Virus record (IMG/VR): IMGVR_UViG_3300037264_003921
Span: 61,264 to 125,263 of that record
Origin: a virus
Reading direction: 5' to 3' (one strand)
Length of the DNA: 64,000 bases
This document shows positions 1 to 64,000 of this stretch, in pieces. A model generated the notes under the pieces. The model did not search any database, was not told where the DNA came from, and worked only from the letters and a program-made list of their open reading frames with translations. A program made the translations under genes and the position numbers. Positions within the stretch are counted from its first letter, which is position 1. Each line of letters starts with the position of its first letter.

Positions 1-1
1 A

Positions 2-652
2 CGGGTTAGTTCTATAGGATCCCTGACGAACTCCCATTCGACATTGAGCTTGATCGACTAATATTTCACAATTCTCAGTTGTAATACTTATCGTCGCTTG
101 TAATTGTGGGATTATTGGAGCAATACGATTAAAATCAAAATCATAAAGTGGCAAAGGCATTAGCCCGACTTCTAAAGTCCTGATTTCTGGTTTTCTAAAT
201 ATTCTATCAAGAGCTTCGAATCCTATCCGTGGAACAACCAATCCGTCATCTAAGTAAAATCCCTCTGGAAATACAAAAAATTTATTACATTGCGAGTGCC
301 ATAATGTTTCATTATCTAAATCGAAATCAGAACCATTACTTGGTCCTGGATCTGACCCTAAAAATCTCCATACATCAATGTACGCCGATGGAGCAACAAA
401 ATCTGATGGAATATCAAACACAATAGAAAACGCCCCTAGTTTATCAGCAACTGGGGTCAATGGTGCTGGATACGATGGGTCGTCAGGGCCGACAATTGGT
501 ATCTGCGCGACTAAGCTCTCAGGCTTTTCTGACCCTTGATATATATCAATTCTTCTTATCGCAAATGGGTCTGTCGGGATCCCATTCTTATAAAATGTTA
601 CATTTAGTTCTACTGGCCCGCCAGTGCTTGATGATATTCTTGATGCTACCAT
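2..652 (-). CDS. hypothetical virion/baseplate-region protein, 3'-truncated by window edge (not in ORF track)
   Basis: Hand translation from ATG at 652 (MVASRISSSTGGPVELNVTFYKNG...) stays open to the window edge; CAAAGATA motif just upstream; follows baseplate genes. Confidence 0.7.
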   Translation of the reverse strand, partial: MVASRISSSTGGPVELNVTFYKNGIPTDPFAIRRIDIYQGSEKPESLVAQIPIVGPDDPSYPAPLTPVADKLGAFSIVFDIPSDFVAPSAYIDVWRFLGSDPGPSNGSDFDLDNETLWHSQCNKFFVFPEGFYLDDGLVVPRIGFEALDRIFRKPEIRTLEVGLMPLPLYDFDFNRIAPIIPQLQATISITTENCEILVDQAQCRMGVRQGSYRTNP

Positions 653-688
653 ATAGTCTTGCGTATCTTTGCTATCAAAAAATACGGA

Positions 689-898
689 TTATATCGGCGG
701 ATTACCTGGGCTCTTTGGTATCTTGCCAGTGGCAGCTGCTGGCGCGGTAGTATTATCTCTCTTATGCTCTTTGTCGGCTCTTTTCAACCACCACTCTCTC
801 TCTTCTGCTGTCATATTAAATTGTTCGTCTAAACTGAGATTGGCAAAATGTTTAAGCAGAAACGATTCTTCCATTAGATGTCCCCACTCATTTTCCAT
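689..898 (-). CDS. small baseplate hub assembly protein (gp51-like)
   Basis: 69 aa with F-LL...LS....MT..ER.WW pattern, directly after gp26-like gene as in T4-like tail modules. Confidence 0.6.
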   Translation of the reverse strand: MENEWGHLMEESFLLKHFANLSLDEQFNMTAEEREWWLKRADKEHKRDNTTAPAAATGKIPKSPGNPPI

Positions 899-1790
899 CG
901 CTTCTGGAGACCGTTGGGCGAAAAAAGCTCTCCGTAATCGGAAGCTCCATTCTCATCTCATTAGAGCATGATATGCATTTTATAGTTATCGTAGTGTCTA
1001 TACTAGGAGACGCTGTACGTAGAAATTCCCTTATTGTAGCAGTGTCAGATGCATGCATTCGATGGCTAATTAAATCCTTAATCTTAGACCGATCAGCAGA
1101 TCCCATTGCTTCCATAACGAGCATATTAAGACTTTCCTCTAATGTGTCATCGATCGATTCAACTTGCCTATTTGGACCTTGGATCTTCTTGGTTGTCTTA
1201 CGTGTATTGATCATAGCTTGCATATCATACCCACGCATTAGACGTACTTTAACCCAAAATTCCGCACCGGCTTTTTTCGTTAAATGCGGTAGTACTACTT
1301 TAAACGGCTCTTCTCCTAGTTCTGGTTTTGGTCTATTAATTGTTTCTGACAATCTATTAAAATCATATTCATGTGTGCTTGCTTCACCACAATCTTCATT
1401 CGTACACTTCACGATGAATTCATATATATTGCCATATGTGATGCCACGAAGATAATACAGTAAAAATACTCTATCTCCTGCCAATAGATTTAGTGGATCA
1501 AAATTTTGACCAGGAAATTTAACACATTTCTTAAATAAATGGTCGATCGACTTACCAGATTGGGCAAGACGTTGTGTAGCAAGAATCTTTTCAGCAGCTA
1601 AGCCCATAGGACGAACCTCAACACGACCATCTGGGACTGCGCCATTATAATACAGTCCCTTACTTGGAAGAATAACTTCCTCCCATGGCATAACCTGGTC
1701 TTCAGGCATCCGTAACACTAAGTCAAGTAAATCTTGTGGCTTTGATTCTACTGGTTTGTCTTCTGACATATACAAACTCCTATGATTCAA
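888..1790 (-). CDS. baseplate hub assembly protein (T4 gp26-like); probable start 1769
   Basis: LPSKGLYY, VRPM...EKIL, DR.FLL..LR..TYG, CxxxxC and CxxC, C-terminal LPITESFF. Confidence 0.75.
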   Translation of the reverse strand: MNHRSLYMSEDKPVESKPQDLLDLVLRMPEDQVMPWEEVILPSKGLYYNGAVPDGRVEVRPMGLAAEKILATQRLAQSGKSIDHLFKKCVKFPGQNFDPLNLLAGDRVFLLYYLRGITYGNIYEFIVKCTNEDCGEASTHEYDFNRLSETINRPKPELGEEPFKVVLPHLTKKAGAEFWVKVRLMRGYDMQAMINTRKTTKKIQGPNRQVESIDDTLEESLNMLVMEAMGSADRSKIKDLISHRMHASDTATIREFLRTASPSIDTTITIKCISCSNEMRMELPITESFFRPTVSRSDGK

Positions 1791-1826
1791 AATTATTTAT
1801 CTATGATACTATTGTTGTAGCTTGGA

Positions 1827-2351
1827 TTATTGTGGCTGTGATGGAGCTTCAATCTCTGCCCAATCATATGACAATATCATGTTAATCAACTTTATCTCAC
1901 TATTGTCATATGACAACTCACTGTGTGAAATGCTCTTCGGCCAACTATTCTTCAAAGTAAAAGTAGGCCCAGTTGATTCACCAACTCCATCTGTTAAAAT
2001 AAAAGAGCTCGTTTTCTTGTAGTCATTAGCAGAATTTATTCCTTCGCCGTTTGTATATACTTTATCTTGCCATGTCCTCATATCGCCTATCATACCCATC
2101 ACATCATAAAATGACAGAGATACATCTTCCCAATTAACTGTTTTAGCGAATTTGTATTTAATCGATGCACCGACAACAATCTCTTCTTCGATAGAAAATC
2201 CTGGTAATTGTATGCTTTTAGCGTATAACATCGTAGGCTTATTAATTAATCCCTCTCCAAGAGATGTGATACGCCACCGATGTGATCTGTGTGTAGTTAC
2301 GGTAATTGACGCTTCTGATGATGCATCAGATCCAATGTTAAATCCAGGCAT
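1827..2351 (-). CDS. tail tube protein 2 (gp19-like)
   Basis: WEDVSLSFYD, YKK...LTDG.G, L.NSWP..I...LSY; paralog of 2400..2933. Confidence 0.8.
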   Translation of the reverse strand: MPGFNIGSDASSEASITVTTHRSHRWRITSLGEGLINKPTMLYAKSIQLPGFSIEEEIVVGASIKYKFAKTVNWEDVSLSFYDVMGMIGDMRTWQDKVYTNGEGINSANDYKKTSSFILTDGVGESTGPTFTLKNSWPKSISHSELSYDNSEIKLINMILSYDWAEIEAPSQPQ

Positions 2352-2357
2352 TTTATA

Positions 2358-2395
2358 TAGTATTCCTATTGTTATGTCTGATAATAGGAATACTA
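2358..2395 (-). terminator. hairpin between the two tail tube genes
   Basis: tagtattcctattgtta / tgataataggaatacta near-perfect inverted repeat. Confidence 0.55.
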
Positions 2396-2399
2396 ATGT

Positions 2400-2933
2400 T
2401 TATTGATCTCTTGTAGCTCTATCGAAGCGCATAGTAACTTCAACTAGTTGGATATCTGTATTTGTGTAATCAAGATCTCCCCAATTAGTCTGTTGTGGCC
2501 ATACGCCTTTCAATGTCCATTGTTCAGATGTAGCACCTGTACCATCAGTCATTGACAGTTTCGCTTCTTTTTTATATGCTCCTGGTGTGGCAACTGATAT
2601 AGGGCCTCCACCAGCACCAATGCCACTTGTCGTGACTGTTGTCACCCACTTAAACATCTGCTCTGATACATCTGGATTCTGTTCAGCGTCATACCATGCT
2701 AGGCTGATTGGCTCCCATGACTGTTTACCAGCGAAATATGCTTGCTCTTGGTCATGGTGCATTATTGCTTCTTCATATTTAAATTGCGGTCTAGACGCTT
2801 TTTGCAAAAACAGCAAAGCCTCACGCTGTATTGGACCAATTGTTTCAAATAGCCAACGATGTTTACGTCGAGTTTCTGTGACGTTGGATGGTTCGTTACC
2901 ACCACCACCGCCTCCAATGTTAAATCCAGGCAC
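2400..2933 (-). CDS. tail tube protein 1 (gp19-like)
   Basis: YFAGKQSWEPISL, YKKEAKL.M.DG.G, W.LKGVWP....GDLDY, V.MRFDRA; downstream of sheath. Confidence 0.88.
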   Translation of the reverse strand: MPGFNIGGGGGGNEPSNVTETRRKHRWLFETIGPIQREALLFLQKASRPQFKYEEAIMHHDQEQAYFAGKQSWEPISLAWYDAEQNPDVSEQMFKWVTTVTTSGIGAGGGPISVATPGAYKKEAKLSMTDGTGATSEQWTLKGVWPQQTNWGDLDYTNTDIQLVEVTMRFDRATRDQ

Positions 2934-3067
2934 TTTAGCTTAGCCTCCTTAACCAAACATAAAAACGACATTATTGTCATTAATATTTTGATCAATGTAT
3001 TTCATAATTACAGCATATTTTTGACGCGTGATGTATAAACAAATATTGCGATTGTAAGGTTGATTAT

Positions 3068-3104
3068 ATACAGAAAGAGCCTGAGTATTACTACCCAGGC
3101 TCTT
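3068..3104 (-). terminator. intrinsic terminator-like hairpin after sheath gene
   Basis: Minus strand aagagcctgggta-GTAA-tactcaggctctt followed by tctgtat. Confidence 0.65.
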
Positions 3105-3114
3105 GTAAATCTTA

Positions 3115-5958
3115 TTATACTGTACTGGCACCAACAACGACCCCAGCCGCTGCAAGGACTTCTTCAGCAGCAAAACTCTGCTCTGTACGTAGAATCACCA
3201 AATTCAACACGATGAATTCAGCAGCGCGTGTTGGCTTTAGAAGAATTGCCACATGAAGTTCGTTTCTATCAATGCGTTCAGGCGTGTTATTAGTCGAATC
3301 GCATATTACCTTAAATGCCTGCAATCCCCTACGCGCCATTATATCTTCAAGGAATGGGGTTATAGCAGACCTTACTTCTGCAAACAATAGCTTGTCTATC
3401 GGCTCAAACAAGAAGAATCTCAATAGGCGAACAAGATTCTTCTTTAAGAATATCAATAACATACGCACATTTACTCGATCAAGAGCCGTCTGACGACGTT
3501 GTAGTGTTCTCTGTCCGAAAACCGTAATGCCATCCTGTGGGAATTTAACTATTGGATTGACAGCGTTGCCACTACCATACAATAGATCACGTTCACCTTG
3601 TGTAGCATTAAATTCAACATCAAGAGCTGTCAATAAATGGCCTCTCTGTAATCCTGCTGGAGCAAACCACTGCTCACGCTCTCTTGCAGTTCTTGCAAAG
3701 ACACTGGCCGCAAATCCTGATGGCGGAACGAATAATTCCTCACCTGAGAATTGGTTGAAGATCTTCAGCCATGGCCAATATAATGCGCCATAACTAGAAT
3801 TAATAGCCGCAGAAAGGTCACTAAGCAGCATACCGTTATGCCAATCAACAGCCTGTTGTGGCCTCAAGCCAAACGGACTATCAACTAGATAAAGCATATC
3901 CCCACGGCCTTCACACAACTGGAGTGCCTGACCAATTACAGAGCCAGAGCTTACACCAGGAATGCATAGCAAATTAGTGTCGAATACTTCAGGATTCTGG
4001 AATGCAAATAAGCCAGTGGAAGTAGCTGGATTGCCAATTATGGCACGATCAAGCTCTGAACTAAATACTGGATCCGTTGGAATACCATTAGCCTGGCCAG
4101 AGAATATTCTATTCGTAACAGGCGTTGGGTTACGGACCTCAAAGCTTGGATCAGATGGATCATTATTCAAATATGATGGACGTGCTTCCCATTCAACAAA
4201 TGGGTTACCATTTACACCACCTAACGTGCTTCCTGCATTCAGGACGTTGGCAAGGTATCTAGCTTCACTTGAATCGAAGCTGAGATCGTCTACCCTATCA
4301 ACCTCAACACCGCTCTGGAACACTCTAATTGAATATCTGTCACCAATACTATTAAACAATTCAACGGTCACCCTTAGTGGGTCTACCCATGTTCCTGGAG
4401 TCTTAGCAACTAGGAATCCAACTATATTTTCATAATATGAAGTATCAGCCTCGCATGTATCACTTGCTGGATCAAGCTCACAGCTTAATGGTATTGATGG
4501 TGTTACTGTGCCAGGTGCTGGTAATGAAACACGTGGATCAGAGAATCCACGGTAATTTCTAGTATACGGGAATGGAATGTCAAGCTCTTCAGCAAACTTT
4601 AAAGTTTTAATATATGAGAAGGTTGCTTGTATCTTCAAAATTGCCAATTTTACGTCATCAGATGAAATTATAACAACTCTCGACTCACCATCTGCAACTT
4701 GCAATGCGAAACTGTCATAATAACGGTTCCCAGCCTTGACGCCGCCAAGATTCAACGCATCAGAAACTTCAGTGGTGTCAAGAGTACCATTTGGAATAGA
4801 CATTTCAAGATCAACAGTTGCATCAACACCTATCGATGAAATCCTGACACGATTGTTCGCGTTATTGATTATATATGGACCAGGATCATTACTTAACAAA
4901 TAGCTTCTTGGAATATCAAACACAAATTGTGAAACGCCAACTTCGAGAGCCCATGCTTCAATAGCCATTAGTTGTATACGATCGCCAGCTAGCTTTGTTA
5001 CTATTTCAGGGATTCCGCCAACATTTTGGGCAAGATAGTCTTCACCGCTACCGACCAATACATTGAATGCATCAACAAACGTATCGGTGTCTGTGAATGA
5101 TACTGTACCAAAAGAAAAACTTGGTGCTGCGCCACCTTGGACTGAAAAAGAGAAAGTTCTATTATCAGGACGAGTCTTAAACGAGAATGAATCATCAAGC
5201 TCAAGCGGGTTCGACCCAGTAACAACTATAGCAAATATTAACCCACAATCATTATCGCCAGTGCCAACCAATATTGGTTCTGAAGTGCCCAACGTACCAC
5301 TTTCTACAACGGCCCCTGAATTTGTCGTCACTCCATCACTGTTTCTGACTATCTCAAATCTAGCATCATCCATCACCGATCCACTGCTAGGAGGTGGAGC
5401 CTGAGTGATTAATACAGTAAAACTATCATCAATAGCATCTAAATAAGTGTCACTCAAACCAGCGCCGGTAAAATCTAATGTCGCAACAGTGATTTCTGAT
5501 CCGCCATCGATATCAGTAAAACTTATATCGAATACAGAGCCATCATGGAATTCAAAAGGTGCATCAGCACTTGGTGTACGAAGCAATATGCGGCCATGAT
5601 CAATACCTTTAAACAATGGGATACGACCCCATCCTTCAATTTTTAAACCACTCGTATCAATAGCGATGGCGGCAAGCTCATCTGGCTGGCCATCCTCGGC
5701 TTCAACACCTACTCGCAATATATATGCTTGATTGCCTTCTTCCATATAGTTAAGAACAGCGAATCCAAGAGAAGATTCTCTTATTGGCTCTCCAAATGTA
5801 TCGATGAACTGCTGAGAATTTGACACAAATGTTGGGGTATTTACTGGACCTTTTTTGGCTGTTCCAATAAATACTGGCCTAAGCGGCCCAACTGCTGTTG
5901 GCAGTGCACTGAGGTCTATCTCTCGTGGAAAAACTCCCGGGGAAAGGAAAACCGCCAT
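3115..5958 (-). CDS. tail sheath protein (gp18-like)
   Basis: N-term SPGVFPREIDLS, FIGTAKKGPVNTP; C-term YGALYWPW, WFAPAG..RG, VNPI, FGQRTL, LDRVNVR, PTRAAEFI. Confidence 0.96.
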   Translation of the reverse strand: MAVFLSPGVFPREIDLSALPTAVGPLRPVFIGTAKKGPVNTPTFVSNSQQFIDTFGEPIRESSLGFAVLNYMEEGNQAYILRVGVEAEDGQPDELAAIAIDTSGLKIEGWGRIPLFKGIDHGRILLRTPSADAPFEFHDGSVFDISFTDIDGGSEITVATLDFTGAGLSDTYLDAIDDSFTVLITQAPPPSSGSVMDDARFEIVRNSDGVTTNSGAVVESGTLGTSEPILVGTGDNDCGLIFAIVVTGSNPLELDDSFSFKTRPDNRTFSFSVQGGAAPSFSFGTVSFTDTDTFVDAFNVLVGSGEDYLAQNVGGIPEIVTKLAGDRIQLMAIEAWALEVGVSQFVFDIPRSYLLSNDPGPYIINNANNRVRISSIGVDATVDLEMSIPNGTLDTTEVSDALNLGGVKAGNRYYDSFALQVADGESRVVIISSDDVKLAILKIQATFSYIKTLKFAEELDIPFPYTRNYRGFSDPRVSLPAPGTVTPSIPLSCELDPASDTCEADTSYYENIVGFLVAKTPGTWVDPLRVTVELFNSIGDRYSIRVFQSGVEVDRVDDLSFDSSEARYLANVLNAGSTLGGVNGNPFVEWEARPSYLNNDPSDPSFEVRNPTPVTNRIFSGQANGIPTDPVFSSELDRAIIGNPATSTGLFAFQNPEVFDTNLLCIPGVSSGSVIGQALQLCEGRGDMLYLVDSPFGLRPQQAVDWHNGMLLSDLSAAINSSYGALYWPWLKIFNQFSGEELFVPPSGFAASVFARTAREREQWFAPAGLQRGHLLTALDVEFNATQGERDLLYGSGNAVNPIVKFPQDGITVFGQRTLQRRQTALDRVNVRMLLIFLKKNLVRLLRFFLFEPIDKLLFAEVRSAITPFLEDIMARRGLQAFKVICDSTNNTPERIDRNELHVAILLKPTRAAEFIVLNLVILRTEQSFAAEEVLAAAGVVVGASTV

Positions 5959-5991
5959 ATTATTCTCCTAATGCTTTATCATCATCATGTG

Positions 5992-5999
5992 TATATTTG
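5992..5999 (-). promoter_or_regulatory. putative late-promoter motif CAAA(T/G)ATA (representative copy)
   Basis: Same 8-mer just upstream of starts at 664-671, 9702-9709, 11694-11701, 16736-16743, 23153-23160, 36307-36314, 52981-52988 (all minus) and 62324-62331 (plus). Confidence 0.55.
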
Positions 6000-6006
6000 C
6001 AATCAC

Positions 6007-7554
6007 CTATTTTTGCAACCATCTCACATAACGAAGCTTTTCTTTCCCAAGCACCTTATGCATCCCATATTTAATAGCATATTGATTTTCATCTAATTTA
6101 AGCCTAGCTGCATGATCCCACACAGTCTTCTTATGATACCAAGCGTTGTTAGCATCAACATACCAATAGTCAGGCTTTACAAACCCATCAAACTTCCATC
6201 CTGCAGCCCTATAGATTGTCCCTTCATGAGCATAAGTCGTATCGGCAAATGTATAGATCACCTTAACCAATGGCTTGTTACCTTTAATAAATCGTATAGC
6301 CTTTCCCAACAACATAGAAGCTAAATTCTTTTTTTGATATTGTGGATGTATCACAAATCTAGTCAGCTCTAATGCATGTTTAGAAAGTACATTAAGGCGT
6401 TTAGCACTTTGCTCTCTTGTAGGATGAGAGAAAACGGCAGATGCAATAATTTTATTATTCAGCTTAGCAACATATCTAACTGAACCAAATCTGCCAATAT
6501 TAGCCATATAATGGTACTTAGCAAACAAACTTCTTAATTCATCTGTAACATCGGCGCATTCAAATATGATATCACTAAAGTTGAAATCAATGATTTCATA
6601 TGGTTTATTAAGCCCAAGCTTTTCGCGAATAATATTTTCTACAAGTTGTCTACTACGGAACTCATAATCCCAAATTGCTAAAAGATCATAATCTTCACCA
6701 AAATAAGTTTTAAGGAATGTTGCTTTTGCATTATCATTAGCTTGTTTGTTCTTTGTATAATGCCAATAGCCTTGGCATTCAATCATCAAATTTTTCTGCA
6801 TCGACCCATGTTTCGGTATCTTGCAGTCGAATATATAGCCAGTAAAACGGCTATTCGTAGTAACAATTGGACCAACAGTGGTTTGAGCACCCTCAGCAAA
6901 GTATGGCACTTTAAGATCATCTAGTATTGAATATAAAGTTGTTTGTAGTGAAGACACTTTATTAGTATGCCACGAAGATAATCTAGCTTTATCCAGCACA
7001 TTGATCATTTTGTTTCTATATTCAGGCGACTGCCAAAGCTCCTTTGAGCGCTTAGAAGCAGCAGCGTAATATTTAGACTCAGATCTAAGCTCATGCTGTC
7101 GTTTGGCATAATCCTTATCAGCCCAAGCTTTTTTGCTGGTGTTACTAATATTCGTTTTGCCTTTATCAGAGCGCCGCCAGTGTAATCTTCGTTCACGCTC
7201 ACTAGCAGAACAATTTTCCCAACTACGTCGCTGGCTATATGCTATTTTACGCTTTATATTATTATTATGGACTTTTGCTGCATAATCAGGATCATCATGC
7301 AAATTAGCAAATTTCTTGCAATATGTCGGGTCCTTATATATTGGATTTGCACGCGACTCAGCTGCAAGTATTGGTTTCAAGCATTTATTGCATACCCATT
7401 GACCAGGCCTACGACGCTTCCTACGCCGATAATTCCCAACAGTTGTGCTTAATACAGCATAGCAAACAGCACATTTTAGTGTCAAATATGCAGCACTATC
7501 CAAAGATGCTGGCTGTTCAATAACCTGCTGATCTACAATGCCTTTAGATTTCAC
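6007..7554 (-). CDS. fusion: Zn finger + NUMOD3-like repeats + Vsr-like endonuclease + Mom-like GNAT-fold DNA-modification domain
   Basis: CxxC..CxxC, SK..W repeats, FD...IECQGYWH, then KYHY, LELTRF, N.AS..L, TFADT...HEGTIYRAAGW. Confidence 0.75.
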   Translation of the reverse strand: MKSKGIVDQQVIEQPASLDSAAYLTLKCAVCYAVLSTTVGNYRRRKRRRPGQWVCNKCLKPILAAESRANPIYKDPTYCKKFANLHDDPDYAAKVHNNNIKRKIAYSQRRSWENCSASERERRLHWRRSDKGKTNISNTSKKAWADKDYAKRQHELRSESKYYAAASKRSKELWQSPEYRNKMINVLDKARLSSWHTNKVSSLQTTLYSILDDLKVPYFAEGAQTTVGPIVTTNSRFTGYIFDCKIPKHGSMQKNLMIECQGYWHYTKNKQANDNAKATFLKTYFGEDYDLLAIWDYEFRSRQLVENIIREKLGLNKPYEIIDFNFSDIIFECADVTDELRSLFAKYHYMANIGRFGSVRYVAKLNNKIIASAVFSHPTREQSAKRLNVLSKHALELTRFVIHPQYQKKNLASMLLGKAIRFIKGNKPLVKVIYTFADTTYAHEGTIYRAAGWKFDGFVKPDYWYVDANNAWYHKKTVWDHAARLKLDENQYAIKYGMHKVLGKEKLRYVRWLQK

Positions 7555-7561
7555 ACTTTAT

Positions 7562-7831
7562 TTATTCTAAACTTCCTGATACAATCGATATCCTGCCAGC
7601 CTTTTGATGGTTAACAATTTGCTCACGTATCAAACGTGATACTGGAAACTTACCAGTCTTGCCACAATGCAGTATAACTGTCTGTTCGCCAATATAAAAA
7701 TCGACACCATTTGGAGCTCTCAATTGGATCGATACTGGCTGATTAGTAGTCTTATTACATAATGTTACATATGCCAAGCTACTATTTTTAGCCTTTGTGA
7801 TTTCCCTTTGTGTTATTGGTCTCTTTGCCAT
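7562..7831 (-). CDS. hypothetical protein
   Basis: 89 aa ORF with GGAGG RBS, in structural operon. Confidence 0.7.
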   Translation of the reverse strand: MAKRPITQREITKAKNSSLAYVTLCNKTTNQPVSIQLRAPNGVDFYIGEQTVILHCGKTGKFPVSRLIREQIVNHQKAGRISIVSGSLE

Positions 7832-7851
7832 CTTATACCTCCAATTTATTT

Positions 7852-8691
7852 TTATTTAGCAGGTTTAAAAAATTCTTCATTTATAACACTTCGTAACGGC
7901 TCAACAGCTTCAAGGAATTTGCCAGTCCTTTCATGCAAAGAAGTAACTTTTCCAAGTACTGTTGGAAGTATTTTTTCCGGCAATGGTAACCACCCTTCCA
8001 TTGTTACAGAAACATCATAACGCACTTTTGCTAATTCCTCAGCACCAATGTCAATATCTGAATTGTCTGTTGAGTCACCAAATCTTAGTTGAACATTACC
8101 ACGTAACCCAGACTCATCATCTATTTTAAATTCAGCCAATGGATGGAATCTAGTCATAATCTGATGCATAATATATTCAACATCACGCTTTCGTTCGGTC
8201 CAGACCGATAGCGTATAATCAATTAAAGCAGGCCATGGACGATATGTTAGTATAATTTTTGAACCATCATCATGGGCGAATCGTCTAGTCATGTTAATAT
8301 GTGGTGGACTAAATTTTTCCACATTGAAACGCCAGCCAGTACGGTTAATTGACATAACTGGCAATTTTATACGTCCAGATCTCAAATCTTGTTGCCATAT
8401 TAATAAGGTTTTATCCCCACCAGCAATCCTTACAGTCAAATCTCGCACTGAATCTTGTGTTGGCACTTTAATGTCTTCAAAATATCTCTTCATTCCAGTA
8501 TCCATTGAATAGAAACCACGCACAAGTACAGATCTAATGTCTTCTGGTTGGTTGAGATTGACATCACTATTAGTTAATTCATCTTTCTCTACTAGGTCTG
8601 GTTGTGTTGGTAGTGTTGATGATATCAACGGAGCTCGCTCTGTAGCTAAGTTCTTATTTGATCGTGGCAAAAATGTGAAGTTGTGAATCAT
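7852..8691 (-). CDS. tail terminator / sheath stabilizer (gp15-like)
   Basis: IKLPVMSINRT, P..IDYTLSVWT, QI..RFHP, EGWLP; position next to neck gene. Confidence 0.7.
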   Translation of the reverse strand: MIHNFTFLPRSNKNLATERAPLISSTLPTQPDLVEKDELTNSDVNLNQPEDIRSVLVRGFYSMDTGMKRYFEDIKVPTQDSVRDLTVRIAGGDKTLLIWQQDLRSGRIKLPVMSINRTGWRFNVEKFSPPHINMTRRFAHDDGSKIILTYRPWPALIDYTLSVWTERKRDVEYIMHQIMTRFHPLAEFKIDDESGLRGNVQLRFGDSTDNSDIDIGAEELAKVRYDVSVTMEGWLPLPEKILPTVLGKVTSLHERTGKFLEAVEPLRSVINEEFFKPAK

Positions 8692-9110
8692 TACTTTGCC
8701 TTCGCTTTCATTCCACCAATACCAAGCGCTTTAATAATACGATTCACATGATCGATGTTTTGCATTTCAACACGAATCTTTTGCCATGGCCTACCACCAT
8801 ATAATTCGTGCATACGGGCTGATTTATCGGCTTCTGTGTTAGGTGGTATATAAACAATCGCACGATCATTAACTATAAGTTTAGTAATAAACTTAGCAAT
8901 TTCAGATGGTTGCATACTATCTAATGGCTGCTTGGTATGTGGATTTTTCAGCGGATAGTACAACTGTTGGACACGTCTAATATAGTCCTCAATGACAGAT
9001 GATTTTACATAATCAGACAATGAATCAATAACAGAGCGACCAGCCCTCATTATGTTGGTCTTAAGCTCTAATTCCAATTCATCGGCATTTTTTACATTTA
9101 TTAACGGCAT
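8691..9110 (-). CDS. hypothetical protein (head-tail region)
   Basis: 139 aa, translationally coupled with both neighbours. Confidence 0.65.
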   Translation of the reverse strand: MPLINVKNADELELELKTNIMRAGRSVIDSLSDYVKSSVIEDYIRRVQQLYYPLKNPHTKQPLDSMQPSEIAKFITKLIVNDRAIVYIPPNTEADKSARMHELYGGRPWQKIRVEMQNIDHVNRIIKALGIGGMKAKAK

Positions 9111-9697
9111 TATTTAACTCTAACTTTCAATGTATCGTCACCAGTGATCAATTCACAAATTGCATTGACATATAACCATCTATATTGAAAAAATCCATCT
9201 TCTTTAGAATTCAAAATACGAAACATAAGAGGGCCAGTATCATATGGCGTTGGCAAATTATATGGTGCTTCTATCACATCACCAGGTTGTACCAACCTCT
9301 CATTTATAGACCCATCCATCATTAAACTCGCTCTCGAGAATACAACAGTTATTCTTAATGGTGTATCAACGCCCCATCTTGTTAATTCTGTCATCACTGG
9401 TTCTGGCTTGAAATAAGCTTTCATCTTTTTGCCAGCTCGATATATCGGGTCAGCATCCTCATCCCAAATTTCAAGCTCTTGTGAGTCACCCTTAGGTTCT
9501 TTTATAAATAGTGTAATCCATGCGCCTGAAATATTGATCATTTCTTCAGCTAAACGTTCAGCGTATGCTATATCAGGCTTGCCATGATTATATGTTGATA
9601 ATGGCGTGAATTGTTTTTCAACATCTGAGCGATGGTCTGGAATACTATCTATAGTAACAAATTGTTCACGCATTGCATCAAAGTTGTGTATTGCCAC
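9110..9697 (-). CDS. neck protein (gp14-like)
   Basis: EEMINISG, WDEDADP.Y, ELTRWG.D, PGDVI..P pattern; context. Confidence 0.65.
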   Translation of the reverse strand: MAIHNFDAMREQFVTIDSIPDHRSDVEKQFTPLSTYNHGKPDIAYAERLAEEMINISGAWITLFIKEPKGDSQELEIWDEDADPIYRAGKKMKAYFKPEPVMTELTRWGVDTPLRITVVFSRASLMMDGSINERLVQPGDVIEAPYNLPTPYDTGPLMFRILNSKEDGFFQYRWLYVNAICELITGDDTLKVRVK

Positions 9698-9726
9698 AAA
9701 GTATATTTGGATAGGACTATTTTAAA

Positions 9727-10080
9727 CTATGCTCTAGGTGGTAGATCTTCAGGTGTGATGTTATCAAAATCAATTGTAGTTGGAATTGGATAAGTTGGGT
9801 CATCATTGTTACCAAGGCCGCCATCATACCAACCTGTTGATCCTTTTGTACGAAACACAATCATATCATAGATAAATTTAAATTCAACTTCTGGAAATCT
9901 TTCTATGAGCATTCTGATATCTGGAAAATTAGTAAATCCGCCCATATAACCATGACTATCAAACCTCGTCGAACCAAAAGCATCATTGGCATCAACTAGA
10001 TTTACAAGTTCATCATAAACATTGGCAATCAGATCTTGATTTTCAACAGATTTTATGTCATCTTCTCCCGGAATAGCCAT
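9727..10080 (-). CDS. hypothetical acidic protein
   Basis: 117 aa ORF in operon. Confidence 0.6.
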   Translation of the reverse strand: MAIPGEDDIKSVENQDLIANVYDELVNLVDANDAFGSTRFDSHGYMGGFTNFPDIRMLIERFPEVEFKFIYDMIVFRTKGSTGWYDGGLGNNDDPTYPIPTTIDFDNITPEDLPPRA

Positions 10081-10083
10081 TCT

Positions 10084-11319
10084 TTACCTTGTGATATTCT
10101 TTATCCTGCGCTGCACTGATTCAATCATGTTGCTAATATCATCATAATGCAATGAACTGGCAATAGTTGAGGCTTTTGTTAGTTCTGTCGGACTTAACAA
10201 TTCAACATCAAATGGTTCACTAAATCCGGCGTTTTTAACCATATAGTCACTCAATGCCACTTGAACAGGCAATTCATCAACGTCGCCCTCTACAGCTATC
10301 CTTCCAACTGCTGCATCCCACATGCTAGTCAGTTTTATAGGACTCAAATCAATTTGTTTTTGTTGTTGTTGTTTCCCAATGACTGGAGGTGCCTTACCGC
10401 GTTCTTTAGCATACGTAACAATATCATCAAGGCTTAATGTTTTGACAATATCAATAGCTCTTGTAAGATCCGTTGGCTCCATGAGATCAACATTAAATGG
10501 ATATGGAAATCCATGTTTCATAGCAAGACATTCACCAACAAGTGATGCTAGGTGAATATAGCTAGTTCTACCAGCCGCCAATTCTTGCATAGTCGCTTTC
10601 CACCGATCGCGGTTTTCTTCTTTGTGTTTAGCAATTATTGTAGCTCTATCACGCCATCCATCTGGTTCATCAATTTCAACATTTACAGAGATAAACCAAT
10701 TATTATCATGACCTGGCATTATCTTAAACCATCCAGGAGTCGTTGCATCCTTCATAAGCTCATTCCATTTTTTCGTAGCCTCATCTTGATCGTTTCCGAG
10801 TGAGCTTATGACAAATGTCACATCACGTTTTATATCATATCCAGGGGCGTATTCAGCTATTTTAGACAGTACGCCCCTAAATTTCATACCAGTCATTTTT
10901 TGATGTGTAACACTTTCACCATATTTTCTTACTCTTTTGCCATGAGGCTTTAACTGACCATATGGCACTTTTAAGTCGCCAAATCCTTTATATGCCATTG
11001 GATTAAGATTAGATTCACGTAAGAATCCCCATAACCAATCAACAAACGATATCCATGGTGGAGGATTGCTCATGCCAGTCGCTGATAATCCAGGCAATCC
11101 AATAATTTTCCATGCCCCAACATCCTCATCACCTTCAGCACCAAATCCAGTGGCTTCTCTCGACATAGCTTTATCAAAACCATATACACGTAAATATGAT
11201 TCATACTCAGCATGTTTACCAGACAATACTTCCATTGCCACTATTGAATGTGGTTGTACACTTTCAAAAAGAATTAACCTAACGGCACGCCTTATATCAT
11301 CAATGGTGCTCATTAGCAT
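10084..11319 (-). CDS. hypothetical, possible internal head protein with C-terminal duplicated motif
   Basis: N-term LILFES; GF..PF.V.L..PT.LT.A..I...L..DDI occurs twice. Confidence 0.65.
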   Translation of the reverse strand: MLMSTIDDIRRAVRLILFESVQPHSIVAMEVLSGKHAEYESYLRVYGFDKAMSREATGFGAEGDEDVGAWKIIGLPGLSATGMSNPPPWISFVDWLWGFLRESNLNPMAYKGFGDLKVPYGQLKPHGKRVRKYGESVTHQKMTGMKFRGVLSKIAEYAPGYDIKRDVTFVISSLGNDQDEATKKWNELMKDATTPGWFKIMPGHDNNWFISVNVEIDEPDGWRDRATIIAKHKEENRDRWKATMQELAAGRTSYIHLASLVGECLAMKHGFPYPFNVDLMEPTDLTRAIDIVKTLSLDDIVTYAKERGKAPPVIGKQQQQKQIDLSPIKLTSMWDAAVGRIAVEGDVDELPVQVALSDYMVKNAGFSEPFDVELLSPTELTKASTIASSLHYDDISNMIESVQRRIKNITR

Positions 11320-11687
11320 AATCCTATTGGAAACGTATCACATTCACCAGGTTTTGCTGCTGCCGTTGTTGGGGGCTTAGAAGGAGCAGCGTCTCTTAAC
11401 AATTGATAAAAATCATCAATTGACATGCATATATTGCAACCAGGCCTTGTTGGGGGGCCAGCTGGTAAAACAAAAAACAATTTTCTTGGATTACTAAATG
11501 CCTCCAATGTTGCGTCTGGTATCGCCATCAATGCATCACGTAATGTTATAGTAGAAGCATTACAATCCATATTAACAGCCAAAGAGGTAGCAGTAAATCC
11601 AGTCACAGGTTCACATCCAGGAATCGAAATCAAATTTCCTGACATGACCTCCAATTTATTTGCAATATTAATGGTATCGCTAATCAT
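11313..11687 (-). CDS. hypothetical protein
   Basis: 124 aa; CAAAGATA motif upstream. Confidence 0.6.
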   Translation of the reverse strand: MISDTINIANKLEVMSGNLISIPGCEPVTGFTATSLAVNMDCNASTITLRDALMAIPDATLEAFSNPRKLFFVLPAGPPTRPGCNICMSIDDFYQLLRDAAPSKPPTTAAAKPGECDTFPIGLC

Positions 11688-11857
11688 GTAATATATCTTT
11701 GGTTACAAACACGTTCCACAATATATTATCACAGACATGTCTACGTGCGGCTTCTATCAATAGTAAAAACTGCTGCCGCCTTCAAGAATCGACGAAAGAT
11801 GCATAGAGTAGATTTGAGAGTATAGCTTTATAATTCAAACATAATCAATACATTTAA

Positions 11858-13321
11858 ATGTATTTTATACTTATGGACCTTAGTAATTATAAAACAAACG
11901 ATATAATAGACATACAATGTAATAAATGCAATAAACCATATTCTCGTAAAAAACGTAGTCTAATTAAAGCCATCAAAAAGCATAGAACATTTTTATGTGC
12001 CTCATGTATAATGTACATGCAATCTGATAAATTAAGTTACAGAATTAAACTATTAAATGCTGATCCTGAATGGCACCGCAAAGTATCAGATGGCGTACAT
12101 CGTGCTCACATTGATGGAAAATTTAAAAATAAGTCGGCTATAGTCAAGGATAGATGGAAAACTAATCCAAAATCATTCAATATATCACAATCACCAGAAC
12201 GTTCAGAACATATATCATCTTCATTGAAAAAACATTATAAAGTTAAAGCCAACCGCGATAGAACCTCAACAATAAGCAAAAAATTATGGAAAGATCCAGC
12301 ATATCGAGTTAGACGCGCCATATCTCTAGCAAAATCATGTTCTACCAATGAATACAAATTAAAATTGTCCAATGCCAGTAAAAAGATGTGGAGTGATCCA
12401 AATTACAGAAGGAAAATTCAACAATCAGCCAGCCAAAATACAACAAGCATTTTAGAGGATTTAGCTTTTAATTTAATAAAACAACTAGACCCATCATCTG
12501 AGCAATGGTTTAAACATGGTGGATGGACATTCGATATATATTCGCCAATGATGAATACATTAATAGAAATTAATGGAGACTATTTTCACTCAAAGCCTGA
12601 GACATTAAATAGAGATAAAATCAAAAAGGACTATTTTAATAAAAACTTAGCCAATAAATTTAACCTTGAATATATTAATGAATACGAATTTTATGCTATT
12701 GGCAAACTGAAAGATCGTATTAATAAAATATTCAAAATCACAAATTCGCCATTGCTTGACTTTGAACTGTCAAATGTTGATGTAAAGATGTGTACTGACA
12801 TCAGTAGTAAGACATTTTTAAGTAAATACCATTACTTATCAAAATATCGATACGGTGTCCATATTGGTGCATTTCTTAATAGCGAATTAATTGCCGTAGC
12901 TGTCTTCTCGCCAATAACACGCCAAGAAACAGCTAATCGATTAAAATTATCGTCAAATGAAATCATGGAATTATCTCGTCTATGCATCCATCCACAACGA
13001 CATAAACTCAATTTTGCTAGTTGGTTTATTGCACATGCAACAAAATTATTAAAATCAACAAAAGAATTAAAGGCTTTAATCACCTTTGCCGACACAACAC
13101 TAGGACATGATGGCACAATTTACAAAGCTGCAAATTGGCAGTATGATGGCGACACAAAGCCAACTTACTGGTACATTGATAATAATGGTCATTATTACCA
13201 TAAAAAAAGCATATGGGACCAAGCATCACGTTTAAAAATGACAGAAAATGCGTATGCAGAAAAATTTAGGCTAATTAAAATAAATGGCAAAAAATTACTA
13301 CGCTTCATTAAAAAATTATAA
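11858..13321 (+). CDS. second Zn finger/NUMOD3-like/Vsr-like endonuclease + Mom-like fusion
   Basis: FDIY...IEINGDYFH; KYHYL, MELSRL, NFASW, TFADTTLGHDGTIYKAANW; C-terminus aligns with 6007..7554. Confidence 0.75.
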   Translation: MYFILMDLSNYKTNDIIDIQCNKCNKPYSRKKRSLIKAIKKHRTFLCASCIMYMQSDKLSYRIKLLNADPEWHRKVSDGVHRAHIDGKFKNKSAIVKDRWKTNPKSFNISQSPERSEHISSSLKKHYKVKANRDRTSTISKKLWKDPAYRVRRAISLAKSCSTNEYKLKLSNASKKMWSDPNYRRKIQQSASQNTTSILEDLAFNLIKQLDPSSEQWFKHGGWTFDIYSPMMNTLIEINGDYFHSKPETLNRDKIKKDYFNKNLANKFNLEYINEYEFYAIGKLKDRINKIFKITNSPLLDFELSNVDVKMCTDISSKTFLSKYHYLSKYRYGVHIGAFLNSELIAVAVFSPITRQETANRLKLSSNEIMELSRLCIHPQRHKLNFASWFIAHATKLLKSTKELKALITFADTTLGHDGTIYKAANWQYDGDTKPTYWYIDNNGHYYHKKSIWDQASRLKMTENAYAEKFRLIKINGKKLLRFIKKL

Positions 13322-13338
13322 CTCAAATTATATAATAG

Positions 13339-14082
13339 ATGGCTATTTTAGGACCAGCACAACTGCCTGTTGTGCTGAAGACAGACAGTAATCCGCTTAA
13401 AATGCATGCCATTAGTCAATTGGGCCACCCGGTGGTCCTTGTTGAACTAATGGAACCGCAGATGGAACAAGTTTTAAGATCAACTGGTGATTGGATAGCT
13501 CAATATTTTCCATTAGAAGAACGTTACGCTTTTTTTATGACACAGCCACTTCAAGCTGAATATCCATTACCTGATGGCGCATATTGGATTAGGAATGTTA
13601 AATGGGACCCAGCTACTACCCGCATTGACGACATCTTCGGTGCAGAATCATTCCTATTCAACATCGGAAATATCTCAGGTATCCAAAATATATTGACAGA
13701 TTACCACCTTCTTCAAGCATATAGAAAGTTTAGCCAAAGAATTTTAGGTAATGAAGGCCAGTGGGAGTTTAAAGTTGAGTCGAATACAATTAGATTGTTC
13801 CCAGTTCCAAAGGGCTCTTTCCCAGTCGTTGTCGAATATCTTCCATCTGTTACCGAATTTAAATCGCCACAAGCACGTGAAATCACATATCGTGCATTTT
13901 TGGCTCGTATGAAAGAAGCACTCGGCCACGCTAGACGCAAATTTGGTGGCATCCCAGGCCCTGATGGATCAACCATCAACTTTGATGGGGAGGCTTTAGT
14001 AAACGAAGGGCGCGAAGAGTATGAGAAAGCTCAACAGGATGCCATCTTACTTGGTGAGCCCTTGGGTCCTTATGTTTGGTAA
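13339..14082 (+). CDS. neck protein (gp13-like)
   Basis: LGHPVV.VEL...Q, LG.ARRKFGGIPGP.G...FDG..L..EG. Confidence 0.82.
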   Translation: MAILGPAQLPVVLKTDSNPLKMHAISQLGHPVVLVELMEPQMEQVLRSTGDWIAQYFPLEERYAFFMTQPLQAEYPLPDGAYWIRNVKWDPATTRIDDIFGAESFLFNIGNISGIQNILTDYHLLQAYRKFSQRILGNEGQWEFKVESNTIRLFPVPKGSFPVVVEYLPSVTEFKSPQAREITYRAFLARMKEALGHARRKFGGIPGPDGSTINFDGEALVNEGREEYEKAQQDAILLGEPLGPYVW

Positions 14083-14103
14083 AATATTAAACTAATTTTA
14101 AGT

Positions 14104-14364
14104 TTAAATATTTAAAGTTTTAAATAATGAGCCATCAGCATTAAATAAAGAGACAGTGCCAAATAAATCATCTGGTTTTGCCAATTTCAAATCTTTCAAC
14201 GTCGCTATAGCTAATACTCTCAATTCTCCAGAATCAGAAATAGGCACATCATATTCAGGCGCACCAATTTGATGCTTCTCAGTATGGTCGAATTCGAAAG
14301 TTTCAAATTCAGCCGTCGTTTTCTTACTAAAGTCGTTATCCAGTTCTATTATTGCTAAATACAT
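14104..14364 (-). CDS. hypothetical protein
   Basis: 86 aa ORF. Confidence 0.55.
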   Translation of the reverse strand: MYLAIIELDNDFSKKTTAEFETFEFDHTEKHQIGAPEYDVPISDSGELRVLAIATLKDLKLAKPDDLFGTVSLFNADGSLFKTLNI

Positions 14365-14427
14365 TTGATCATCATCACTAAGATTATTATTGATTAGACC
14401 GAAATGCTGACTAAGTCCACCAAACGA

Positions 14428-14562
14428 CTACTCAACCCATAATGGGATTATTTTACCACCAATTGGAATCATACCTTCTTTTGTCTTAGCTTCGAAACTA
14501 CGGCCAGCAACCCATTTATAAACTATCTTATTCAACTGCTCATATAAAACTGACAATTGCAT
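14428..14562 (-). CDS. small hypothetical protein (44 aa, below ORF-track cutoff)
   Basis: Hand translation MQLSVLYEQLNKIVYKW...; fills gap in operon. Confidence 0.5.
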   Translation of the reverse strand: MQLSVLYEQLNKIVYKWVAGRSFEAKTKEGMIPIGGKIIPLWVE

Positions 14563-14568
14563 GACGGT

Positions 14569-14856
14569 CTACTTTATTGATCTATTAAAGTCTTGTGAAT
14601 TTAGTTTCAATACTGAGTCTAAATAAACTATTTCGCCATTTGGTAGTTCAAATAGCATCTTATCAGCAGTATAATGATTGCCACCAACCGACACACCAGT
14701 TGGTGATACAACGACTTGGTCAATTTTTATCAGCTTCTTATCAGCCTTACCACGTCTATCACGTTCTTCTTGTGTATCTAATGGCTCTACATTACCCCAA
14801 TCTGCAAAACTCTCATCAGCTTCCATTAACTCAGCAATTTTATCAGTAATTGACAT
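14569..14856 (-). CDS. hypothetical, possible internal head protein
   Basis: 95 aa, N-term IAELMEA. Confidence 0.6.
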   Translation of the reverse strand: MSITDKIAELMEADESFADWGNVEPLDTQEERDRRGKADKKLIKIDQVVVSPTGVSVGGNHYTADKMLFELPNGEIVYLDSVLKLNSQDFNRSIK

Positions 14857-14859
14857 ATA

Positions 14860-15429
14860 TTATTTTTGAGACGCAAGCATTCCAAATAGCTGTTTCATCA
14901 ATTCATCGCTGATTTTATAAATTGAACACAGAGCAAGAACTTGTTCTGGCTTATAGTTAATACCAATTCGATTATGATACTTCAACATCCTTCTAGCGGT
15001 TCTTTCTGGCCAGATTATGTTCTCAACATACAAATCAGACATACCAGATTCTAAGGCTTCTGCAGCTTGGCTGGTGATTTCATTATACCCACTATCATAC
15101 AAATTACACATAACCACAGACATATCATGTAATTCATGCGGTTTATCAAAATACCAACATATATCAAACCTATCATCGTCATACACTAGATTATATGCCT
15201 TAATATATGCATCGTCATTATTAAAATAAAAATCTAAATCTTTAGTTTTATAGCCTAAATGATATGCTAGTGCAGCGCCTCCACTAATAATGCCACCATA
15301 ATCAAATAATTGACGAATTGTCGATGTTAATTGTAACTCATGCTTGATTAATGGTCGTTTGGTAAGTGACACCAATCTGTTTACACGATTAGACGTAGCT
15401 AGCCTAAGATCTTTGCTGACAGAATTCAT
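14860..15429 (-). CDS. nucleotidyltransferase-fold protein (Pol beta superfamily)
   Basis: ISGGAA...KDLDFYF matches hG[GS]x9-13DxD; RRMLKY..R. Confidence 0.65.
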   Translation of the reverse strand: MNSVSKDLRLATSNRVNRLVSLTKRPLIKHELQLTSTIRQLFDYGGIISGGAALAYHLGYKTKDLDFYFNNDDAYIKAYNLVYDDDRFDICWYFDKPHELHDMSVVMCNLYDSGYNEITSQAAEALESGMSDLYVENIIWPERTARRMLKYHNRIGINYKPEQVLALCSIYKISDELMKQLFGMLASQK

Positions 15430-15749
15430 CTATTCGTGTGGACCATGTGGCCGACCATATGGATCTGGCGGCACAGGTGGTACATCGCTCGCACGTATTT
15501 TAGCACGTTGGGCGAGATGTGGAGGTCCCCATACGCTATACATCTATGTTCAATCGCCTTAGCAATTAAATTACCGTCAAGCCCGAAGATTCTCCCCACA
15601 TTTTCAACTTCCTTGACTGCATCAGTCAGTGGTTTATTGTAATCCCATTCACTACCAATTAATGCTTGTGATGATAATTGTGATGGTGTTGTTATTGATC
15701 TAGGTGGTGACTGATCTTCATTTCGGCAGCAGGCACACGAGTGCGAAGA

Positions 15750-15932
15750 TCATTTGTCCTCCTTATGGATATATTCGGTGAGAGCTTCTTCGAGTAGTCC
15801 CATTCGCTTGCTTAAGGCTGTTGCAAGCTCTACGTCCGTGGGAAAGGGAGGCGCACGGTGGATGAATGTAGCAAGCGCAGTCCCTAGTGAGTGAGTACCG
15901 TACAATGCGAGGTACTTGTCAAGCAGTGCCAT
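15750..15932 (-). CDS. small hypothetical protein in GC-rich islet
   Basis: 60 aa with AAGGAGG RBS; GC well above flanks. Confidence 0.55.
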   Translation of the reverse strand: MALLDKYLALYGTHSLGTALATFIHRAPPFPTDVELATALSKRMGLLEEALTEYIHKEDK

Positions 15933-16194
15933 GGTTCGTTTCCTCCTTTGCCGCAGCGAGCGAGGTGGCGGGCAGGTGCCACAGTACCACGTCGCGTATT
16001 GTTGCGTTCATATAGGTATGACGACGAGCAACGGAATCTGTTTCATCGAAAATTCGGTGAGAAGTGGCAGGTGGTAGGCGTTACTGTCAGGTAACGGCGG
16101 CCGGTCGAGGAGCTGGGAGAGGGTCGTCCCTACATGATGCGGGAGCATAATTTTAGCAAGATTTTCAATAAAATCGTCCATTTAGTTATCCTAA

Positions 16195-16731
16195 CTATTG
16201 TGGGAAACCCATAAATCCTTTTAGATTTGGCAACTGTCCATATTTAACACCATTATAGCTGATATAGAATATGTCGATCCCAGGAGATGCAGTCTCTAGT
16301 GCTACTTTCAAATCAGCAACGTCATTTTGATTTTTAGTAGTAGGCAAATCCCCCCATCCCTGTGTTCCCTGCACTGGCGTCATAACAGACGTTTTCTCAG
16401 CATCCGTTGAACCACTATGTATGATTTTCGCAGTTGGTACAACTGGTGGGCGTGTAGAATCAGAGCTAGCCACAAATCCAACAATAGTCAGACGTGCGGG
16501 TGCTTGCCCAACTTGTGGTACGAACAATACGGGTGCTGCAACATTAAATCCAGCATCGATCAAATCATCTTCAACTTTTTGTGCTTTCTTCTCTAAATCT
16601 CTATGGTACTCGGCTTTGCGGCCGAACGCTCTTGATGGAACAACTTTTGCATATGCTACGAATGGTTCATATTTAGTGCCTTGAGGCCCACTAAGAGCTG
16701 GCATTCTTGTAGATGTAGAATAAAGTGTCAT
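16195..16731 (-). CDS. hypothetical, probable late/virion protein
   Basis: 178 aa; CAAATATA motif upstream. Confidence 0.65.
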   Translation of the reverse strand: MTLYSTSTRMPALSGPQGTKYEPFVAYAKVVPSRAFGRKAEYHRDLEKKAQKVEDDLIDAGFNVAAPVLFVPQVGQAPARLTIVGFVASSDSTRPPVVPTAKIIHSGSTDAEKTSVMTPVQGTQGWGDLPTTKNQNDVADLKVALETASPGIDIFYISYNGVKYGQLPNLKGFMGFPQ

Positions 16732-16810
16732 ATATTATATTTGATGATACTATCAAAATTATGATAGACGAAATTTCCGCCCATTCCTATATTGTGCCAG
16801 TCCGCACAAA

Positions 16811-17068
16811 TTAACACACACACGATAGCGCTGATATCGATGACGACGAAATGGATATGGGATTTGTCCGAGCCACTTCTAAAATATGCTTATGTAGATC
16901 TTGGCTTGAACGACCTCGCCCTAATGAATCGTAACAAACGCGACAAGCCAATTCACTCAACTGCTCATATTGAGTGCCGATCATTTGACCATCAGATGGC
17001 TTATCCATTTCTTCAGGAATTAAAACTTCGCCGCCATCATACACCAATTTAGCAATAATATGTTCCAC
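16811..17068 (-). pseudogene. truncated ThyX-like N-terminal fragment
   Basis: LSELACRVCYDSLG.GRSS...HKHILEV resembles ThyX N-terminus, then breaks into low-complexity tail where GH.S..EH would be expected. Confidence 0.5.
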
Positions 17069-17098
17069 AATTGCTAAAATACATGTTTAGATATAGTT

Positions 17099-17123
17099 TG
17101 GGCCAGCAATTTCTGCTGGCCCA
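17099..17123. terminator. GC-rich hairpin terminator
   Basis: tgggccagca-atttc-tgctggccca right after stop of 17134..17520. Confidence 0.7.
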
Positions 17124-17133
17124 TCCCATTCAG

Positions 17134-17520
17134 TTATACTGATCTCAACTCGTCGTGTAGATCATCAGTGAGAGACCCAACCTTCTTGAGTAAGAAGATG
17201 TCCCTGCCGATACGCTTCGGCATCGCCAAATCGGCGATACCAACAACTGCCTGCGCAGCTGTCACTACATCACGTAATTCACGAACTATTGGTAACCCAA
17301 CTCTGTTATTGTCAACAGATGTCGTTACGATGTCATCCGATGCATCACGGGTTTCCGTAACCAGATCCTCATGACCTGGAACCGACATGACTGCTCCACG
17401 CATGCCAGGGAATCCCAGCAATGGAAGAATCGCCTCATGACGTAGATCCTGACGATACGCACGTACGGTGTATTCCACCGAAATCAGTGTGTTCGCTGGT
17501 TGACTTGCCATTAATATCAC
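17134..17520 (-). CDS. hypothetical protein, own transcription unit; probable start 17511
   Basis: AGGAGG RBS before ATG 17511, upstream hairpin agagcca/tggctct, downstream terminator. Confidence 0.7.
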   Translation of the reverse strand: MILMASQPANTLISVEYTVRAYRQDLRHEAILPLLGFPGMRGAVMSVPGHEDLVTETRDASDDIVTTSVDNNRVGLPIVRELRDVVTAAQAVVGIADLAMPKRIGRDIFLLKKVGSLTDDLHDELRSV

Positions 17521-17590
17521 CTCCTAAACGGCTAAGAGCCACAATGGCTCTGTCCTACTGTAAATTTGACTAAATATTATTAAAATACCG

Positions 17591-17980
17591 TTAAGGTTTA
17601 GATGCGCGTTCTCTTATATGAACAGTTTCAATAGATTTAATATTGTGTACCGTCATACCATCACCAATTAAGGAATCACATTCTATAATAATGGCGATCT
17701 CAGGATGCTTTAAAGATTCAAACAATTTCTTAGCATCATCAAATAACTCTATGTCAGCAATTATTTCATCATTAAATAATCTTATATCATTCACTTTATG
17801 TGTAATGATTCCATCAACTGAATTAAAAGTCATTCTATCAAAGATGCCACCAAATACCTGCCCACCACTCAATCTACGCCTAAGATCCTCATCCTTTAAT
17901 GCAGATTCAATCGTTGCTTTCGGATATAAATTACCACGGCTTGTTGGAAAGTCTACATATATTCCAGAGCCAATTATCAT
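17591..17980 (-). CDS. degenerate prohead protease-like protein (T4 gp21 family)
   Basis: D.P...G..YP, VFG, THKV..I, IADIEL; lacks GELDH and SSRG catalytic motifs. Confidence 0.5.
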   Translation of the reverse strand: MIIGSGIYVDFPTSRGNLYPKATIESALKDEDLRRRLSGGQVFGGIFDRMTFNSVDGIITHKVNDIRLFNDEIIADIELFDDAKKLFESLKHPEIAIIIECDSLIGDGMTVHNIKSIETVHIRERASKP

Positions 17981-18014
17981 CTAATCTCTCGTATTATATT
18001 CGTCTATGGCAATA

Positions 18015-19163
18015 TTAGTCAACAAATATATAGTCATTATGATTTGGACCTGTCCCAATCATTACAACTGGTATACCTGCGGTCTCTTCCATCTTATCAA
18101 TAAATTTTCTAACCTTAATTGGCAGTTTATTAAACTGCGTTCTGCCGCCATGCATCTGATACGCAGACCAGTCAATATATTGTGGAAAATTTAATATCTG
18201 TTTAGTAGCCCCGCAGAATGAAGCGGATTCTTTAAGCAATTGCCATGAGAATGTAAACACACGTCTAATCTTCTTAGTAACTGTGGTACGTTCTTTTTCT
18301 GCCAACACTGATATCTCTGATTCAGGCATACCAGCTTCCCTGCCAATCTGATCCCATGTTAATTCATGTTGATCAGACATACAATCACCAGAGTATCCAG
18401 TTTGTTTCCCATCTCTATAATTATTACCAACACGAATAGGGAATGTTCTGACGTTTAGATACACGTCACCAACCATATTTGGTAATATGCCAAGATCAGA
18501 ATATGCTTGTTGTGGTGTGCAGTCTCTGAACGTACAATATGGATAGTGTGTGCCATGATTGACAGATAAAGCAAATCCTTGTGATACTTCATGCATAATT
18601 GAGTGCCCATCGCTTAACGTTCTGCGCACAGTATCAACAAATTGCATAGGCGTCAAAGTACTCATAACGTCGCTAGCTAACGTTGTCTCCGGTCTGCGCA
18701 TTGATTTCTCTGAAAATGCAGCTCCTGAGCCAGACATTGTTGAAGAAACTCTTTCTGTTGATTGAGATCCATTAGGAGATTCAATATCAATATGCCGCTG
18801 GCTCATAATAACAGCGCGTTGATGGATTTTGACAAGTTTATCATTTATTTTATAGCCAGTTTGTTCAAGTTCCTTATTAAATTGTTCAATCATAAATCCA
18901 GATCCTGGACCAACAAATAAATTCAAATTGCTAAATCTGTCTGCTTTAGTCTTATGAAGAATCGCTGAAGTTGGAACTACTTTTGCAACAAATTTGACAT
19001 TACCATCTAATCCATCAATGATGGCAGTATGTCCAGCATTTGCATAATTACATGTTGAAACATTATTAATATTATATATATCAACAAGCCGCGTTGATGC
19101 AGCTCCTTTTGCAGAGCTACCCCAGGCTGAGTCAACAATACAATTAAGTTTACCCTTTTGCAT
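18015..19163 (-). CDS. purZ: PurZ-like N6-succino-2-amino-dAMP synthase (adenylosuccinate synthetase family)
   Basis: DSAWGSSAKG (Ser where PurA has catalytic Asp), NAGHT, SQGFALS..YPYCTxRDCTP, RTFPIRVG, DQ.ELTW.Q.G, TTVTKKIRRVFTFS, LNFPQY. Confidence 0.82.
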   Translation of the reverse strand: MQKGKLNCIVDSAWGSSAKGAASTRLVDIYNINNVSTCNYANAGHTAIIDGLDGNVKFVAKVVPTSAILHKTKADRFSNLNLFVGPGSGFMIEQFNKELEQTGYKINDKLVKIHQRAVIMSQRHIDIESPNGSQSTERVSSTMSGSGAAFSEKSMRRPETTLASDVMSTLTPMQFVDTVRRTLSDGHSIMHEVSQGFALSVNHGTHYPYCTFRDCTPQQAYSDLGILPNMVGDVYLNVRTFPIRVGNNYRDGKQTGYSGDCMSDQHELTWDQIGREAGMPESEISVLAEKERTTVTKKIRRVFTFSWQLLKESASFCGATKQILNFPQYIDWSAYQMHGGRTQFNKLPIKVRKFIDKMEETAGIPVVMIGTGPNHNDYIFVD

Positions 19164-19249
19164 AATCCCTCCTGCCTACTGTATGAAATGCTTTACCATA
19201 TTTAGCGAGTGTTTCATTAATATCTACATTCACTCATTGTGTACAGTAA

Positions 19250-19594
19250 TTATAACTTGGATGCATGATCAATTGACATACGGAATGGCCAACACCTCCA
19301 ACAGCGTGTGCATCGAACGGCCTTCCTGCCGTCGCGGGTAAACCGGTGTGAACAGGGGCTTGATCCGTCCGGGATGATATAGCCCTTGGCGTCCAAATGC
19401 ACTGGCCATAACTCTTCGACCCATTCCTTCGCCTTACAACCCATCCATTGGCATTCACGACGATAGCCGCCGCCGACAAATTCCTCGATGGCATACCACT
19501 GACTCCATGCATGGTGAATAGTGCCATTGGTGCATCGCTTAAGACGCTTTTTCTTGTTCACCTTACGCATGCCCATGAGATATTCTCTTATCAC
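19250..19594 (-). CDS. Cys/His/Trp-rich hypothetical protein, GC-rich islet
   Basis: 114 aa with HAW, RRECQWMGC, CSHRF, CTRC; GC above flanks. Confidence 0.55.
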   Translation of the reverse strand: MIREYLMGMRKVNKKKRLKRCTNGTIHHAWSQWYAIEEFVGGGYRRECQWMGCKAKEWVEELWPVHLDAKGYIIPDGSSPCSHRFTRDGRKAVRCTRCWRCWPFRMSIDHASKL

Positions 19595-19597
19595 AAT

Positions 19598-20341
19598 TCA
19601 TAGACATTTAATGTATTTGGCCTGCCAGCCATTTTTAGACGTCGCCAAAGCAACATATTTGTCAACTAATGATTCTGGAACGTTATCCTTAATCCATTTT
19701 CTCTCGATCCATTTGAATCCAGCTTTTTTCAAAAACTCTTTTTGCAAATTAAAATCGGCATCGTCAAAATTAGGCTTGCCACTAAACCAGGCTTCAACCT
19801 TACAACGTGGCTCATTCATAATCTTCATAGCATGTTCTAAATTGTGCTTCGCCGCTAACTCACAACATGTTAATGCATCCCATAATGCTCTATGTCTCCT
19901 ACCTGAATCTACGCCATAATCAACAGCAAGGTGTTGTAGTCTTGTTGAATTAACATTACCAACAATCTTTTCATGTGGTAAATCATTTTTAGTGCATATC
20001 CATGGCAACGATAAAAACTCTGGCCACCTCTTTGTTATTAATCCTTTATCATAATCTTTATTATGTGCAACAATAACCACTGGTTTATAATGCTCTACTA
20101 ATTTCCATGGATTAAATTCACAACTATAACCATTATTAGATACGTCACGTTTAATTTTGTGTATAACTTCCGCTTCATTTGACCATTTTGTTGTTTTAAG
20201 AATATCAGAATGCATTGCTACAACCTGACTGTGGGTCGTATCATATACGACCATGCCGATCTCTACTATTTCATCAACATCAATGTTGAGACCAGTGCTC
20301 TCTACGTCAACAGATAAAATAATCATTAACCACAAAGCCAA
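19598..20341 (-). CDS. DEDDh 3'-5' exonuclease (DnaQ/epsilon-like); probable start 20326
   Basis: VDVESTG, VAHN..YD, HRALWD. Confidence 0.88.
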   Translation of the reverse strand: MALWLMIILSVDVESTGLNIDVDEIVEIGMVVYDTTHSQVVAMHSDILKTTKWSNEAEVIHKIKRDVSNNGYSCEFNPWKLVEHYKPVVIVAHNKDYDKGLITKRWPEFLSLPWICTKNDLPHEKIVGNVNSTRLQHLAVDYGVDSGRRHRALWDALTCCELAAKHNLEHAMKIMNEPRCKVEAWFSGKPNFDDADFNLQKEFLKKAGFKWIERKWIKDNVPESLVDKYVALATSKNGWQAKYIKCL

Positions 20342-20351
20342 TTATATCGTT

Positions 20352-20783
20352 TTAATTCCATGGAATTTTCTCCACCCAATGTTGTGGGACCCATAATAAT
20401 GACCCATCATTAAACTCGACACGATAATGCTTGTGGTCTCGTTTAGTTACTCTAGCTGGTTCCATATATTTTACATGTTCTTTATTAATTACTATAATCC
20501 ATGTACCCTCATTGAGTTCTGGGATTTGTGTTTTAAAAACTGGTATTCTATTGACTATCGCCAATTCACTATTTGACAGTCTGGCCCAAAACAAATTTGT
20601 GCATTTTATGCATATGATCGGTACATAGCCAACCTTCTCCCATGAAGAAGATACAGCTTTATTTTGCACATTACAAAATGGACAATTGAAATCGTCTGTT
20701 ATAGACTCATTTGACATCTGGACCCAACGTGTCGACGGCTTTTTCTTTGGCTGGCTCTTGCGTTTTTTGCGTTTCTTGCTCAT
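20352..20783 (-). CDS. Zn-ribbon + SH3-like hypothetical protein
   Basis: CPFC..CIKC; C-terminal YRVEFNDG..LWVP. Confidence 0.6.
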   Translation of the reverse strand: MSKKRKKRKSQPKKKPSTRWVQMSNESITDDFNCPFCNVQNKAVSSSWEKVGYVPIICIKCTNLFWARLSNSELAIVNRIPVFKTQIPELNEGTWIIVINKEHVKYMEPARVTKRDHKHYRVEFNDGSLLWVPQHWVEKIPWN

Positions 20784-21426
20784 TATAAAACCTAATTATA
20801 TTACTAGCTTGGTTTAGATTAACATCAAATCGCATATTTCTATCAGATTTAAATGCTTCAATTGTCTCATATGTCACATTACATGATATCTTTATCGGAG
20901 TAACGATCTTATTACGAACAACAGCAATCGCTTTCTTATGATCCTCCAATCCAACGCCATTCTTCAATGTATATGGATCTAATCTAACCCAATTACATGG
21001 ATATTTCACAATGGCATCAATATGCTGTTCAGATATACCACGGCCATAAGACCCAACTATCCATCTAATTTCAGCAACTGGGTTCACAGATTTTAAAAAT
21101 TCAGAAATTAATCTAACTTCATTGTCAATCTCTTTCCCAGTATGGCCATTTGAATACATTATATCGAATCCATCCGCAGCCAACGCATCCTCAGAAAGAT
21201 CACGCAATTTTTGCATTGCAAAATTCTTGCCATCAGGATAGTCAATAACAGCAATAATTTTATACTTACCACGTTTTGAAACCCTATCAGCGATAAATGG
21301 GGCAACTAAGCTAGGCACAGTAACTATTGCAGGGCAACTGTGTTTAAATACAAATGCGCCAACACGTACTGGATTTACCATTTTATCTAAAGCATTTAAT
21401 TCTAATCGTGTAGTAATTTGCAACAT
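20707..21426 (-). CDS. DeoC (deoxyribose-phosphate aldolase)-like TIM-barrel protein
   Basis: AVIDYPDG, K...ADGFDIM, PIKIS; Schiff-base Lys position appears to be Arg (WVRLD). Confidence 0.55.
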   Translation of the reverse strand: MLQITTRLELNALDKMVNPVRVGAFVFKHSCPAIVTVPSLVAPFIADRVSKRGKYKIIAVIDYPDGKNFAMQKLRDLSEDALAADGFDIMYSNGHTGKEIDNEVRLISEFLKSVNPVAEIRWIVGSYGRGISEQHIDAIVKYPCNWVRLDPYTLKNGVGLEDHKKAIAVVRNKIVTPIKISCNVTYETIEAFKSDRNMRFDVNLNQASNIIRFYNEQETQKTQEPAKEKAVDTLGPDVK

Positions 21427-22001
21427 TTCTTTTCCTTTTCATTTGTAAAACCATCATAACATACTGAAAACCATTTCAATGGGTCCATCTTAATACTGCC
21501 ATTATCCAATTTATCAACATGCCCAATTAATTGATCCCATGTTCTGAAAAACACATGATCCATATCTTGTGGCGTTGAAAACCTCTGTAATACCCATGTT
21601 GATGCAATCCCATCTGGCATACAAAATAAGACTGGTTTATCTATATCAGCTGCTAGATATATCTCTTCGAACGTGCCTGCGGTATACTTAATTGGCATCC
21701 AACATATAATCCAATCAGCAGACGACACCATTTTCAAACAAACTTGACGTAATTCTTTATTTGCATCGAATACATCATTTATTGTTATCCCAACAGGCTC
21801 ACCATTTAGACTTTTACGATATAATTTTGGGTCTACTTTTGAAATATCAGACAACCAACTAGGTTTAACTAATGGATCATATACTTTGACATTATATTTT
21901 AATAAACTACTAGTTATTTGGGTACGCCAATCTTTTGCATGGTCATCATGTTCAACTGGACCTGCTAAATATACTCGCGTGCCACCCAATAAATTCCCCA
22001 T
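21402..22001 (-). CDS. nucleoside 2-deoxyribosyltransferase-like / dNMP N-glycosidase family protein
   Basis: VYLAGP, WR, YDP, ADWII, AGTFEE, KPV. Confidence 0.75.
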   Translation of the reverse strand: MGNLLGGTRVYLAGPVEHDDHAKDWRTQITSSLLKYNVKVYDPLVKPSWLSDISKVDPKLYRKSLNGEPVGITINDVFDANKELRQVCLKMVSSADWIICWMPIKYTAGTFEEIYLAADIDKPVLFCMPDGIASTWVLQRFSTPQDMDHVFFRTWDQLIGHVDKLDNGSIKMDPLKWFSVCYDGFTNEKEKKCCKLLHD

Positions 22002-22030
22002 ACAGCTATTTACGCAGTATAGATACTTAG

Positions 22031-22201
22031 TTATGGCATTTCGTTCTTAGTACTTTCTCCAGGTTTATTCTTCTTTTTAAATCCCTGACCAAGCATAAAC
22101 TTTGGGTACTTTACTTTCTGTTCGTGATGTTGAGTGCCGCCGCCATGTGCCCCTTTGCTACTGTGCTTTGATTTACCAAAATTCACCTTTTTTTCTGCCA
22201 T
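22031..22201 (-). CDS. small basic protein (56 aa, below ORF-track cutoff)
   Basis: Hand translation MAEKKVNFGKSKHSSKG...; GAGGT RBS. Confidence 0.55.
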   Translation of the reverse strand: MAEKKVNFGKSKHSSKGAHGGGTQHHEQKVKYPKFMLGQGFKKKNKPGESTKNEMP

Positions 22202-22209
22202 AATTACCT

Positions 22210-23181
22210 CTATTCTATAGTTTTTAATTCATTCAATATTATATCTACAGCTGTCTTCTGATCAAGTTTGCCAAAATACTCAGCAAACTTATATTTATTA
22301 TATGATGAACAAAAAAATATCTTCTGTCGTTCTTCAGGTGTCAGTACATTTACAGCTGACATATAACTTTCTGCCTCACTATCAAATCGTTTTAGACGTA
22401 CATCATTAGCTACATCTGGGTTTTGTCCATAAAAATGTAACTTACCACTCACAGAACACATATCGACACCAAAGATGTAAATTTTATCATATTGCATCCA
22501 AACAGCTGTTTGAATATTTGCATATGTTGATGATCTACCAACATGATACCCTCTTACTAGATCTCTAGAAAACCCCTTTCCAGATAAACTCTTTATCAAA
22601 ACTTGGTTCTTATGTGGTGCTCGCACAGATGACGCATTTAATGTAGTACCATTATATTTTTCCCATATTTGTTTATTCCTTGTATATTGACTCTGATCGC
22701 AAAATGCCCAATAGCGTGATGGCCATATTCTGCTATCTGGTCTATTAATACACATTATGTCTATTTTCTTGTTATCTTTCAACTTTTCCAATGGCGCTTC
22801 AAGAACAGATGGTCCACATGCTACAATCACTAATATTCTACCACGCCCAATGCCACGCAATCCTTCAATCGCTGCTCTAAATTGCGCTACTCTATTTGAA
22901 TTGAGCCTATTTACACTACTGCTTATTAGACGTGGTTTATGTTCTCTTATTGGGAAGTTTACTCTAACATCTCTCTTTTGCTTAGGCTGCTGTTTGATTA
23001 TTGGTTTCGCAGCTTTAACCAACACTACCTGTGGCACTCTTGGTTGTATAATTTTTTGTTCAATATTTTGAGTCCTATTCGGTTTATTAACTTTAATGTG
23101 GACTCTCTGAATTGGTAGTTTATTCAATGATCTATAATTATGTGCCACAAAATATCTTTGGCATAAATTACAACCAACCAA
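22210..23181 (-). CDS. DUF115/Maf-like glycosyltransferase-fold protein; probable start GTG 23148
   Basis: IVACGPSV, IMCINR, WAFCD, SST..NIQ.A.WM.YDKIYIFGVDM, HFYG. Confidence 0.65.
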   Translation of the reverse strand: MVGCNLCQRYFVAHNYRSLNKLPIQRVHIKVNKPNRTQNIEQKIIQPRVPQVVLVKAAKPIIKQQPKQKRDVRVNFPIREHKPRLISSSVNRLNSNRVAQFRAAIEGLRGIGRGRILVIVACGPSVLEAPLEKLKDNKKIDIMCINRPDSRIWPSRYWAFCDQSQYTRNKQIWEKYNGTTLNASSVRAPHKNQVLIKSLSGKGFSRDLVRGYHVGRSSTYANIQTAVWMQYDKIYIFGVDMCSVSGKLHFYGQNPDVANDVRLKRFDSEAESYMSAVNVLTPEERQKIFFCSSYNKYKFAEYFGKLDQKTAVDIILNELKTIE

Positions 23182-23216
23182 TCACCGTAAGTTGTATAAA
23201 ATAATAGTATTAATAA

Positions 23217-23606
23217 TTAATTTTCATTAACCTCTACAGTATGGTCGCCAACAAGCCTCTTCTTAAGATTAGCTAAAACAACTTTTCTACGTGATTCTTT
23301 ATTCATTTTAGAATATAAATGTCTAAATACCGTAGTAGTCAAAAGATTAAAAACTGGGGCACGACCAGGAGTAAATTTCAACCTCCCATCACTTATTTTG
23401 GCAATTGTAAGAACAAATGCCTCATGGGCAAACTCGTGGTGTTCATCCTCATCGTGTGGATGAAAATGTATAGCAACACCATAGCATATTTTATATATGC
23501 CATCAAGCAAATGTTTCCAAGATTCTTCATTATGGTTATCAAGCCATTTTGTCCAATGCTCTTCAAGCAATTTAGAGTCTACATAGTACTTTTTAATACT
23601 TGCCAT
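23217..23606 (-). CDS. late-transcription sigma factor-like protein (T4 gp55-like)
   Basis: KYYVDSK.L...W, IYKIC.GVA, F.P..APVFNLLTT. Confidence 0.6.
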   Translation of the reverse strand: MASIKKYYVDSKLLEEHWTKWLDNHNEESWKHLLDGIYKICYGVAIHFHPHDEDEHHEFAHEAFVLTIAKISDGRLKFTPGRAPVFNLLTTTVFRHLYSKMNKESRRKVVLANLKKRLVGDHTVEVNEN

Positions 23607-23663
23607 ATCGTTGCTCCTGTGATATTGTAGGCATCTAACTCAAATACATTTATTGGAGGAAAC

Positions 23664-24791
23664 ATGGGCGGACAACTTGCACGGTTATTCTTACGTGGAT
23701 CATTGATGAGTGATACAGCAAAATTGCTAACAAAGAGTGAAATCTCAATGGTTGAATCCTTAATGAAGGAAGCATGGGACGATCCAGCCCTCCAAAGCCA
23801 AAAAATGGAGTTCTGCCTCGCATTAGGTAGAACCATAGGTAATGAATATAAAGACATAGAAGCTGGCAAAGCCGATGCATTAATCACATTTTGGAAAGCA
23901 GCATTACTCGTGCTGTTTCATGAATCGAAACAATGCAAGAATCAATCATGCAAAAAACATCACATCACCACACACATAAAAATAGATAAATGCATTGACT
24001 GTGGTAGCGATCTTATAATTAAATGGTCTCCAAAACCTCAAATTGCAGAAGATCCAATAAAGCGGAAAAAGTTTTTCCAAGCCGTTATGTTTAACTATCT
24101 TCGTCAAATTTTTAGGGAGAATAAACCACCTTCTATGAAAAACATACAAACAGAAGACGGAGCAGCAACTGATGTTGCAACAAAAGTTATTACATCAATT
24201 ATTGACAAACTTAAAAATGTCCAATACACAACAGAAAACACTGACGATGACCACCACATAATTCATTGTGAAACATCACTAATACCACTTAAAACAATAA
24301 AACAAATCGCTGATATAAAATCCGAATTTGAGCAACATGGAGTACAAATAACTGTTGACTGGGCTACAATCGATATTGTGTCGGCTCTTGAGGTTCCACC
24401 TATAATAAGTTATGCGATTATTAATAAAGTATATACTAAATTTACAAGCCTAGATAATAGTGCATCAAACGACTCAGACTATAATTTCAAAGACATATAC
24501 GAGCATAAAGCAATTTCAATAGCCGATGAAAAAACACAACAGGACGAGTCAGACCTCAATGAGTCATTAAGGGTAGTTCGTAGTAGATTGTCAGATGCAG
24601 CACAAAAATTATTTGATGTTATCGTAGACACACCAGATGATTATATCAATAAGTTCAAAACAAGCAAATTACATAAATCGCATTTAGCAGCATATTTTGG
24701 AGTAGACCAGAAAGAAATAGACTCCCTAAAAGAAAGTATCAAACTTCATTGTCTTGCTGTAGATATTGGAACAAATGACGATCATGTATGA
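23664..24791 (+). CDS. hypothetical protein, possibly sigma-like/DNA-binding with Zn ribbon
   Basis: CxxxxC..CxxC insert, FNYLRQ..REN, C-terminal helical HTH-like region. Confidence 0.5.
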   Translation: MGGQLARLFLRGSLMSDTAKLLTKSEISMVESLMKEAWDDPALQSQKMEFCLALGRTIGNEYKDIEAGKADALITFWKAALLVLFHESKQCKNQSCKKHHITTHIKIDKCIDCGSDLIIKWSPKPQIAEDPIKRKKFFQAVMFNYLRQIFRENKPPSMKNIQTEDGAATDVATKVITSIIDKLKNVQYTTENTDDDHHIIHCETSLIPLKTIKQIADIKSEFEQHGVQITVDWATIDIVSALEVPPIISYAIINKVYTKFTSLDNSASNDSDYNFKDIYEHKAISIADEKTQQDESDLNESLRVVRSRLSDAAQKLFDVIVDTPDDYINKFKTSKLHKSHLAAYFGVDQKEIDSLKESIKLHCLAVDIGTNDDHV

Positions 24792-24919
24792 TATAAACAA
24801 TCAGAAAGACGAGCATAAGCTATGCAGGTAACAGATGTTTACATTTCACGCTTGATGTGAGCTAATATTACGGTCTTGGCATATGAAGCAGTCGGTGATA
24901 CGATGAAGAAGGTGAAGCG

Positions 24920-25024
24920 ATGGGAAATATGAAGCGGTGCGAGTGTGGCCGATGGATGCGGATTGTGCATGAGCTGGGCCAATCCTATTGGAAGTGCATC
25001 TGCGGAAAAGTGGAGTCGCTTTAG
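24920..25024 (+). CDS. Zn-ribbon microprotein (34 aa)
   Basis: MGNMKRCECGRWM...YWKCICGK; AGGTGA RBS. Confidence 0.55.
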   Translation: MGNMKRCECGRWMRIVHELGQSYWKCICGKVESL

Positions 25025-25028
25025 GTTT

Positions 25029-25238
25029 GAAAGGTGAACAGGATGAACGACACAGCGAAGCACACGGGTATAAGGTGAGGCCTCTTTGATTCGTCGGAGG
25101 AAAGATGGAAGATAACCTGAAAAAGTGTTGCCCGGAGTGCGGGGGATTCATGATGTTCAACGTGAACTGGTATTGGATTTGCCCCATCGACGGGACGCGA
25201 CTACAGGCTTGATTCGAAAGGTGAACAGGATGGACGAC
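25029..25238 (+). repeat. 17-bp direct repeat GAAAGGTGAACAGGATG (RBS + start) at 25029 and 25216
   Basis: Exact match, extends to 23 bp with one mismatch. Confidence 0.85.
25105..25212 (+). CDS. Zn-ribbon microprotein (35 aa)
   Basis: MEDNLKKCCPECGGFM...WICPIDG; GGAGG RBS. Confidence 0.55.
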   Translation: MEDNLKKCCPECGGFMMFNVNWYWICPIDGTRLQA

Positions 25239-25356
25239 GAAAAGCGCGATGCGATGCAATGGAAGGCGCAGATGCGCCCGATCACCTGTGCCGGAATCAC
25301 GACGGATCTGGACGGGGCGAATGTCAGCCCTACGTGGAAAGACAACGCCTTAAGAG

Positions 25357-25884
25357 TTAATAATTAACCTTACTACGTTCATAATATCCACCAGAGATAC
25401 TAGGCCCAATTCTTCCACTACGTGGAGAAATTGGCATGGACACCTGTGACGTTGGTTGGATTACACCGCTCTTATTTGCAGCCATCACTTTCGTAACAAA
25501 TTCTATGATCTCTGATGGCGATTTTTGCATTGTTGCAACACTAGACGGTGTTGGACCATATATAGATCTTTGGAATTCAGACATATTATTATGCGACGAA
25601 TCACCAAGTGACATTCTGTGTGTTCCAAGAACGAACATATTCCATCCAACAACAACCTGACCAGTAGCAGGATTTAAATCCTTAACATATGGCACAATTT
25701 CAACTTTACTAACTAATTCTGGGACACGAACAGCAACATCCTGCAACATTGGTGCATATATTGGCCGATTAAAATTGTCAAATCCTTTATCTTCAACAAA
25801 ATACCTAGTTAAAGACCTCTTTATTAGTTCTGTATTTAATGCACGCCTAATATTTTCTACAAGATCTCTATCATTTGACAGCAT
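25357..25884 (-). CDS. hypothetical protein
   Basis: 175 aa downstream of SbcC-like gene. Confidence 0.65.
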   Translation of the reverse strand: MLSNDRDLVENIRRALNTELIKRSLTRYFVEDKGFDNFNRPIYAPMLQDVAVRVPELVSKVEIVPYVKDLNPATGQVVVGWNMFVLGTHRMSLGDSSHNNMSEFQRSIYGPTPSSVATMQKSPSEIIEFVTKVMAANKSGVIQPTSQVSMPISPRSGRIGPSISGGYYERSKVNY

Positions 25885-25897
25885 ATAATATATTTTA

Positions 25898-28039
25898 TTA
25901 ACTTACTATTCGTGAAAAGCCATCGATATCTTGCAATACTGTTATCTGATTTGAGAATTGATCCGCCATTTCAGCTTTATGACTTATAACCAATATAGTA
26001 TCGGGCTTATCAGGACGATCACCAGAGAAATCATTATGAATGACATCAACAAATGCCCTAACTCCATGCTGATCAAGACTACCATCTATTTCATCTAAAA
26101 CCATCACATTACACTGCTGGCCATACATCGAGATATATAAATCATATATTGCAAACATTATGGCAAGATCTATCCGTTTTTGCTGCCCACCGGAATGAAA
26201 GTCATAATCCCATTTTGATGTCTCTATAGATAATGTTGATGTAAATCTCAACTGTAAGTCGCATTCAAAAGCATTAAGATAATATTCTATTCGCTGATTG
26301 AGATATCCGACTAATTCCGATATTACAAACATTTTAATTTTATTTCTATCATGATAACTACGTCTAATATATTCATATTGTTTTATTAAATTGTCGAATT
26401 TTGTAATATTTAATAATGTATCACTTAATTTATTTTGTGAATCATTCAAATCACATAGAAATGTTGACTTAATGTCTAAATATGGATTCTGCCTACTACT
26501 TTCTTCGGCAATACGCTCATCTAGGTCTGTAATTGATTTGTGAATTTCAGAATATCGTAAGTGCACCCGCTCGGCATTCATTAATCCAATTTCAACATCA
26601 TCTAGTTTTATCTCTTCACTTAGCTCATGTACTAAATCTAAAATCCGTGAATTAACATCAATAAGTTTAGTCTTATAATCTAATTTTTGTGATATTTTAT
26701 CATCTATGTCGGCAATTTCTAATTTAATGCTATTCTTATCATTAAGTGTTCTAATCGCTTCATCGACAGTCATTGATGGCCTATTAATGATTATATCCTT
26801 TATCATAGCCATAATAGATGCAATTGCTTTGTTGATTTTTTCCAACTTAGAACACAATTCTGGCAGTTTGTCAACATATGGTTTACATAAGTCAGTTGTG
26901 TGTTCATTTGTAATAAGCTGTTGGCACGATGGGCATTTTGTCCCATTCTTGTTATTCCATTCAAATATCGTTTCATTTGTTGATGTAATGTCTTGTTTGA
27001 TCTTACGTTGTTCTAACACAAAAATAGACAATTTGCTGTTCAGGTCATTGTAGAGATTAACTAATCTGTCAGCATTTTTATGTGATTCAACTAATTCATT
27101 AACGTCTACAACTTTGATTGTATCGAATTTAGTCTTATAATTTACTAAAGATCTCTTTAGTCTTTCTATATCTATATTAAGTTGTGTTAATGCGGTGTCA
27201 GCCTTTAATAACTTGATCTTATTGTCTGATAATTTTGTTATTTTTTGTTTATATATTAAATAGTTAGATTTTATCAGTTCTAAATCTGGCAACACAATCG
27301 TCAATGCTTCATCATTGAGCTTCTTTATCTGTGCTTTAAAATGTATGGTCTTATTAGATCTTTCTTGTTCAAATCCTTCAATCTTTTGCTCAGCATGTGA
27401 TGCTTGATCTGTGAGTCTTTTAATGTCATTTTTAAATATATCAGCAACAGCACACAATTTCTGCTGCTCTATTTCTATAGCTGTCCGTTTTTCTTTAGCT
27501 ATATCACCCCACACGTTAAGTCTATTAAGACCAAGCATCCTTTCAAGGGCTGATTTTCTTTTGACATCGCTCATATCTAAAAACGATTGTGTACGTTGCC
27601 CAAAGAACATACTTGATGTAAATATTTCGTAATCAAGATTGAATAATTTATTCAATAATTGTTGTGCATTTTTATTCGTCGATAATGTTATATCCTTACC
27701 ATCTTTATTAATTAATAGATCATCATGTCCGTTTAGATTCCTGGTGCGGGTTATTGTCCATCCATCAGTTGTTGTTATTCGAACATAACATTCTTTTTTA
27801 GTCGTAAAATTTATTACTTTATCGCCTGGTGATGATTTTCTCGGCGTTCTTCCAAAGAGACACCATATTATAGCAATGGTTATCCCTGATTTACCTGTAC
27901 CATTAGACTCATCAGGCCGACCATCTTTACTTCCAATAATCAATACAGGCCCTAAAGATAATAAATCTAATGATGACTCATAGTCGCCATAACTTAAAAA
28001 GTTAGACCATTCTAGTTTATTTATGCGTAATATGGCCAT
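25898..28039 (-). CDS. SbcC/Rad50-like recombination ATPase (gp46)
   Basis: NFLSYG, NGTGKS, CPSC hook, SGGQ..RIDLA, LDE, ISH. Confidence 0.93.
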   Translation of the reverse strand: MAILRINKLEWSNFLSYGDYESSLDLLSLGPVLIIGSKDGRPDESNGTGKSGITIAIIWCLFGRTPRKSSPGDKVINFTTKKECYVRITTTDGWTITRTRNLNGHDDLLINKDGKDITLSTNKNAQQLLNKLFNLDYEIFTSSMFFGQRTQSFLDMSDVKRKSALERMLGLNRLNVWGDIAKEKRTAIEIEQQKLCAVADIFKNDIKRLTDQASHAEQKIEGFEQERSNKTIHFKAQIKKLNDEALTIVLPDLELIKSNYLIYKQKITKLSDNKIKLLKADTALTQLNIDIERLKRSLVNYKTKFDTIKVVDVNELVESHKNADRLVNLYNDLNSKLSIFVLEQRKIKQDITSTNETIFEWNNKNGTKCPSCQQLITNEHTTDLCKPYVDKLPELCSKLEKINKAIASIMAMIKDIIINRPSMTVDEAIRTLNDKNSIKLEIADIDDKISQKLDYKTKLIDVNSRILDLVHELSEEIKLDDVEIGLMNAERVHLRYSEIHKSITDLDERIAEESSRQNPYLDIKSTFLCDLNDSQNKLSDTLLNITKFDNLIKQYEYIRRSYHDRNKIKMFVISELVGYLNQRIEYYLNAFECDLQLRFTSTLSIETSKWDYDFHSGGQQKRIDLAIMFAIYDLYISMYGQQCNVMVLDEIDGSLDQHGVRAFVDVIHNDFSGDRPDKPDTILVISHKAEMADQFSNQITVLQDIDGFSRIVS

Positions 28040-28051
28040 ATTTTAATGCTA

Positions 28052-29146
28052 CTACGACATCTCACCGTCTTGCTCTTCAGTAGATGCTATACGTTCAATA
28101 CCGTCTTCTACTATTTGTTTATTCAGATTTAATACTTCATTCGTATCAATATTTTCTGGCATATCATGTTTTATCCATTGTTCAAATAACACAGATCCAT
28201 CCCCAAGATTTGATTTTGTCACATTTGATATGCTAGTATCTTCTTCTTGTTTGGTCTTCATCCATTTTACTACTTTGGCACCATTCGACAATATTTTATT
28301 GCGTAATTCAGTCAATTCATTACTAGTATAATCTCTAGATAAACATACTCTAATATGATTATCGCGTACATTAATCTTCTCTACATCAGAGTCAACACAC
28401 GTAATATAATCAGGAGCATGCTCCTGATTAGGTAATAATAGTTTACCTACATCAAATGTTTTAATAAACTTGTGGTCCATTGTCTCAGTATCAAATTCAA
28501 TGAACCCATGGTCAACTAACCCTTCATCAAATCTGAATGGTATTGGACTTCCAGTGTACCATGTTTTATCACCAACTTTTTGATGGCAATGAAAATGCCC
28601 AGAATATATCCTATGAAATTTAGTCTGTGAAAAATCAACAACACTCCAATGTTTTAATAAAAAACATTCATTAAGCGATGCTCCAGCTACTCCAATATGC
28701 GTCAATAACACATCTTTATCAGTTGCCTTTGACTCTATCGCCTTCACAACTTCCATATATGCAGATTCATAATGAACAAATGGCAATATCCAAAATTTAA
28801 CACCACCATATTGAAGAGCTTTCACATCCTCTATTATTGTTACAACTCTACTAAGTGGTCTAACAGAATTAACTTCCCATGAGTTCTTAAGATACATATC
28901 ATGGTTGCCAGGAAAGACTGCCCATTCTTGATTATAATTTTTTTCAGTGTCATCAAAAAAGTCATATGCAGTTGTCAACACCTGAATATTCAGGCTAGTC
29001 CTATCATGAAACAAATCACCAAGGACTATGACAACACCAATATCATTTTTAGATGCATATTCTCTTATGACTTTAGATGCCCACAACGAATGTTCTAATT
29101 TATTCGGGACACCAAAATGAATATCAGATGTAAGAATTAAACGCAT
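28052..29146 (-). CDS. SbcD/Mre11-like nuclease (gp47)
   Basis: SDIHFG, GDLFHDR, GNHD, SGHFH, YTGSP. Confidence 0.93.
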   Translation of the reverse strand: MRLILTSDIHFGVPNKLEHSLWASKVIREYASKNDIGVVIVLGDLFHDRTSLNIQVLTTAYDFFDDTEKNYNQEWAVFPGNHDMYLKNSWEVNSVRPLSRVVTIIEDVKALQYGGVKFWILPFVHYESAYMEVVKAIESKATDKDVLLTHIGVAGASLNECFLLKHWSVVDFSQTKFHRIYSGHFHCHQKVGDKTWYTGSPIPFRFDEGLVDHGFIEFDTETMDHKFIKTFDVGKLLLPNQEHAPDYITCVDSDVEKINVRDNHIRVCLSRDYTSNELTELRNKILSNGAKVVKWMKTKQEEDTSISNVTKSNLGDGSVLFEQWIKHDMPENIDTNEVLNLNKQIVEDGIERIASTEEQDGEMS

Positions 29147-29171
29147 TTATTAATGAAATACTGCAACAACA

Positions 29172-29765
29172 TTATTTATACTTGCCTTCTCTAAACCATT
29201 TTGTTGCAGCCCACTTTTCGCCGCTTTTAACTGGTAGCGATGCGTGCATCATATTTCTATCTATAATCCCATTAATCGAATTTCTGAATAGTATTGCTAG
29301 TCCAGTTTGTGGTGAAATTTTTATGCCAAGTTTTGAAAACAATAATTCGCCACCATCGTCAACATTATTCAGATACATACTTACAGTAAATGTACGCTGA
29401 CCTCCCCTGCTTAATGATTTTAAAGAACTTTTAAACATAGGATCAAACCAATCATAATGTTGTTTATATTCCTCACCAGATCCATATTTTAATATTTGGA
29501 TGCCCTCACTATTATCGATTGGCATTTTGATCATAGATGATATCCTATCCTCTATTGACGATATAATATCATCAAATCCATTATTAAAAAATGCAGCACT
29601 GCTACTTCTATAATCAGTTATTATACCATCCCCAGTTGCATAATCAACAACTGATGATTTTACCAATTTCGTGCGTGCTAGATTTATTAAATGGGTGCAT
29701 TCTTCATTGCTTAAGAATTTTTTTATAGTCCATATATTAGCATATTGTGTTACACGTTCTATCAT
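29172..29765 (-). CDS. 2OG-Fe(II) oxygenase, prolyl 4-hydroxylase-like
   Basis: FLSNEEC, E.IQILKY, HYD, T...YLN.V..GGE..F, HASLPV..GEKW. Confidence 0.9.
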   Translation of the reverse strand: MIERVTQYANIWTIKKFLSNEECTHLINLARTKLVKSSVVDYATGDGIITDYRSSSAAFFNNGFDDIISSIEDRISSMIKMPIDNSEGIQILKYGSGEEYKQHYDWFDPMFKSSLKSLSRGGQRTFTVSMYLNNVDDGGELLFSKLGIKISPQTGLAILFRNSINGIIDRNMMHASLPVKSGEKWAATKWFREGKYK

Positions 29766-32497
29766 GCTTCAGCACACTGATCTATACTCTTATCTATTGC
29801 AAAATGAACAAATAATATATTCCTAATCCCACAATCATTATCTTCACATGGATTAAAACCAGTAACAATCTGATCAGCTGCCGAGATCATAAACGTATCG
29901 AAATTAAGCTCTGTATTAAATGGTAACACAATATCATAATCACCAGGCGTACCATCATCTGTTACAGACCCAATAACTGGGATCCCAGTCTCATCATCTT
30001 CTGGTATGACAAAACTCCCATTACCCTGTTTTAATGCTACAGTGTACAATGCTACATTTGATAGGCTTCCACTTATTGATGCAAGTGAAAACACTCCATT
30101 CCTATCACCACTCGGTTTTCCTAATGGCAAATTTCTTGGAATAACTCCTGATATTATTGGCCCATTTGAAAACATCTTCTGTTGATTATCAAACACCATT
30201 AAACAACCAACATCACCGCTAGAGCTACCAATAATTCCAAAATTCATCCACATGAATCTATCATTAGACACAGTCGGTTTAAATAAGTTGATGGCATCTA
30301 CAGTCCCAGATGATATAGCAGAACTTAGATCAGCTGCATATGTATTAACATCAAATCCCGTCGACACTTCAACTTTAATTGTTTCACCTGACATAAACCA
30401 TGATACAATCTCATCATCGTTAATCATAATGCTTTGAGCAGAAAAATCAGATGCCGTTACAGCGCCACCAACATTTGAAAATATGATCGTATCATCAATT
30501 GGGTCAAATATTATTCTTAATGTCTGTGACGTAGATGATTTTACACCAGTCAATATTATTACAGGCAGCCCATCCCATACGCCAGATGCTAATGTAACAA
30601 AGCTATCAGTTATATTAACATCATCAAACGTTGTTGAAAATGATGACATTGACAATGATGGCCAATTCACTGTTAATTTAGCAAGCTTCAATTCACCAGA
30701 ATCAGAAAAGGCATAATAAATAGAATTTCCATCAGATAATGGTTTTGTTTCAAGCAATTCACCATTTGCAAATGGGTTAGTTAGTTCTAATTCATTATAT
30801 CCAGAAACCGTATCATTTAATTTCTGTAATTTGACATGCAGATCCACGCCAGACCCAGACCCTGCGATTCCTATTATTAGTCCACTTTCATGATATACTG
30901 CATTCTCAATAAACTCAGATTCATTTGATGATGTATAATTACATGAATAAATAGCATCCCTACCATCAATAGATGTGTCTGTTGCTGGTGGTGCAACCTG
31001 TGCAATATTTAAACATTTACCAAAAACATACGGAAAATCAACACCAGCGTGTCTATTGATAGTTTTCATCATTACATTAAGAACACCAATTTTATTCTCT
31101 GATTGTTTTATCTGACAGTTAATTGGTGGGAAACAATCACCAAATATATCAATATTATCGACGCTCGCGTCCTCTAATCTAACTAATAATTCTGGCATTG
31201 TTATTGTCAGTTTATCAGATGAACTCAGTGTTGCACCATGCGATGTTGGTATGAATAGCCTAATAAAATTAGTGCCTTGTAATGCAACCAAAAACACAGA
31301 GCCATCCCAATCATTTAAAACTGTAGATTCTACATCAGCGATTATACCTTTAGTAATGTCAAATAATATTGATCTCTGACTATCAAACGGATTTGATGAA
31401 TCTGCAATAAAATCACCGTCACCAACTATATCCGTCATTAATAAATCAAACATTGTTCCATTTGAATCACTACTAGGAAATTCCCCACTACCATGGAATT
31501 CTATCTTAAATTCTGGTATTACATTACATTGTCCATCTTGAGTCAATAATTTTTTATCAGATGAGTATACTCTTATATGTCTAATTGTCGGCAATGTAGG
31601 TGTTCCATAATCATCAATTATAGCGGTGCCAATTGTTATATCATTTCTCTGTAGCTCTACAATTCCACCATTAACCATTTCAGATGAATTATCATTATCA
31701 TAAAATATCTGTTGCCTGTTTTTCACAAAAAACAATTCATTGCTGCTTATAATCCGCGATCCAATAATGATTTTATATTCAGTATTATTACCTAAGAATA
31801 AATTTTCATCATTAAAATAGACACTAACATGCGATACGGATGAATCATCATAATTTTTTGTAATTATAGCTTTATTGCCTATATTCCATACATCGACTGA
31901 TTCAGATAATTCACTAACACTTGCAATTGACACACCATTTCTATCATATGCAATTGTAATATTACCATATAAGTTTGTTGTATTATAGTTATCCGATACA
32001 AGAGATTTTGGATTTAAATCACTAAATAGGTCTATTTCAATCGCACCATCGCCTTGTGATGGACCCATATTATTAATGCCAATAGCCCATAAACTTATAG
32101 TATTATAAGAAGAATCATCGGAAGATTTCAATGACCCTTGATATAATACGCGATATCTATCATTATTATCTTTCGTACCGATAAACAGCAACCCATTATT
32201 AAATCTATCGCTGCGAACTAACTTACCGCTATCAGCAATTGATTGTGTCACGGTACATGATCCAGATTGTGCAAAATATGTCCCATTACCAAATGGTCCA
32301 TCTATTGTAACATTCTGCGTCTGAAATTCTAAATCTTTTATTGTTATTAAGATATTACCATCTAATTGATCAATCGCCGATGGCAACACAGACCCAACTC
32401 TATTATCATGAACATCAATCCGTATACGATTAGTACGATGTGCAAGAATGTCAGCTTCTTTCACTAAAAATCTAGACATAAATTCACCATTTATCAT
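29762..32497 (-). CDS. large acidic beta-rich virion structural protein
   Basis: 911 aa, D/S/N-rich, coupled to fibre-like gene. Confidence 0.6.
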   Translation of the reverse strand: MINGEFMSRFLVKEADILAHRTNRIRIDVHDNRVGSVLPSAIDQLDGNILITIKDLEFQTQNVTIDGPFGNGTYFAQSGSCTVTQSIADSGKLVRSDRFNNGLLFIGTKDNNDRYRVLYQGSLKSSDDSSYNTISLWAIGINNMGPSQGDGAIEIDLFSDLNPKSLVSDNYNTTNLYGNITIAYDRNGVSIASVSELSESVDVWNIGNKAIITKNYDDSSVSHVSVYFNDENLFLGNNTEYKIIIGSRIISSNELFFVKNRQQIFYDNDNSSEMVNGGIVELQRNDITIGTAIIDDYGTPTLPTIRHIRVYSSDKKLLTQDGQCNVIPEFKIEFHGSGEFPSSDSNGTMFDLLMTDIVGDGDFIADSSNPFDSQRSILFDITKGIIADVESTVLNDWDGSVFLVALQGTNFIRLFIPTSHGATLSSSDKLTITMPELLVRLEDASVDNIDIFGDCFPPINCQIKQSENKIGVLNVMMKTINRHAGVDFPYVFGKCLNIAQVAPPATDTSIDGRDAIYSCNYTSSNESEFIENAVYHESGLIIGIAGSGSGVDLHVKLQKLNDTVSGYNELELTNPFANGELLETKPLSDGNSIYYAFSDSGELKLAKLTVNWPSLSMSSFSTTFDDVNITDSFVTLASGVWDGLPVIILTGVKSSTSQTLRIIFDPIDDTIIFSNVGGAVTASDFSAQSIMINDDEIVSWFMSGETIKVEVSTGFDVNTYAADLSSAISSGTVDAINLFKPTVSNDRFMWMNFGIIGSSSGDVGCLMVFDNQQKMFSNGPIISGVIPRNLPLGKPSGDRNGVFSLASISGSLSNVALYTVALKQGNGSFVIPEDDETGIPVIGSVTDDGTPGDYDIVLPFNTELNFDTFMISAADQIVTGFNPCEDNDCGIRNILFVHFAIDKSIDQCAEA

Positions 32498-34833
32498 GCG
32501 AATACAACCTTAGTAAATGGTGGTGAAGGACATGCCCCTGGATCAAATGAGCCTGTAACGCTAACTGTCATAGTGTCTGTATTTAGTACTGCATCAGTTA
32601 CAGTTATATCAACAGATGATGACAATACAGTAACTAACGCTCCATTCAAATTGCCAGTTAAGAGTCCTAGAGATACCGTTAATGGTAATGTACCAACTGT
32701 CACAGTAAACGAGTATGGTGGAACGCCACCAGTTGCACTAGCCCATGCCGGTACTGAGATAGAACCGCCAATACAACCCTGTACTGGCAATGTCAGTGAT
32801 AATTGTAGCGCCGCTGGTGGAGGCGGTGGAGGCGGTGGAAGTGATGGTGGCGGCGATGATAGAGTAGTGGTAGGCGACTGTGGAGTCTCTACATTTTCGA
32901 ATCCTACGAAAGAAAATCCAGATGGTACTGTAGGTTGTGTCGGCTCTGGTGGTCCAACAGAACCTGGTGTCGGCTCTGGCGGTGGTTCAACAGTACCTGG
33001 TGGTGGTAGTTGTGAAACTGGCGGGTCAGGTATACCAGGACCGCCACCAGTTGGACACACACACTGCACTGATGTCTCAACCTTATATCCTCTACAACAA
33101 TTTATTTGATCCTCATTAACGATTAATTTTAACGCAAATGTCTTCTTTGGACAGAATGACTCTTCGTTGCCATTGACAAACCCAGTATCTCCCGAAAATT
33201 CATATGTGATTGGCATATTACCAGACTTCACATCATCATTTATAGATGCTTTTGTCTTAACCTGACAATTATCAACATATCCTGGTTTATTACGCTGTTC
33301 TTTACATAGTTCATCATCAAATGAAACTTTTACTGTAACCTTCCAGCCACCAGCTACGCTTATTTGTTCATTAAATTGATCAACACTACCACCTATCACA
33401 CTAGAAACAGATCCTGAAGACAATGGGCCGTTCGGGCAATTAATTGGAGGTAATGTAAAACCACCATTCTGTAACTCAAATGCAATTGGAGAATCACATT
33501 CGCAAAAGTCCAATCCAGGAGATCCAGTTAAATGAGGTTCAAACGTTACAGGTGGGTCAATCTTACCACTAATACCACATGTATTGTCACCAATATTAGG
33601 ACACCAGAAAAAGTCTTCTTCACAACATTGTTCTGGCGGTCTTGGATCTGTTGCAATCTTAAACATATATCTTGGATTTACTCTTTCGAACCAATTAAAT
33701 CTACGCACATTATAATGTCCAGCGTCACAACAGTCAGGTGTTGGAGTCCATGCAGGTAAGTCAAGCTTCGGCTGAATAAATTCATCGGGAATAAATTTAA
33801 ATTTTCCAATGTCCTTACATTGCTTAGATGTCACGCTAACAGCAACAAGTGATGCTTTGTCTATTTTGCCCATAGGCATCACACCACTATGTAACAAATT
33901 AAATGAGCATACGTCTTCGAACATCGGCTTTTTAACAAACAAAACGTTGTCAGTCGTAAATGGTTTTCTTAATGACACCATAGCATCAGTAGACCGCAAC
34001 AACGGATCATCAAAAAATTGTTCAATTATTTGAAAAAAACTACTGCCATTATCGCCTTTCTCGCCTTTTAGACCAATCTGCCTAGCTTTATACTTCCATG
34101 TTCCTATATCATCAGCACCAGATGTAAATCTTATTGTTCCAGATAAATGTTGAGTAACCACATCATATGTCATGATTAATGATGACATCTCTACTTCAGG
34201 ACTATCTTCAAACTGGATTACTGTAACCTCATCAGTATCACCAATTGGGATTAACAGTTCAAGTATTGTTATATCACTTCTAAAAATCCTCAATGATATG
34301 CGTGTGTCTAATGGCGTTGAAACTGTAGTTTCAAACCTTAATTCATTGTCCTCAGCAAATATTGGATCTAAAAATTTTTCATTGCCAGCTTTAATTCCAT
34401 CACGTCCTTGTTTCCCTTGAAGGCCTATTTTCCCTTTAGGACCCCTACAACATGTTTTCGTAATTTTAGACAACATCCTTGCCCTATCAATTTCTACCCT
34501 TAACTTATTTTGTGATTCAGGATAGAACCGTACTAAATCATCTGACGAATAAAAGAAATAAAAATATGGTGACAACCCATCAACATCTATTTTAAATTGG
34601 TCGAATTTAACACCATTTTTTATCAGCTTGTTGATTAAATTTAGTTTCTCAAATATTTTAGGTGTGATGATACCTGGATTTTCTTGTGAAACTATTGGAG
34701 GAGTTTGTATTATGCCATGATATATCCAAGTACGCTCTTCGGCATCAAATTCATATCGATTACCTGAATCGTCTATAACCTGATCACCATCTAGAGCACC
34801 AACTAATGGCAATTTTATTACTTGTTTAGGCAT
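32494..34833 (-). CDS. virion fibre-like protein with short collagen-like triplets, Cys-rich and Pro-rich segments and a C-terminal Ig-like (He_PIG-type) domain
   Basis: GPKGKIGLQGKQGRDG, GLKGEKGDNG, poly-Pro, ATGGVPPYSFTV..GTLP. Confidence 0.65.
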   Translation of the reverse strand: MPKQVIKLPLVGALDGDQVIDDSGNRYEFDAEERTWIYHGIIQTPPIVSQENPGIITPKIFEKLNLINKLIKNGVKFDQFKIDVDGLSPYFYFFYSSDDLVRFYPESQNKLRVEIDRARMLSKITKTCCRGPKGKIGLQGKQGRDGIKAGNEKFLDPIFAEDNELRFETTVSTPLDTRISLRIFRSDITILELLIPIGDTDEVTVIQFEDSPEVEMSSLIMTYDVVTQHLSGTIRFTSGADDIGTWKYKARQIGLKGEKGDNGSSFFQIIEQFFDDPLLRSTDAMVSLRKPFTTDNVLFVKKPMFEDVCSFNLLHSGVMPMGKIDKASLVAVSVTSKQCKDIGKFKFIPDEFIQPKLDLPAWTPTPDCCDAGHYNVRRFNWFERVNPRYMFKIATDPRPPEQCCEEDFFWCPNIGDNTCGISGKIDPPVTFEPHLTGSPGLDFCECDSPIAFELQNGGFTLPPINCPNGPLSSGSVSSVIGGSVDQFNEQISVAGGWKVTVKVSFDDELCKEQRNKPGYVDNCQVKTKASINDDVKSGNMPITYEFSGDTGFVNGNEESFCPKKTFALKLIVNEDQINCCRGYKVETSVQCVCPTGGGPGIPDPPVSQLPPPGTVEPPPEPTPGSVGPPEPTQPTVPSGFSFVGFENVETPQSPTTTLSSPPPSLPPPPPPPPAALQLSLTLPVQGCIGGSISVPAWASATGGVPPYSFTVTVGTLPLTVSLGLLTGNLNGALVTVLSSSVDITVTDAVLNTDTMTVSVTGSFDPGACPSPPFTKVVFA

Positions 34834-36112
34834 TTATTGGTTCTTCGTGTAATTCAGAAGCGATTAAACATCCCTCAGCTATTGCATATAATGGTTCTTC
34901 TGATCTTATTATTGCACCTATTTCAAATGGCATTTTCTGAGTCGACAACACACTCTTAAATAAATCTAAGAATCCATTTGGCATTGAAGTCCCACCAGCA
35001 CAAACAATTGGCATTGGACGTTCAGCTCTTGCTTTTGATTCATTATGTCTGAATCCATCTGCAATTGCTTTTGCAACATTCTCTATCAATATTTGATAAT
35101 TGATAAATATTGCTTTTTCTAAATTAGTATCAGGCATGCCATTGCCTAAGTTGATCTTTTCCTTAGCTTTAGTCACAAGAACCTTTGGTTTTTCAGTTCC
35201 ACCTTCAACCTTTTCTAAGTTGCCTGTAACACGTGCGCTCTCGATATCAACCCAATCACCAGAGCCAACAATAGAAAACTCATAAATAGGCATTCCATAT
35301 AAACAATATGATATATTGACCATGCCAGCCCCAAATGAAATTCCTATCCCAGTCCTATCAGGAATCTGCGAAACAACTATTGCTCTTGCTTCATTAATTG
35401 GGAATGCTCTTACAGTTCTACCTTCTGTAGTTTTATATGAATCTAAGATTGCTTGTACGACTTTCTGATGATATCGTACATTGACATTAGCATTTATTGC
35501 CGATCCTGGAACACAATAATACATTATAGCGTCTTCATCTAATTTCCATATCAAACTCTTAATTATTACAGCCATTATTTTCATCGCTTCTTCTTCACCA
35601 ATAGCCAAAACACCGTTTTCCATTGGCCTGCGTAGGACCTTCCCAAAATGATATGCTATTTCCTCAGCTTTCATACCGAGAGCAGTGAACTTATCATCCC
35701 TTTCTATAAATGGAATGCCCTGTGATGTCAAAATCTGTTTTATGAATCCATCACCTTTGACTATATCGACAAACCCATTCACTTCTCTTTTAAACTTAAG
35801 CTTTCCTTGTCTTCTTTCAGCAAGAACTATATTCTTAGTTCCTATATCTAATCCTAATTTCTTCATTACACCACTCCTATATGATTGCCTACGGAGATAT
35901 CTTATGATCTTGTTTTGGAGTTTTCTTGGTATTCTGTTCAACTTCAGTTCCGAAGCTAACCTTAGTCGGACCGGTGCTGGCAAAGAATTCAGGTCCGATA
36001 TGCTCTTCAGCTCTCTTATCGTCTCCAGTACTTCCTTTAGCATCTTTGGCGGAAGTAGAAGCGTTGATAGGTCCTTGTACAATTCCAGTGGTATGTCTTT
36101 GTCTATCCTCAT
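34826..36112 (-). CDS. actin-like ATPase (MreB/FtsA/ParM superfamily); probable start 35866
   Basis: GLDIGT, RPM..G, INEA.A, SFGAGM.N, GD..D, AGGTS; AGGAG RBS before MKKLGLDIG. Confidence 0.82.
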   Translation of the reverse strand: MRIDKDIPLELYKDLSTLLLPPKMLKEVLETIRELKSISDLNSLPAPVRLRLASELKLNRIPRKLQNKIIRYLRRQSYRSGVMKKLGLDIGTKNIVLAERRQGKLKFKREVNGFVDIVKGDGFIKQILTSQGIPFIERDDKFTALGMKAEEIAYHFGKVLRRPMENGVLAIGEEEAMKIMAVIIKSLIWKLDEDAIMYYCVPGSAINANVNVRYHQKVVQAILDSYKTTEGRTVRAFPINEARAIVVSQIPDRTGIGISFGAGMVNISYCLYGMPIYEFSIVGSGDWVDIESARVTGNLEKVEGGTEKPKVLVTKAKEKINLGNGMPDTNLEKAIFINYQILIENVAKAIADGFRHNESKARAERPMPIVCAGGTSMPNGFLDLFKSVLSTQKMPFEIGAIIRSEEPLYAIAEGCLIASELHEEPINA

Positions 36113-36365
36113 TTTTTATTACTATCAATCCATCTATATGTAGATTTACATCACGTAACCGTTTAATTGGATGTCTCAAGTACAACAATTCCATACAAAC
36201 GTCACACGACAGTAAATGTTCAGCACGTCTCAACTCATAAGCATTAAAACAATAATTATTATTATTAACAAACAAATTCTTAAGCCATTTAAATATCATT
36301 ATATGGTATCTTTGATCTATGTAATAATATATTTAGTATTTTATATACGTCTAACTAAATAAAAT

Positions 36366-36866
36366 ATGCATATCCTGATATACCAAGATAGTAGACTAAC
36401 AGACACAAATCTGCCAATAGCTAAATGGACAAACGAGCTAGACGACATGACCAAGGAAATGTTTAAATTAATGTATAGAACAGATGGCGTAGGACTTGCA
36501 GCCCCGCAGGTCGGTAAAAACTTACAAATGTTTGTTATGAATATATCTGGGGATCCATCAAATAAAAGTTCTGAACGAATATATTTCAATCCTCAGGTCA
36601 AGCTATCAAAAGAAAAAGAGACTAATATAGAGGGATGCCTTAGTTTTCCAGGTATGGTTGGATGGATATTAAGAAGTATTGATGTTGAAATAAGTGCTGA
36701 TACCCCAACTGGCCATATTGTTGAACAATTTTCCGGGTTAACAGCTAGAGTAATACAGCATGAAATGGACCATATCAATTCTATATTATTCATAGAAAAG
36801 ATGAGTCAAGCCGATCTAAGACGTAATGACCCGATACTCAGAAAACTGAAAAGTATGAGGAAATAA
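36366..36866 (+). CDS. def: peptide deformylase
   Basis: GVGLAAPQVG, EGCLS, QHEMDH. Confidence 0.95.
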   Translation: MHILIYQDSRLTDTNLPIAKWTNELDDMTKEMFKLMYRTDGVGLAAPQVGKNLQMFVMNISGDPSNKSSERIYFNPQVKLSKEKETNIEGCLSFPGMVGWILRSIDVEISADTPTGHIVEQFSGLTARVIQHEMDHINSILFIEKMSQADLRRNDPILRKLKSMRK

Positions 36867-37147
36867 TGAAGCTGAAACTTGTTTTTGGGCTTTCATTAAT
36901 TTATGTTGGTTTGTTTACAATGTTGATCAACCAGATACCAGTTATTAAGGAAACTTCTCATTATGCTAACATAACAGAAGTAATACCATGGGTGGGTGGA
37001 CATATAGTACACAAAGCTACATGTCAATGTGGCAGGGCTATAATGTGGCTCTCTGAGGATCTAAATATTAAAGTTGGTATGAAAATAATGATTAGAGTTG
37101 ATGAAATGTATGAACATACGGTTGTGTATACTGGCAATGAGAATTAA
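36866..37147 (+). CDS. hypothetical membrane-anchored protein
   Basis: N-terminal hydrophobic helix; coupled to def. Confidence 0.55.
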   Translation: MKLKLVFGLSLIYVGLFTMLINQIPVIKETSHYANITEVIPWVGGHIVHKATCQCGRAIMWLSEDLNIKVGMKIMIRVDEMYEHTVVYTGNEN

Positions 37148-37560
37148 GAGGTGGGGCCATGGACGAACACACTAGCGGAAACGGTGGATGCGGGAACCAA
37201 TCAACTAGCTCAGCTCTTCCAGGCCAGGCGTTCGGTATCAGCGACGTGGCGGCCGGGAAACTCAAGTCGATCATGGAGCAGGAAAAGAAGGATCCCGCGA
37301 CGATCGGCCTGCGCATCGGCGTACAGGGCGGCGGATGCTCCGGGCTCCAGTACTTGATGGATTTCGACGAGAAGCGCGCCGACGATCGCGTCTTCGAGAA
37401 CGGCGGCATGAAAGTTTACATCGATCCGCGCAGCGTCCTGCACGTGTCGGGCTCGATTCTCGAATACCAGGACGGCCTCATGGGCTCCGGCTTCGCGATC
37501 AAGAATCCGAACGTCAAGGGTAACTGCGGCTGCGGGAAGTCGTTTTCGACGTAGAATTAA
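37140..37560 (+). repeat. 8-bp direct repeat AGAATTAA (37140-37147, 37553-37560) flanking GC-rich gene
   Basis: Read directly; boundaries coincide with the GC jump. Confidence 0.6.
37159..37554 (+). CDS. A-type Fe-S cluster carrier (IscA/ErpA/HesB family)
   Basis: LRIGV.GGGCSGLQY, GF.I.NPN....CGCGKSF; 36/60 GC in line 37261. Confidence 0.95.
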   Translation: MDEHTSGNGGCGNQSTSSALPGQAFGISDVAAGKLKSIMEQEKKDPATIGLRIGVQGGGCSGLQYLMDFDEKRADDRVFENGGMKVYIDPRSVLHVSGSILEYQDGLMGSGFAIKNPNVKGNCGCGKSFST

Positions 37561-38210
37561 TCAACAAATTTAGCTATCTCATTTATCCAGTCTAATCCTT
37601 CGTTTTCAACATCTAAGTGTTTCAAACCTCTTTCTGGATCGATTCTATTACTGGTCTTTTTGCCATTTATTGAAATTATATTATCTAGATTAATAGATAG
37701 GATTTTATTAAATTTTTTAGTGATAATATAATTAGTATGTCTATCATTAGTATCATACACCCTACTATTCTTTACATCATAAAATTCTGGGTTGTTTTTA
37801 CGGATTTGTAATGATTTGCCGTGGGATCTTGGCCTGCTTGTAATAGCCCTAACTTCTGATTCACGATGTGTTGGGTCTATACCGGCTAATAATGTTCCAC
37901 CATCAATCACTTTAACAAAATCAGCATAAATGACTCGTTGTTTTGCATTAGGATCGTTTTCTAATTTTAATAGATTAGCTTTATGTGTTTTAAGCTCCGG
38001 ATAGATTTCCTGTAAATCGTATTCAAGATGGTAAATGTAATTATCACGATCACGTTTGGTCCAATAGGCGAATTTGCAAATCCTTGATAACAATTTAGAT
38101 AATTGGCTTTGTTTATATTGGATTTGGCTGGTAATAAAGCGGATCTTTTTTAACAAATAAGCTTGTTCATTGGATAATGGCTTTAATATGATTGTATATG
38201 CTTTAGGCAT
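37557..38210 (-). CDS. hypothetical basic protein
   Basis: 217 aa, abuts nuclease-like gene. Confidence 0.6.
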   Translation of the reverse strand: MPKAYTIILKPLSNEQAYLLKKIRFITSQIQYKQSQLSKLLSRICKFAYWTKRDRDNYIYHLEYDLQEIYPELKTHKANLLKLENDPNAKQRVIYADFVKVIDGGTLLAGIDPTHRESEVRAITSRPRSHGKSLQIRKNNPEFYDVKNSRVYDTNDRHTNYIITKKFNKILSINLDNIISINGKKTSNRIDPERGLKHLDVENEGLDWINEIAKFVD

Positions 38211-38765
38211 CTATAATAGATTTGGCGTGGGGATGGAGTTGCGAGCGTGGATTAAAAAATCCTCATATGTTCCTTCTGGATGTGTTCTAATCCACTTTTC
38301 AAATCGATTATATAGGATTGTGTTTGGTTGTCGATTAATATAATTGCCTATCGCTCTTGTTGATTTTTTGCGCGGGAGATTACGTAATTGCTTAACATAT
38401 TCTTGTCCTTTAGACTCAAGAGTCACACTTTGTGGGTCATTTAATGAAACTGGTGGCAACTTTACCTTACCATACCATCTTGATAATTTTCTGATTCTAT
38501 TATATATGCGATTCATCAGTTTGAGTTTTCTAAGGTCAAATGGCGTAACCTTAACTAGACCAACATTGTTGAGGTGACATAGTTTGATTTTCTGGGAGGA
38601 TGTTGGCGTGTAATGTTCTTGAAATTCTATACCAACTCTCAAGTCTTGGTAGTAAAAATCTAATCCTAATTTTTGTGGCCAGTCGGGCCTATAATTTACA
38701 AGTAGGGGTGTGGTTGGGAGGAACAGTTTCAGCCATTTAGCTGTCAAATCTTGACCATAGGGCAT
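38211..38765 (-). CDS. PD-(D/E)XK (Vsr-like) endonuclease-like protein
   Basis: YRPDW..LGLDFYY.DL.VGIEFQ.H. Confidence 0.55.
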   Translation of the reverse strand: MPYGQDLTAKWLKLFLPTTPLLVNYRPDWPQKLGLDFYYQDLRVGIEFQEHYTPTSSQKIKLCHLNNVGLVKVTPFDLRKLKLMNRIYNRIRKLSRWYGKVKLPPVSLNDPQSVTLESKGQEYVKQLRNLPRKKSTRAIGNYINRQPNTILYNRFEKWIRTHPEGTYEDFLIHARNSIPTPNLL

Positions 38766-38817
38766 GTTGATTAAATACTATACATATAGAGGGTGGGATT
38801 AGGATTGGGGGATCCTA

Positions 38818-38929
38818 TCAATCTTCTCTATCCGGGAGCCAGGGTAGGCTTTCCCCTTAGATGGATTGGAGGATTGGATTGTTATCCTTAGTCTTATAGA
38901 TTAGAATGGGTTCAATCTTCTCTATCCGG
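38818..38929. repeat. 18-bp direct repeat TCAATCTTCTCTATCCGG (38818-38835, 38912-38929), with GGATT runs
   Basis: Exact duplicate with 76-bp spacer. Confidence 0.9.
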
Positions 38930-39145
38930 TTTGCCAGAAGCTTAAAATCCCCGTCTCTAATGGAGACGTTTGTAGGCTGCGCGTATTACATACCACTACT
39001 GTGGAGGATTTTACCCCTCTCTCTTTCGAGAAGCGATGCTATTCATCTACTGCAAATAGTCACGACCAATAAGTCCAGCAGGGGGTCCATAAATGGTGAA
39101 TCTCTAAATCACTTCGACTAGGATAACAAATTGTAAAGAACCAAT
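38879..39145 (-). ncRNA. putative structured ncRNA of unknown class (strand tentative)
   Basis: Closing stem 38879-38893/39116-39129 plus nested stems taaaatcc/ggatttta, cgtctc/gagacg, cccct/agggg, and ctc-GAAA-gag on minus strand. Confidence 0.5.
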
Positions 39146-39343
39146 TTTATTGGCCGTAAGGCGACATAAGTACATTGCACATAAATTACCCGGCCAAATT
39201 ATTAGCTATATCATGTTATTAATGCCCGGCTATTTCGGCGATTGATGATAGCTTATTAATGCCATAGCCGTTATCGGCGATATTATGCACCAATTAAGTA
39301 CTCATCCGTATGGCGTGACGAGTATTTAAGATATAATTATGGT

Positions 39344-39655
39344 GTGATTATGAAGACAAAAGCGAGACAATTTGCTGTTGCTGCAAAGGATTGTGGAAAT
39401 GTCAGTGATTGGTTTGCATTTGTCGATAAATCACAACGTATTAAAATTGACTGTACTCTGAGTGGCAAGATAGATTCAGCAATTAAAATATTACGCAAAA
39501 AACCAAATACATATGATAGCCTTCTTATGACAGAGAATGAAGTTCAAGTGGTGTTAAAATGGTTTTCTATGGTGCCACAAATAGTTATAGATAATAGCGA
39601 CATTAAACTTAATAATGCTATGAACATGTTTTTGTCTAACAACACTAAGGAGTAA
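39344..39655 (+). CDS. hypothetical protein
   Basis: 103 aa, first gene of plus arm; TATAAT upstream. Confidence 0.6.
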   Translation: MIMKTKARQFAVAAKDCGNVSDWFAFVDKSQRIKIDCTLSGKIDSAIKILRKKPNTYDSLLMTENEVQVVLKWFSMVPQIVIDNSDIKLNNAMNMFLSNNTKE

Positions 39656-39659
39656 TATT

Positions 39660-40004
39660 ATGGGATTCAGACCATTCGCCGACAGGGTGCTTGTAAAGCT
39701 GCACGACCAAAAAGAAGTAAAAACACCAAGTGGTATAGTTTTGCCAGAATCATCTGCGAAATTTAGGACAGCTGAGGTGGTAGCTATTGGAAGAGGTCAA
39801 GTTTCTGCGGAAGGTACAATTACACCGCTGGAAGCTAAAGTCGGCGACATAGTGCAGCTTATAGCGCATGGTGGCGACGATATGACAATTGGGAGTGATA
39901 AGTTTTTGCTAGTATCAGAAAGACTTATTGTTGGGATCATTGACGATAAAACACAAAAACCTGCACCAAAAATGGTAAGACTTTTATCTGAATCTAAGTC
40001 TTAA
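39660..40004 (+). CDS. groES: co-chaperonin GroES
   Basis: RPFADRVLV, KTPSGIVLP, VVAIGRG, KVGD.V. Confidence 0.92.
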   Translation: MGFRPFADRVLVKLHDQKEVKTPSGIVLPESSAKFRTAEVVAIGRGQVSAEGTITPLEAKVGDIVQLIAHGGDDMTIGSDKFLLVSERLIVGIIDDKTQKPAPKMVRLLSESKS

Positions 40005-40013
40005 TCTATAGGT

Positions 40014-40799
40014 GTGGGTGATTTTACATGGATATTGGGTCCTTGTTCTATGGAGGATTATAATAATTATATCAACACCGCTCAATCATTGAATGATATA
40101 ATGGGGAATAGGGATTGGTATTATAAGGCATCATTTGATAAAGCAAATAGAAAAACAATAACAAGCAGCCGTGGTCCTGGGTTAGAATTGGGATTAGAGT
40201 TTATTTCATCATTAAAGCGAATCCTGCCTAATATAAAATTAACAACTGATGTCCATGATTGCAGCCAAGTGGAGAGATTAGTTGGCTACGTTGATTTAAT
40301 TCAAATCCCTGCATTCTTATGTAGGCAAACTGATTTGTTAGTTGAATGCGGCAAATATTTTAATATTGTAAATGTTAAACGTGGACAATGGGTGAGCCCT
40401 AAAGACACAGCATATTTTGCCAGCAAGATTAAGTCTAAAAACAACAAAGCTACAGTTTGGATCACAGATCGTGGTACAATGTTTGGATATGACAAATTAC
40501 TGGTTGATTTTGACGCAGCATCTGAGATTAGAAATCATTGTGATAAAGTATTATTAGATTGTACGCATTCTACTCAGGTTAGAGATGGCCAAAAGACAGG
40601 CGGTAATAGAGCGTTAGCTGAGAAATATTTATTGGCATCATCTGTGTTTAATTATGGTGGAGTATTTGCTGAAGTACATGGAAACCCACCAACAGCTATT
40701 TCTGATAGTGATTCACAAATATATCTTAGCAGAATTAGTGGACTAATAAAATTGAGAGAGAAGCTAGTTAACGATCTTAGCAATAGTATAATTGAATAA
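40014..40799 (+). CDS. kdsA: KDO-8-phosphate synthase
   Basis: GPCSME, KASFDKANR, RGPG, TDVH, QIPAFLCRQTDL, DCTHS, EVH..P..A.SD. Confidence 0.92.
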   Translation: MGDFTWILGPCSMEDYNNYINTAQSLNDIMGNRDWYYKASFDKANRKTITSSRGPGLELGLEFISSLKRILPNIKLTTDVHDCSQVERLVGYVDLIQIPAFLCRQTDLLVECGKYFNIVNVKRGQWVSPKDTAYFASKIKSKNNKATVWITDRGTMFGYDKLLVDFDAASEIRNHCDKVLLDCTHSTQVRDGQKTGGNRALAEKYLLASSVFNYGGVFAEVHGNPPTAISDSDSQIYLSRISGLIKLREKLVNDLSNSIIE

Positions 40800-41160
40800 A
40801 AATATTATAACTATGGCTGATTTTGAGACCAAATTAAACCAATGCTTTAGGATAATCACTGAAGATATGGATACATTTATATCAATAATGGAAAAGCCTT
40901 GGAATGTAAAGATTGACAAATTAGAAAAATATTTGCAAAATGCGACTGAAGATGAATTAATAGATTGGGTAAATTCACTTGAAATTGCAGTTTTAGATCG
41001 TGGAGAGCAGACACGTTGGACCTTGAGTTTGGCCGAGATGACACAAAGGCTTAAATTACCACAGTCGATAAAATTAGTATTGACAAGTGTGCTTGAAGCA
41101 TTACATGCTGCTCCATGGCAAAGTGTTGAAAAACATGACGATGATATGACATCAGTGTAA
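40792..41160 (+). CDS. hypothetical protein
   Basis: 122 aa in operon. Confidence 0.55.
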   Translation: MNKNIITMADFETKLNQCFRIITEDMDTFISIMEKPWNVKIDKLEKYLQNATEDELIDWVNSLEIAVLDRGEQTRWTLSLAEMTQRLKLPQSIKLVLTSVLEALHAAPWQSVEKHDDDMTSV

Positions 41161-41197
41161 TGTCATTAATTTAAGTTCTAGGCGTATGTAATATATA

Positions 41198-41800
41198 ATG
41201 AGAACACGCCTAGACGATACAGTTTTAGACACTGGACAGTGTTACAATAATGGTGATGGTTTAACTATTGGCTGTTTTTACGCTTTAGACTTCGTGAAAC
41301 ATTTCGGCAGGGTACAAACAGGGTCTAACATTTCGATTGCCATGCATAGCTATTTAGCAGCAATGATTGGTAGTGCGTGGTACACATATACAAAAAATGA
41401 TAAAAATTGGTCAATCAGCCAGCATGAATTTACTACGCTATGTCTTTTCCACGATGTTGCTGAAGCTCTTGTTGGGGATGTTTGGCGACCAGCAAAGACA
41501 AAAGAGGTAAGAGATCAAGAAGAAAAAGTTCACAATGCTATAATGAAGTTTATTACTATAGATACGAAAATTGCAAATGAATTTAAACATGAACAGGAAA
41601 AGATTGATAATTGTGCTCAATTTGTTGAATTAATCAGATATCTTGAAATAAGCCCAGGGCACAAGGTCTTTACTGAAATAGGCACACAGATGGCTAAAAC
41701 GATGGTTACAGAAGGCATGGAGGATTTTTGTTTGATAAATTTAGGGCTGTCTGAACATGAAATTGCAGTGGCACTACTAACAAAAGCAAAGGAGAAATAG
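41198..41800 (+). CDS. HD-domain deoxynucleotide phosphohydrolase (YfbR/DatZ-like)
   Basis: SIAMHSY, LFHDVAEA.VGD..RP.K, K.D. Confidence 0.78.
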   Translation: MRTRLDDTVLDTGQCYNNGDGLTIGCFYALDFVKHFGRVQTGSNISIAMHSYLAAMIGSAWYTYTKNDKNWSISQHEFTTLCLFHDVAEALVGDVWRPAKTKEVRDQEEKVHNAIMKFITIDTKIANEFKHEQEKIDNCAQFVELIRYLEISPGHKVFTEIGTQMAKTMVTEGMEDFCLINLGLSEHEIAVALLTKAKEK

Positions 41801-42301
41801 ATGGTAAGTGATTATATTTTTATGCAAAATAATGTAGCCTCATGGAGCTGGAGTGACTCAAACACTGTAGGCCAAATAATTACGGCTCCAAGTGTGACTC
41901 CAGCTGGGACTTATACCATTCCAAGCGTGACTCCAAGTGTGACTCCAAGTGTGACTCCAAGTGTGACATCAACTGGGACTTATCCCACCTTTGGAATTTA
42001 TACCCATTATGCCCCACCACAAATTTCAAAGAATGGCAATAAAGCTGAAATATTGTCTGATTTCTTCAGTCCTGGGGTTAATGCGCTTGTGATTATGGGT
42101 AATGATGGAGCTAGATTTATACCATTTATGGATAAATTTGGCATGATTTGGATGCAAAATGGCAATGCATGGTTTGCATTTGACAAGAAAGCATTTTTAG
42201 AATTTGTTGATAATGATAGTATTGATACTTTCTCTGAGTCAGCATTGTCAAAAGACGATGTCTTAAAGAAATTATACAATCCAGAAGTGAAGCATGAATA
42301 G
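41801..42301 (+). CDS. hypothetical protein with PSVT repeats
   Basis: 166 aa; C-terminal domain paralogous to next ORF. Confidence 0.6.
   Translation: MVSDYIFMQNNVASWSWSDSNTVGQIITAPSVTPAGTYTIPSVTPSVTPSVTPSVTSTGTYPTFGIYTHYAPPQISKNGNKAEILSDFFSPGVNALVIMGNDGARFIPFMDKFGMIWMQNGNAWFAFDKKAFLEFVDNDSIDTFSESALSKDDVLKKLYNPEVKHE
41921..41968 (+). repeat. 12-bp tandem repeat (ccaagtgtgact) x4, plus one copy at 41888
   Basis: Read directly; encodes (PSVT)n. Confidence 0.9.
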
Positions 42302-42650
42302 TTGGCCTGGATCGTCGGCGACGATGTCTGCTGTGTTTTCTACATCTATTAAAGAAATGATAATATCAACGCCAGATTCTCCATTAAAATTCTTTAAAAG
42401 TGGTGGGATTAAAATCGATGTATTAACTTCATTCTTCGGCGATGGGATGCATGCAGTTTTCTTCGGTGGAGAGCATTCCATCGTTATGCCATTTATTGAT
42501 CGATTAGGGTTGATTTGGATATCAACACATATTGGTTGGATCCCAGTTGATAAGAACGAATTTGATAATTTTACTACAAATGACGATTGTGTAGAATTAA
42601 AAGCTTGTGATCATAAGACTACAATCTCTAAGATGTCGATTCCAACGTAG
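42294..42650 (+). CDS. hypothetical protein, paralog of 41801..42301
   Basis: Shared FF..G..A....PF.D..G.IW.....W...DK..F. Confidence 0.6.
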   Translation: MNSWPGSSATMSAVFSTSIKEMIISTPDSPLKFFKSGGIKIDVLTSFFGDGMHAVFFGGEHSIVMPFIDRLGLIWISTHIGWIPVDKNEFDNFTTNDDCVELKACDHKTTISKMSIPT

Positions 42651-42668
42651 ATAGGCAGATAAAATCAC

Positions 42669-44078
42669 ATGAACGTTGACGATGATTTAGCTGGAGTAGA
42701 ACTTGCAGCTAAAAAGTATGCTGGACCTAGCGACTTTACACATTTACACACACACAGTCTGTTTTCTACACTTGATGGGGTGTCAACACCTGAACAATAC
42801 ATTAAAAGATGTGCACAAGTCGGCATGAAGAATTTTGCGCTCACAGACCATGGGAGCATGGCAGGTTTGCCAGATGCATATTGGGCTTCGAAAGAACATG
42901 GAATAAAACTGGCGGCAGGTTGTGAGATATATCTAAATGACTTTCATTTAAAAATGAAGGAATATCAAAATAAAGGGATTCAATTAAACACTTTAAAAAT
43001 TACAGATAAAGAATTTGTTGATCGATATCGTCGCAATAGGCATGTCACTGTAATTTGCAAAAACATGACTGGATATAAAAATCTAATCAATATACTGCAT
43101 GATGGCTATGAAATGGGTTTGTATTATAATAAACCAAGAACGTGGTTTGACCAACTTGTTAAATATAAAGAAGGATTAATAATCCTCTCTGGATGTCTAA
43201 ATGGGCCAGTTTGCCATGAATTAAGACTAGGCTCAGAAAAAAGGGACAACAATGATAGCAGTGCTACTGTTTATTATAAGAAGGCCGTTGATTATGTTAA
43301 TAAATTCAAAGGAGCATTTGGTGAGGATTTCTACTTAGAATTGCAAATGCCAGGTGAGTCAATAGCACGAGCAAAAGAAGTATTTTATCAAGTTTCTGCT
43401 ATTTCTCAGAAGACAGGTATAAAAGCTGTGATGACTGGTGATATCCATTATCTTCATCGTGCAGATTTTGAATTACAAAAGGCTATGATGGCTGTTGAGC
43501 AAGGAACAACAGTTGACGACCCAAATCTGTTCCATGTAGATTCAGATGAGGGGTTTTTTAAAACAAGAGCCCAATTCAGACAGACGTTCATAGAACATAG
43601 CTATAACAAATATGATCAAATAGGTTGGTTTGAAAAGTCATGCGACAACACAATGGAAGTTGCTGAGAAATGTAAGCAATTTGAGCCCGATCTGACACCT
43701 AAATTGCCTGAAATACAAGGAGCAGATCAAAAGATTAAACAATTGGTTGCTGAGTCATTAATAAAAAAAGGATTGCATAATAATCAAACTAAATATGTTG
43801 TTGATGGATGTATGGTTACATATGTTGAGCAAGCTAAGATAGAATTAGCGAGAATTATAGAGAAAAAATTTTCATCATACTTTTTAATAACAAGAAATTT
43901 AGTGCATTTCGCTAGGGATAATAAATATGATGTTGGTCCTGCACGTGGTAGTGCTGGCGGTAGTTTAATTTGTTATTTATTGGGGATTCATGAGCTTGAC
44001 CCGCTTTTGTGGGGATTAAGTTTTGATAGATTTTTAAGCCCAAGTAGAGGTGGATTTATGTTGAATGTGAAGATGTAA
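42669..44078 (+). CDS. dnaE: DNA polymerase III alpha, fragment 1 (PHP domain + N-terminal palm region)
   Basis: HLHTHS.FS.LDG, TDHG, GCE.Y, SGCL.G, D.HY, RGSAGGSL, FDRFL; ends before PDxDxD. Confidence 0.92.
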   Translation: MNVDDDLAGVELAAKKYAGPSDFTHLHTHSLFSTLDGVSTPEQYIKRCAQVGMKNFALTDHGSMAGLPDAYWASKEHGIKLAAGCEIYLNDFHLKMKEYQNKGIQLNTLKITDKEFVDRYRRNRHVTVICKNMTGYKNLINILHDGYEMGLYYNKPRTWFDQLVKYKEGLIILSGCLNGPVCHELRLGSEKRDNNDSSATVYYKKAVDYVNKFKGAFGEDFYLELQMPGESIARAKEVFYQVSAISQKTGIKAVMTGDIHYLHRADFELQKAMMAVEQGTTVDDPNLFHVDSDEGFFKTRAQFRQTFIEHSYNKYDQIGWFEKSCDNTMEVAEKCKQFEPDLTPKLPEIQGADQKIKQLVAESLIKKGLHNNQTKYVVDGCMVTYVEQAKIELARIIEKKFSSYFLITRNLVHFARDNKYDVGPARGSAGGSLICYLLGIHELDPLLWGLSFDRFLSPSRGGFMLNVKM

Positions 44079-44079
44079 T

Positions 44080-44484
44080 ATGAATGAAATTACTAACGAA
44101 CATATTAAACAACTGGCCGCTGAAGCACAATCCACAACAGCGCTGCTAACTTTATTCACAAGCGGAATGCGCCAGAATGAGAACGAAGAAGTATCGTTGG
44201 TTCCATATTATCTCAAATGGATTGATGTAACAAACATAGCATTAGCTAATATGAGTGAAACTATCGACCAAGATACAAAAAAGAAATTAGCTGATGATTT
44301 AATTGCATTAATGACAATACCATTAAACGGGATGATGCGCGCTATTATTCAACACGCTAATAATAAATCTATAAATCTACCACCAATGCCACAACCATTA
44401 CCAGCAGGAGTTTTTGAGTATAAAAAATGGGCGGTTGATTACATTAAGCAGTCATTAGCGGCTATAAAGGAGCATATAAAATGA
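44080..44484 (+). CDS. hypothetical protein
   Basis: 134 aa between DnaE fragments. Confidence 0.6.
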   Translation: MNEITNEHIKQLAAEAQSTTALLTLFTSGMRQNENEEVSLVPYYLKWIDVTNIALANMSETIDQDTKKKLADDLIALMTIPLNGMMRAIIQHANNKSINLPPMPQPLPAGVFEYKKWAVDYIKQSLAAIKEHIK

Positions 44485-44873
44485 AAATTGAAGGAACAGT
44501 GTATGGATACTCTAATAATGGGAAAACTGCGTTTGGTGTGATGATGGAATGTGGTGATACTAAATATGAAAAAATCATCGCACTAAAATCTGGAAATTTG
44601 AATGTAGCAGAATTGCATGCTGCTGAATACGCATTTAAGTGTATAGCAAATAAGGATTCAGAAGTGTCAATTATGACATGTAATACATACCTGAAGAGGA
44701 TGCTTGATAAGAATGATGAAAAACAATTCAAGTCGAAGCCTGAAAAAAACATTGATTTAGTCAATGCTGTCAGGAATGCTGCCAATGAATTCAAGAATTT
44801 AGTTATAAACATTGGCAAGTCAGATTCTCTACGTAGAATACAAGAGTCAACTAGAGCTTTATGTAATGAATAA
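44481..44873 (+). CDS. RNase H-fold protein (degenerate)
   Basis: NVAEL.A...A, V.I.T...Y, KNIDL; catalytic Asps not evident. Confidence 0.55.
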   Translation: MKIEGTVYGYSNNGKTAFGVMMECGDTKYEKIIALKSGNLNVAELHAAEYAFKCIANKDSEVSIMTCNTYLKRMLDKNDEKQFKSKPEKNIDLVNAVRNAANEFKNLVINIGKSDSLRRIQESTRALCNE

Positions 44874-45270
44874 CAAATCTAAGAAGCTGATTTCATGGGA
44901 TGAATTAAAAAAAACAGCCATAAGCAAATGTAGTGGTTATTCTCATGAATATTTAAATCGCCTTAAATTTGAGATAATTGAAATCGAAAAACAGGGAGCC
45001 TCAGATTATTGGATAGATATAGCCATATCTGATAGGAAATTCAACGATAATAAAAACGGGCTGGTTTTACCATTTTTGTTAGATGTAACAGATGTTGACC
45101 CAATAAAAAAGCGAACGTTCGTATTAGATAATTCCGGGGTTGAATGTGATATTACAATATTGACACTAGATGACGGTAAAAAAATTACAATACCAAGTAA
45201 ATGCACAATACAAACACCAAATGGGCCAAAATCTGTGATTAGTTTGCAAGTTGGTGATGAACTCGTTTAG
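44866..45270 (+). CDS. DnaE fragment 2 with C-terminal Hint/intein-like remnant
   Basis: Y..RL.FE...I..QG...Y and FLL.VTDVDPI, then LTLDDGKKI...IQTPNGPK....LQVGDEL; ORF track starts at 44812. Confidence 0.65.
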   Translation: MNNKSKKLISWDELKKTAISKCSGYSHEYLNRLKFEIIEIEKQGASDYWIDIAISDRKFNDNKNGLVLPFLLDVTDVDPIKKRTFVLDNSGVECDITILTLDDGKKITIPSKCTIQTPNGPKSVISLQVGDELV

Positions 45271-45356
45271 CGTCAGTGGCGATGGTAATATTTTGACAAA
45301 TCTGTGGATTGAATTGCCACAGTTACATAAGTCAGTAATAGATTATAAGGACGTTA

Positions 45357-45500
45357 ATGTCTAAAATTGTTAATATATCAATAGAGAAAGGTAAGTGCCG
45401 GGAAGTTATATCAGATGGATATTCAATCCAAAATGTGAGTGTAATCGGTGTTGGGATTAGTCACATGATTGAATACCAGACTGACTTCCCGGATGTTTGA
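45357..45500 (+). CDS. DnaE fragment 3 (47 aa): IntC-like N-terminus + EYQTDFPDV (not in ORF track)
   Basis: AAGGA RBS; MSKIVNISIEKG...GISHMIEYQTDFPDV-stop; a +1 shift gives PDVDIDLLP. Confidence 0.7.
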   Translation: MSKIVNISIEKGKCREVISDGYSIQNVSVIGVGISHMIEYQTDFPDV

Positions 45501-47670
45501 CATTGATCTATTGCCTGGTACGCGAGAAAAAGTTGAAGCTTTTGCTGCAAAAGAATATGGCAGTGACAAAGTATGTAGCGTCGGGCTGTGGCAGACATAT
45601 AAGCCAAAACTTGCGCTACAAGATGCTGCGAGGGCGCTTGGATATGATGTTGAAAATGTAATAAGATTAACAAAGAATTTACCTGATGAATTTGATGATC
45701 TTGAATATAAAGAAGCAATTGCTGAATATAATGATTTCAGAGTTTTTGCAGAAACAAATTCGCAATTAGTAAAAATGGCCTACAGGATGGTAGGTGGAAT
45801 AAAGGCACAAGGAAGACACGCAGGCGGACTAATTATATCAAGTGTCCCAATAAAAGACCATATTCCAATGACTATCTGTAGTGAACGATGGACAAGCGCG
45901 TGGACAGAAGGATATAGCCCACAATTATCAAAATTTGGATTTGTGAAATTTGATTTGCTTGGATTGAAAACTTTACTATATATAAAAACGTGCTTGGAAC
46001 TTATTGAAAAAAACCGTGGTATTAAAATAGAATGGTCAGATATAAATCCAGCAGAAGACCGAGCTGGATGGTTAATTGACCAACAAGGTAAACGAAGTGC
46101 TATATCATTGAATGATGAAGAGTCTCTAGATTTAGCTAGACAACTGCGTACAGAAACAGTGTTTCAGTTTGAGACTGAGTTAGCTAAAAGCATCTTAGCA
46201 AAAGGTGGTGTCAAATCGTTTAATGATTTGGTTGTGTACACGTCGCTTGGACGTCCTGGACCGCTGCCAATGGTCGAATCATATATTAGAAGGCGTGACG
46301 GCGATGAAAAATGGGAAGACGATGAGCATCCAGAAATAACAGAACGTTTACGTAGTACATTTAATGTATGCTGTTACCAAGAACAATTGGCATCATTGTG
46401 GAGGGGCATAGCAGGATTTACTGTTCCTGAAGCAGAGGCTGCTAGGAAGGCTGTTTCTAAAAAATGGACTGACAAATTAGCACCGATTAAAGACAAGTGG
46501 GTGGCTGGAGCATCAAAAACCATTGGGGTTGAACGAGCTGAAGAATGGTGGGTAAAAATGGAAACATTCGGCCGTTATGCATTCAACCTCAGCCATGCAA
46601 CTGCATATATATTGATTACTCATAGATGTTTATATCTAAAAGCTCACTTCCAAGCTGAATGGTGGGCGGCCGTCATGTCTGATTGCGATACAGATAGATT
46701 ATCAAAGTATATGGGATACGCAAGAGCAGAAGGGGTGTCATTTGGGTCAATTGATATTGATAATCTAAGCATGAAATTTGTTATTAATAAAGAAATAGTA
46801 ACGCCGGGCTTGACTAGTATCAAAAACATGAATGGTGAATTAGCAGAAAATCTTTCTAAAAAATCTTCAAATGGCGTTAAATATAAAGATATTGATGATT
46901 TCGTATTACAAACTAGCAAGAATAAAATTGCATGTGAGCGATTAATTAAGCTTGGTGCATTTGATAATAAACATAGCAATCGCAAAGCATTATGGACGTG
47001 GTATCAATATCAATATGGAAGCGACGATGAGAGTAAGGAAATGCGAAGATTTATCAAATGTGCGTATGCATGGCCGATGGATAAAATTGAAGTAGAGAGA
47101 AAACGTCAGGCTGATGAATTTAGGAAACAATATCCAACTAGGAAAGTAATACCACCAAAGATCGCTAAATGGCTACCAAAGATGTTATTTCGGCGTGATG
47201 AATATGTAATACCTAACGTCATTGACGATGCTGTTTATGAATCAGCAAAGTATCTGCAATTAACTAGGGACAATGTGATGTCATTGGTCAACAGTGACTT
47301 CGCATTGAAGGAACTGCTTCAATTTGAAAGACAATATCTAGGATATTGCATTCATTCGCCAATGAATTTATTCAAGCATGGGTACGACACAACAATATCA
47401 GACGCACGCGAGAAAGGCATATTAGAAGCGTACATTGAAAAATTTACCATTCGTCAGAAAAAAACAGAATTCGCTGAGTTAATAGTCACAGATGGAACTG
47501 AGAATGCAAAGGTGATGGTTTGGTCTGATGATTTGTTATCGAATGGTCAAGACACATTACATGAAGGAAAAGGTGTTCGGATGCGTGTATCTTGGAAGGA
47601 TAAATTTAAGAGTTTTAGTCTTCGCTCAGGAAGTATAGTCATACCATTGGAGCCGGTCGATGCTACTTAA
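45493..47670 (+). CDS. dnaE: DNA polymerase III alpha, main catalytic fragment
   Basis: DID, GRHAGG, KFDLLGL, VFQFE, RPGP, YQEQ, YAFN.SHA, YLKAH, C-terminal OB-like region; ORF track starts at 45469. Confidence 0.92.
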   Translation: MFDIDLLPGTREKVEAFAAKEYGSDKVCSVGLWQTYKPKLALQDAARALGYDVENVIRLTKNLPDEFDDLEYKEAIAEYNDFRVFAETNSQLVKMAYRMVGGIKAQGRHAGGLIISSVPIKDHIPMTICSERWTSAWTEGYSPQLSKFGFVKFDLLGLKTLLYIKTCLELIEKNRGIKIEWSDINPAEDRAGWLIDQQGKRSAISLNDEESLDLARQLRTETVFQFETELAKSILAKGGVKSFNDLVVYTSLGRPGPLPMVESYIRRRDGDEKWEDDEHPEITERLRSTFNVCCYQEQLASLWRGIAGFTVPEAEAARKAVSKKWTDKLAPIKDKWVAGASKTIGVERAEEWWVKMETFGRYAFNLSHATAYILITHRCLYLKAHFQAEWWAAVMSDCDTDRLSKYMGYARAEGVSFGSIDIDNLSMKFVINKEIVTPGLTSIKNMNGELAENLSKKSSNGVKYKDIDDFVLQTSKNKIACERLIKLGAFDNKHSNRKALWTWYQYQYGSDDESKEMRRFIKCAYAWPMDKIEVERKRQADEFRKQYPTRKVIPPKIAKWLPKMLFRRDEYVIPNVIDDAVYESAKYLQLTRDNVMSLVNSDFALKELLQFERQYLGYCIHSPMNLFKHGYDTTISDAREKGILEAYIEKFTIRQKKTEFAELIVTDGTENAKVMVWSDDLLSNGQDTLHEGKGVRMRVSWKDKFKSFSLRSGSIVIPLEPVDAT

Positions 47671-48103
47671 AACAAAAGATGGGATATCTTGTGACACTTG
47701 TGGCACAATTTTTAAAAATAATTTCACATATTACTCATTTGAATCCAGCAGGATTGTTGTTAATGTAGGTCTTTCTGCCAACCAAGGTAACGACCTTGAT
47801 ATCGACGTATGCGAAAAATGTTATCTAGATACAGAGACTAAAGTTCGTAAATTTATAATATCGAAAGTAGACCAAACATCAATAAAATGCGACTATTGCC
47901 CGAAATTATTACGTGGAACGTTTGTATATCATAGAATGTTGATTCATAAAGTTGTTGTTGATAAAGAAAAGAAAGAGGATGGACCGTTATTTATACAGAA
48001 AAATTTTATGGATTTTAACATTGACGATGTTTGTTTCACTGATTTATCGAACACTGCCATGTCAATACGTCAAAGCGTAAAACAAAAAGGAGATTGGTCA
48101 TGA
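47660..48103 (+). CDS. double Zn-ribbon hypothetical protein
   Basis: Internal duplication I.CD.C....F.Y...D..(V)C. Confidence 0.6.
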   Translation: MLLKTKDGISCDTCGTIFKNNFTYYSFESSRIVVNVGLSANQGNDLDIDVCEKCYLDTETKVRKFIISKVDQTSIKCDYCPKLLRGTFVYHRMLIHKVVVDKEKKEDGPLFIQKNFMDFNIDDVCFTDLSNTAMSIRQSVKQKGDWS

Positions 48104-48396
48104 ACATATTCGATCTATTAGATATTATAGTAAAAGATCACAAAACCACAGCAAGACCAGTTGAGTGGGTAGAATCTAGTGGGGCTCCAACAAAGTATGT
48201 TACAACATGTCCATATTGTTCACAATTGTTGATGTTTTCACCGTCCGATCTATATGAATGTAATAATTCACAATCAAATGTGATGTGCACTGAATGTGGT
48301 ATTGGTGCGCCAAAAATATTAGAATGCAACATGCAGTTACCAACATTTGTTGATCCAATCGCAGATAAGTTATTATCAACTGACAATTATGCCTAG
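48094..48396 (+). CDS. Zn-ribbon hypothetical protein
   Basis: CPYC..CTECG. Confidence 0.6.
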   Translation: MVMNIFDLLDIIVKDHKTTARPVEWVESSGAPTKYVTTCPYCSQLLMFSPSDLYECNNSQSNVMCTECGIGAPKILECNMQLPTFVDPIADKLLSTDNYA

Positions 48397-49294
48397 ACGG
48401 TTTATTCTTGGCAGTGGTATTGGTGGCTTGCTTGCTAGGGAAATTCTTGGCGATGGTTGGCAATTAATCCCATTCGGCAAGTCAAGATTTTATTCGCATT
48501 CGCCACCAATAGCTGATGATTTTATCACCCGCACGGACGATACAGTGAAGCTATTATCAAATATCGGGCGTTCGACAGACGCACGCCATTATCAGATGGC
48601 ATACTCATTTTGTGGTGAATTGATATTTTCAGATGAATCATTTGTTAAATTAGAATTTATCGATAAATTATTTGGACAGGATGAGCATCCACTCGCACAA
48701 CGACTATTGCGCAGTGAATTAGTTGTGCATACAACTAAAGCCAGCGATTTATATGGACTATTATTTGAAAAATTCAAAACAGAAATATTAACATCAATAG
48801 AAAAATTTGGGGTAGTCGACAAAATACGTGATCATTGTTTGAAGATGCAAAATGGCACGTTTGAATATGATCATATTATTAGCACTATTCCTTTAGATGT
48901 ATTGTATGAATATGTTGGTAATAACGCAGTATTGCCATACAAAGACTGTTGGTATTATCATATAAAAACGCCATCATTAAATTTTGAGGGGGCGCAACAA
49001 GTATATGTCGCAGATAAGTTATTTGATTTCTATAAAGTTAATAGGATCAGTGATAATGAGTATATATTCCATTGTTTACGTGATTTGAACGAACCATTGA
49101 GATACCTTGGAGCATTTTTAAAGGACAAATTAGAAATATTAAACACTACGTCTCTTAAAAAGGCAATCCCAGTTGGTGCGCCACCAATAGTAAAACTTGA
49201 TGATATATCACCAATTGGCTGTCATGCACAGTGGGATTATTTTGTTGATATTGCGTCCACAATTAAACGCATCTGTAAATTGCAAATAGGATAA
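48389..49294 (+). CDS. FAD-dependent oxidoreductase-like protein
   Basis: FILGSGIGGL (GxGxxG), EYDHIISTIPL, IG..AQW.Y; ORF track starts at 48347. Confidence 0.7.
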   Translation: MPRRFILGSGIGGLLAREILGDGWQLIPFGKSRFYSHSPPIADDFITRTDDTVKLLSNIGRSTDARHYQMAYSFCGELIFSDESFVKLEFIDKLFGQDEHPLAQRLLRSELVVHTTKASDLYGLLFEKFKTEILTSIEKFGVVDKIRDHCLKMQNGTFEYDHIISTIPLDVLYEYVGNNAVLPYKDCWYYHIKTPSLNFEGAQQVYVADKLFDFYKVNRISDNEYIFHCLRDLNEPLRYLGAFLKDKLEILNTTSLKKAIPVGAPPIVKLDDISPIGCHAQWDYFVDIASTIKRICKLQIG

Positions 49295-49296
49295 AT

Positions 49297-49992
49297 ATGG
49301 ATTTTAATCACAGACAAGACCGATCTATGAGAGAAATAGAATATCATGATTGGAATAGACAGAACCGTGATAGACTTTCAGAAGATCAGCTTGAGAAATT
49401 GTTGATGCTGCGGCCATTACGTGCAACATGTAAATCATGTACTATGTGCAGATTAGGTCGCATGCAGCATGAACATGATAACAAACTTGAGGAATGTCAT
49501 GTATTTAGCAACATGAATCCATCAAGATATATGGTAGTAGCACAAAACCCCGGATATAATGAATGTATTGGTGATGAGCCATTAATTGGCGATTCTGGTG
49601 AGATATTTGATGAAATAATAGAACGAAACGGATTATCAAGAAGTACATTTTATATAACAAACGTTGTTAAATGTTATTCACCGTCAAATAGAAAGCCAGA
49701 AATTGATGAAGTTGTGGCTTGCGAACCGTTCTTAACGATAGAACTTAAATTATTAAGACCAATTATTGTTGTGTCGCTTGGGGCTGTAGCATTTGAATCA
49801 TTATGTCCATCATTGTCATTTTCGGACAGCCTTGGTAAGATAGTTAAATCAAAATTTGATGTGAATGTATATCCTGTCTATCATCCATCACCAAGAAATA
49901 TGGCTGATAAACATAGAAAGAAAAGATTTGAAGCTGATATGCGAGTTTTATGTGAGATGATCAAGAGGTTGAATAAAAATGGACAAACATAA
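49297..49992 (+). CDS. uracil-DNA glycosylase family 4
   Basis: CxxCxL Fe-S, AQNPG..E...PLIG.SG, TNVVKC, NRKP, LGAVA, YHPS. Confidence 0.9.
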   Translation: MDFNHRQDRSMREIEYHDWNRQNRDRLSEDQLEKLLMLRPLRATCKSCTMCRLGRMQHEHDNKLEECHVFSNMNPSRYMVVAQNPGYNECIGDEPLIGDSGEIFDEIIERNGLSRSTFYITNVVKCYSPSNRKPEIDEVVACEPFLTIELKLLRPIIVVSLGAVAFESLCPSLSFSDSLGKIVKSKFDVNVYPVYHPSPRNMADKHRKKRFEADMRVLCEMIKRLNKNGQT

Positions 49993-50149
49993 AGTCAATC
50001 AAGCCGCGTCAAGACATAAAGCACAATTTTTTGATTCATTTTGGTATGGTGCGACGGCATTGATAACCGCATTTTGGGCTGTAGCGCTTATGCTCACTGT
50101 TGGATTTGCAATTGGATTAGTAATAAATTGGCTAAGAGAACCTCTTTAA
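49979..50149 (+). CDS. small membrane protein (56 aa, below ORF-track cutoff)
   Basis: Hand translation; GAGG RBS; one hydrophobic helix. Confidence 0.5.
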   Translation: MDKHKVNQAASRHKAQFFDSFWYGATALITAFWAVALMLTVGFAIGLVINWLREPL

Positions 50150-50545
50150 TGCATAGGTTCTTTTGTGGCGAGAATTGCCAATTATGACTACAAATTTGCC
50201 AAGCTTAGATTCTCTTAAGAATTTCTTAAATTTAGTTAAAATAGCCCCTAACTGGTCTGCTGTGATCTCTAAAATGCTTACAACCGTTTCTTTACTGATG
50301 TCTGGTAATGGTAATAGACTGTCTAGTGGGGCCATAATTTGGAATAATTTTTCAAATTTATCATTCCATTCGACATCTTTTTGGCTTATCTTCTTATCAG
50401 GGGTACGAATCTTTGCGCGATTAACTATATTATTAATTTTAGCGCGGGTTGTGTGGTCAATGGTTGATTGTTTTTTAATTTCTGCATCGATGTCGATATC
50501 AAGATTAACATTTATTATTTCAATTTTTTTTCTTTGAGATGTCAT
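50132..50545 (-). CDS. hypothetical protein, possibly winged-helix
   Basis: 137 aa basic. Confidence 0.5.
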   Translation of the reverse strand: MTSQRKKIEIINVNLDIDIDAEIKKQSTIDHTTRAKINNIVNRAKIRTPDKKISQKDVEWNDKFEKLFQIMAPLDSLLPLPDISKETVVSILEITADQLGAILTKFKKFLRESKLGKFVVIIGNSRHKRTYALKRFS

Positions 50546-51298
50546 ACAATTAGTTACGCGTACAATATAATGAGGATTTTTATGAACAAATGTATATTTT
50601 GCGATTCAATAGAAAATTTAACAAGTTCAATACAAATTACCACCAAGCTAGGCGCTAAAACAGTTCACATATGCCAATCACACGAGGAGACTGCATCACC
50701 AAAGCTGGTCAGAGAGGCTGTCGAACAAAGAGAGTCTACAATAGTGGAATTAGAACGGAAAGCCGCTGAGATTGGATATACTTTAGTACCAATAAGTAAA
50801 ATTGTTACACAAGAATCTATAAAAACAGCCACAATGCCAGAACAAGAACAAAGACAGGCAAAGCCACAAGCCGTCCCCGTTAAAACTCTACGAAAAGTGA
50901 ATGTAAGACCTGTCAACGTGCCAATCGTTGCCAAAGGGGCAAATGGTGACGTAAATTTGGATTCACATCAACCATATGATATATCTGATGATGCACCTGG
51001 TATAATTGAACATGAAGAGCAAACCATTTCTGGTCGTGCAGGAACACCGACAGCAATACCAAAGAAGATAGTAAGCGAAGCTGGTACAACCGAAATAAAT
51101 GTTGTGAATACTGGTGGTGACAAAGCTTTACAAGAAAGATTTAAAGCACTTGCTCATGGGTCTCAATCAAATGTAAAATCACCAGATTTCAGAAGCGGAT
51201 ATGCTATTCGTGAATGTGCAGTATGTAGAGGTACTGGAACAACTAAAATAGGGAACAAAACTTGCCCAAAATGTAATGGTAGTGGGATAATGTCATAA
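50468..51298 (+). CDS. Zn-finger protein with C-terminal DnaJ-type CxxCxGxG repeats; probable start 50582
   Basis: CIFC..C..H; CAVCRGTG, CPKCNGSG. Confidence 0.65.
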   Translation: MFFNFCIDVDIKINIYYFNFFSLRCHTISYAYNIMRIFMNKCIFCDSIENLTSSIQITTKLGAKTVHICQSHEETASPKLVREAVEQRESTIVELERKAAEIGYTLVPISKIVTQESIKTATMPEQEQRQAKPQAVPVKTLRKVNVRPVNVPIVAKGANGDVNLDSHQPYDISDDAPGIIEHEEQTISGRAGTPTAIPKKIVSEAGTTEINVVNTGGDKALQERFKALAHGSQSNVKSPDFRSGYAIRECAVCRGTGTTKIGNKTCPKCNGSGIMS

Positions 51299-51579
51299 TG
51301 GCAGATTTTTACAAAATCAATGGGAATAGATTCAGAAAACTTACAGATGAAGAGTTAAAATCTCCTGGGGTAAAGCCTTGGATTGGGATCGAATTCACTG
51401 AATTAGGTGGTCTGCCAATTAAAAAATTGTATATTACAGATAGCGAGTTAACGTATGAAGTATACAAGGCTCCACCAATCAGTGGTGGTGCGTATATCTA
51501 TCAAATAGTCAACGAAATTACCATAGAAGAAAATCCATTCCTAAGTGCGCTTATTAAAGAAAAATTAGACTCGCTCTAA
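51298..51579 (+). CDS. hypothetical protein
   Basis: 93 aa, coupled. Confidence 0.6.
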   Translation: MADFYKINGNRFRKLTDEELKSPGVKPWIGIEFTELGGLPIKKLYITDSELTYEVYKAPPISGGAYIYQIVNEITIEENPFLSALIKEKLDSL

Positions 51580-51983
51580 AGTCGCAATCTTGGTTTCTGA
51601 CCAGAAATGGCTTGGTTCCCAAATGCCTTGCGTGCTTTTTTCTCTATCTGTTTGTCTTCTGGTGTTTGATCTATTGGGTATTTAAGATTGTCTGTATCTT
51701 CTATTGATTTAGCACGTCTTGAGCTTGTATTGTCTATTTCTCCATATCCTATCTTATTTGCCGTACCAATAGGCGAATTAAAGTAATCACGTAATCTAGG
51801 TGTTAATGGAGTGTCTTGATTACCAGATCTCTGTGGTAATAATTTAGATGCAGCATTCCCTGATTTCTCTGGACGAAGCGGATCAGCTAATTTTTTAAAA
51901 AATCGTTTCCCGATAGCTGAGATCAATTTGTCACTCAATGAGTCTTCGTATAATGCTACTAATTTCATCATGCCTCTTGGCAT
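51576..51983 (-). CDS. hypothetical, possible internal head protein
   Basis: MKLVALYE N-terminus. Confidence 0.6.
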   Translation of the reverse strand: MPRGMMKLVALYEDSLSDKLISAIGKRFFKKLADPLRPEKSGNAASKLLPQRSGNQDTPLTPRLRDYFNSPIGTANKIGYGEIDNTSSRRAKSIEDTDNLKYPIDQTPEDKQIEKKARKAFGNQAISGQKPRLRL

Positions 51984-52441
51984 TTTTCTCTAATATTATA
52001 TCTTAACGGCCCAGGATCATTGCCAGAAACTTTACCACCATGTTTTTCATTTACAATGTCAACTATTTCTTTGTATAAACTACCGCCAGCGATTGCATTG
52101 CAAATAACAGGACTGATAATGTCTATATTATCAGTAGTCCAGCTTTCTTTTTTTGTTGTTTTGTCAGCTCCACGGCGATCTAAACGAATTAAACATTCAT
52201 TTTTATCAACGGATAATTTTGCAACAATTGCTTGTTGCCATTCGTCAGCTGTATGATTTAGAGTAAATGATACAACATCAATTATCTCAAATGGGCCAGA
52301 ATAATGCTGTGCTCCAGGGCCGAGTTTCGGAGGCTGTTCTGTTATAACCTCTTCTTCACCGTTATTACGATCTGGTGTACGACCAGAAGTTGGTGGGACG
52401 TCTTCATTAAATATGGATTCAAGATCTTCTTTGATTCCCAT
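51968..52441 (-). CDS. hypothetical, possible internal head protein
   Basis: LESIFNE N-terminus. Confidence 0.6.
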   Translation of the reverse strand: MGIKEDLESIFNEDVPPTSGRTPDRNNGEEEVITEQPPKLGPGAQHYSGPFEIIDVVSFTLNHTADEWQQAIVAKLSVDKNECLIRLDRRGADKTTKKESWTTDNIDIISPVICNAIAGGSLYKEIVDIVNEKHGGKVSGNDPGPLRYNIREKCQEA

Positions 52442-52442
52442 A

Positions 52443-52955
52443 TTATTTCATCTTCATGTCTCTACTACCATCTGGAGCTGGACCACCACCTGTGAAGGGT
52501 TCTGTCATTTTTGCGGTACGAGTGTCTGCATGTGAAGTGATATCGACTATTTCAGCTAGATGTGGGCTCCATCCCGCATCCTGTTCATTTGGTTTTTTTG
52601 CTGATAAATCTTCAACTATATTATCAACATGCTTGAGACAATCTTCACGTACTGCTGTTGGAATAGCTCTTGCTTTCATCTCTTTATCAAATGATAATTT
52701 AAAAGTTGGATGATCTATATATTTATGACTATGAACTGCGAAAAATGCTGAAGTAGCTGCATCTTTAAATGGGCTGCCAGCGACTTTTAGCGTAAATAAA
52801 TCGTCTATGCCTTCCCATCTAAATTGTGAATGGTGATCAGTGGTTTTATTAAATCCAACGGCTCCTGTATGAATAGAAAGACCAAGTTTAGCATCTTGCT
52901 GGAGCATGCCTGCAACAGCTTCGAGAATAAGCTTTTCTGTACTATTAAGGGCCAT
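52443..52955 (-). CDS. hypothetical, possible internal head protein
   Basis: KLILEA N-terminus; CAAAGATA upstream. Confidence 0.6.
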   Translation of the reverse strand: MALNSTEKLILEAVAGMLQQDAKLGLSIHTGAVGFNKTTDHHSQFRWEGIDDLFTLKVAGSPFKDAATSAFFAVHSHKYIDHPTFKLSFDKEMKARAIPTAVREDCLKHVDNIVEDLSAKKPNEQDAGWSPHLAEIVDITSHADTRTAKMTEPFTGGGPAPDGSRDMKMK

Positions 52956-52996
52956 ATTAGTCCTCTATCAATACTCACGATATCTTTGATTAGATA

Positions 52997-53428
52997 ATGG
53001 AAAACCAAAATAATAATACTATCAATCAGTTTGATGTTGTTAGATTAATTACATCAAAAAATGTCAGATATTTGTCTGGGCCAACTGGTAGAGCTACCTC
53101 ACCACAGGGAGAATGGTCCGTAGTCGGGTTTGTTGACGGTGAAGCATTACTAGCAAAACAAACAACAATAATAAAAGTACCAATATCAGATATAGCTATC
53201 ATAGCATCATATGACATAAATAACATTAAGAATCATCTTGTCGATAATATTGCTAGCATAGATATTGTAATAAGCGTAACACGGCTTATGAATGTTACAT
53301 ATGAGCATGCTTTGAGTATATGCAAAAAGTTTAAAATTCCATTACGGGTCGATTCAAAAGAATATGAAGAAAAGGCACTACAAAAATTGAAAGAGTGTTT
53401 AAATAAACAGAATAAAATTGGAGAATAA
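52997..53428 (+). CDS. hypothetical protein
   Basis: 143 aa upstream of recA. Confidence 0.6.
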   Translation: MENQNNNTINQFDVVRLITSKNVRYLSGPTGRATSPQGEWSVVGFVDGEALLAKQTTIIKVPISDIAIIASYDINNIKNHLVDNIASIDIVISVTRLMNVTYEHALSICKKFKIPLRVDSKEYEEKALQKLKECLNKQNKIGE

Positions 53429-53429
53429 A

Positions 53430-54488
53430 ATGGCACAAAAAGAACCAAAACAAGAGCCAAAGGGCCTTGATGAAGTATTGGCAAGCATTAAAAAAGATTA
53501 TGGGGATGGAGCTGTTATACAAGGGGACTATGTCGTTAAAGGTGTAGAAGGAATATCAACTGGTGCATTCACATTAGACGTAGCGCTTGGTATAGGTGGG
53601 ATTCCAAAAGGTAGAATAACAGAAATATATGGTCCAGAAGCCAGTGGAAAGACTACTTTATGTCTTGAAATAATTGCAAATGTTCAGAGGGCTGGTGGGA
53701 AAGCGGCATTTATTGATGCCGAACACGCGTTAGATATACTGTATGCAAGAAGTGGCCCTGGGGTAGACACTACTAAATTATTGTTGAGTCAACCAAATTC
53801 TGGCGAAGAAGCTTTAGATATTTGTGAGCGTCTTGCAAAATCTGGGGAAGTATCTCTGGTAGTAGTAGACTCTGTTGCTGCTCTAGCACCACAGGCAGTT
53901 ATCGACGGTGAAATGGCTGACCACAATCCAGGTGCACAAGCTCGTCTTATGAGCAAGGCGTTGTGCAGATTGAAAAGCATTTTAAATAAGACAAATACAG
54001 CTGTCGTATTCACCAATCAATTGCGCGAAAAAATAGGTATGATGTTTGGCAACCCAGAAGTTACGCCAGGTGGTCGTGCATTAAAATTCTATGCTAGCGT
54101 TAGAATTGATATTAGACGTCTCGAGGGTGTTCGCGAAAAAGGAGAAGTTTCACCATCTGGCAATTTAGTTCGTGCCAAAGTTGTGAAAAACAAAGTGGCA
54201 AGCCCATTTAGACAAGCTGAATTCGAGATTACTTATGGTAAAGGAATTAATAAACTTGGATGTTTAATTCAATCAGCTGAAGAACTAAATATTGTCAAAA
54301 AGGCTGGTTCATCGTTTAAATATGACAATAAAACTTTTATTGGACGAGCCAAATTAGTTGAATATTTTGAAAAAAATCCAGCATGCATCAGCTTACTGGA
54401 CACTGAGTTACGTGATCGGCTTAAATTAAAACAAGTAGCCGTTGCTGAAGAAATCCAAGCAGCTGAGAGTGCAATAGAAATTGAATAG
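53430..54488 (+). CDS. recA: recombinase RecA
   Basis: GPEASGKTT, FIDAEHALD, VVDSVAAL, QARLMS, NQLREKIG, GG.ALKFY, KNKVA.PF. Confidence 0.97.
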   Translation: MAQKEPKQEPKGLDEVLASIKKDYGDGAVIQGDYVVKGVEGISTGAFTLDVALGIGGIPKGRITEIYGPEASGKTTLCLEIIANVQRAGGKAAFIDAEHALDILYARSGPGVDTTKLLLSQPNSGEEALDICERLAKSGEVSLVVVDSVAALAPQAVIDGEMADHNPGAQARLMSKALCRLKSILNKTNTAVVFTNQLREKIGMMFGNPEVTPGGRALKFYASVRIDIRRLEGVREKGEVSPSGNLVRAKVVKNKVASPFRQAEFEITYGKGINKLGCLIQSAEELNIVKKAGSSFKYDNKTFIGRAKLVEYFEKNPACISLLDTELRDRLKLKQVAVAEEIQAAESAIEIE

Positions 54489-54535
54489 TATGAAAATATG
54501 TTAGATATCCATAATTAATAATATGAAAGTATAAT

Positions 54536-55183
54536 ATGTCAGCTCCAATATTCAGTCTTAATGAAATCGTCTATCTTGCAGAGTCGGCCTCTCTTGGTGA
54601 ACTTGAAGCCTATAGGATTGGTGCAATTAAACAAGCCTCTGCAGATGTTTGGCTCTATCAGATATTTATAGATCAAAAACCACCAGCTGAACAGACTGTT
54701 GGGGATAGAATAGACCTTAAAGAACCAGAGGAATTATTGTTTGAAGAATCTGAATTAATTGGACTATGCAGTGCTGTTAACACAGCAATCAAAAATGTTG
54801 AACAACGTATTAACAAAACACAAAATCTTATAGCTGAATGTGAAACCACTGGGTTGCCACCTGTAGTAATTGGTGCTCCAACGTTTGCAATTGGTGACAC
54901 TGTTTTTATAAAAGCGTCGGCTTCTATTGGGTTCATTGAAACATATAAAGTTGTTAGTATCCATAGAGTTCAAGATTCGCAAGAATTCACATATGAGCTC
55001 GACCTAACATCAGCTAGGTTTAACAACGGATTGCGTCAAACGATGCAACTCTTTTTTAAAGAGCGTGAATTAGTTGATAAGTGTACAGCATTAAACTTGT
55101 CGTTAGCAGCTTTAGATAGAAAAATAAGTAGACTATTAACCATAAAATTTAATCTCTGTACTAGTGAAGCAAGTGCCGTGTAG
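54536..55183 (+). CDS. hypothetical protein made of two tandem ~105-aa repeats
   Basis: AP.F.....V....SAS.G..E.Y and F.E.EL...C.A repeated. Confidence 0.65.
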   Translation: MSAPIFSLNEIVYLAESASLGELEAYRIGAIKQASADVWLYQIFIDQKPPAEQTVGDRIDLKEPEELLFEESELIGLCSAVNTAIKNVEQRINKTQNLIAECETTGLPPVVIGAPTFAIGDTVFIKASASIGFIETYKVVSIHRVQDSQEFTYELDLTSARFNNGLRQTMQLFFKERELVDKCTALNLSLAALDRKISRLLTIKFNLCTSEASAV

Positions 55184-55194
55184 TAGCTAAGGAT

Positions 55195-56526
55195 ATGACA
55201 TCGGAATTAACACAAACAGAAATAATAGAAGAACGCCCATTTGGAATCAATGAAGAAAAGGCTATAATATCTTTAGCGTTCGATATGCCAGAATTCTTCA
55301 GCCAAATTGGTAGGCATATAAGCTGGAAGCATTTTCAAGCTAGAGAGCATAAATACGTTTACACAATAATCGAACAGCAATTCAAAAAACATGGCTGCGT
55401 ACCGACACGAGAGCTTGCTTTAGATATTGCTTGGAAAAGTTTGTCAGTTGACGATGATTGGGAGCCAATAATAAATGCAATCAAACGTGAATCAAACCAT
55501 AGAGAAATCCCAATAATTAAAGATACACTGTTACAATGGACGCAAAAAAAAGCATTTGGGCTTCTTTATGGCGATGAAGCATTTCAAGCGTTACAACATG
55601 GGGATTATGAGATTCTCGTTGATCTCTTCGAGAAAGCTAGACGAATAACTGATGTCAGCAATATCGGGCTTAAATTCTTTGAAAATGTGCATTTACTATT
55701 TCAGGCTGACACTGAAATAAAATTGACATGTGGAATTAACGCACTTGATTGCCATATTAATGAGGGCGGCCCGATTAAAGGGGACGTCTTTGTGTGGATT
55801 GCTCCAACTGGCGTTGGTAAGAGTTTGATGTTAGTAAATTCTGGTAGGATATGTGTTGAAAAAGGTTTGAAAGTGTTGCATGTGACGTTGGAAGATTCAG
55901 TAATTAAAACAATGCAACGTTATATGGGGTCTTTTACAGATGAAATAATAAAAACTAGGAATGATCGTCGAGAAGCGATAGAACAAAGACTTTTTAGACT
56001 TAAAAGTAGTACTACTGGAGACCTTAGAATAGTTGATTTTCCACAAGCAGAGATTACAGTTGATACGTTACATCAGTTAATCGCGACACTGAAGCGCACC
56101 AATAATTGGAGCCCAGACGTGTTAATTGTTGACTATCTAGAACAAATGATGCCAAGACGGCAGCGCAGGGATGATAAAGATTACAATTCTCAAGGTGACA
56201 TATCAGAGGAATTGTGCAGTTTGGCAAAAAAAGAGAAAGTTCTTTTATTCACTGCTACACAAACCAACAGAGATGGCATCGGAAACTATAAAAATGGTAA
56301 GTCTGACGCTGATGGAGAGGTAATAGGCGTTAATAAAATTGCTGAGTCGTATGCTAAAGCGATGCCAGTACATTATTGTGTAAGTATAAATCAAACACCT
56401 GATGAATACGAACGTGGAATTGTTAGACTGTATATTGCTAAAAATAGGAATGGTCCGAAATTTAAAACAGTAAGAGCACGAATCAACTATCCATCTATGC
56501 ATGTTAAACAAGATGAGGCAATATAA
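55195..56526 (+). CDS. replicative DnaB-family helicase (gp41-like)
   Basis: APTGVGKS, TLE, IVDY, TATQTNR, AES..K, KNRNG. Confidence 0.92.
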   Translation: MTSELTQTEIIEERPFGINEEKAIISLAFDMPEFFSQIGRHISWKHFQAREHKYVYTIIEQQFKKHGCVPTRELALDIAWKSLSVDDDWEPIINAIKRESNHREIPIIKDTLLQWTQKKAFGLLYGDEAFQALQHGDYEILVDLFEKARRITDVSNIGLKFFENVHLLFQADTEIKLTCGINALDCHINEGGPIKGDVFVWIAPTGVGKSLMLVNSGRICVEKGLKVLHVTLEDSVIKTMQRYMGSFTDEIIKTRNDRREAIEQRLFRLKSSTTGDLRIVDFPQAEITVDTLHQLIATLKRTNNWSPDVLIVDYLEQMMPRRQRRDDKDYNSQGDISEELCSLAKKEKVLLFTATQTNRDGIGNYKNGKSDADGEVIGVNKIAESYAKAMPVHYCVSINQTPDEYERGIVRLYIAKNRNGPKFKTVRARINYPSMHVKQDEAI

Positions 56527-56552
56527 GTATTGCCTATACAAAGGAGACTAAG

Positions 56553-56927
56553 GTGGCTTTTTATAATTATCAATGTTCTGCTAAATCCCCTTGTAAAGTT
56601 AAGCAACTTACACGCGGTATCAAAAAGTCTCTTGTGATTGAGAAGCATAAGGGTGGGGTATTAATATGGACTATACAACATGGGATGAATGAGACACCAA
56701 CAATAAAATGCCCAGTATGTAGTAAAAACGCAGTTAAAACTTTATATGGCGCAAACTTGACAACATGGGTTCGTGGAAATTGCTACCTAAATCGTAAAGA
56801 CTGCAAACGACAGATGGATTTAAGATTGCTTGAGTCTAATAATGACCCATATAAATCATCGCGGCAGTCTGGCGAAGTTGACGAATTAAAGAATACTCTG
56901 AGAAAAAAGAAGATACCGCGTAGATAG
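56553..56927 (+). CDS. FmdB-like Zn-ribbon protein
   Basis: YNYQC...C, H.MNE.P...CPVC. Confidence 0.6.
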   Translation: MAFYNYQCSAKSPCKVKQLTRGIKKSLVIEKHKGGVLIWTIQHGMNETPTIKCPVCSKNAVKTLYGANLTTWVRGNCYLNRKDCKRQMDLRLLESNNDPYKSSRQSGEVDELKNTLRKKKIPRR

Positions 56928-56931
56928 GCCG

Positions 56932-58074
56932 GTGCTTTACATCTACACAGCTTTCAAAAAACCATCAAAGCCATTAGCTACCATAGTGTACGATAGCATT
57001 AACAACACTGTAGACATATATGACTTATATCTACAAGGCTCTGGATTGAAATTATACGCTGTTGAACAGCGAAAGAAATACATCGCTTCGTTGTTTGATG
57101 GTGAAGTGGCTGTAAATGATTTTAAAGCACATTTATGTGCATTTGGTCTACCAACCAATAAAGATTATAAAACCTTTGATATACCATTCACAGATGACAC
57201 TAAACAATCAAATAATGATGAACTTAAGAAAATATTGATGTCAAAAATTATTGAAATTAAAACCCAGCCACATAAAGAAACGTGGCAGTCACTTCTGTCA
57301 AACGCAACCTTGGTGTATCAAGATCTTGAAAATCGTGGTGTGTTGTTTGAATCAATGTTAGTCCATCCGATATATGGAACTAACACATTTACTGGAAGGT
57401 CGTCTACATCTGATTTTAACATACAAGGAATGGGTGATGGACAGGATATTACTTCAGTATCATATGACAATGATATTTTTGTATATGCCGATTGGATAGC
57501 TGCTGATATGCGTATGGCGTCGATAATGTCTAACGACATTGAAATGCAAAAAGCATTTGAATTGTCTGATCCATATGAATATCTCGCAACCAAGATAAAC
57601 ACTGATGTCACACGAGACGAATGCAAGAAAGCGTTATTAAGTAGCATTTATGCTCTTAATTATGATAATACAATATTAGACTTATATCCACAGTTAAAAA
57701 ACTGGATCATTAGTTCATGTGAGAAGCTCGAAATAGATAAATATCTTTCATCTATTCTTGGTAGAAAATTTCATCTAAATAAAAACAACCATAGGTCGGT
57801 GTTCAACGCAACTATTCAAGGCAGTGTAGCACATGCTATGCAAAATGTCCTTATAAAGTTGCATCAAAAAATGCCGGAGTTAATTTTAACTGAAATGCAT
57901 GATTCAGTAATATTATGTTGTAGGAAAGATCTATTAAAAAAAACGGTCGAGTTTGTAAAAGACACGATGTTACATCCATTTAACGGCATAATAGATTCTA
58001 ATCCATTATTTCCTCTCAGAGTAAGTATAGGTAACAAATGGCGTAATTGGAAACTTTTTAAAACGTATAGGTAA
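56932..58074 (+). CDS. short family A DNA polymerase
   Basis: TGRS...NIQ, ADWIAADMR (A), R...K......Y (B), N..IQGS.A, MHDS (C). Confidence 0.82.
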   Translation: MLYIYTAFKKPSKPLATIVYDSINNTVDIYDLYLQGSGLKLYAVEQRKKYIASLFDGEVAVNDFKAHLCAFGLPTNKDYKTFDIPFTDDTKQSNNDELKKILMSKIIEIKTQPHKETWQSLLSNATLVYQDLENRGVLFESMLVHPIYGTNTFTGRSSTSDFNIQGMGDGQDITSVSYDNDIFVYADWIAADMRMASIMSNDIEMQKAFELSDPYEYLATKINTDVTRDECKKALLSSIYALNYDNTILDLYPQLKNWIISSCEKLEIDKYLSSILGRKFHLNKNNHRSVFNATIQGSVAHAMQNVLIKLHQKMPELILTEMHDSVILCCRKDLLKKTVEFVKDTMLHPFNGIIDSNPLFPLRVSIGNKWRNWKLFKTYR

Positions 58075-58075
58075 T

Positions 58076-58561
58076 ATGTCTTGGTTTGACGATAATTTAG
58101 GCAATGATTTGGCTAGGCAGCTAATCAGGATTAATGTCAATATCGATGGTCAGATAATTGACAGAGATGTTCGACCAGACGTTGATATAAACTATGACAT
58201 GCTTGAGGAAGAACTACAAAACATATCTGCATCATTCTCATTTTGGGCTATACTGTTAGCGGAATGTAAAAAAATTGTAGCCATAATTGAAAGAAAAGTC
58301 AAAAGACGACGCGGAGAAGTTACCAATTTGCTATTAAACGAAGCGAAAAAAGAGGGCGTCAGACTACGTGGAACAGATGTCAAAGATCTTATTGAGACAG
58401 ATGATTTAATAGAAAAACTTGAAGCACAATTAATACTAGCAAATAGATCATTAAGTAAAATATTTGCAGTTGTAGATGCAATGCGGATGAAATCAGAGAT
58501 GCTGAGGAGTCTGGCTGGATTTAAGAAACAGGAAATGCGTGACTCTGATCAGAGTACATAA
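58076..58561 (+). CDS. UvsY-like recombination mediator
   Basis: Helical; D..IN...L.EE, C-terminal A..MKS..LRSL; next to SSB. Confidence 0.55.
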   Translation: MSWFDDNLGNDLARQLIRINVNIDGQIIDRDVRPDVDINYDMLEEELQNISASFSFWAILLAECKKIVAIIERKVKRRRGEVTNLLLNEAKKEGVRLRGTDVKDLIETDDLIEKLEAQLILANRSLSKIFAVVDAMRMKSEMLRSLAGFKKQEMRDSDQST

Positions 58562-58591
58562 CTATCGAGTGAATTTTATTAGAGGGAATTT

Positions 58592-59671
58592 ATGGATCGT
58601 CAAGAAGCGTTAGAAGCAGTTCGGAAGAAGATGCGCGAAAAGAAGGGTACACGGGCTAAAGATCCTATGCAGTTTGTGCCACCGCAAGTCAAGCCGAATG
58701 AGGTTTTTAAGTATAAGTTTTATGTCTTACCACAGCTGCAAGCGGACGATGTTTGTGCTACTGGCAAGGCTTCTAGAAGCATGGACCTGTGGTATACTAC
58801 GGCTGGTACTCATTGGATTAATAAGAAGCCACTTGAATGTCCACGTATCCATGACAATGGTAAATGCAAATTTTGCCAATTAGGGTTTGACTTACTATCT
58901 GAAACCGATGATGAAGTCCAGCGCAAGAATATTGTTAAGACATATCTAGCGCGGTCATCTTATGTTGTCAACATTTATTTCCCGCCATATTCTAGCACCC
59001 CACAAGAATTGCGCGGGAAGGTCATGTGGTATGCAATGCCAAAGACAGTGTTTGATATCATGGAAGCGACAGTGATGCGTGATGCATCTGCCGATGAATT
59101 AGACCCACAGGCATATGGTCTATTCTATTCTCCTGAAAATGCTTATGTCTTCCAGCTAGAGATCAAGCATCAAGGCAACTACAATGATTATAAGCAGTCA
59201 AAATTCTTGCATAGTTCTTATGGACCTATGATAAAGAATAAAGATGGCGACCTAGATGCATCAATGCCAAAAGTTCTTGCACAGCGCCATGATTTGTTCC
59301 TGAAATTTGCTGAGCGTGATGGTGAAGCATTAGCAAAGCTCGCAGACCAGGTTTTGAAGGGTGAGCCTGAATCTGATAGATCGATGGCTGATGCATCTTC
59401 AACTACAGAAACTCAGCCTGTTAATGATACGTCTAGTGTGCCAAACACCACTAGTAGCGATTCGGGCACTTTAATAGATGAGCCAGAAGATACATCAGCG
59501 CAACAGAAAACGAAGCTAGCTACAACGCAGCAAAAACAAGTAGCGAAGCCAGCTACGACAGTAAAGCAAGCAACTCTAACAGCTCAGAGGCCTGTTCAAC
59601 AAAAACCGGCTTCTGACACACCAGACGATGAAGAGTTAACCAGACTGTTGGCTGACATCAGAGACAATTAA
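58592..59671 (+). CDS. single-stranded DNA-binding protein (gp32-like)
   Basis: HW....CPR....CKFC, YVVNIY, Y..S.F, acidic tail. Confidence 0.8.
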   Translation: MDRQEALEAVRKKMREKKGTRAKDPMQFVPPQVKPNEVFKYKFYVLPQLQADDVCATGKASRSMDLWYTTAGTHWINKKPLECPRIHDNGKCKFCQLGFDLLSETDDEVQRKNIVKTYLARSSYVVNIYFPPYSSTPQELRGKVMWYAMPKTVFDIMEATVMRDASADELDPQAYGLFYSPENAYVFQLEIKHQGNYNDYKQSKFLHSSYGPMIKNKDGDLDASMPKVLAQRHDLFLKFAERDGEALAKLADQVLKGEPESDRSMADASSTTETQPVNDTSSVPNTTSSDSGTLIDEPEDTSAQQKTKLATTQQKQVAKPATTVKQATLTAQRPVQQKPASDTPDDEELTRLLADIRDN

Positions 59672-59675
59672 ATCA

Positions 59676-59712
59676 ATTGTGGCCGGACATCGTAATGGTG
59701 CCCGGCCACAAT
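59676..59712 (+). terminator. hairpin terminator after SSB
   Basis: attgtggccgg...ccggccacaat. Confidence 0.7.
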
Positions 59713-59717
59713 AATAT

Positions 59718-60620
59718 ATGAATCATGATAGTATGTTGATTGACGGGAAAAACAACATATATCGTAGTGTATTTGCTGGATATGCCGATGAACGATTTAA
59801 GAGTTCTGGCCATGATTATTTCATAATTTTCTTGAGATTCTTATCAAATTACATTAATAAATTCAGGCCAAAATCAGTACACATGTTTTGGGATGCACCA
59901 ATCCACACATTATGGAGGAAGCAACTATATCCAGCATATAAAGAACAACGTGTTGATGCTTATAATGATTATTATGGATTAGACGTCAAATCTGAGATTA
60001 AACGACAAATGGTTGTAACAATTCAGATGTTAAAGTATCTGAATGTAAGACAATATTTTAAAGACGGTCAAGAGGCCGATGATTTGATATATGCTTTTGT
60101 TCATTCAAATTTTAACAAACAAAATTTGATAGTATCTAGTGATGGCGATTTTCGTCAGATATTATTCAGATTTAACAATGCTTCGATGTATAATCCATTA
60201 AAGAAGAGTGGGAATGGATTAGAAGACAAACCAGAGCGCGATCCAGTTTTAATAAAATCGTTTATAGGTGATAAATCAGACAATATATCAGGATATTATC
60301 AAATTGGAAAGGTTAAAGTTAAGCCATTAGTGGATGATCTGTTGGCTAGAAAAAGATTCTTCGAATCTGATAAGGCCATTGCCACTGTAAATGGCGAACG
60401 TAAAGTAGCTGGCGACAGTGTGTTTAATTTAAATAGGCTAATAATCGACCTCGCATTGTGTCCTAGTCTTCATGACAATCTAGCGTTCGTTGAACGAAAA
60501 CAGACTGACAAAGTGTCATTTGACATGAAACAATTAGAGGATACAATACAGAGATGTAAATTGCGTGGAGTCATGTCTGAAATAAATAATTTAGCTGTGC
60601 CGTTTAAACATCTTCAGTGA
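59718..60620 (+). CDS. 5'-3' exonuclease / T4 RNase H-like flap nuclease
   Basis: IDG.N, WD, YK..R, EADD, SSDGDF.Q, GDKSDNI.G. Confidence 0.92.
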   Translation: MNHDSMLIDGKNNIYRSVFAGYADERFKSSGHDYFIIFLRFLSNYINKFRPKSVHMFWDAPIHTLWRKQLYPAYKEQRVDAYNDYYGLDVKSEIKRQMVVTIQMLKYLNVRQYFKDGQEADDLIYAFVHSNFNKQNLIVSSDGDFRQILFRFNNASMYNPLKKSGNGLEDKPERDPVLIKSFIGDKSDNISGYYQIGKVKVKPLVDDLLARKRFFESDKAIATVNGERKVAGDSVFNLNRLIIDLALCPSLHDNLAFVERKQTDKVSFDMKQLEDTIQRCKLRGVMSEINNLAVPFKHLQ

Positions 60621-60648
60621 TAAATATTGTTATTAGAAAGGAATCGTC

Positions 60649-61200
60649 ATGATAAAAATTATAGGATTGGTTGGGTTAATGCTATTCGCTGTGGCTGGTG
60701 TTGGATGTAAGACGACTGATGTTTCTGATGGAGATCTAGCAAATGAGGTCTACACAGTTTCAAAGTCAACATCTAGTCTTGTTGCTACTCTGATTTTCAA
60801 CAAGAATCCTGATAAGGTGGTTGCCCTTAAAGCTAATGCAGCTGTTGTGTCGTCTACGATTAGGACTCATGTAGTTCTAGTATTTTCTGGTGGCACCTCT
60901 GGGGACCTTTTAAAGTCGTCTGTCGATGCTGCTTTAGTGTTATTGTCCACTAAATTAGATCCATTATTGGTCGATGTAGTGAAATTAGCTATGGATCTTG
61001 CAGCAGACAGAATAGATCTCCCACAAAATCCAGCTGAAAAGTTGAGTGACAGAACGCGTATGGCATTATTGGCATTTTTTAATGGCGTAGCTGATGGCCT
61101 GGATGCTGCTGCTACTGCGGTTGTTCCAACTCAGTCTAGCGGATCTAACCAATTAAATCCGCATGGCATATATGAAATTATTAGATGGCCAAATAGGTAA
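60649..61200 (+). CDS. putative lipoprotein
   Basis: Signal peptide with VG-C lipobox-like site. Confidence 0.6.
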   Translation: MIKIIGLVGLMLFAVAGVGCKTTDVSDGDLANEVYTVSKSTSSLVATLIFNKNPDKVVALKANAAVVSSTIRTHVVLVFSGGTSGDLLKSSVDAALVLLSTKLDPLLVDVVKLAMDLAADRIDLPQNPAEKLSDRTRMALLAFFNGVADGLDAAATAVVPTQSSGSNQLNPHGIYEIIRWPNR

Positions 61201-61203
61201 TCT

Positions 61204-61443
61204 ATGAAAAAATATCTGATTTGTTTGACAGCGCTGATTTGTTTGAGTGGATGCTCGAGTCTCGACAAGGTATTTGTAAATGCTGTTGATGCTTCGTATG
61301 TTGATGTAATCCATTCAAGGTATGTTGATTATATAACGAATGACCCAACGATCGATGTGAGTACTAAACTTATCAGAGCCAAAACAGCACATGATCTAAA
61401 AGACCTTATTGAACAAGCGAAAAAGAAGCTAGATAAGGATTAG
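61204..61443 (+). CDS. putative lipoprotein
   Basis: MKK-hydrophobic-LSGC lipobox. Confidence 0.7.
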   Translation: MKKYLICLTALICLSGCSSLDKVFVNAVDASYVDVIHSRYVDYITNDPTIDVSTKLIRAKTAHDLKDLIEQAKKKLDKD

Positions 61444-61447
61444 ACGA

Positions 61448-61795
61448 ATGACATCTGTTGATTGGACGCCTCTAACCGCTAAGATTTTAGATATATTAAA
61501 AACAAGTCTAAAGGACTATTGGGATGCTGATGGCGTTCCTGCGTTTGTAGAAGACATGGCTGGACAATATGCGCGTTGGACCATATTGATAGCCAGCACT
61601 AATGATCCATTAAAGAAAAAAGAATATGAAGAGAACCTTAGAGATTTAAACGCACAAGTTCACATTAAAATAGCAAGTGCTGCAATGACACTGGACGACG
61701 CTGCAAGACAGACATTTGCTGCTGTCCTAAGAACTGTTGGTGGATTCATATTAAAGACATTTGCACCTGTGCTGTTAACGGCTTTTGGGTTATAA
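61448..61795 (+). CDS. hypothetical helical protein with hydrophobic C-terminus
   Basis: 115 aa. Confidence 0.6.
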   Translation: MTSVDWTPLTAKILDILKTSLKDYWDADGVPAFVEDMAGQYARWTILIASTNDPLKKKEYEENLRDLNAQVHIKIASAAMTLDDAARQTFAAVLRTVGGFILKTFAPVLLTAFGL

Positions 61796-61807
61796 TATGA
61801 GGATATA

Positions 61808-62125
61808 ATGATAAGAGAAGAAGTTTATAAACTGATCGATGGAGAGCGTGATTATCAAAATACTAAATGGAGCAGCCCACCTGACTTATTACACACTCCG
61901 ACAGAATTTATCCTATATATAGATGACTATGTTAGGCAGGGAATCAGTCAAGCAACTCGCAATACTAATCCAGAAGCAACACAAATATGTCTTGATACAA
62001 TACGCAAAATAGCAGCGTTGGCTGTTGCCTGTATGGAGCAGCATGAAACTCAAGCTAGAGCTATTGTAAAAAAGGATTATCCAAGTTGTGATTATTCCTC
62101 CGTTGCCAGCGACGGCTATTGCTAA
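61808..62125 (+). CDS. MazG-like nucleotide pyrophosphohydrolase-fold protein
   Basis: ER.YQ..KW, H...EF..YI, RKIAALAVACME. Confidence 0.55.
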   Translation: MIREEVYKLIDGERDYQNTKWSSPPDLLHTPTEFILYIDDYVRQGISQATRNTNPEATQICLDTIRKIAALAVACMEQHETQARAIVKKDYPSCDYSSVASDGYC

Positions 62126-62146
62126 GATATGGCTAGTGGAGGCCCA

Positions 62147-62302
62147 ATGAAAACGCGGCGATGCAGATCGTGGACCCCGCGCGAGGTAACGCGCGCGTGG
62201 GGCATGAAGCGCCGTGGGAAGTCAAACCGAGAAATAGGGAAAGCCTTAGGGCGGTCCGCTGCATCCGTGCACTACATGATCGGGGTCACTCATGACCAGT
62301 GA
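62147..62302 (+). CDS. small HTH protein (51 aa) in GC-rich islet (not in ORF track)
   Basis: WTPREV.......GKSNREIGKALGRS..SV; GGAGG RBS. Confidence 0.65.
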   Translation: MKTRRCRSWTPREVTRAWGMKRRGKSNREIGKALGRSAASVHYMIGVTHDQ

Positions 62303-62335
62303 GGAGATTTTCTTAGCATATTGCAAATATAAAGT

Positions 62336-62881
62336 ATGGCTAAGAAACGTTCGAAAAATTATAACCCAATAATGGCTGCTCGTCAAGCTTTGCGGAGGGC
62401 CTTTTCACGTTCACCTATAATTTTAGAATTGATGAAGGAAAATCGGCGTAAGGTTCCACGTTTTAAAAAGGATGGCTCCCGCCATAAGGTTGATGCAGTA
62501 GAACATTTGTGTGATGTTTGTAGTTGTTGGAAACGGTCGACTAAGGATTCTAAAATAGCCATTGATCATATTAAACCAGTAATAGACCCTGAAATTGGGT
62601 TTGTGGACTTGAATACTTATTTTGATAGGCTGTGGTGTCATCGTTCGAATTTGCGGAAGATCTGCCAGTCGTGTCATACAAGGAAAAATAATTCTGAAAG
62701 ATTTGTCAAAAAATTTAAAGAAGAACAAAAACTATTAACACGTTTAGAATTATGTCATAATAAAGACGAGATTAAAAATAGTCTTAAACGCTTTACTAAG
62801 AAGAAATTGTCAAAATTTCCATATCCGGATGAATTCAAACGAAGAATAGACGCCATTAGAAATGGTTTGAAGAATAAATAA
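62336..62881 (+). CDS. HNH endonuclease
   Basis: CDVC, IDHI.PV, NL..ICQSCH..K. Confidence 0.85.
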   Translation: MAKKRSKNYNPIMAARQALRRAFSRSPIILELMKENRRKVPRFKKDGSRHKVDAVEHLCDVCSCWKRSTKDSKIAIDHIKPVIDPEIGFVDLNTYFDRLWCHRSNLRKICQSCHTRKNNSERFVKKFKEEQKLLTRLELCHNKDEIKNSLKRFTKKKLSKFPYPDEFKRRIDAIRNGLKNK

Positions 62882-62903
62882 ATTACATTTATAGGGTAAT
62901 TAT

Positions 62904-63080
62904 ATGGCGTGTGGCGGATGTGGAAATAGGAAGCCTCAACCACCACCAAAAAGCTCATCTAAGTCGTGTGTAAAATGTAGTTGGCCAACTCGTAAAGTTA
63001 ATAAATATAACATTAAATCGCGTAAAAATGATATAATGAATGTCTGTGTCAATGCTAGATGTAAATATTCATCGTCATGA
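62904..63080 (+). CDS. small Cys-rich protein (58 aa, below ORF-track cutoff)
   Basis: MACGGCG...CVKC...CVNARC; coupled to next gene. Confidence 0.6.
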   Translation: MACGGCGNRKPQPPPKSSSKSCVKCSWPTRKVNKYNIKSRKNDIMNVCVNARCKYSSS

Positions 63081-63436
63081 TTAACGAACTAATTTGTTTT
63101 GTGGCAATTGTAATATGCGTAGAAGCTATTACTGAGATTATAGTTAGTTCTGAATTAATGTTTAGTATTAGGGACATACTGTCAAGAATGTCTCCTAATT
63201 TTATGGGAAGATTATTAAACTGCGGTTATTGCACATCAGTATGGGTATCTGCATGCTTTGCACTATTTGCACCTAAATTATTTAATATATATATATTAGA
63301 CTACGTCATAAGCATGTTTGTAATACATAGATTGTCAAACATGTTACATGAATTATTTAAAAGATGGCTTGATAGAGTCCCATTTAATATTGTAATCCAC
63401 AAAATTTGGAGTAAAGATGATGCAAAAAGAGATTAA
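63077..63436 (+). CDS. DUF1360-like membrane protein
   Basis: TM helices, LL.CGYCTSVW. Confidence 0.65.
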   Translation: MINELICFVAIVICVEAITEIIVSSELMFSIRDILSRMSPNFMGRLLNCGYCTSVWVSACFALFAPKLFNIYILDYVISMFVIHRLSNMLHELFKRWLDRVPFNIVIHKIWSKDDAKRD

Positions 63437-63767
63437 AGGATTAGAAAAAGTAGTCGTAAAAAACAAAATGCAACTTGATGTTGCATTACAACCATTCATG
63501 AATGACACAACAATCAGGAAATTGTTAATTGAGGGCATGGACATTATAAAGCGCCAGAGCGAGTTCGTTGGTGTCAATGTTGATGATGAAGCTTTTGGTG
63601 GTTATAAGCCAGCTGCGCCAGCAATTGGACAGAGATATGTATGGGTTGACACGTTGATAGAAAAGCGGCTTGACGCTAAACGTGACGGATTGAAAATTGT
63701 ATGGAATTTAGCTGATGGGAAATTTGAGTTCGATCCGTGGGGTATGAAACTGGAACAGGTGAAGTAA
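63417..63767 (+). CDS. hypothetical protein
   Basis: 116 aa. Confidence 0.6.
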   Translation: MMQKEIKGLEKVVVKNKMQLDVALQPFMNDTTIRKLLIEGMDIIKRQSEFVGVNVDDEAFGGYKPAAPAIGQRYVWVDTLIEKRLDAKRDGLKIVWNLADGKFEFDPWGMKLEQVK

Positions 63768-63777
63768 GTAGTGATAA

Positions 63778-63960
63778 TTGCAAAATTTGCACATCATTAG
63801 TGAAGTTGCGATAACTGGATTGGCCATTTCATCGTTAATGTACTGGTCATTGCTATTGTGCGGCCGAATAAGCAATGATAAACATTATATGAGATGGTGG
63901 TTAAAAATTATAGTTCCGCAAGGCGTAATTATAGCATTGGCTATTAAGATGATTATATGA
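63778..63960 (+). CDS. small membrane protein
   Basis: Two hydrophobic stretches, 60 aa. Confidence 0.45.
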   Translation: MQNLHIISEVAITGLAISSLMYWSLLLCGRISNDKHYMRWWLKIIVPQGVIIALAIKMII

Positions 63961-64000
63961 AACAACTAACAGTTGATCTTGCACAATACGACTCAATAAT

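Follow-up and report, generated by a model that had tools for sequence, protein, structure and literature searches.

A new candidate PurZ clade in very large uncultured phages and a possible variant pathway to 2-aminoadenine DNA

Main finding

Our best reading of the window (the whole stretch of 64,000 nucleotides that was analysed) and of the 125-kb contig to which it belongs is a new PurZ clade accompanied by a variant pathway for 2-aminoadenine (Z). The uncultured phages concerned may replace adenine with Z by means of a polymerase and helper genes that differ from the ones used by Z phages known so far. We consider it probable that the synthetase gene of the window (Table 1) encodes a functional PurZ, from a large and so far uncharacterised clade found in big uncultured phages, and that it acts with a helper set so that Z is placed in the phage DNA. 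Briefly, PurZ would use ATP to join dGMP and aspartate into N6-succino-2-amino-2'-deoxyadenylate, host PurB and kinases would convert this product into dZTP, and some or all of the adenine in the phage DNA would give way to 2-aminoadenine. The task of removing adenine nucleotides would fall to a helper set other than the classic MazZ/DatZ pair, in which a nucleoside 2-deoxyribosyltransferase (NDT)-superfamily enzyme of the purZ string may cleave dAMP in a DmtZ-like way, its DERA-fold partner may handle deoxyribose 5-phosphate and a DatZ-family HD hydrolase encoded beside the polymerase genes may take part. Replication would rely on a split DnaE and on the DnaQ-like exonuclease encoded beside purZ.

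Table 1. Features of the window considered in this study (positions within the window)
Position	Strand	Feature	Size	Evidence
3115..5958	-	Tail sheath, contractile tail	947 aa	phrog_23, E 3.9e-76
18015..19163	-	PurZ-type N6-succino-2-amino-2'-deoxyadenylate synthase candidate	382 aa	PF00709, NF038379, fold, tree
19250..19594	-	Small Cys-rich ORF between exonuclease gene and purZ	114 aa	Weak sub-threshold Pfam match
19598..20341	-	DnaQ-like DEDDh 3'-5' exonuclease in the purZ string	247 aa	PF00929, E 5.6e-9
20352..20783	-	Zn-ribbon-like ORF	143 aa	Weak Elf1-type zinc-ribbon match, below cut-off
20707..21426	-	DERA (DeoC)-fold protein, g20707	239 aa	AF2 model (pLDDT 90.5) and Foldseek
21402..22001	-	NDT-superfamily protein (DmtZ-like candidate)	199 aa	PF15891, PF05014
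22210..23181	-	MptE-like / WaaZ-like putative transferase, g22210		Weak PF01973, phrog_4603 and TIGR04437 matches, all below cut-offs
41198..41800	+	HD_3/YfbR-like phosphohydrolase (DatZ-family candidate), just upstream of DnaE	200 aa	PF13023, PF12917
42669..44078	+	DnaE N-terminal part (PHP and start of Pol III alpha core)		PF02811, E 1.3e-39; PF07733, E 1.1e-25
45469..47670	+	C-terminal part of DnaE (remaining core, fingers and HhH)		PF07733, PF17657, PF14579
49297..49992	+	UDG-superfamily protein		PF03167, E 5.2e-24
56932..58074	+	Short ORF resembling a family-A polymerase	380 aa	PF00476, E 2.4e-16, profile positions 239-379 only

Identity of the synthetase

The ORF opens with ATG and is translated without any internal stop; it encodes an intact adenylosuccinate-synthetase homologue. 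All the motifs listed in the first-pass annotation were recovered in the translation and in the alignment: WGSSAKG (residues 14-20), in which Ser16 occupies the column of Asp13 of E. coli PurA (EcPurA), Ser14 of phiVC8 PurZ and S23 of S-2L PurZ, EVSQG (192-196), CTFR (210-213), FPIRVG (241-246), TTVTKKIRRVFTFS (293-306) and LNFPQY (324-329). The family match is far above chance, with PF00709 in Pfam (E 9.5e-25, 87.6 bits for a cut-off of 27), with PHROG 1211 (E 3.1e-50) and with phiVC8 PurZ in a search of PDB sequences (E 1.6e-32). The best NCBIfam family is the PurZ model NF038379, at 196.2 bits, under its curated cut-off of 300 bits; the same model gives 397.2 bits for phiVC8 PurZ, 325.0 for PurZ0 of Archimedes and 195.5 for another member of the query clade (P0103). 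This low score counts against our reading, and is also relevant for annotation, since the curated NCBI model misses the whole clade. The AF2 model (pLDDT 92.4) has phiVC8 PurZ (6fko_A) as its top fold match in the PDB (E 2.3e-26). At the nucleotide level, a megablast of positions 16000-24000 of the window gave no match in the phage collection.

Short archaeal PurA, represented by Pyrococcus horikoshii PH0438 (2D7U/5K7X), has a similar length, a similar fold and nearly equal scores, by sequence (E 3.8e-31 vs 1.6e-32 for phiVC8 PurZ) as well as by structure (2d7u, E 2.2e-25 vs 2.3e-26), and PRK04293 is the second-best NCBIfam family of the ORF (157.8 bits). The genome is moreover AT-rich, as had been annotated (GC 0.32-0.42 in 2-kb windows). 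These data could suggest an auxiliary enzyme of the archaeal type that raises the AMP/dATP supply of an AT-rich phage. We judge this role very improbable, because the PurA signature is absent from the ORF: the catalytic Asp13 is replaced by Ser, GRRRR by KKIRR and the TKLD/TxLD segment of the GTP site by NFPQY, whereas the archaeal enzyme keeps all three features (GDEGKG, TVTGRRRR and TMLD). The Asp13 column contains Ser in 247 of the 255 aligned homologues, the eight other rows being five N-terminally truncated sequences, a mis-started one and the two PurA outgroups, and Ser is found in 123 of the 125 rows of the query clade. In PMC12884076, likewise, Asp13 is reported as conserved in the PurA clade (99%), whereas each of the 147 PurZ sequences from phages has Ser. 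Finally, purZ is linked to genes of the dA-removal type, so that a dATP booster would make no sense at this place.

Active site and substrate

Among the 30 pocket residues of S-2L PurZ that are named in PMC8342488, 26 are identical in the ORF. The identical part encloses the whole TTVT aspartate loop and V245, whose role is to exclude the 2'-OH of ribose; the other four carry the changes Y21>W, G25>A, G130>S and R244>N (W14, A18, S140 and N248 of the query). The base pocket is of the ATP type, with N325, F326 and Q328 for the adenine of ATP together with Y329, at sites occupied by S/M/D/Q in PurZ0 and by T/K/D/V in EcPurA. Seven key residues of phiVC8 PurZ (P144, P233, W252, G256, T262, F295 and Y298, from the list given in bioRxiv 10.1101/2025.10.22.683976) are identical in the ORF, and F12 is replaced by W. 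With Ser16, the N/F/Q pocket, the shared S-2L residues and the tree described below, the gene is PurZ-type rather than PurA-type, as first proposed.

The first-pass annotation had also read the changes GK to AK, EGxQG to EVSQG and CTSR to CTFR as signs of an altered substrate, and this part of it did not hold. In rows of at least 55% identity (query included), V193 is present in 79/79, F212 in 60/79 and A18 in 49/79; the P-loop Ala also occurs in PurZ0 (GSEAKG), and the Val of EVSQG in Bacillus phage vB_BpsS-140 (EVAQG). As these substitutions are shared by the lineage and most of the pocket is kept, A18, V193 and F212 were rejected as indications of a new substrate.

The four pocket differences could nevertheless point to PurZ-like chemistry whose product does not serve a wholesale replacement of A by Z. 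It could serve a partial substitution or a further-modified 2-aminopurine, or the enzyme could act on something else, for instance a ribonucleotide. The NDT and DERA-fold proteins would then act in an undescribed salvage or base exchange. The 26 shared residues, V245 and the aspartate loop in particular, argue against this explanation, and the four differences are backbone contacts or sites that also vary in known PurZ/PurZ0. On the whole evidence, including that presented in the following sections, we hold it to be unlikely.

Phylogeny and extent of the clade

The PurA/PurZ/PurZ0 phylogeny that had been proposed as a check was computed with IQ-TREE (76 rows), with EcPurA as the only outgroup and archaeal PurA left out. 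PurZ0 is basal (100/100), and PurZ sensu lato, which includes the query and leaves PurZ0 outside, is supported at 100/97 (71 rows). Within it, the query groups in a monophyletic clade of its own (100/98), separate from the clade holding every characterised PurZ. The best reading of these sequences is that the ORF probably belongs to a large, new PurZ clade of uncultured phages. The position outside the characterised clade counts against our reading and, together with the score under the curated cut-off, favours a use of the product other than wholesale replacement.

The cluster representatives at E <= 1e-10 number 1089, and the contigs that carry relatives reach 436 kb. Across 39 members of the clade, with a mutual identity of 46-71%, 62 columns are invariant. 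LAGLIDADG endonuclease domains were found in all ten long homologues scanned and intein-splicing matches in six of them, and these inserts are positioned at two active-site motifs. Inteins usually persist in functionally important genes. Such inserts, the invariant columns, the intact frame and the conserved synteny all speak against a decaying or non-functional relic, for which the contig, a fragment, offers no specific support and to which we give practically no weight.

A homologue of 40% identity is located on a Sorangium chromosome, ~4.5 kb from an integrase gene, and is overlapped downstream by a gene with a dUTPase domain. When the NDT, DERA-like and other neighbours of the window were compared by tblastn with 11 prokaryotic loci, only the PurZ-like gene was matched. 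Through these prophage homologues of myxobacteria, the clade can be approached in culturable organisms; integrase-linked elements with PurZ and a dUTPase domain are carried by Sorangium sp. So ce131 and Chondromyces apiculatus DSM 436.

The purZ gene string

As a single-protein query gave no relative, related loci were collected with the clade alignment (A1) as query. Eight of these loci (L008, L033, L034, L035, L042, L044, L045 and L053) contain, on one strand, the string NDT, DERA-fold gene, small ORF and PurZ, and the same string with the long type of NDT is found in L004, L030, L032 and the window. Among 30 whole related records, NDT is present in 12, HD_3 in 8 and both in none, and in eight of the NDT-bearing records the NDT gene precedes purZ at a distance of no more than 2.6 kb. 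Records with NDT have DnaE and those with HD_3 mostly a full-length PolA. One or the other of NDT and HD_3 is present in 11 of the 13 related records that are at least 90% complete. The conserved string and this distribution count in favour of our reading.

The NDT-like protein of the window passes just above the cut-offs of PF15891 (36.0 bits for 30) and PF05014 (29.2 bits for 28.8) and, by phmmer, has no match in the PDB at E <= 1. Its Y11, its acidic E17 (at the position of DmtZ Asp12) and the catalytic Glu of TAGTFEE align with DmtZ of Wayne, the equivalent of Asn77 not being confidently placed. This comparison comes from a local-pair alignment with the NDT proteins of the clade; nothing could be learned from a global MAFFT alignment that included two Archimedes ORFs and the DmtZ-DutZ fusion of Wayne. 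The short NDT forms of the relatives have no acidic residue at the Asp12 position; this and the missing PDB match count against our reading. According to PMC12884076, NDT-family enzymes (DmtZ) are Z-pathway components tied to full Z genomes, which argues against a product destined for something else than wholesale replacement.

The partner protein g20707 is encoded near purZ in 16 of the 80 related loci (tblastn). Each of the 29 PDB matches listed by Foldseek for its model is a deoxyribose-phosphate aldolase or a closely related aldolase (best match 6d33_A, E 8.5e-11, TM 0.74/0.79), and an Atlas structure search agrees. No Pfam or NCBIfam family was matched, and hhalign gave no significant result when the family was set against one DeoC sequence, that of E. 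coli (probability 0.5%), so that the DERA assignment is one of fold. The family has eight invariant residues (D62, G66, K73, F110, P143, R148, K179 and N183). Judged by eye from motif spacing alone, K179 is kept and R148 apparently stands where DERA has its Schiff-base Lys. A plain aldolase activity is therefore doubtful; this apparent substitution counts against our scheme and again favours the alternative of an undescribed route.

The same alternative draws on g22210, a conserved, transferase-like upstream neighbour of the cassette that was found in 18/80 loci. Elsewhere in the string, the Zn-ribbon-like ORF is present in 4/80 loci, relatives carrying a small ORF at the same place of the cassette, and the small Cys-rich ORF had no tblastn match among the 80. 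The exonuclease, supported by phrog_192 ('DNA polymerase exonuclease subunit', E 1.3e-22) and by NCBIfam 3'-5' exonuclease and PolC-exo matches, is near purZ in just 3/80. As exonuclease-dead DpoZ is reported to retain its Z preference (PMC8599892), the idea that this exonuclease is the source of Z-versus-A selectivity is kept as speculation only.

Polymerases and other candidates on the contig

The contig is a ~34%-complete fragment of a very large contractile-tailed phage. The tail sheath confirms the myophage that had been announced, and the C-family polymerase is indeed present, as a DnaE split into two ORFs. A PolA of the DpoZ type, with an exonuclease domain, was not found on this partial contig, which has the split DnaE instead. 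The short PolA-like ORF matches the C-terminal third of PF00476, with no exonuclease domain detected; similar ORFs of ~400 aa were detected in 11 of the 30 related records, in one case with a score under the cut-off.

The HD protein exceeds the cut-offs of PF13023 (38 bits for 22.5) and PF12917 (32.9 bits for 25.9). Its metal ligands are conserved, as are the counterparts of P79, K81 and K116 of S-2L DatZ, with the changes W20>F, R19>H and I22>R. Against the PDB its matches were weak, with YfbR at E 0.022 and Lin2634 at E 0.064; DatZ was not matched, which counts against our reading. A UDG-superfamily gene is also present, and the metaGPA preprint names this domain and NDT among additional domains associated with dZ contigs.

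In the 125-kb contig, no match was obtained for MazG (PF03819), DUF550 (PF04447), dUTPase (PF00692), PurB (PF00206) or PF01966. Since the contig is ~34% complete, the absence of MazZ applies to the contig and not to the whole phage; MazG was found in only 3 of the 30 related records. The lack of MazG, DUF550, dUTPase, PurB and DpoZ matches on the contig and the Arg and His of the HD protein at DatZ Ile22 and Arg19 were counted against our reading; the lack of MazZ and DpoZ and the loss of Ile22 were also counted in favour of a product not meant for full replacement.

Scope and significance

Our preferred reading remains a functional PurZ with a helper set. The family, active-site residues, fold and tree position of the synthetase and the linkage and co-occurrence of the genes are shown by the data, whereas all enzymatic activities, the origin of the dGMP and Z in the phage DNA are inferred. 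A wider one, which we offer tentatively as possible and somewhat doubtful, is that very large DnaE/DnaQ myophages are widespread and have their own pathway for Z-DNA or for DNA with a further-modified 2-aminopurine, organised in one operon and copied by a C-family enzyme. The operon would combine PurZ with a dAMP-destroying NDT-type enzyme and a remodelled DERA-fold protein which, having lost the Schiff-base lysine, might perform new chemistry on deoxyribose 5-phosphate. The C-family polymerase would copy Z-DNA with a proofreader encoded beside purZ, and MazZ would not be needed because dGMP would come from degraded host DNA. If true, this would be the first Z replisome that is neither of family A nor based on PrimPol.

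The phages for which natural Z-DNA is demonstrated are no more than a handful, all of them small sipho- or podoviruses with a family-A DpoZ or a PrimPol. If the clade is active, the range of Z genomes would come to include very large contractile-tailed phages and a C-family replisome, and the NDT and DERA-fold pair would be a third route of adenine-nucleotide removal beside DatZ/MazZ and DutZ/DmtZ. This bears on the natural frequency of restriction-resistant Z-DNA and on the range of polymerases able to tolerate Z, a matter of interest for synthetic biology. In a literature coverage that was incomplete, we met with no published account of PurZ from a jumbo phage or a myophage, or of PurZ together with DnaE. 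PMC13128860 refers to more than 2000 viruses predicted by PurZ homology, so the clade may already appear in predicted lists.

Comparison with known systems

The first-pass annotation had described the characterised Z phages as smaller sipho- or podoviruses, mostly with DpoZ, in agreement with PMC8599892 and PMC12884076, which add PrimPol. The closest characterised enzymes are PurZ (DgsS) of Vibrio phage phiVC8 and of cyanophage S-2L (6FM1/6FKO/6TNH and 7ODX). They share with the query the fold, the Ser at Asp13, the TTVT loop, the ATP pocket (N/F/Q(N) and F/Y), PIRV and the position in PurZ sensu lato. However, the query is only ~29-34% identical to them, falls in a separate clade and below the NF038379 cut-off, and exceeds them in length by ~20-40 aa, having insertions near residues 247-262 and 275-290. 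phiVC8 and S-2L are podo-/siphoviruses of 40-45 kb with DpoZ or PrimPol, whereas the query phage is a very large myophage with DnaE, and its purZ, unlike theirs, has no adjacent MazZ/DatZ pair. The HD protein belongs to the same Pfam families as S-2L/phiVC8 DatZ and has an aromatic residue at W20, at 17-21% identity; it has Arg in place of Ile22, which in DatZ excludes the 2-amino group, and His in place of Arg19, and its gene lies 22 kb from purZ, beside DnaE, whereas that of DatZ adjoins purZ.

Compared with the DERA/DeoC enzymes, g20707 shares the TIM barrel (TM 0.63-0.80 over the 29 listed PDB matches) at an identity of 12-18%, with Arg148, as placed by motif spacing alone, apparently replacing the Schiff-base Lys.

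The PurZ0, DmtZ and DutZ pathway of the actinophages Ghobes, Wayne and Archimedes (PMC12884076; PDB 7VF6) resembles the query by an NDT-superfamily gene beside the synthetase and by the Ala of the P-loop (GS-AKG). It differs by M/Q in PurZ0 where the query has F326/Y329, of the ATP-pocket type. No DutZ (dUTPase) was found on the contig, and NDT is paired with a DERA-fold gene rather than fused to a Dut domain as in DmtZ-DutZ. By motif alignment, with no sequence-level match, the NDT-like protein and DmtZ of Wayne have in common the N-terminal Tyr, the motif of the catalytic Glu and, where DmtZ has Asp12, an acidic residue.

Probable identity of the enzyme as PurZ

The candidate synthetase matches PHROG 1211, annotated as PurZ-type synthetase (E 3.1e-50). 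In the PDB, phiVC8 PurZ is the closest sequence (E 1.6e-32); a short PurA, from Pyrococcus horikoshii, ranks second (E 3.8e-31) and S-2L PurZ third (E 1.3e-27), with weaker matches to Archimedes PurZ0 (E 3.1e-16) and, last, to the PurA of E. coli (E about 4e-11). All the motifs quoted in the first-pass annotation were found in the translation or in the alignments of the query. PMC8342488 gives 30 residues that surround the substrates of S-2L PurZ, namely dGMP, aspartate and (d)ATP, and 26 of them are identical in the query, including the TTVT aspartate loop, Val245, at the site described there as excluding the ribose 2'-OH, and N325/F326/Q328, described as holding the adenine of ATP (query numbering). 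At the other four positions the query has replacements: Y21>W, G25>A, G130>S and R244>N. Considering the key phiVC8 residues listed in the metaGPA preprint (bioRxiv 10.1101/2025.10.22.683976), P144, P233, W252, G256, T262, F295, Y298 and S14 are the same in the aligned query, F12, Y244 and S273 are replaced by Trp, Met and Thr, and I34 falls in a gap column. The sites that discriminate between the families read Asp/Lys/Asp in E. coli PurA and Ser/Met/Asp in PurZ0, and the archaeal PurA of P. horikoshii has GDEGKG, TVTGRRRR and TMLD.

The AlphaFold2 model of the query (pLDDT 92.4) has phiVC8 PurZ as best fold match (6fko_A, E 2.3e-26), with archaeal PurA almost equal (2d7u, E 2.2e-25), so that fold alone does not separate PurZ from PurA. 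Of the NCBIfam families, the query matches the curated PurZ model best, at 196.2 bits; this lies under the cut-off of 300, and under NCBI's rule the protein would not receive the name PurZ (the same model gives 397 bits for phiVC8 PurZ and 325 for PurZ0). The shared S-2L pocket and the sites at which PurA and PurZ0 differ bear out the PurZ-type assignment made from the sequence at first pass. The enzyme is very probably, by predicted activity, the PurZ of a new and widespread clade.

Extent and phylogeny of the clade

A word-indexed protein search with the query returned 921 proteins at E <= 1e-10, the best 119 of which (self excluded) are 41-70% identical to it and come from contigs as long as 428,825 bp. 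When representatives clustered at 50% identity were searched exhaustively with HMMER, 1931 proteins passed E <= 1e-3 and 1089 of these also passed E <= 1e-10. No close relative was present in cultured phages: the 199 matching phage-collection records are all less than 60% identical, and among the 100 listed identity is at most 36%. Ser occupies the Asp13 column in 247 of 255 aligned homologues, the rows without it being five truncated, one mis-started and two PurA outgroups.

Trees were computed with FastTree (161 rows) and IQ-TREE (76 rows, LG+G4, representatives subsampled), with E. coli PurA as outgroup; the IQ-TREE set contains no archaeal PurA, and the PurA-like row of mycobacteriophage Catera was left out because of its long branch. 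Both methods concordantly place PurZ0 as basal (row counts and supports here are those of IQ-TREE; 100/100) to the remaining 71 rows, PurZ sensu lato (100/97), within which the clade of the query is monophyletic (25 sampled rows, 100/98). S-2L, phiVC8, ZP6, BUCT555 and BCSR129 form part of another clade (83/93). The phylogeny proposed at first pass hence sets the query inside PurZ sensu lato, with PurZ0 outside, and not with the characterised PurZ. The substitutions formerly regarded as unusual are instead features of the lineage, since the 79 rows of at least 55% identity carry V193 in every case, F212 in 60 and A18 in 49. A deeper sub-clade, from phages of 360-436 kb, has GSSGKG, EGSQG and CTSR.

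LAGLIDADG endonuclease domains were found in all ten long homologues (747-1197 aa; P0121-P0125, P0127, P0129, P0137, P0138 and P0142), none of which is encoded in the window. Six of the ten also have intein-splicing matches, and P0129 carries two inserts. The inserts lie at two active-site motifs: one site, near query residue ~52, follows NAGHT, and the other, near residue ~210, precedes the conserved Cys of YPYCT.

Genes of the contig

The window covers the second half of one linear IMG/VR viral contig of 125,263 bp (CheckV completeness estimate 34%; GC 0.32-0.42). It encodes a tail sheath of 947 aa, SbcCD-like nuclease subunits, a DnaB-like helicase, RecA and a gp32-like SSB; the sheath and a split DnaE confirm the description as a large DnaE-bearing myophage. 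DnaE is not the sole polymerase-like gene, a PolA-like ORF being present besides. Many relatives also show split DnaE matches.

Table. Features of the window and of related loci
Feature	Location	Strand	Remarks
Paralogous ORFs, about 500 aa	6007-7554; 11858-13321	(-); (+)	HNH/homing-endonuclease matches (phrog_559, phrog_3339); C-terminal part matches phrog_1384 'Mom-like DNA modification protein' (E 1.4e-28; 5.3e-33)
PurZ-type synthetase candidate	18015-19163	(-)	intact 382-aa ORF; Pfam Adenylsucc_synt E 9.5e-25
DnaQ-like DEDDh exonuclease	upstream of purZ	(-)	phrog_192 E 1.3e-22
g20707, DERA-fold	20707-21426	(-)	
NDT-superfamily protein	21402-22001	(-)	PF15891 36.0 bits, PF05014 29.2 bits, each barely over cut-off
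g22210, MptE-like/WaaZ-like	22210-23181	(-)	
DAHP_synth_1-family gene	40014-40799	(+)	KDO8P-synthase-like, E 1.4e-41
HD_3/YfbR-like protein (DatZ family)	directly upstream of DnaE		200 aa; 22 kb from purZ
DnaE, two ORFs	42669-47670	(+)	three small ORFs between (44080-45270)
UDG-superfamily gene	49297-49992	(+)	replication module
PolA-like ORF	56932-58074	(+)	380 aa; C-terminal third of PolA profile only; between DnaB-like helicase and gp32-like SSB genes
5'-3' exonuclease, separate gene	59718-60620		
Sorangium sp. So ce131 PurZ-clade locus	L101:452-7871		chromosome
Chondromyces apiculatus DSM 436 PurZ-clade locus	L100		
dUTPase gene adjoining NDT gene	G003 C1:136413-137326		complete 160.7-kb relative

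Upstream of purZ and on its strand lie, in order, a Cys-rich small ORF, the DnaQ-like exonuclease, a Zn-ribbon ORF, g20707 and the NDT-superfamily protein. The g20707 product matched no sequence family; for its model (pLDDT 90.5), every one of the 29 PDB matches listed is a deoxyribose-phosphate aldolase or a closely related aldolase (best E 8.5e-11, TM 0.74/0.79), and the Atlas structure search was concordant. D62, K73, R148, K179 and N183 are invariant in its family. By motif spacing alone, R148 stands at the position of the DERA Schiff-base lysine, and ordinary aldolase activity is therefore doubtful.

Determinants of S-2L DatZ have been described, including I22, which excludes the 2-amino group (PMC8065100). 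Compared with S-2L DatZ, the HD_3 protein retains the metal ligands and the equivalents of P79, K81 and K116, and replaces W20 by Phe, R19 by His and I22 by Arg. MazG, DUF550, dUTPase, generic HD (PF01966) and PurB gave no match in the 125-kb contig (~34% complete). The DAHP_synth_1 gene, together with the transferase-like g22210, whose place upstream of the NDT, DERA-fold and PurZ genes is conserved, may point to keto-sugar chemistry.

Gene associations in relatives

For context, 80 viral loci were gathered with the clade alignment A1. By tblastn, g20707 was detected in 16, g22210 in 18, g23217 in 17 and a sigma-like gene in 15, and the long-type NDT and the exonuclease of the window in three each. 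ORF maps revealed a compact same-strand string, MptE-like, NDT (~130 aa), DERA-fold (~230 aa), small ORF and PurZ, at eight purZ loci (L008, L033, L034, L035, L042, L044, L045 and L053). Co-occurrence was evaluated in 30 whole related records, 13 of them at least 90% complete.

Table. Co-occurrence in the 30 related records
Domain	Records	Association
NDT (PF05014)	12 (4 over cut-off)	none with HD_3
HD_3 (PF13023)	8 (7 over cut-off)	none with NDT
DnaE (PF07733)	15	12/12 NDT records; 0/6 complete HD_3 records
PolA (PF00476), ORFs 820-1087 aa	11	includes 8/8 HD_3 records
PolA-like, about 400 aa	11 (one under cut-off)	DnaE-bearing records
MazG (PF03819)	3	
dUTPase (PF00692)	14	

The Pfam NDT match lies at most 2.6 kb upstream of purZ in eight of the 12 NDT-bearing records, at ~10 kb and ~12.6 kb in two others and far off in the last two. 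NDT or HD_3 occurs in 11 of the 13 records of at least 90% completeness; the presence of both in the window's contig is unusual against none of the 30. Two configurations are seen in the clade: NDT, DERA-fold, DnaE and a PolA-like ORF of ~400 aa (12 records), and HD_3 with full-length PolA (8 records, among them phages of 360-436 kb).

Homologues in prokaryotes and cultured phages

A single scan of a prokaryotic genome collection found 11 loci with a PurZ-clade homologue, two of which belong to myxobacteria in culture: Sorangium sp. So ce131, with 39.7% identity, and Chondromyces apiculatus DSM 436, with 39.2%. A phage integrase gene lies ~4.5 kb from the Sorangium gene, which overlaps with a downstream gene whose product has a dUTPase domain at its C-terminus. 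The locus probably belongs to a prophage that carries a PurZ/DutZ-like pair, and offers a possible experimental handle.

About 200 Mycobacterium cluster-C myophage records of the phage collection are labelled 'PurA-like' or '2-aminooxy adenylosuccinate synthetase'. Since Asp occupies the catalytic position of the Catera protein, which clusters with E. coli PurA, the PurZ-style name on these records looks like over-annotation.

A proposed variant Z pathway and comparison with known systems

The most economical reading of the purZ gene set is a variant Z pathway. PurZ, by its predicted activity, would supply dZMP, and adenine deoxynucleotides would be removed by NDT (with its DERA-fold partner) and/or by a candidate DatZ-family hydrolase. 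As might be expected of a large lytic phage, dGMP could come from host DNA breakdown, and MazZ would then not be needed. Z in the phage DNA is a prediction. In the literature searched, we found no account of a jumbo phage or myophage with PurZ, or of PurZ alongside DnaE.

The metaGPA preprint (bioRxiv 10.1101/2025.10.22.683976) associates NDT and UDG domains with dZ-selected contigs and demonstrates a dA-preferring NDT. DmtZ of PurZ0 phages belongs to the NDT family and is described as hydrolysing dAMP and transferring deoxyribose 5-phosphate to the Z base, with Tyr6, Asn77, Glu103 and Asp12 as critical residues (PMC12884076). In a local alignment with Wayne DmtZ, three residues of the window's NDT-like protein line up: Tyr11, the glutamate of TAGTFEE, and Glu17, which falls at the position of Asp12; the short NDT forms of relatives retain the Tyr and the Glu but not the acidic residue. 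In G003, the NDT/dUTPase pair lies ~10 kb from purZ, and these neighbours resemble DmtZ and DutZ of phage Ghobes, which are likewise a pair of separate genes.

What the first reader, a model, noticed from the sequence alone, without database searches (positions are those of the whole stretch)
18015..22001. purZ operon with dNMP N-glycosidase-like, DeoC-like and DEDDh genes: possible new route to remove dA
Seen: co-oriented, tightly packed NDT-like > DeoC-like > Zn-ribbon > DEDDh > (insert) > purZ. Known: NDT-superfamily hydrolases (DNPH1/Rcl, MilB) split NMP/dNMPs into base plus sugar-5-phosphate, DeoC cleaves deoxyribose-5-phosphate, and Z phages must deplete dATP, normally with DatZ. Inference: the exonuclease releases dNMPs, the glycosidase destroys dAMP or swaps bases, and the aldolase-like protein disposes of the sugar. 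I do not know this set as part of described Z clusters. Caveats: the DeoC Schiff-base Lys appears to be Arg, and the DEDDh may simply be the DnaE proofreader.
Basis: partly seen in the sequence, partly recalled or inferred. Interest (0 to 1): 0.72.

Follow-up and report, generated by a model that had tools for sequence, protein, structure and literature searches.

The report
Giant-phage PurZ module with glycosidase-aldolase-like pair
A giant uncultured phage keeps the gene that starts synthesis of the adenine substitute 2-aminoadenine beside a nucleotide base-splitting enzyme and an aldolase-shaped protein that lacks the aldolase's key lysine, which is a partly published, partly new way of editing the DNA precursor pool.

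Summary
On the minus strand of 18015-22001 lie an NDT-superfamily gene, a DERA(DeoC)-fold gene, a Zn-ribbon gene, a DEDDh exonuclease, a GC-rich insert and a PurZ carrying Ser at the PurA Asp13 position.

- **NDT part, now in print.** NDT-family DmtZ splits dAMP in PurZ0 phages (PMC12884076). The window's NDT-like protein shares 7 of 9 mapped DmtZ positions but no significant sequence similarity.
- **DERA-like part, not found in print.** Its fold matches DERA at Z 22. The Schiff-base lysine is Arg in 145 of 151 members, so ordinary aldol cleavage is unlikely.
- **Neighbourhood survey.** In 43 loci of one giant-phage clade (350-400 kb), 41 of 42 evaluable loci have the DERA-like gene. Of those 41, 38 have an NDT gene (two lineages) upstream and 39 have PurZ beside it.
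- **DEDDh.** It is an accessory at this site (8 of 42 loci), and 3 of 5 complete relatives with DnaE lack any such gene.
- **DatZ.** A DatZ-type HD gene lies 20 kb away, so this phage is not DatZ-less.

This scan found the same module before on at least 8 other genomes. No chemistry was measured, and Z-DNA is unproven here.

The parts
21402..22001 (-). NDT-superfamily protein (199 aa), a DmtZ-like candidate purine dNMP N-glycosidase or dR5P transferase
   Evidence: Pfam PF15891 and PF05014 are both just over cut-off. The fold is NDT/DNPH1/MilB. Y11, T107, G109, E113 and W136 are invariant in 27 of 27 homologues and E17 is in 26 of 27.
   Evidence: VIA Z 22.1 to DERA. No Pfam hit in 0 of 14 members. 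209 representatives at E<=1e-3. R148 145/151, K179 139/151, D/E88 151/151, K73 150/151. The motifs line up with E. coli DeoC D102, K137, K167, K201 and RFG.
20352..20783 (-). Zn-ribbon (CxxC...CxxC) plus C-terminal beta-rich domain protein (143 aa); function unknown; accessory
   Evidence: Cys at 34, 37, 58 and 61. Only weak Pfam Elf1-type ribbon, 19.1 bits, below cut-off. Homologue present in about 18 of 42 related loci.
19598..20341 (-). DnaQ/PolC-type DEDDh 3'-5' exonuclease (247 aa, perhaps starting at the ATG 15 nt in); accessory at this site
   Evidence: RNase_T 37.2 bits and phrog_192 'DNA polymerase exonuclease subunit' 1.3e-22. PDB 2p1j PolC-type exonuclease E 9e-8. At this site in 8 of 42 loci.
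19164..19597 (.). GC-rich insert between DEDDh and purZ, holding a 114-aa Cys/Trp/His-rich ORF (19250-19594, minus strand)
   Evidence: GC 47.5% (core 52.5%) against 36-38% for the flanking genes. The same gap is 46 nt in L002. No Rfam match. No Pfam hit over cut-off.
18015..19163 (-). PurZ (2-aminoadenylosuccinate synthetase type), 382 aa
   Evidence: PF00709 87.6 bits and phrog_1211 3.1e-50. Ser at PurA Asp13. 35% identity to phiVC8 PurZ, 28% to Ghobes PurZ0, 23% to E. coli PurA.
22210..23181 (-). MptE-like protein (323 aa), constant 5' neighbour of the module in the clade; role unknown
   Evidence: PF01973 23.8 bits, below cut-off. Atlas feature hits to phage MptE-like clusters at 0.94. It anchors 43 related loci.
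41198..41800 (+). HD_3/YfbR-like phosphohydrolase (200 aa), a DatZ-type candidate dATPase, 20 kb from the module
   Evidence: HD_3 38 bits (cut-off 22.5) and YfbR-like 32.9 bits (cut-off 25.9). BLASTP to phiVC8 DatZ: 22% identity, E 0.002. No homologue in 5 relatives searched.

Best explanation
This is a nucleotide-pool operon of a giant (about 370 kb class) DnaE-using myophage that very probably makes 2-aminoadenine (Z) nucleotides.

Shown: gene identities, folds, conserved residues and neighbourhood.

Inferred mechanism:
1. PurZ converts dGMP to the succinyl intermediate of dZMP.
2. The NDT-like enzyme acts like DmtZ. It takes dAMP, forms a 5-phosphodeoxyribosyl-Glu113 intermediate, and releases adenine. 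It then gives the sugar phosphate to water or to the Z base, so dA nucleotides are drained.
3. The DERA-fold protein is translationally coupled to the NDT gene and is always its downstream neighbour. It binds or processes the deoxyribose (5-phosphate) product by chemistry that does not use the classical beta6 Schiff-base lysine. This keeps the sugar from being recycled into dA.
4. The Zn-ribbon protein and the DEDDh exonuclease are lineage-specific additions. The DEDDh is most likely a replication proofreader.
5. The HD_3/YfbR-like gene 20 kb away may supply DatZ-type dATP hydrolysis in this phage.
For: - PurZ signature Ser in the window and in all 10 related viral PurZ-like genes examined.
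- NDT fold.
- In a mafft --add alignment of Ghobes DmtZ (gp53, verified by Y6, D12, P57, N77 and E103): Y6=Y11, V11=V16, T97=T107, G99=G109, E103=E113 and W124=W136 at 26-27 of 27, and D12=E17 at 26 E plus 1 D. In the DmtZ model D12 reads the adenine 6-amino group, W124 closes the site, and uncharged residues make room for the 5'-phosphate (PMC12884076, section 22 read).
- DERA fold at Z 22.1. The counterparts of D16, D102 and K201 are kept as E9 (140/151), D/E88 (151/151) and K179 (139/151).
- Survey anchored on the MptE-like gene, 43 loci: DERA-like gene in 41 of 42 evaluable. Of those 41, an NDT-family gene lies upstream in 38 (16 long type, 22 short type) and PurZ in the locus in 39. The two exceptions have PurZ elsewhere in complete genomes.
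- 25-nt overlap with an SD-like AAGGA.
- E. coli DeoC is the coupling enzyme that consumes DmtZ's product in vitro (PMC12884076, methods passage).
Against: - No activity or DNA composition was measured.
- Similarity to DmtZ is not significant (hhalign E 0.05, probability 1%). tblastn of the NDT-like protein finds 1 record of 50,697 in GenBank phages, and not Ghobes or Wayne.
- The third triad residue is unclear: C88 by mafft, N81 by hhalign. DmtZ Pro57 is not kept.
- The DERA-like protein has Arg at the K167 and K137 positions, and D201 sits where DERA has a phosphate-loop Gly. It cannot be assumed to cleave or even bind dR5P.
- Three of 41 loci have the DERA-like gene and PurZ without a detected NDT gene.
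- All loci belong to one syntenic clade, so co-occurrence is partly inheritance.
- 12 of 23 loci holding NDT-like relatives lack PurZ and, at E<=1e-3, all but one weak hit (2.3e-4) lack a DERA-like gene.
Confidence: 0.5

Rival explanations
1. The DERA-like barrel works with PurZ rather than with the NDT enzyme. For example, it could be a phage-encoded replacement for the host lyase step (succinyl-dZMP to dZMP plus fumarate) or a supplier of dGMP. In that case its Arg residues would bind carboxylates or phosphates.
For: The DERA-like gene is the most constant PurZ companion: 39 of 41 loci, and in G005 it moved away from the MptE-like gene together with PurZ. Three loci have the DERA-like gene and PurZ but no NDT. 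Two Lys-to-Arg changes sit in the barrel centre, among conserved E9, D62, D/E88 and E103.
Against: An NDT gene is directly upstream in 38 of 41 loci, with overlapping or near-touching reading frames. In two complete genomes PurZ lies about 170-190 kb from the NDT/DERA-like pair, which stays together. Known Z phages use the host PurB (recalled, not checked here). No lyase-like feature was tested.
Confidence: 0.15
2. This is a general deoxynucleotide salvage and pool-balancing cluster of a T4-like giant phage. It sits beside PurZ only because nucleotide-metabolism genes cluster, and the NDT/DERA-like pair has no Z-specific role.
For: Variable neighbours at the same site are ordinary pool enzymes: dCMP deaminase in 4 loci tested and a dCTP-deaminase/dUTPase-fold gene in G001. 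Distant NDT-like relatives occur without PurZ in 12 of 23 loci. All contexts come from one clade.
Against: Every one of the 42 evaluable clade loci or its contig or genome carries PurZ, so no PurZ-less control exists. NDT enzymes were independently linked to Z DNA twice (PMC12884076; bioRxiv 10.1101/2025.10.22.683976, passages read). An acidic residue sits at the DmtZ Asp12 position in 27 of 27.
Confidence: 0.15
3. One reading: the DEDDh exonuclease degrades DNA to dNMPs, the glycosidase splits dAMP, and a true aldolase cleaves dR5P to glyceraldehyde 3-phosphate and acetaldehyde.
For: The genes are co-oriented with no terminator-like site. The fold is DERA. K179, K73 and K56 remain as possible alternative nucleophiles. 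The DEDDh occurs only beside the long-type NDT (8 of 16 such loci, 0 of 22 short-type).
Against: The DEDDh is absent at the site in 34 of 42 loci, and no RNase_T-family gene at all is found in 3 of 5 complete relatives. Its nearest solved relative is a PolC proofreading domain. The Schiff-base Lys is Arg in 145 of 151, and Lys167 cannot be exchanged without loss of function in E. coli DERA (PMC6244999).
Confidence: 0.1
4. The DERA-like protein is a catalytically dead ligand-binding or scaffolding subunit (a pseudoenzyme). It would regulate or stabilise the NDT enzyme or sequester dR5P.
For: The nucleophile is lost while the fold is kept. There is translational coupling to the NDT gene. A conserved C-terminal peptide G-T-L-G-Q-D-V follows a low-complexity linker in the near subfamily and in several distant members.
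Against: A dense set of conserved charged residues across 151 representatives at about 25-50% identity looks like an active site, not a decaying one.
Confidence: 0.1

Closest known systems
DmtZ (with DutZ and PurZ0) of Gordonia phage Ghobes and Arthrobacter phage Wayne (PMC12884076)
   Same: An NDT-superfamily enzyme encoded near a PurZ-type gene. It shares the Tyr, the Pro-Val-acidic motif after it, Thr at Glu-6, the Glu nucleophile and a lid Trp. The proposed role is removal of dAMP.
   Different: - No significant sequence similarity.
- 199 aa against 161 aa.
- Cys88 or Asn81 instead of a clear Asn77; no Pro57.
- The PurZ is nearer to the PurZ group than to PurZ0 by identity (35% against 28%).
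- No dUTPase-family gene in the 125-kb fragment.
- The host phage is a giant DnaE myophage, not a 45-kb actinophage with DpoZ.
- It is paired with a DERA-like gene that the paper does not report.
NDT-M2, nucleoside 2-deoxyribosyltransferase from dZ-enriched metagenomic contigs (bioRxiv 10.1101/2025.10.22.683976)
   Same: An NDT (PF05014) statistically tied to Z-DNA phages, with a preference for dA as donor. UDG and YfbR-like/HD_3 domains are also associated, and all three occur in this window.
   Different: That NDT acts on nucleosides and is reported not to co-localise with the PurZ domain. Here the NDT gene lies 2.2 kb from purZ. Whether the sequences are related could not be checked because the supplements are closed.
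Deoxyribose-5-phosphate aldolase (DERA/DeoC, E. coli b4381; PDB 1jcl, 6d33)
   Same: TIM-barrel fold at Z 21-22 over about 207 residues. Motif-level counterparts of D16, D102, K201 and the RF of the beta8 loop are kept.
   Different: - Lys167 (Schiff base) is Arg148 and Lys137 is Arg121.
- No Pfam PF01791 hit.
- hhalign to E. coli DeoC is not significant.
- The beta8 phosphate loop GASS is replaced (D201 in 70 of 151).
- There are extra invariant residues K73 and E103.
Canonical PurZ-DatZ-MazZ(-DpoZ) clusters (phiVC8, S-2L)
   Same: PurZ with the Asp13-to-Ser change. A YfbR-like/HD_3 protein is present in the same genome.
   Different: - The HD gene is 20 kb away, beside the DnaE genes, rather than next to purZ as in phiVC8.
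- No MazG-family hit in the fragment.
- The replicase is a split DnaE, not a PolA-type DpoZ.

Membership tests
PurZ (2-aminoadenylosuccinate synthetase) | Adenylosuccinate-synthetase family domain | tested here: met
   PF00709 87.6 bits against cut-off 27; phrog_1211 3.1e-50.
PurZ (2-aminoadenylosuccinate synthetase) | Ser in place of PurA catalytic Asp13 (100% of 147 phage PurZ/PurZ0 sequences in PMC12884076) | tested here: met
   GSSAKG aligned to E. coli GDEGKG. The same Ser is in all 10 related viral sequences, in phiVC8, in Ghobes and in the Bacillus phage.
PurZ (2-aminoadenylosuccinate synthetase) | Placement in the PurZ rather than the PurZ0 or PurA clade of a tree | tested here: inconclusive
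   Only pairwise identities are available: 35% to phiVC8 PurZ, 34% to the Bacillus phage PurZ, 28% to Ghobes PurZ0, 23% to E. coli PurA. No tree was built.
PurZ (2-aminoadenylosuccinate synthetase) | dGMP plus Asp condensing activity; Z in virion DNA | not testable with these tools
   Needs an enzyme assay and nucleoside LC-MS.
NDT superfamily (nucleoside deoxyribosyltransferase / DNPH1 / MilB) | Fold | tested here: met
   Foldseek best E 6.9e-6. All VIA top-50 entries are NDT, DNPH1, MilB, BcmB or YtoQ, Z 14.0-11.4.
NDT superfamily (nucleoside deoxyribosyltransferase / DNPH1 / MilB) | Catalytic Glu nucleophile and the Tyr that positions it | tested here: met
   E113 and Y11 are invariant in 27 of 27 and align with DmtZ E103 and Y6.
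NDT superfamily (nucleoside deoxyribosyltransferase / DNPH1 / MilB) | Third triad residue (Asp, or Asn in DmtZ and TbPDT) | tested here: inconclusive
   mafft puts DmtZ N77 on C88 (Cys in 26 of 27). hhalign puts it on N81. D96 is also invariant. No 3D residue list was available.
DmtZ (dAMP hydrolase / dR5P transferase) | Detectable sequence homology to Ghobes or Wayne DmtZ | tested here: not met
   hhalign probability 1.1%, E 0.05. tblastn against 50,697 phage records found 1 hit, an uncultured 595-kb phage.
DmtZ (dAMP hydrolase / dR5P transferase) | Acidic residue six after the Tyr (Asp12, adenine 6-NH2 reader), uncharged 5'-phosphate pocket, lid Trp124 | tested here: met
   E17 (26 E plus 1 D of 27), T107, G109 and W136 (27 of 27). 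The alignment is of low statistical weight.
DmtZ (dAMP hydrolase / dR5P transferase) | Pro57 (water-excluding, transferase-type) | tested here: not met
   It aligns to a variable position (E68 in the window; K in 9, N in 5, E in 4 of 27).
DERA / DeoC class I aldolase | TIM-barrel fold closest to DERA | tested here: met
   Z 22.1, rmsd 2.5, 207 residues aligned. 48 DERA-type entries come before the first other family at Z 16.8.
DERA / DeoC class I aldolase | Schiff-base Lys on beta6 (E. coli Lys167) | tested here: not met
   R148 in 145 of 151 representatives, K in 4. The mapping is by strand order and by motif: ADFIKTS against CNWVRLD. It is not from a residue-level superposition.
DERA / DeoC class I aldolase | Lys201 and Asp102 counterparts | tested here: met
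   K179 in 139 of 151; D/E88 in 151 of 151.
DERA / DeoC class I aldolase | Pfam PF01791 membership | tested here: not met
   0 of 14 members hit PF01791 at E<=10. One Atlas cluster at rank 15 carries it in 47% of its members.
DnaQ-like DEDDh 3'-5' exonuclease | ExoI DxE, ExoII D, ExoIII HxxxxD motifs and the RNase_T domain | tested here: met
   D12, E14, D97, H150 and D155. PF00929 37.2 bits. PolC-type exonuclease 2p1j E 9e-8.
DatZ (HD dATP triphosphohydrolase), for ORF 41198-41800 | YfbR-like / HD_3 domain | tested here: met
   38 and 32.9 bits, both over cut-off.
DatZ (HD dATP triphosphohydrolase), for ORF 41198-41800 | Specificity residues W20/I22 (or Y20 with T/S22) | not tested
   No S-2L DatZ sequence was fetched. 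BLASTP to phiVC8 DatZ starts after that region.

The most novel reading that the evidence does not exclude
The PurZ-associated DERA-like barrels are a new enzyme family. They would have re-tooled the deoxyribose-phosphate aldolase scaffold (Lys167 to Arg, Lys137 to Arg, Lys201 kept) for a non-Schiff-base reaction that is an integral, so far missing, step of Z-nucleotide metabolism in giant phages. Candidate reactions are irreversible disposal or conversion of the deoxyribose 5-phosphate released from dAMP, or the lyase step after PurZ. Either would make these phages independent of DatZ/MazZ-type helpers.
Probability: 0.25. Interest if true: 0.8.

Novelty: new variant of a known kind. Interest (0 to 1): 0.55.

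Why it matters
Z-DNA phages are the clearest natural case of a rewritten genetic alphabet, and the helper enzymes that exclude adenine are still being catalogued. An NDT-type route was published only in 2025-26.

This module shows a whole clade of 350-400 kb phages, 43 contigs here, that pairs PurZ with two different NDT lineages. It always adds an uncharacterised DERA-shaped protein lacking the aldolase lysine. That gives a concrete, expressible candidate for a new step or a new regulator in deoxynucleotide pool editing. It also offers a natural example of a class I aldolase scaffold that has given up its nucleophile.

The module would also extend Z-type metabolism to DnaE-replicated giant phages, which have no DpoZ.

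Tried and rejected
- **Gene context by exact protein.** I used the search for related loci instead.
- **Sequence link of the DERA-like family to DERA.** The profile against PDB sequences gave nothing better than E 1.3. hhalign against E. coli DeoC gave probability 0.15-0.27%. The link rests on fold and motifs only.
- **NDT-like profile against PDB sequences.** No relevant hit.
- **tblastn in GenBank phages.** The DERA-like protein and a distant member (P0100) gave no match.
- **blastn of 17500-23500 against phages.** No match.
- **The search for related loci failures.** The single DERA-like protein confirmed none. A1, A2, A6 and A7 worked.
- **Physical binding of the NDT-like and DERA-like proteins.** Complex prediction gave no answer (score 0.00, mark 0.32). 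This counts neither way.
- **Archaeal host idea.** It was raised by one homologue labelled Nitrososphaerales and by a Volactin-family hit. I dropped it because the genome has a tail sheath, DnaB, DnaE, Mre11/SbcC and phage PHROG hits.
- **DEDDh as obligatory DnaE partner.** Not upheld: DnaE is in 5 of 5 complete relatives but an RNase_T-family gene in only 2 of 5.
- **Insert as a known RNA.** No Rfam hit.
- **Other gaps.** PMC3585086 (designed phosphodeoxyribosyltransferases) is not held, so the role of the Glu-6 residue rests on PMC12884076 section 22 and on recall. Supplements of both Z papers were not seen; they may list giant-phage PurZ contigs or NDT sequences. 'Not in print' for a PurZ-linked aldolase-like gene rests on two checks: the full-text search 'PurZ' plus 'aldolase' (8 papers, 7 listed, none relevant beyond the coupling assay), and the term counts in the two papers.
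- **Limits of the survey.** The loci were not de-replicated. L054/L055, L078/L079 and L080/L082/L083/L084/L088 are near-identical.

Full report
**What is there.** The window is the last 64 kb of a 125-kb IMG/VR virus record that CheckV rates 34% complete. On the minus strand of 18015-22001 six ORFs follow one another.

- **NDT-like protein (21402-22001).** It passes two Pfam NDT models narrowly: PF15891 at 36 bits against a cut-off of 30, and PF05014 at 29.2 against 28.8. A model built on 27 homologues (pLDDT 89.1) finds only NDT-superfamily structures. Foldseek's best E is 6.9e-6. The VIA top 50 are all nucleoside deoxyribosyltransferases, DNPH1/Rcl, MilB, BcmB or YtoQ at Z 14.0-11.4.
- **DeoC-like protein (20707-21426).** It has no Pfam or PHROG hit. 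Its model (pLDDT 88.5) matches deoxyribose-phosphate aldolases at Z 22.1, rmsd 2.5 A over 207 residues. Forty-eight DERA or DERA-derived entries come before the next family at Z 16.8.
- **Zn-ribbon protein (20352-20783).** It has a four-Cys ribbon and a beta-rich C-terminal half.
- **DEDDh exonuclease (19598-20341).** It is an RNase_T-family protein with all five motif residues. It hits PHROG 192, 'DNA polymerase exonuclease subunit'. Its nearest solved relative is a PolC-type proofreading domain.
- **Insert (19164-19597).** These 434 nt are GC-rich (47.5%, core 52.5%, against 36-38% in the genes). The stretch is missing from relatives, where the gap is 46 nt in L002. It has no Rfam match.
- **PurZ (18015-19163).** It is an adenylosuccinate-synthetase homologue (PF00709 87.6 bits, phrog_1211 3e-50). 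It carries Ser where E. coli PurA has the catalytic Asp13. PMC12884076 reports that Ser in 100% of 147 phage PurZ/PurZ0 sequences (passage read).

So the observation, including the Lys-to-Arg caveat, is confirmed.

**The phage.** The fragment also encodes:
- a tail sheath, DnaB and Mre11/SbcC;
- a split DnaE (42669-44078 and 45469-47670);
- a UDG-superfamily protein and a PolA fragment;
- an HD_3/YfbR-like protein at 41198-41800.

HD_3 and YfbR-like are the two Pfam families that define DatZ in bioRxiv 10.1101/2025.10.22.683976 (passage read). BLASTP of this ORF against phiVC8 DatZ gives 22% identity and E 0.002. No homologue of the ORF was found in five relatives. Two of five complete relatives have no HD-domain hit at all. 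No MazG or dUTPase hit was found in the 125-kb fragment. That fragment is only a third of a genome.

**What is known.** Two recent papers bear directly on the finding.
- PMC12884076 (NAR, February 2026; abstract, several passages and section 22 read) shows that DmtZ hydrolyses dAMP to adenine plus deoxyribose 5-phosphate. DmtZ is an NDT-family protein of PurZ0 actinophages. It also transfers the sugar phosphate to the Z base, and it works after a dUTPase-fold dATP/dGTP diphosphatase (DutZ).
- The bioRxiv preprint finds PF05014 and UDG domains enriched on dZ contigs. It also describes a nucleoside-level NDT that prefers dA.

Neither paper mentions a phage aldolase-like gene. The term 'aldolase' occurs once in the NAR paper, for the E. 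coli DeoC coupling enzyme, and not at all in the preprint. A full-text search for PurZ plus aldolase found nothing else relevant.

**Is the NDT-like protein a DmtZ?** I identified Ghobes gp53 as DmtZ because Y6, D12, P57, N77 and E103 all fit. Similarity to the window family is not significant: hhalign E 0.05, and tblastn finds only one uncultured 595-kb phage in GenBank.

Added to the 27-sequence alignment, however, DmtZ lines up as follows:

| DmtZ residue | Window residue | Conservation in family |
|---|---|---|
| Y6 | Y11 | 27/27 |
| V11 | V16 | 26/27 |
| D12 | E17 | 26 E plus 1 D of 27 |
| T97 | T107 | 27/27 |
| G99 | G109 | 27/27 |
| E103 | E113 | 27/27 |
| W124 | W136 | 27/27 |

In the DmtZ model, D12 reads the adenine amino group and W124 closes the site. 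Uncharged residues replace the Asp/Asn that hold a 5'-OH in nucleoside NDTs (section 22).

Two features do not carry over. Pro57 aligns to a variable position. The third triad residue falls on Cys88 (26/27) or on Asn81, depending on the aligner.

I therefore treat the protein as working like DmtZ, but not as a demonstrated member of that family.

**The DERA-like protein.** An exhaustive profile search found 209 cluster representatives at E<=1e-3, of which 191 are at E<=1e-10. In 151 of them aligned together:

| Residue | Count of 151 |
|---|---|
| K73 | 150 |
| D/E88 | 151 |
| E103 | 147 |
| R121 | 145 |
| R148 | 145 (K in 4) |
| E9 | 140 |
| D62 | 140 |
| K179 | 139 |

I mapped these onto E. 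coli DeoC by strand order in the model and by local motifs. The motif pairs are ADEVDVV/ADGFDIM, LLKVIIE/AEIRWIV, ADFIKTS/CNWVRLD, GFKPAGG/PIKISCN and YRFGASS/MRFDVNL. The correspondences are D102 to D88, K137 to R121, K167 to R148 and K201 to K179.

Lys167 forms the Schiff base and cannot be exchanged without loss of function. Lys201 tunes its pKa (PMC6244999, passages read). The family therefore keeps the DERA scaffold and several active-site positions, but it has lost the nucleophile. A dense conserved charged set argues for a working site of different chemistry rather than decay.

A C-terminal peptide G-T-L-G-Q-D-V follows a low-complexity linker. It is conserved in the near subfamily and recurs in several distant members.

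**Neighbourhood survey.** Three anchors were used.

1. *NDT alignment (23 loci).* The 11 near relatives all have the DERA-like gene immediately downstream, and 10 have PurZ in the locus. The 12 distant relatives have no PurZ hit and, apart from one weak hit (2.3e-4), no DERA-like hit.
2. *A distant DERA-like subfamily (6 new loci).* All have PurZ within about 3 kb.
3. *The constant upstream MptE-like gene (43 loci on contigs up to 408 kb).*
   - One locus ends too early to judge, leaving 42.
   - Of those 42, 41 have the DERA-like gene downstream. The exception carries it with PurZ elsewhere on the contig (L005).
   - Of those 41, 39 have PurZ in the locus. The other two are complete genomes with PurZ about 170-190 kb away.
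   - The long NDT type is upstream in 16 loci.
   - In 22 further loci a shorter ORF of 125-221 aa sits there. Three of these were scanned: two pass PF05014 and one falls just under. A fourth, with an N-terminal ribbon, gave no Pfam hit.
   - Three loci have no NDT gene detected.
   - The DEDDh is at the site in 8 of 42 loci and a Zn-ribbon homologue in about 18.
   - Other inserts are dCMP deaminases and, in G001, a dCTP-deaminase/dUTPase-fold gene.
   - The DERA-like ORFs in these loci span all three large subfamilies.

The PurZ genes at this position fall into three lineages only 29-32% identical to one another. All have the Ser.

Caveats apply. The loci were not de-replicated. All belong to one syntenic clade, so there is no PurZ-less control.

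**The DEDDh.** All five complete relatives have a split DnaE. Only two have any RNase_T-family gene, in both cases at this locus. It is therefore neither a universal DnaE partner nor a constant part of the Z module. By family resemblance a proofreading role remains the more likely one, but this is open.

**Mechanism proposed.** PurZ starts dZMP synthesis. The NDT-like enzyme drains dAMP, by hydrolysis or by transfer to Z. The coupled DERA-like barrel handles the deoxyribose phosphate by non-Schiff-base chemistry, or merely binds it. The HD protein may add DatZ-type dATP hydrolysis. Steps after gene identity are inference, and I put 0.5 on this reading.

Rivals are:
- a PurZ-side role for the barrel (0.15);
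- a general salvage cluster (0.15);
- a pseudoenzyme subunit (0.1).

**Novelty.** The NDT-with-PurZ idea is published. Not found in print are the DERA-like partner, its family-wide Lys-to-Arg change, the two NDT lineages at one site, and the setting in DnaE-replicated giant phages.

This scan had already reported the same NDT/DERA-like/PurZ module on at least eight other genomes, with the same overall verdict. I saw those notes only after my own analysis, and they agree with it. This window adds four points:
- a DatZ-type HD gene is present in the same genome;
- the DEDDh is shown to be an accessory;
- the short NDT lineage is identified;
- residue counts are given across 151 representatives.

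Noticed in passing
window 41198-41800 (+): HD_3 (38 bits) / YfbR-like (32.9 bits) phosphohydrolase, the Pfam pair that defines DatZ. It lies just upstream of the split DnaE genes. No homologue was found in five relatives.
   Followed up: partly
window 42669-44078 and 45469-47670 (+): DnaE-type polymerase split into a PHP/N-terminal piece and a finger/HhH piece, with about 1.4 kb of small ORFs between. All five complete relatives also show DnaE in two or three pieces.
   Followed up: partly
window 49297-49992 (+): UDG-superfamily protein (85.4 bits). The bioRxiv dZ study lists the UDG domain among those associated with dZ contigs.
   Followed up: no
window 34826-36112 (-): Strong match to the Pfam Volactin family (5.7e-59), an actin-like protein. 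Homologues occur in L024/L025, L044 and L089.
   Followed up: no
window 6007-7554 (-) and 11858-13321 (+): Two paralogous ORFs combine HNH/homing-endonuclease-like and 'Mom-like DNA modification protein' PHROG hits (phrog_1384, 1e-28 and 5e-33).
   Followed up: no
window 22210-23181 (-): MptE-like protein that is the constant 5' neighbour of the module in 43 related loci. A DAHP-synthase-I-family gene lies at 40014-40799. Possible sugar chemistry unrelated to Z.
   Followed up: partly
L014 14654-16918 (contig of G004): PurZ lies in a 755-aa open frame whose two PurZ halves are separated by about 1.1 kb. This looks like an intein-like insertion.
   Followed up: no
G007 and G008 (complete relatives): Each has two PF00709 genes. 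One is at the DERA-like locus. The second scores higher against the PurA model (5e-34 and 1.5e-48) and may be a true PurA.
   Followed up: no
window 20707-20780 (C-terminus of the DERA-like ORF): Conserved terminal peptide G-T-L-G-x-D-V after a Lys/Glu/Gln-rich linker. It overlaps the 5' end of the Zn-ribbon ORF in another frame. It recurs in distant family members, so it is likely a real peptide motif.
   Followed up: partly
L067, L073, L075, L077, L086, L090: The short NDT-type proteins carry an N-terminal CxxC...CxxC ribbon. In the window a ribbon protein is a separate gene after the DERA-like gene.
   Followed up: no
window 19164-19597: GC-rich insert (up to 56% in a 200-nt window) between DEDDh and purZ, absent from relatives.
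   Followed up: partly
protein P0003 (homologue of the DERA-like protein): NCBI labels it as from a Nitrososphaerales archaeon MAG (contig 169,599 nt). It is probably a giant-phage contig binned with an archaeon.
   Followed up: no
window 29762-32497 and 32494-34833 (-): Two large ORFs (911 and 779 aa) with no Pfam or PHROG hit. The 779-aa one is conserved in L005, L010, L012 and others.
   Followed up: no
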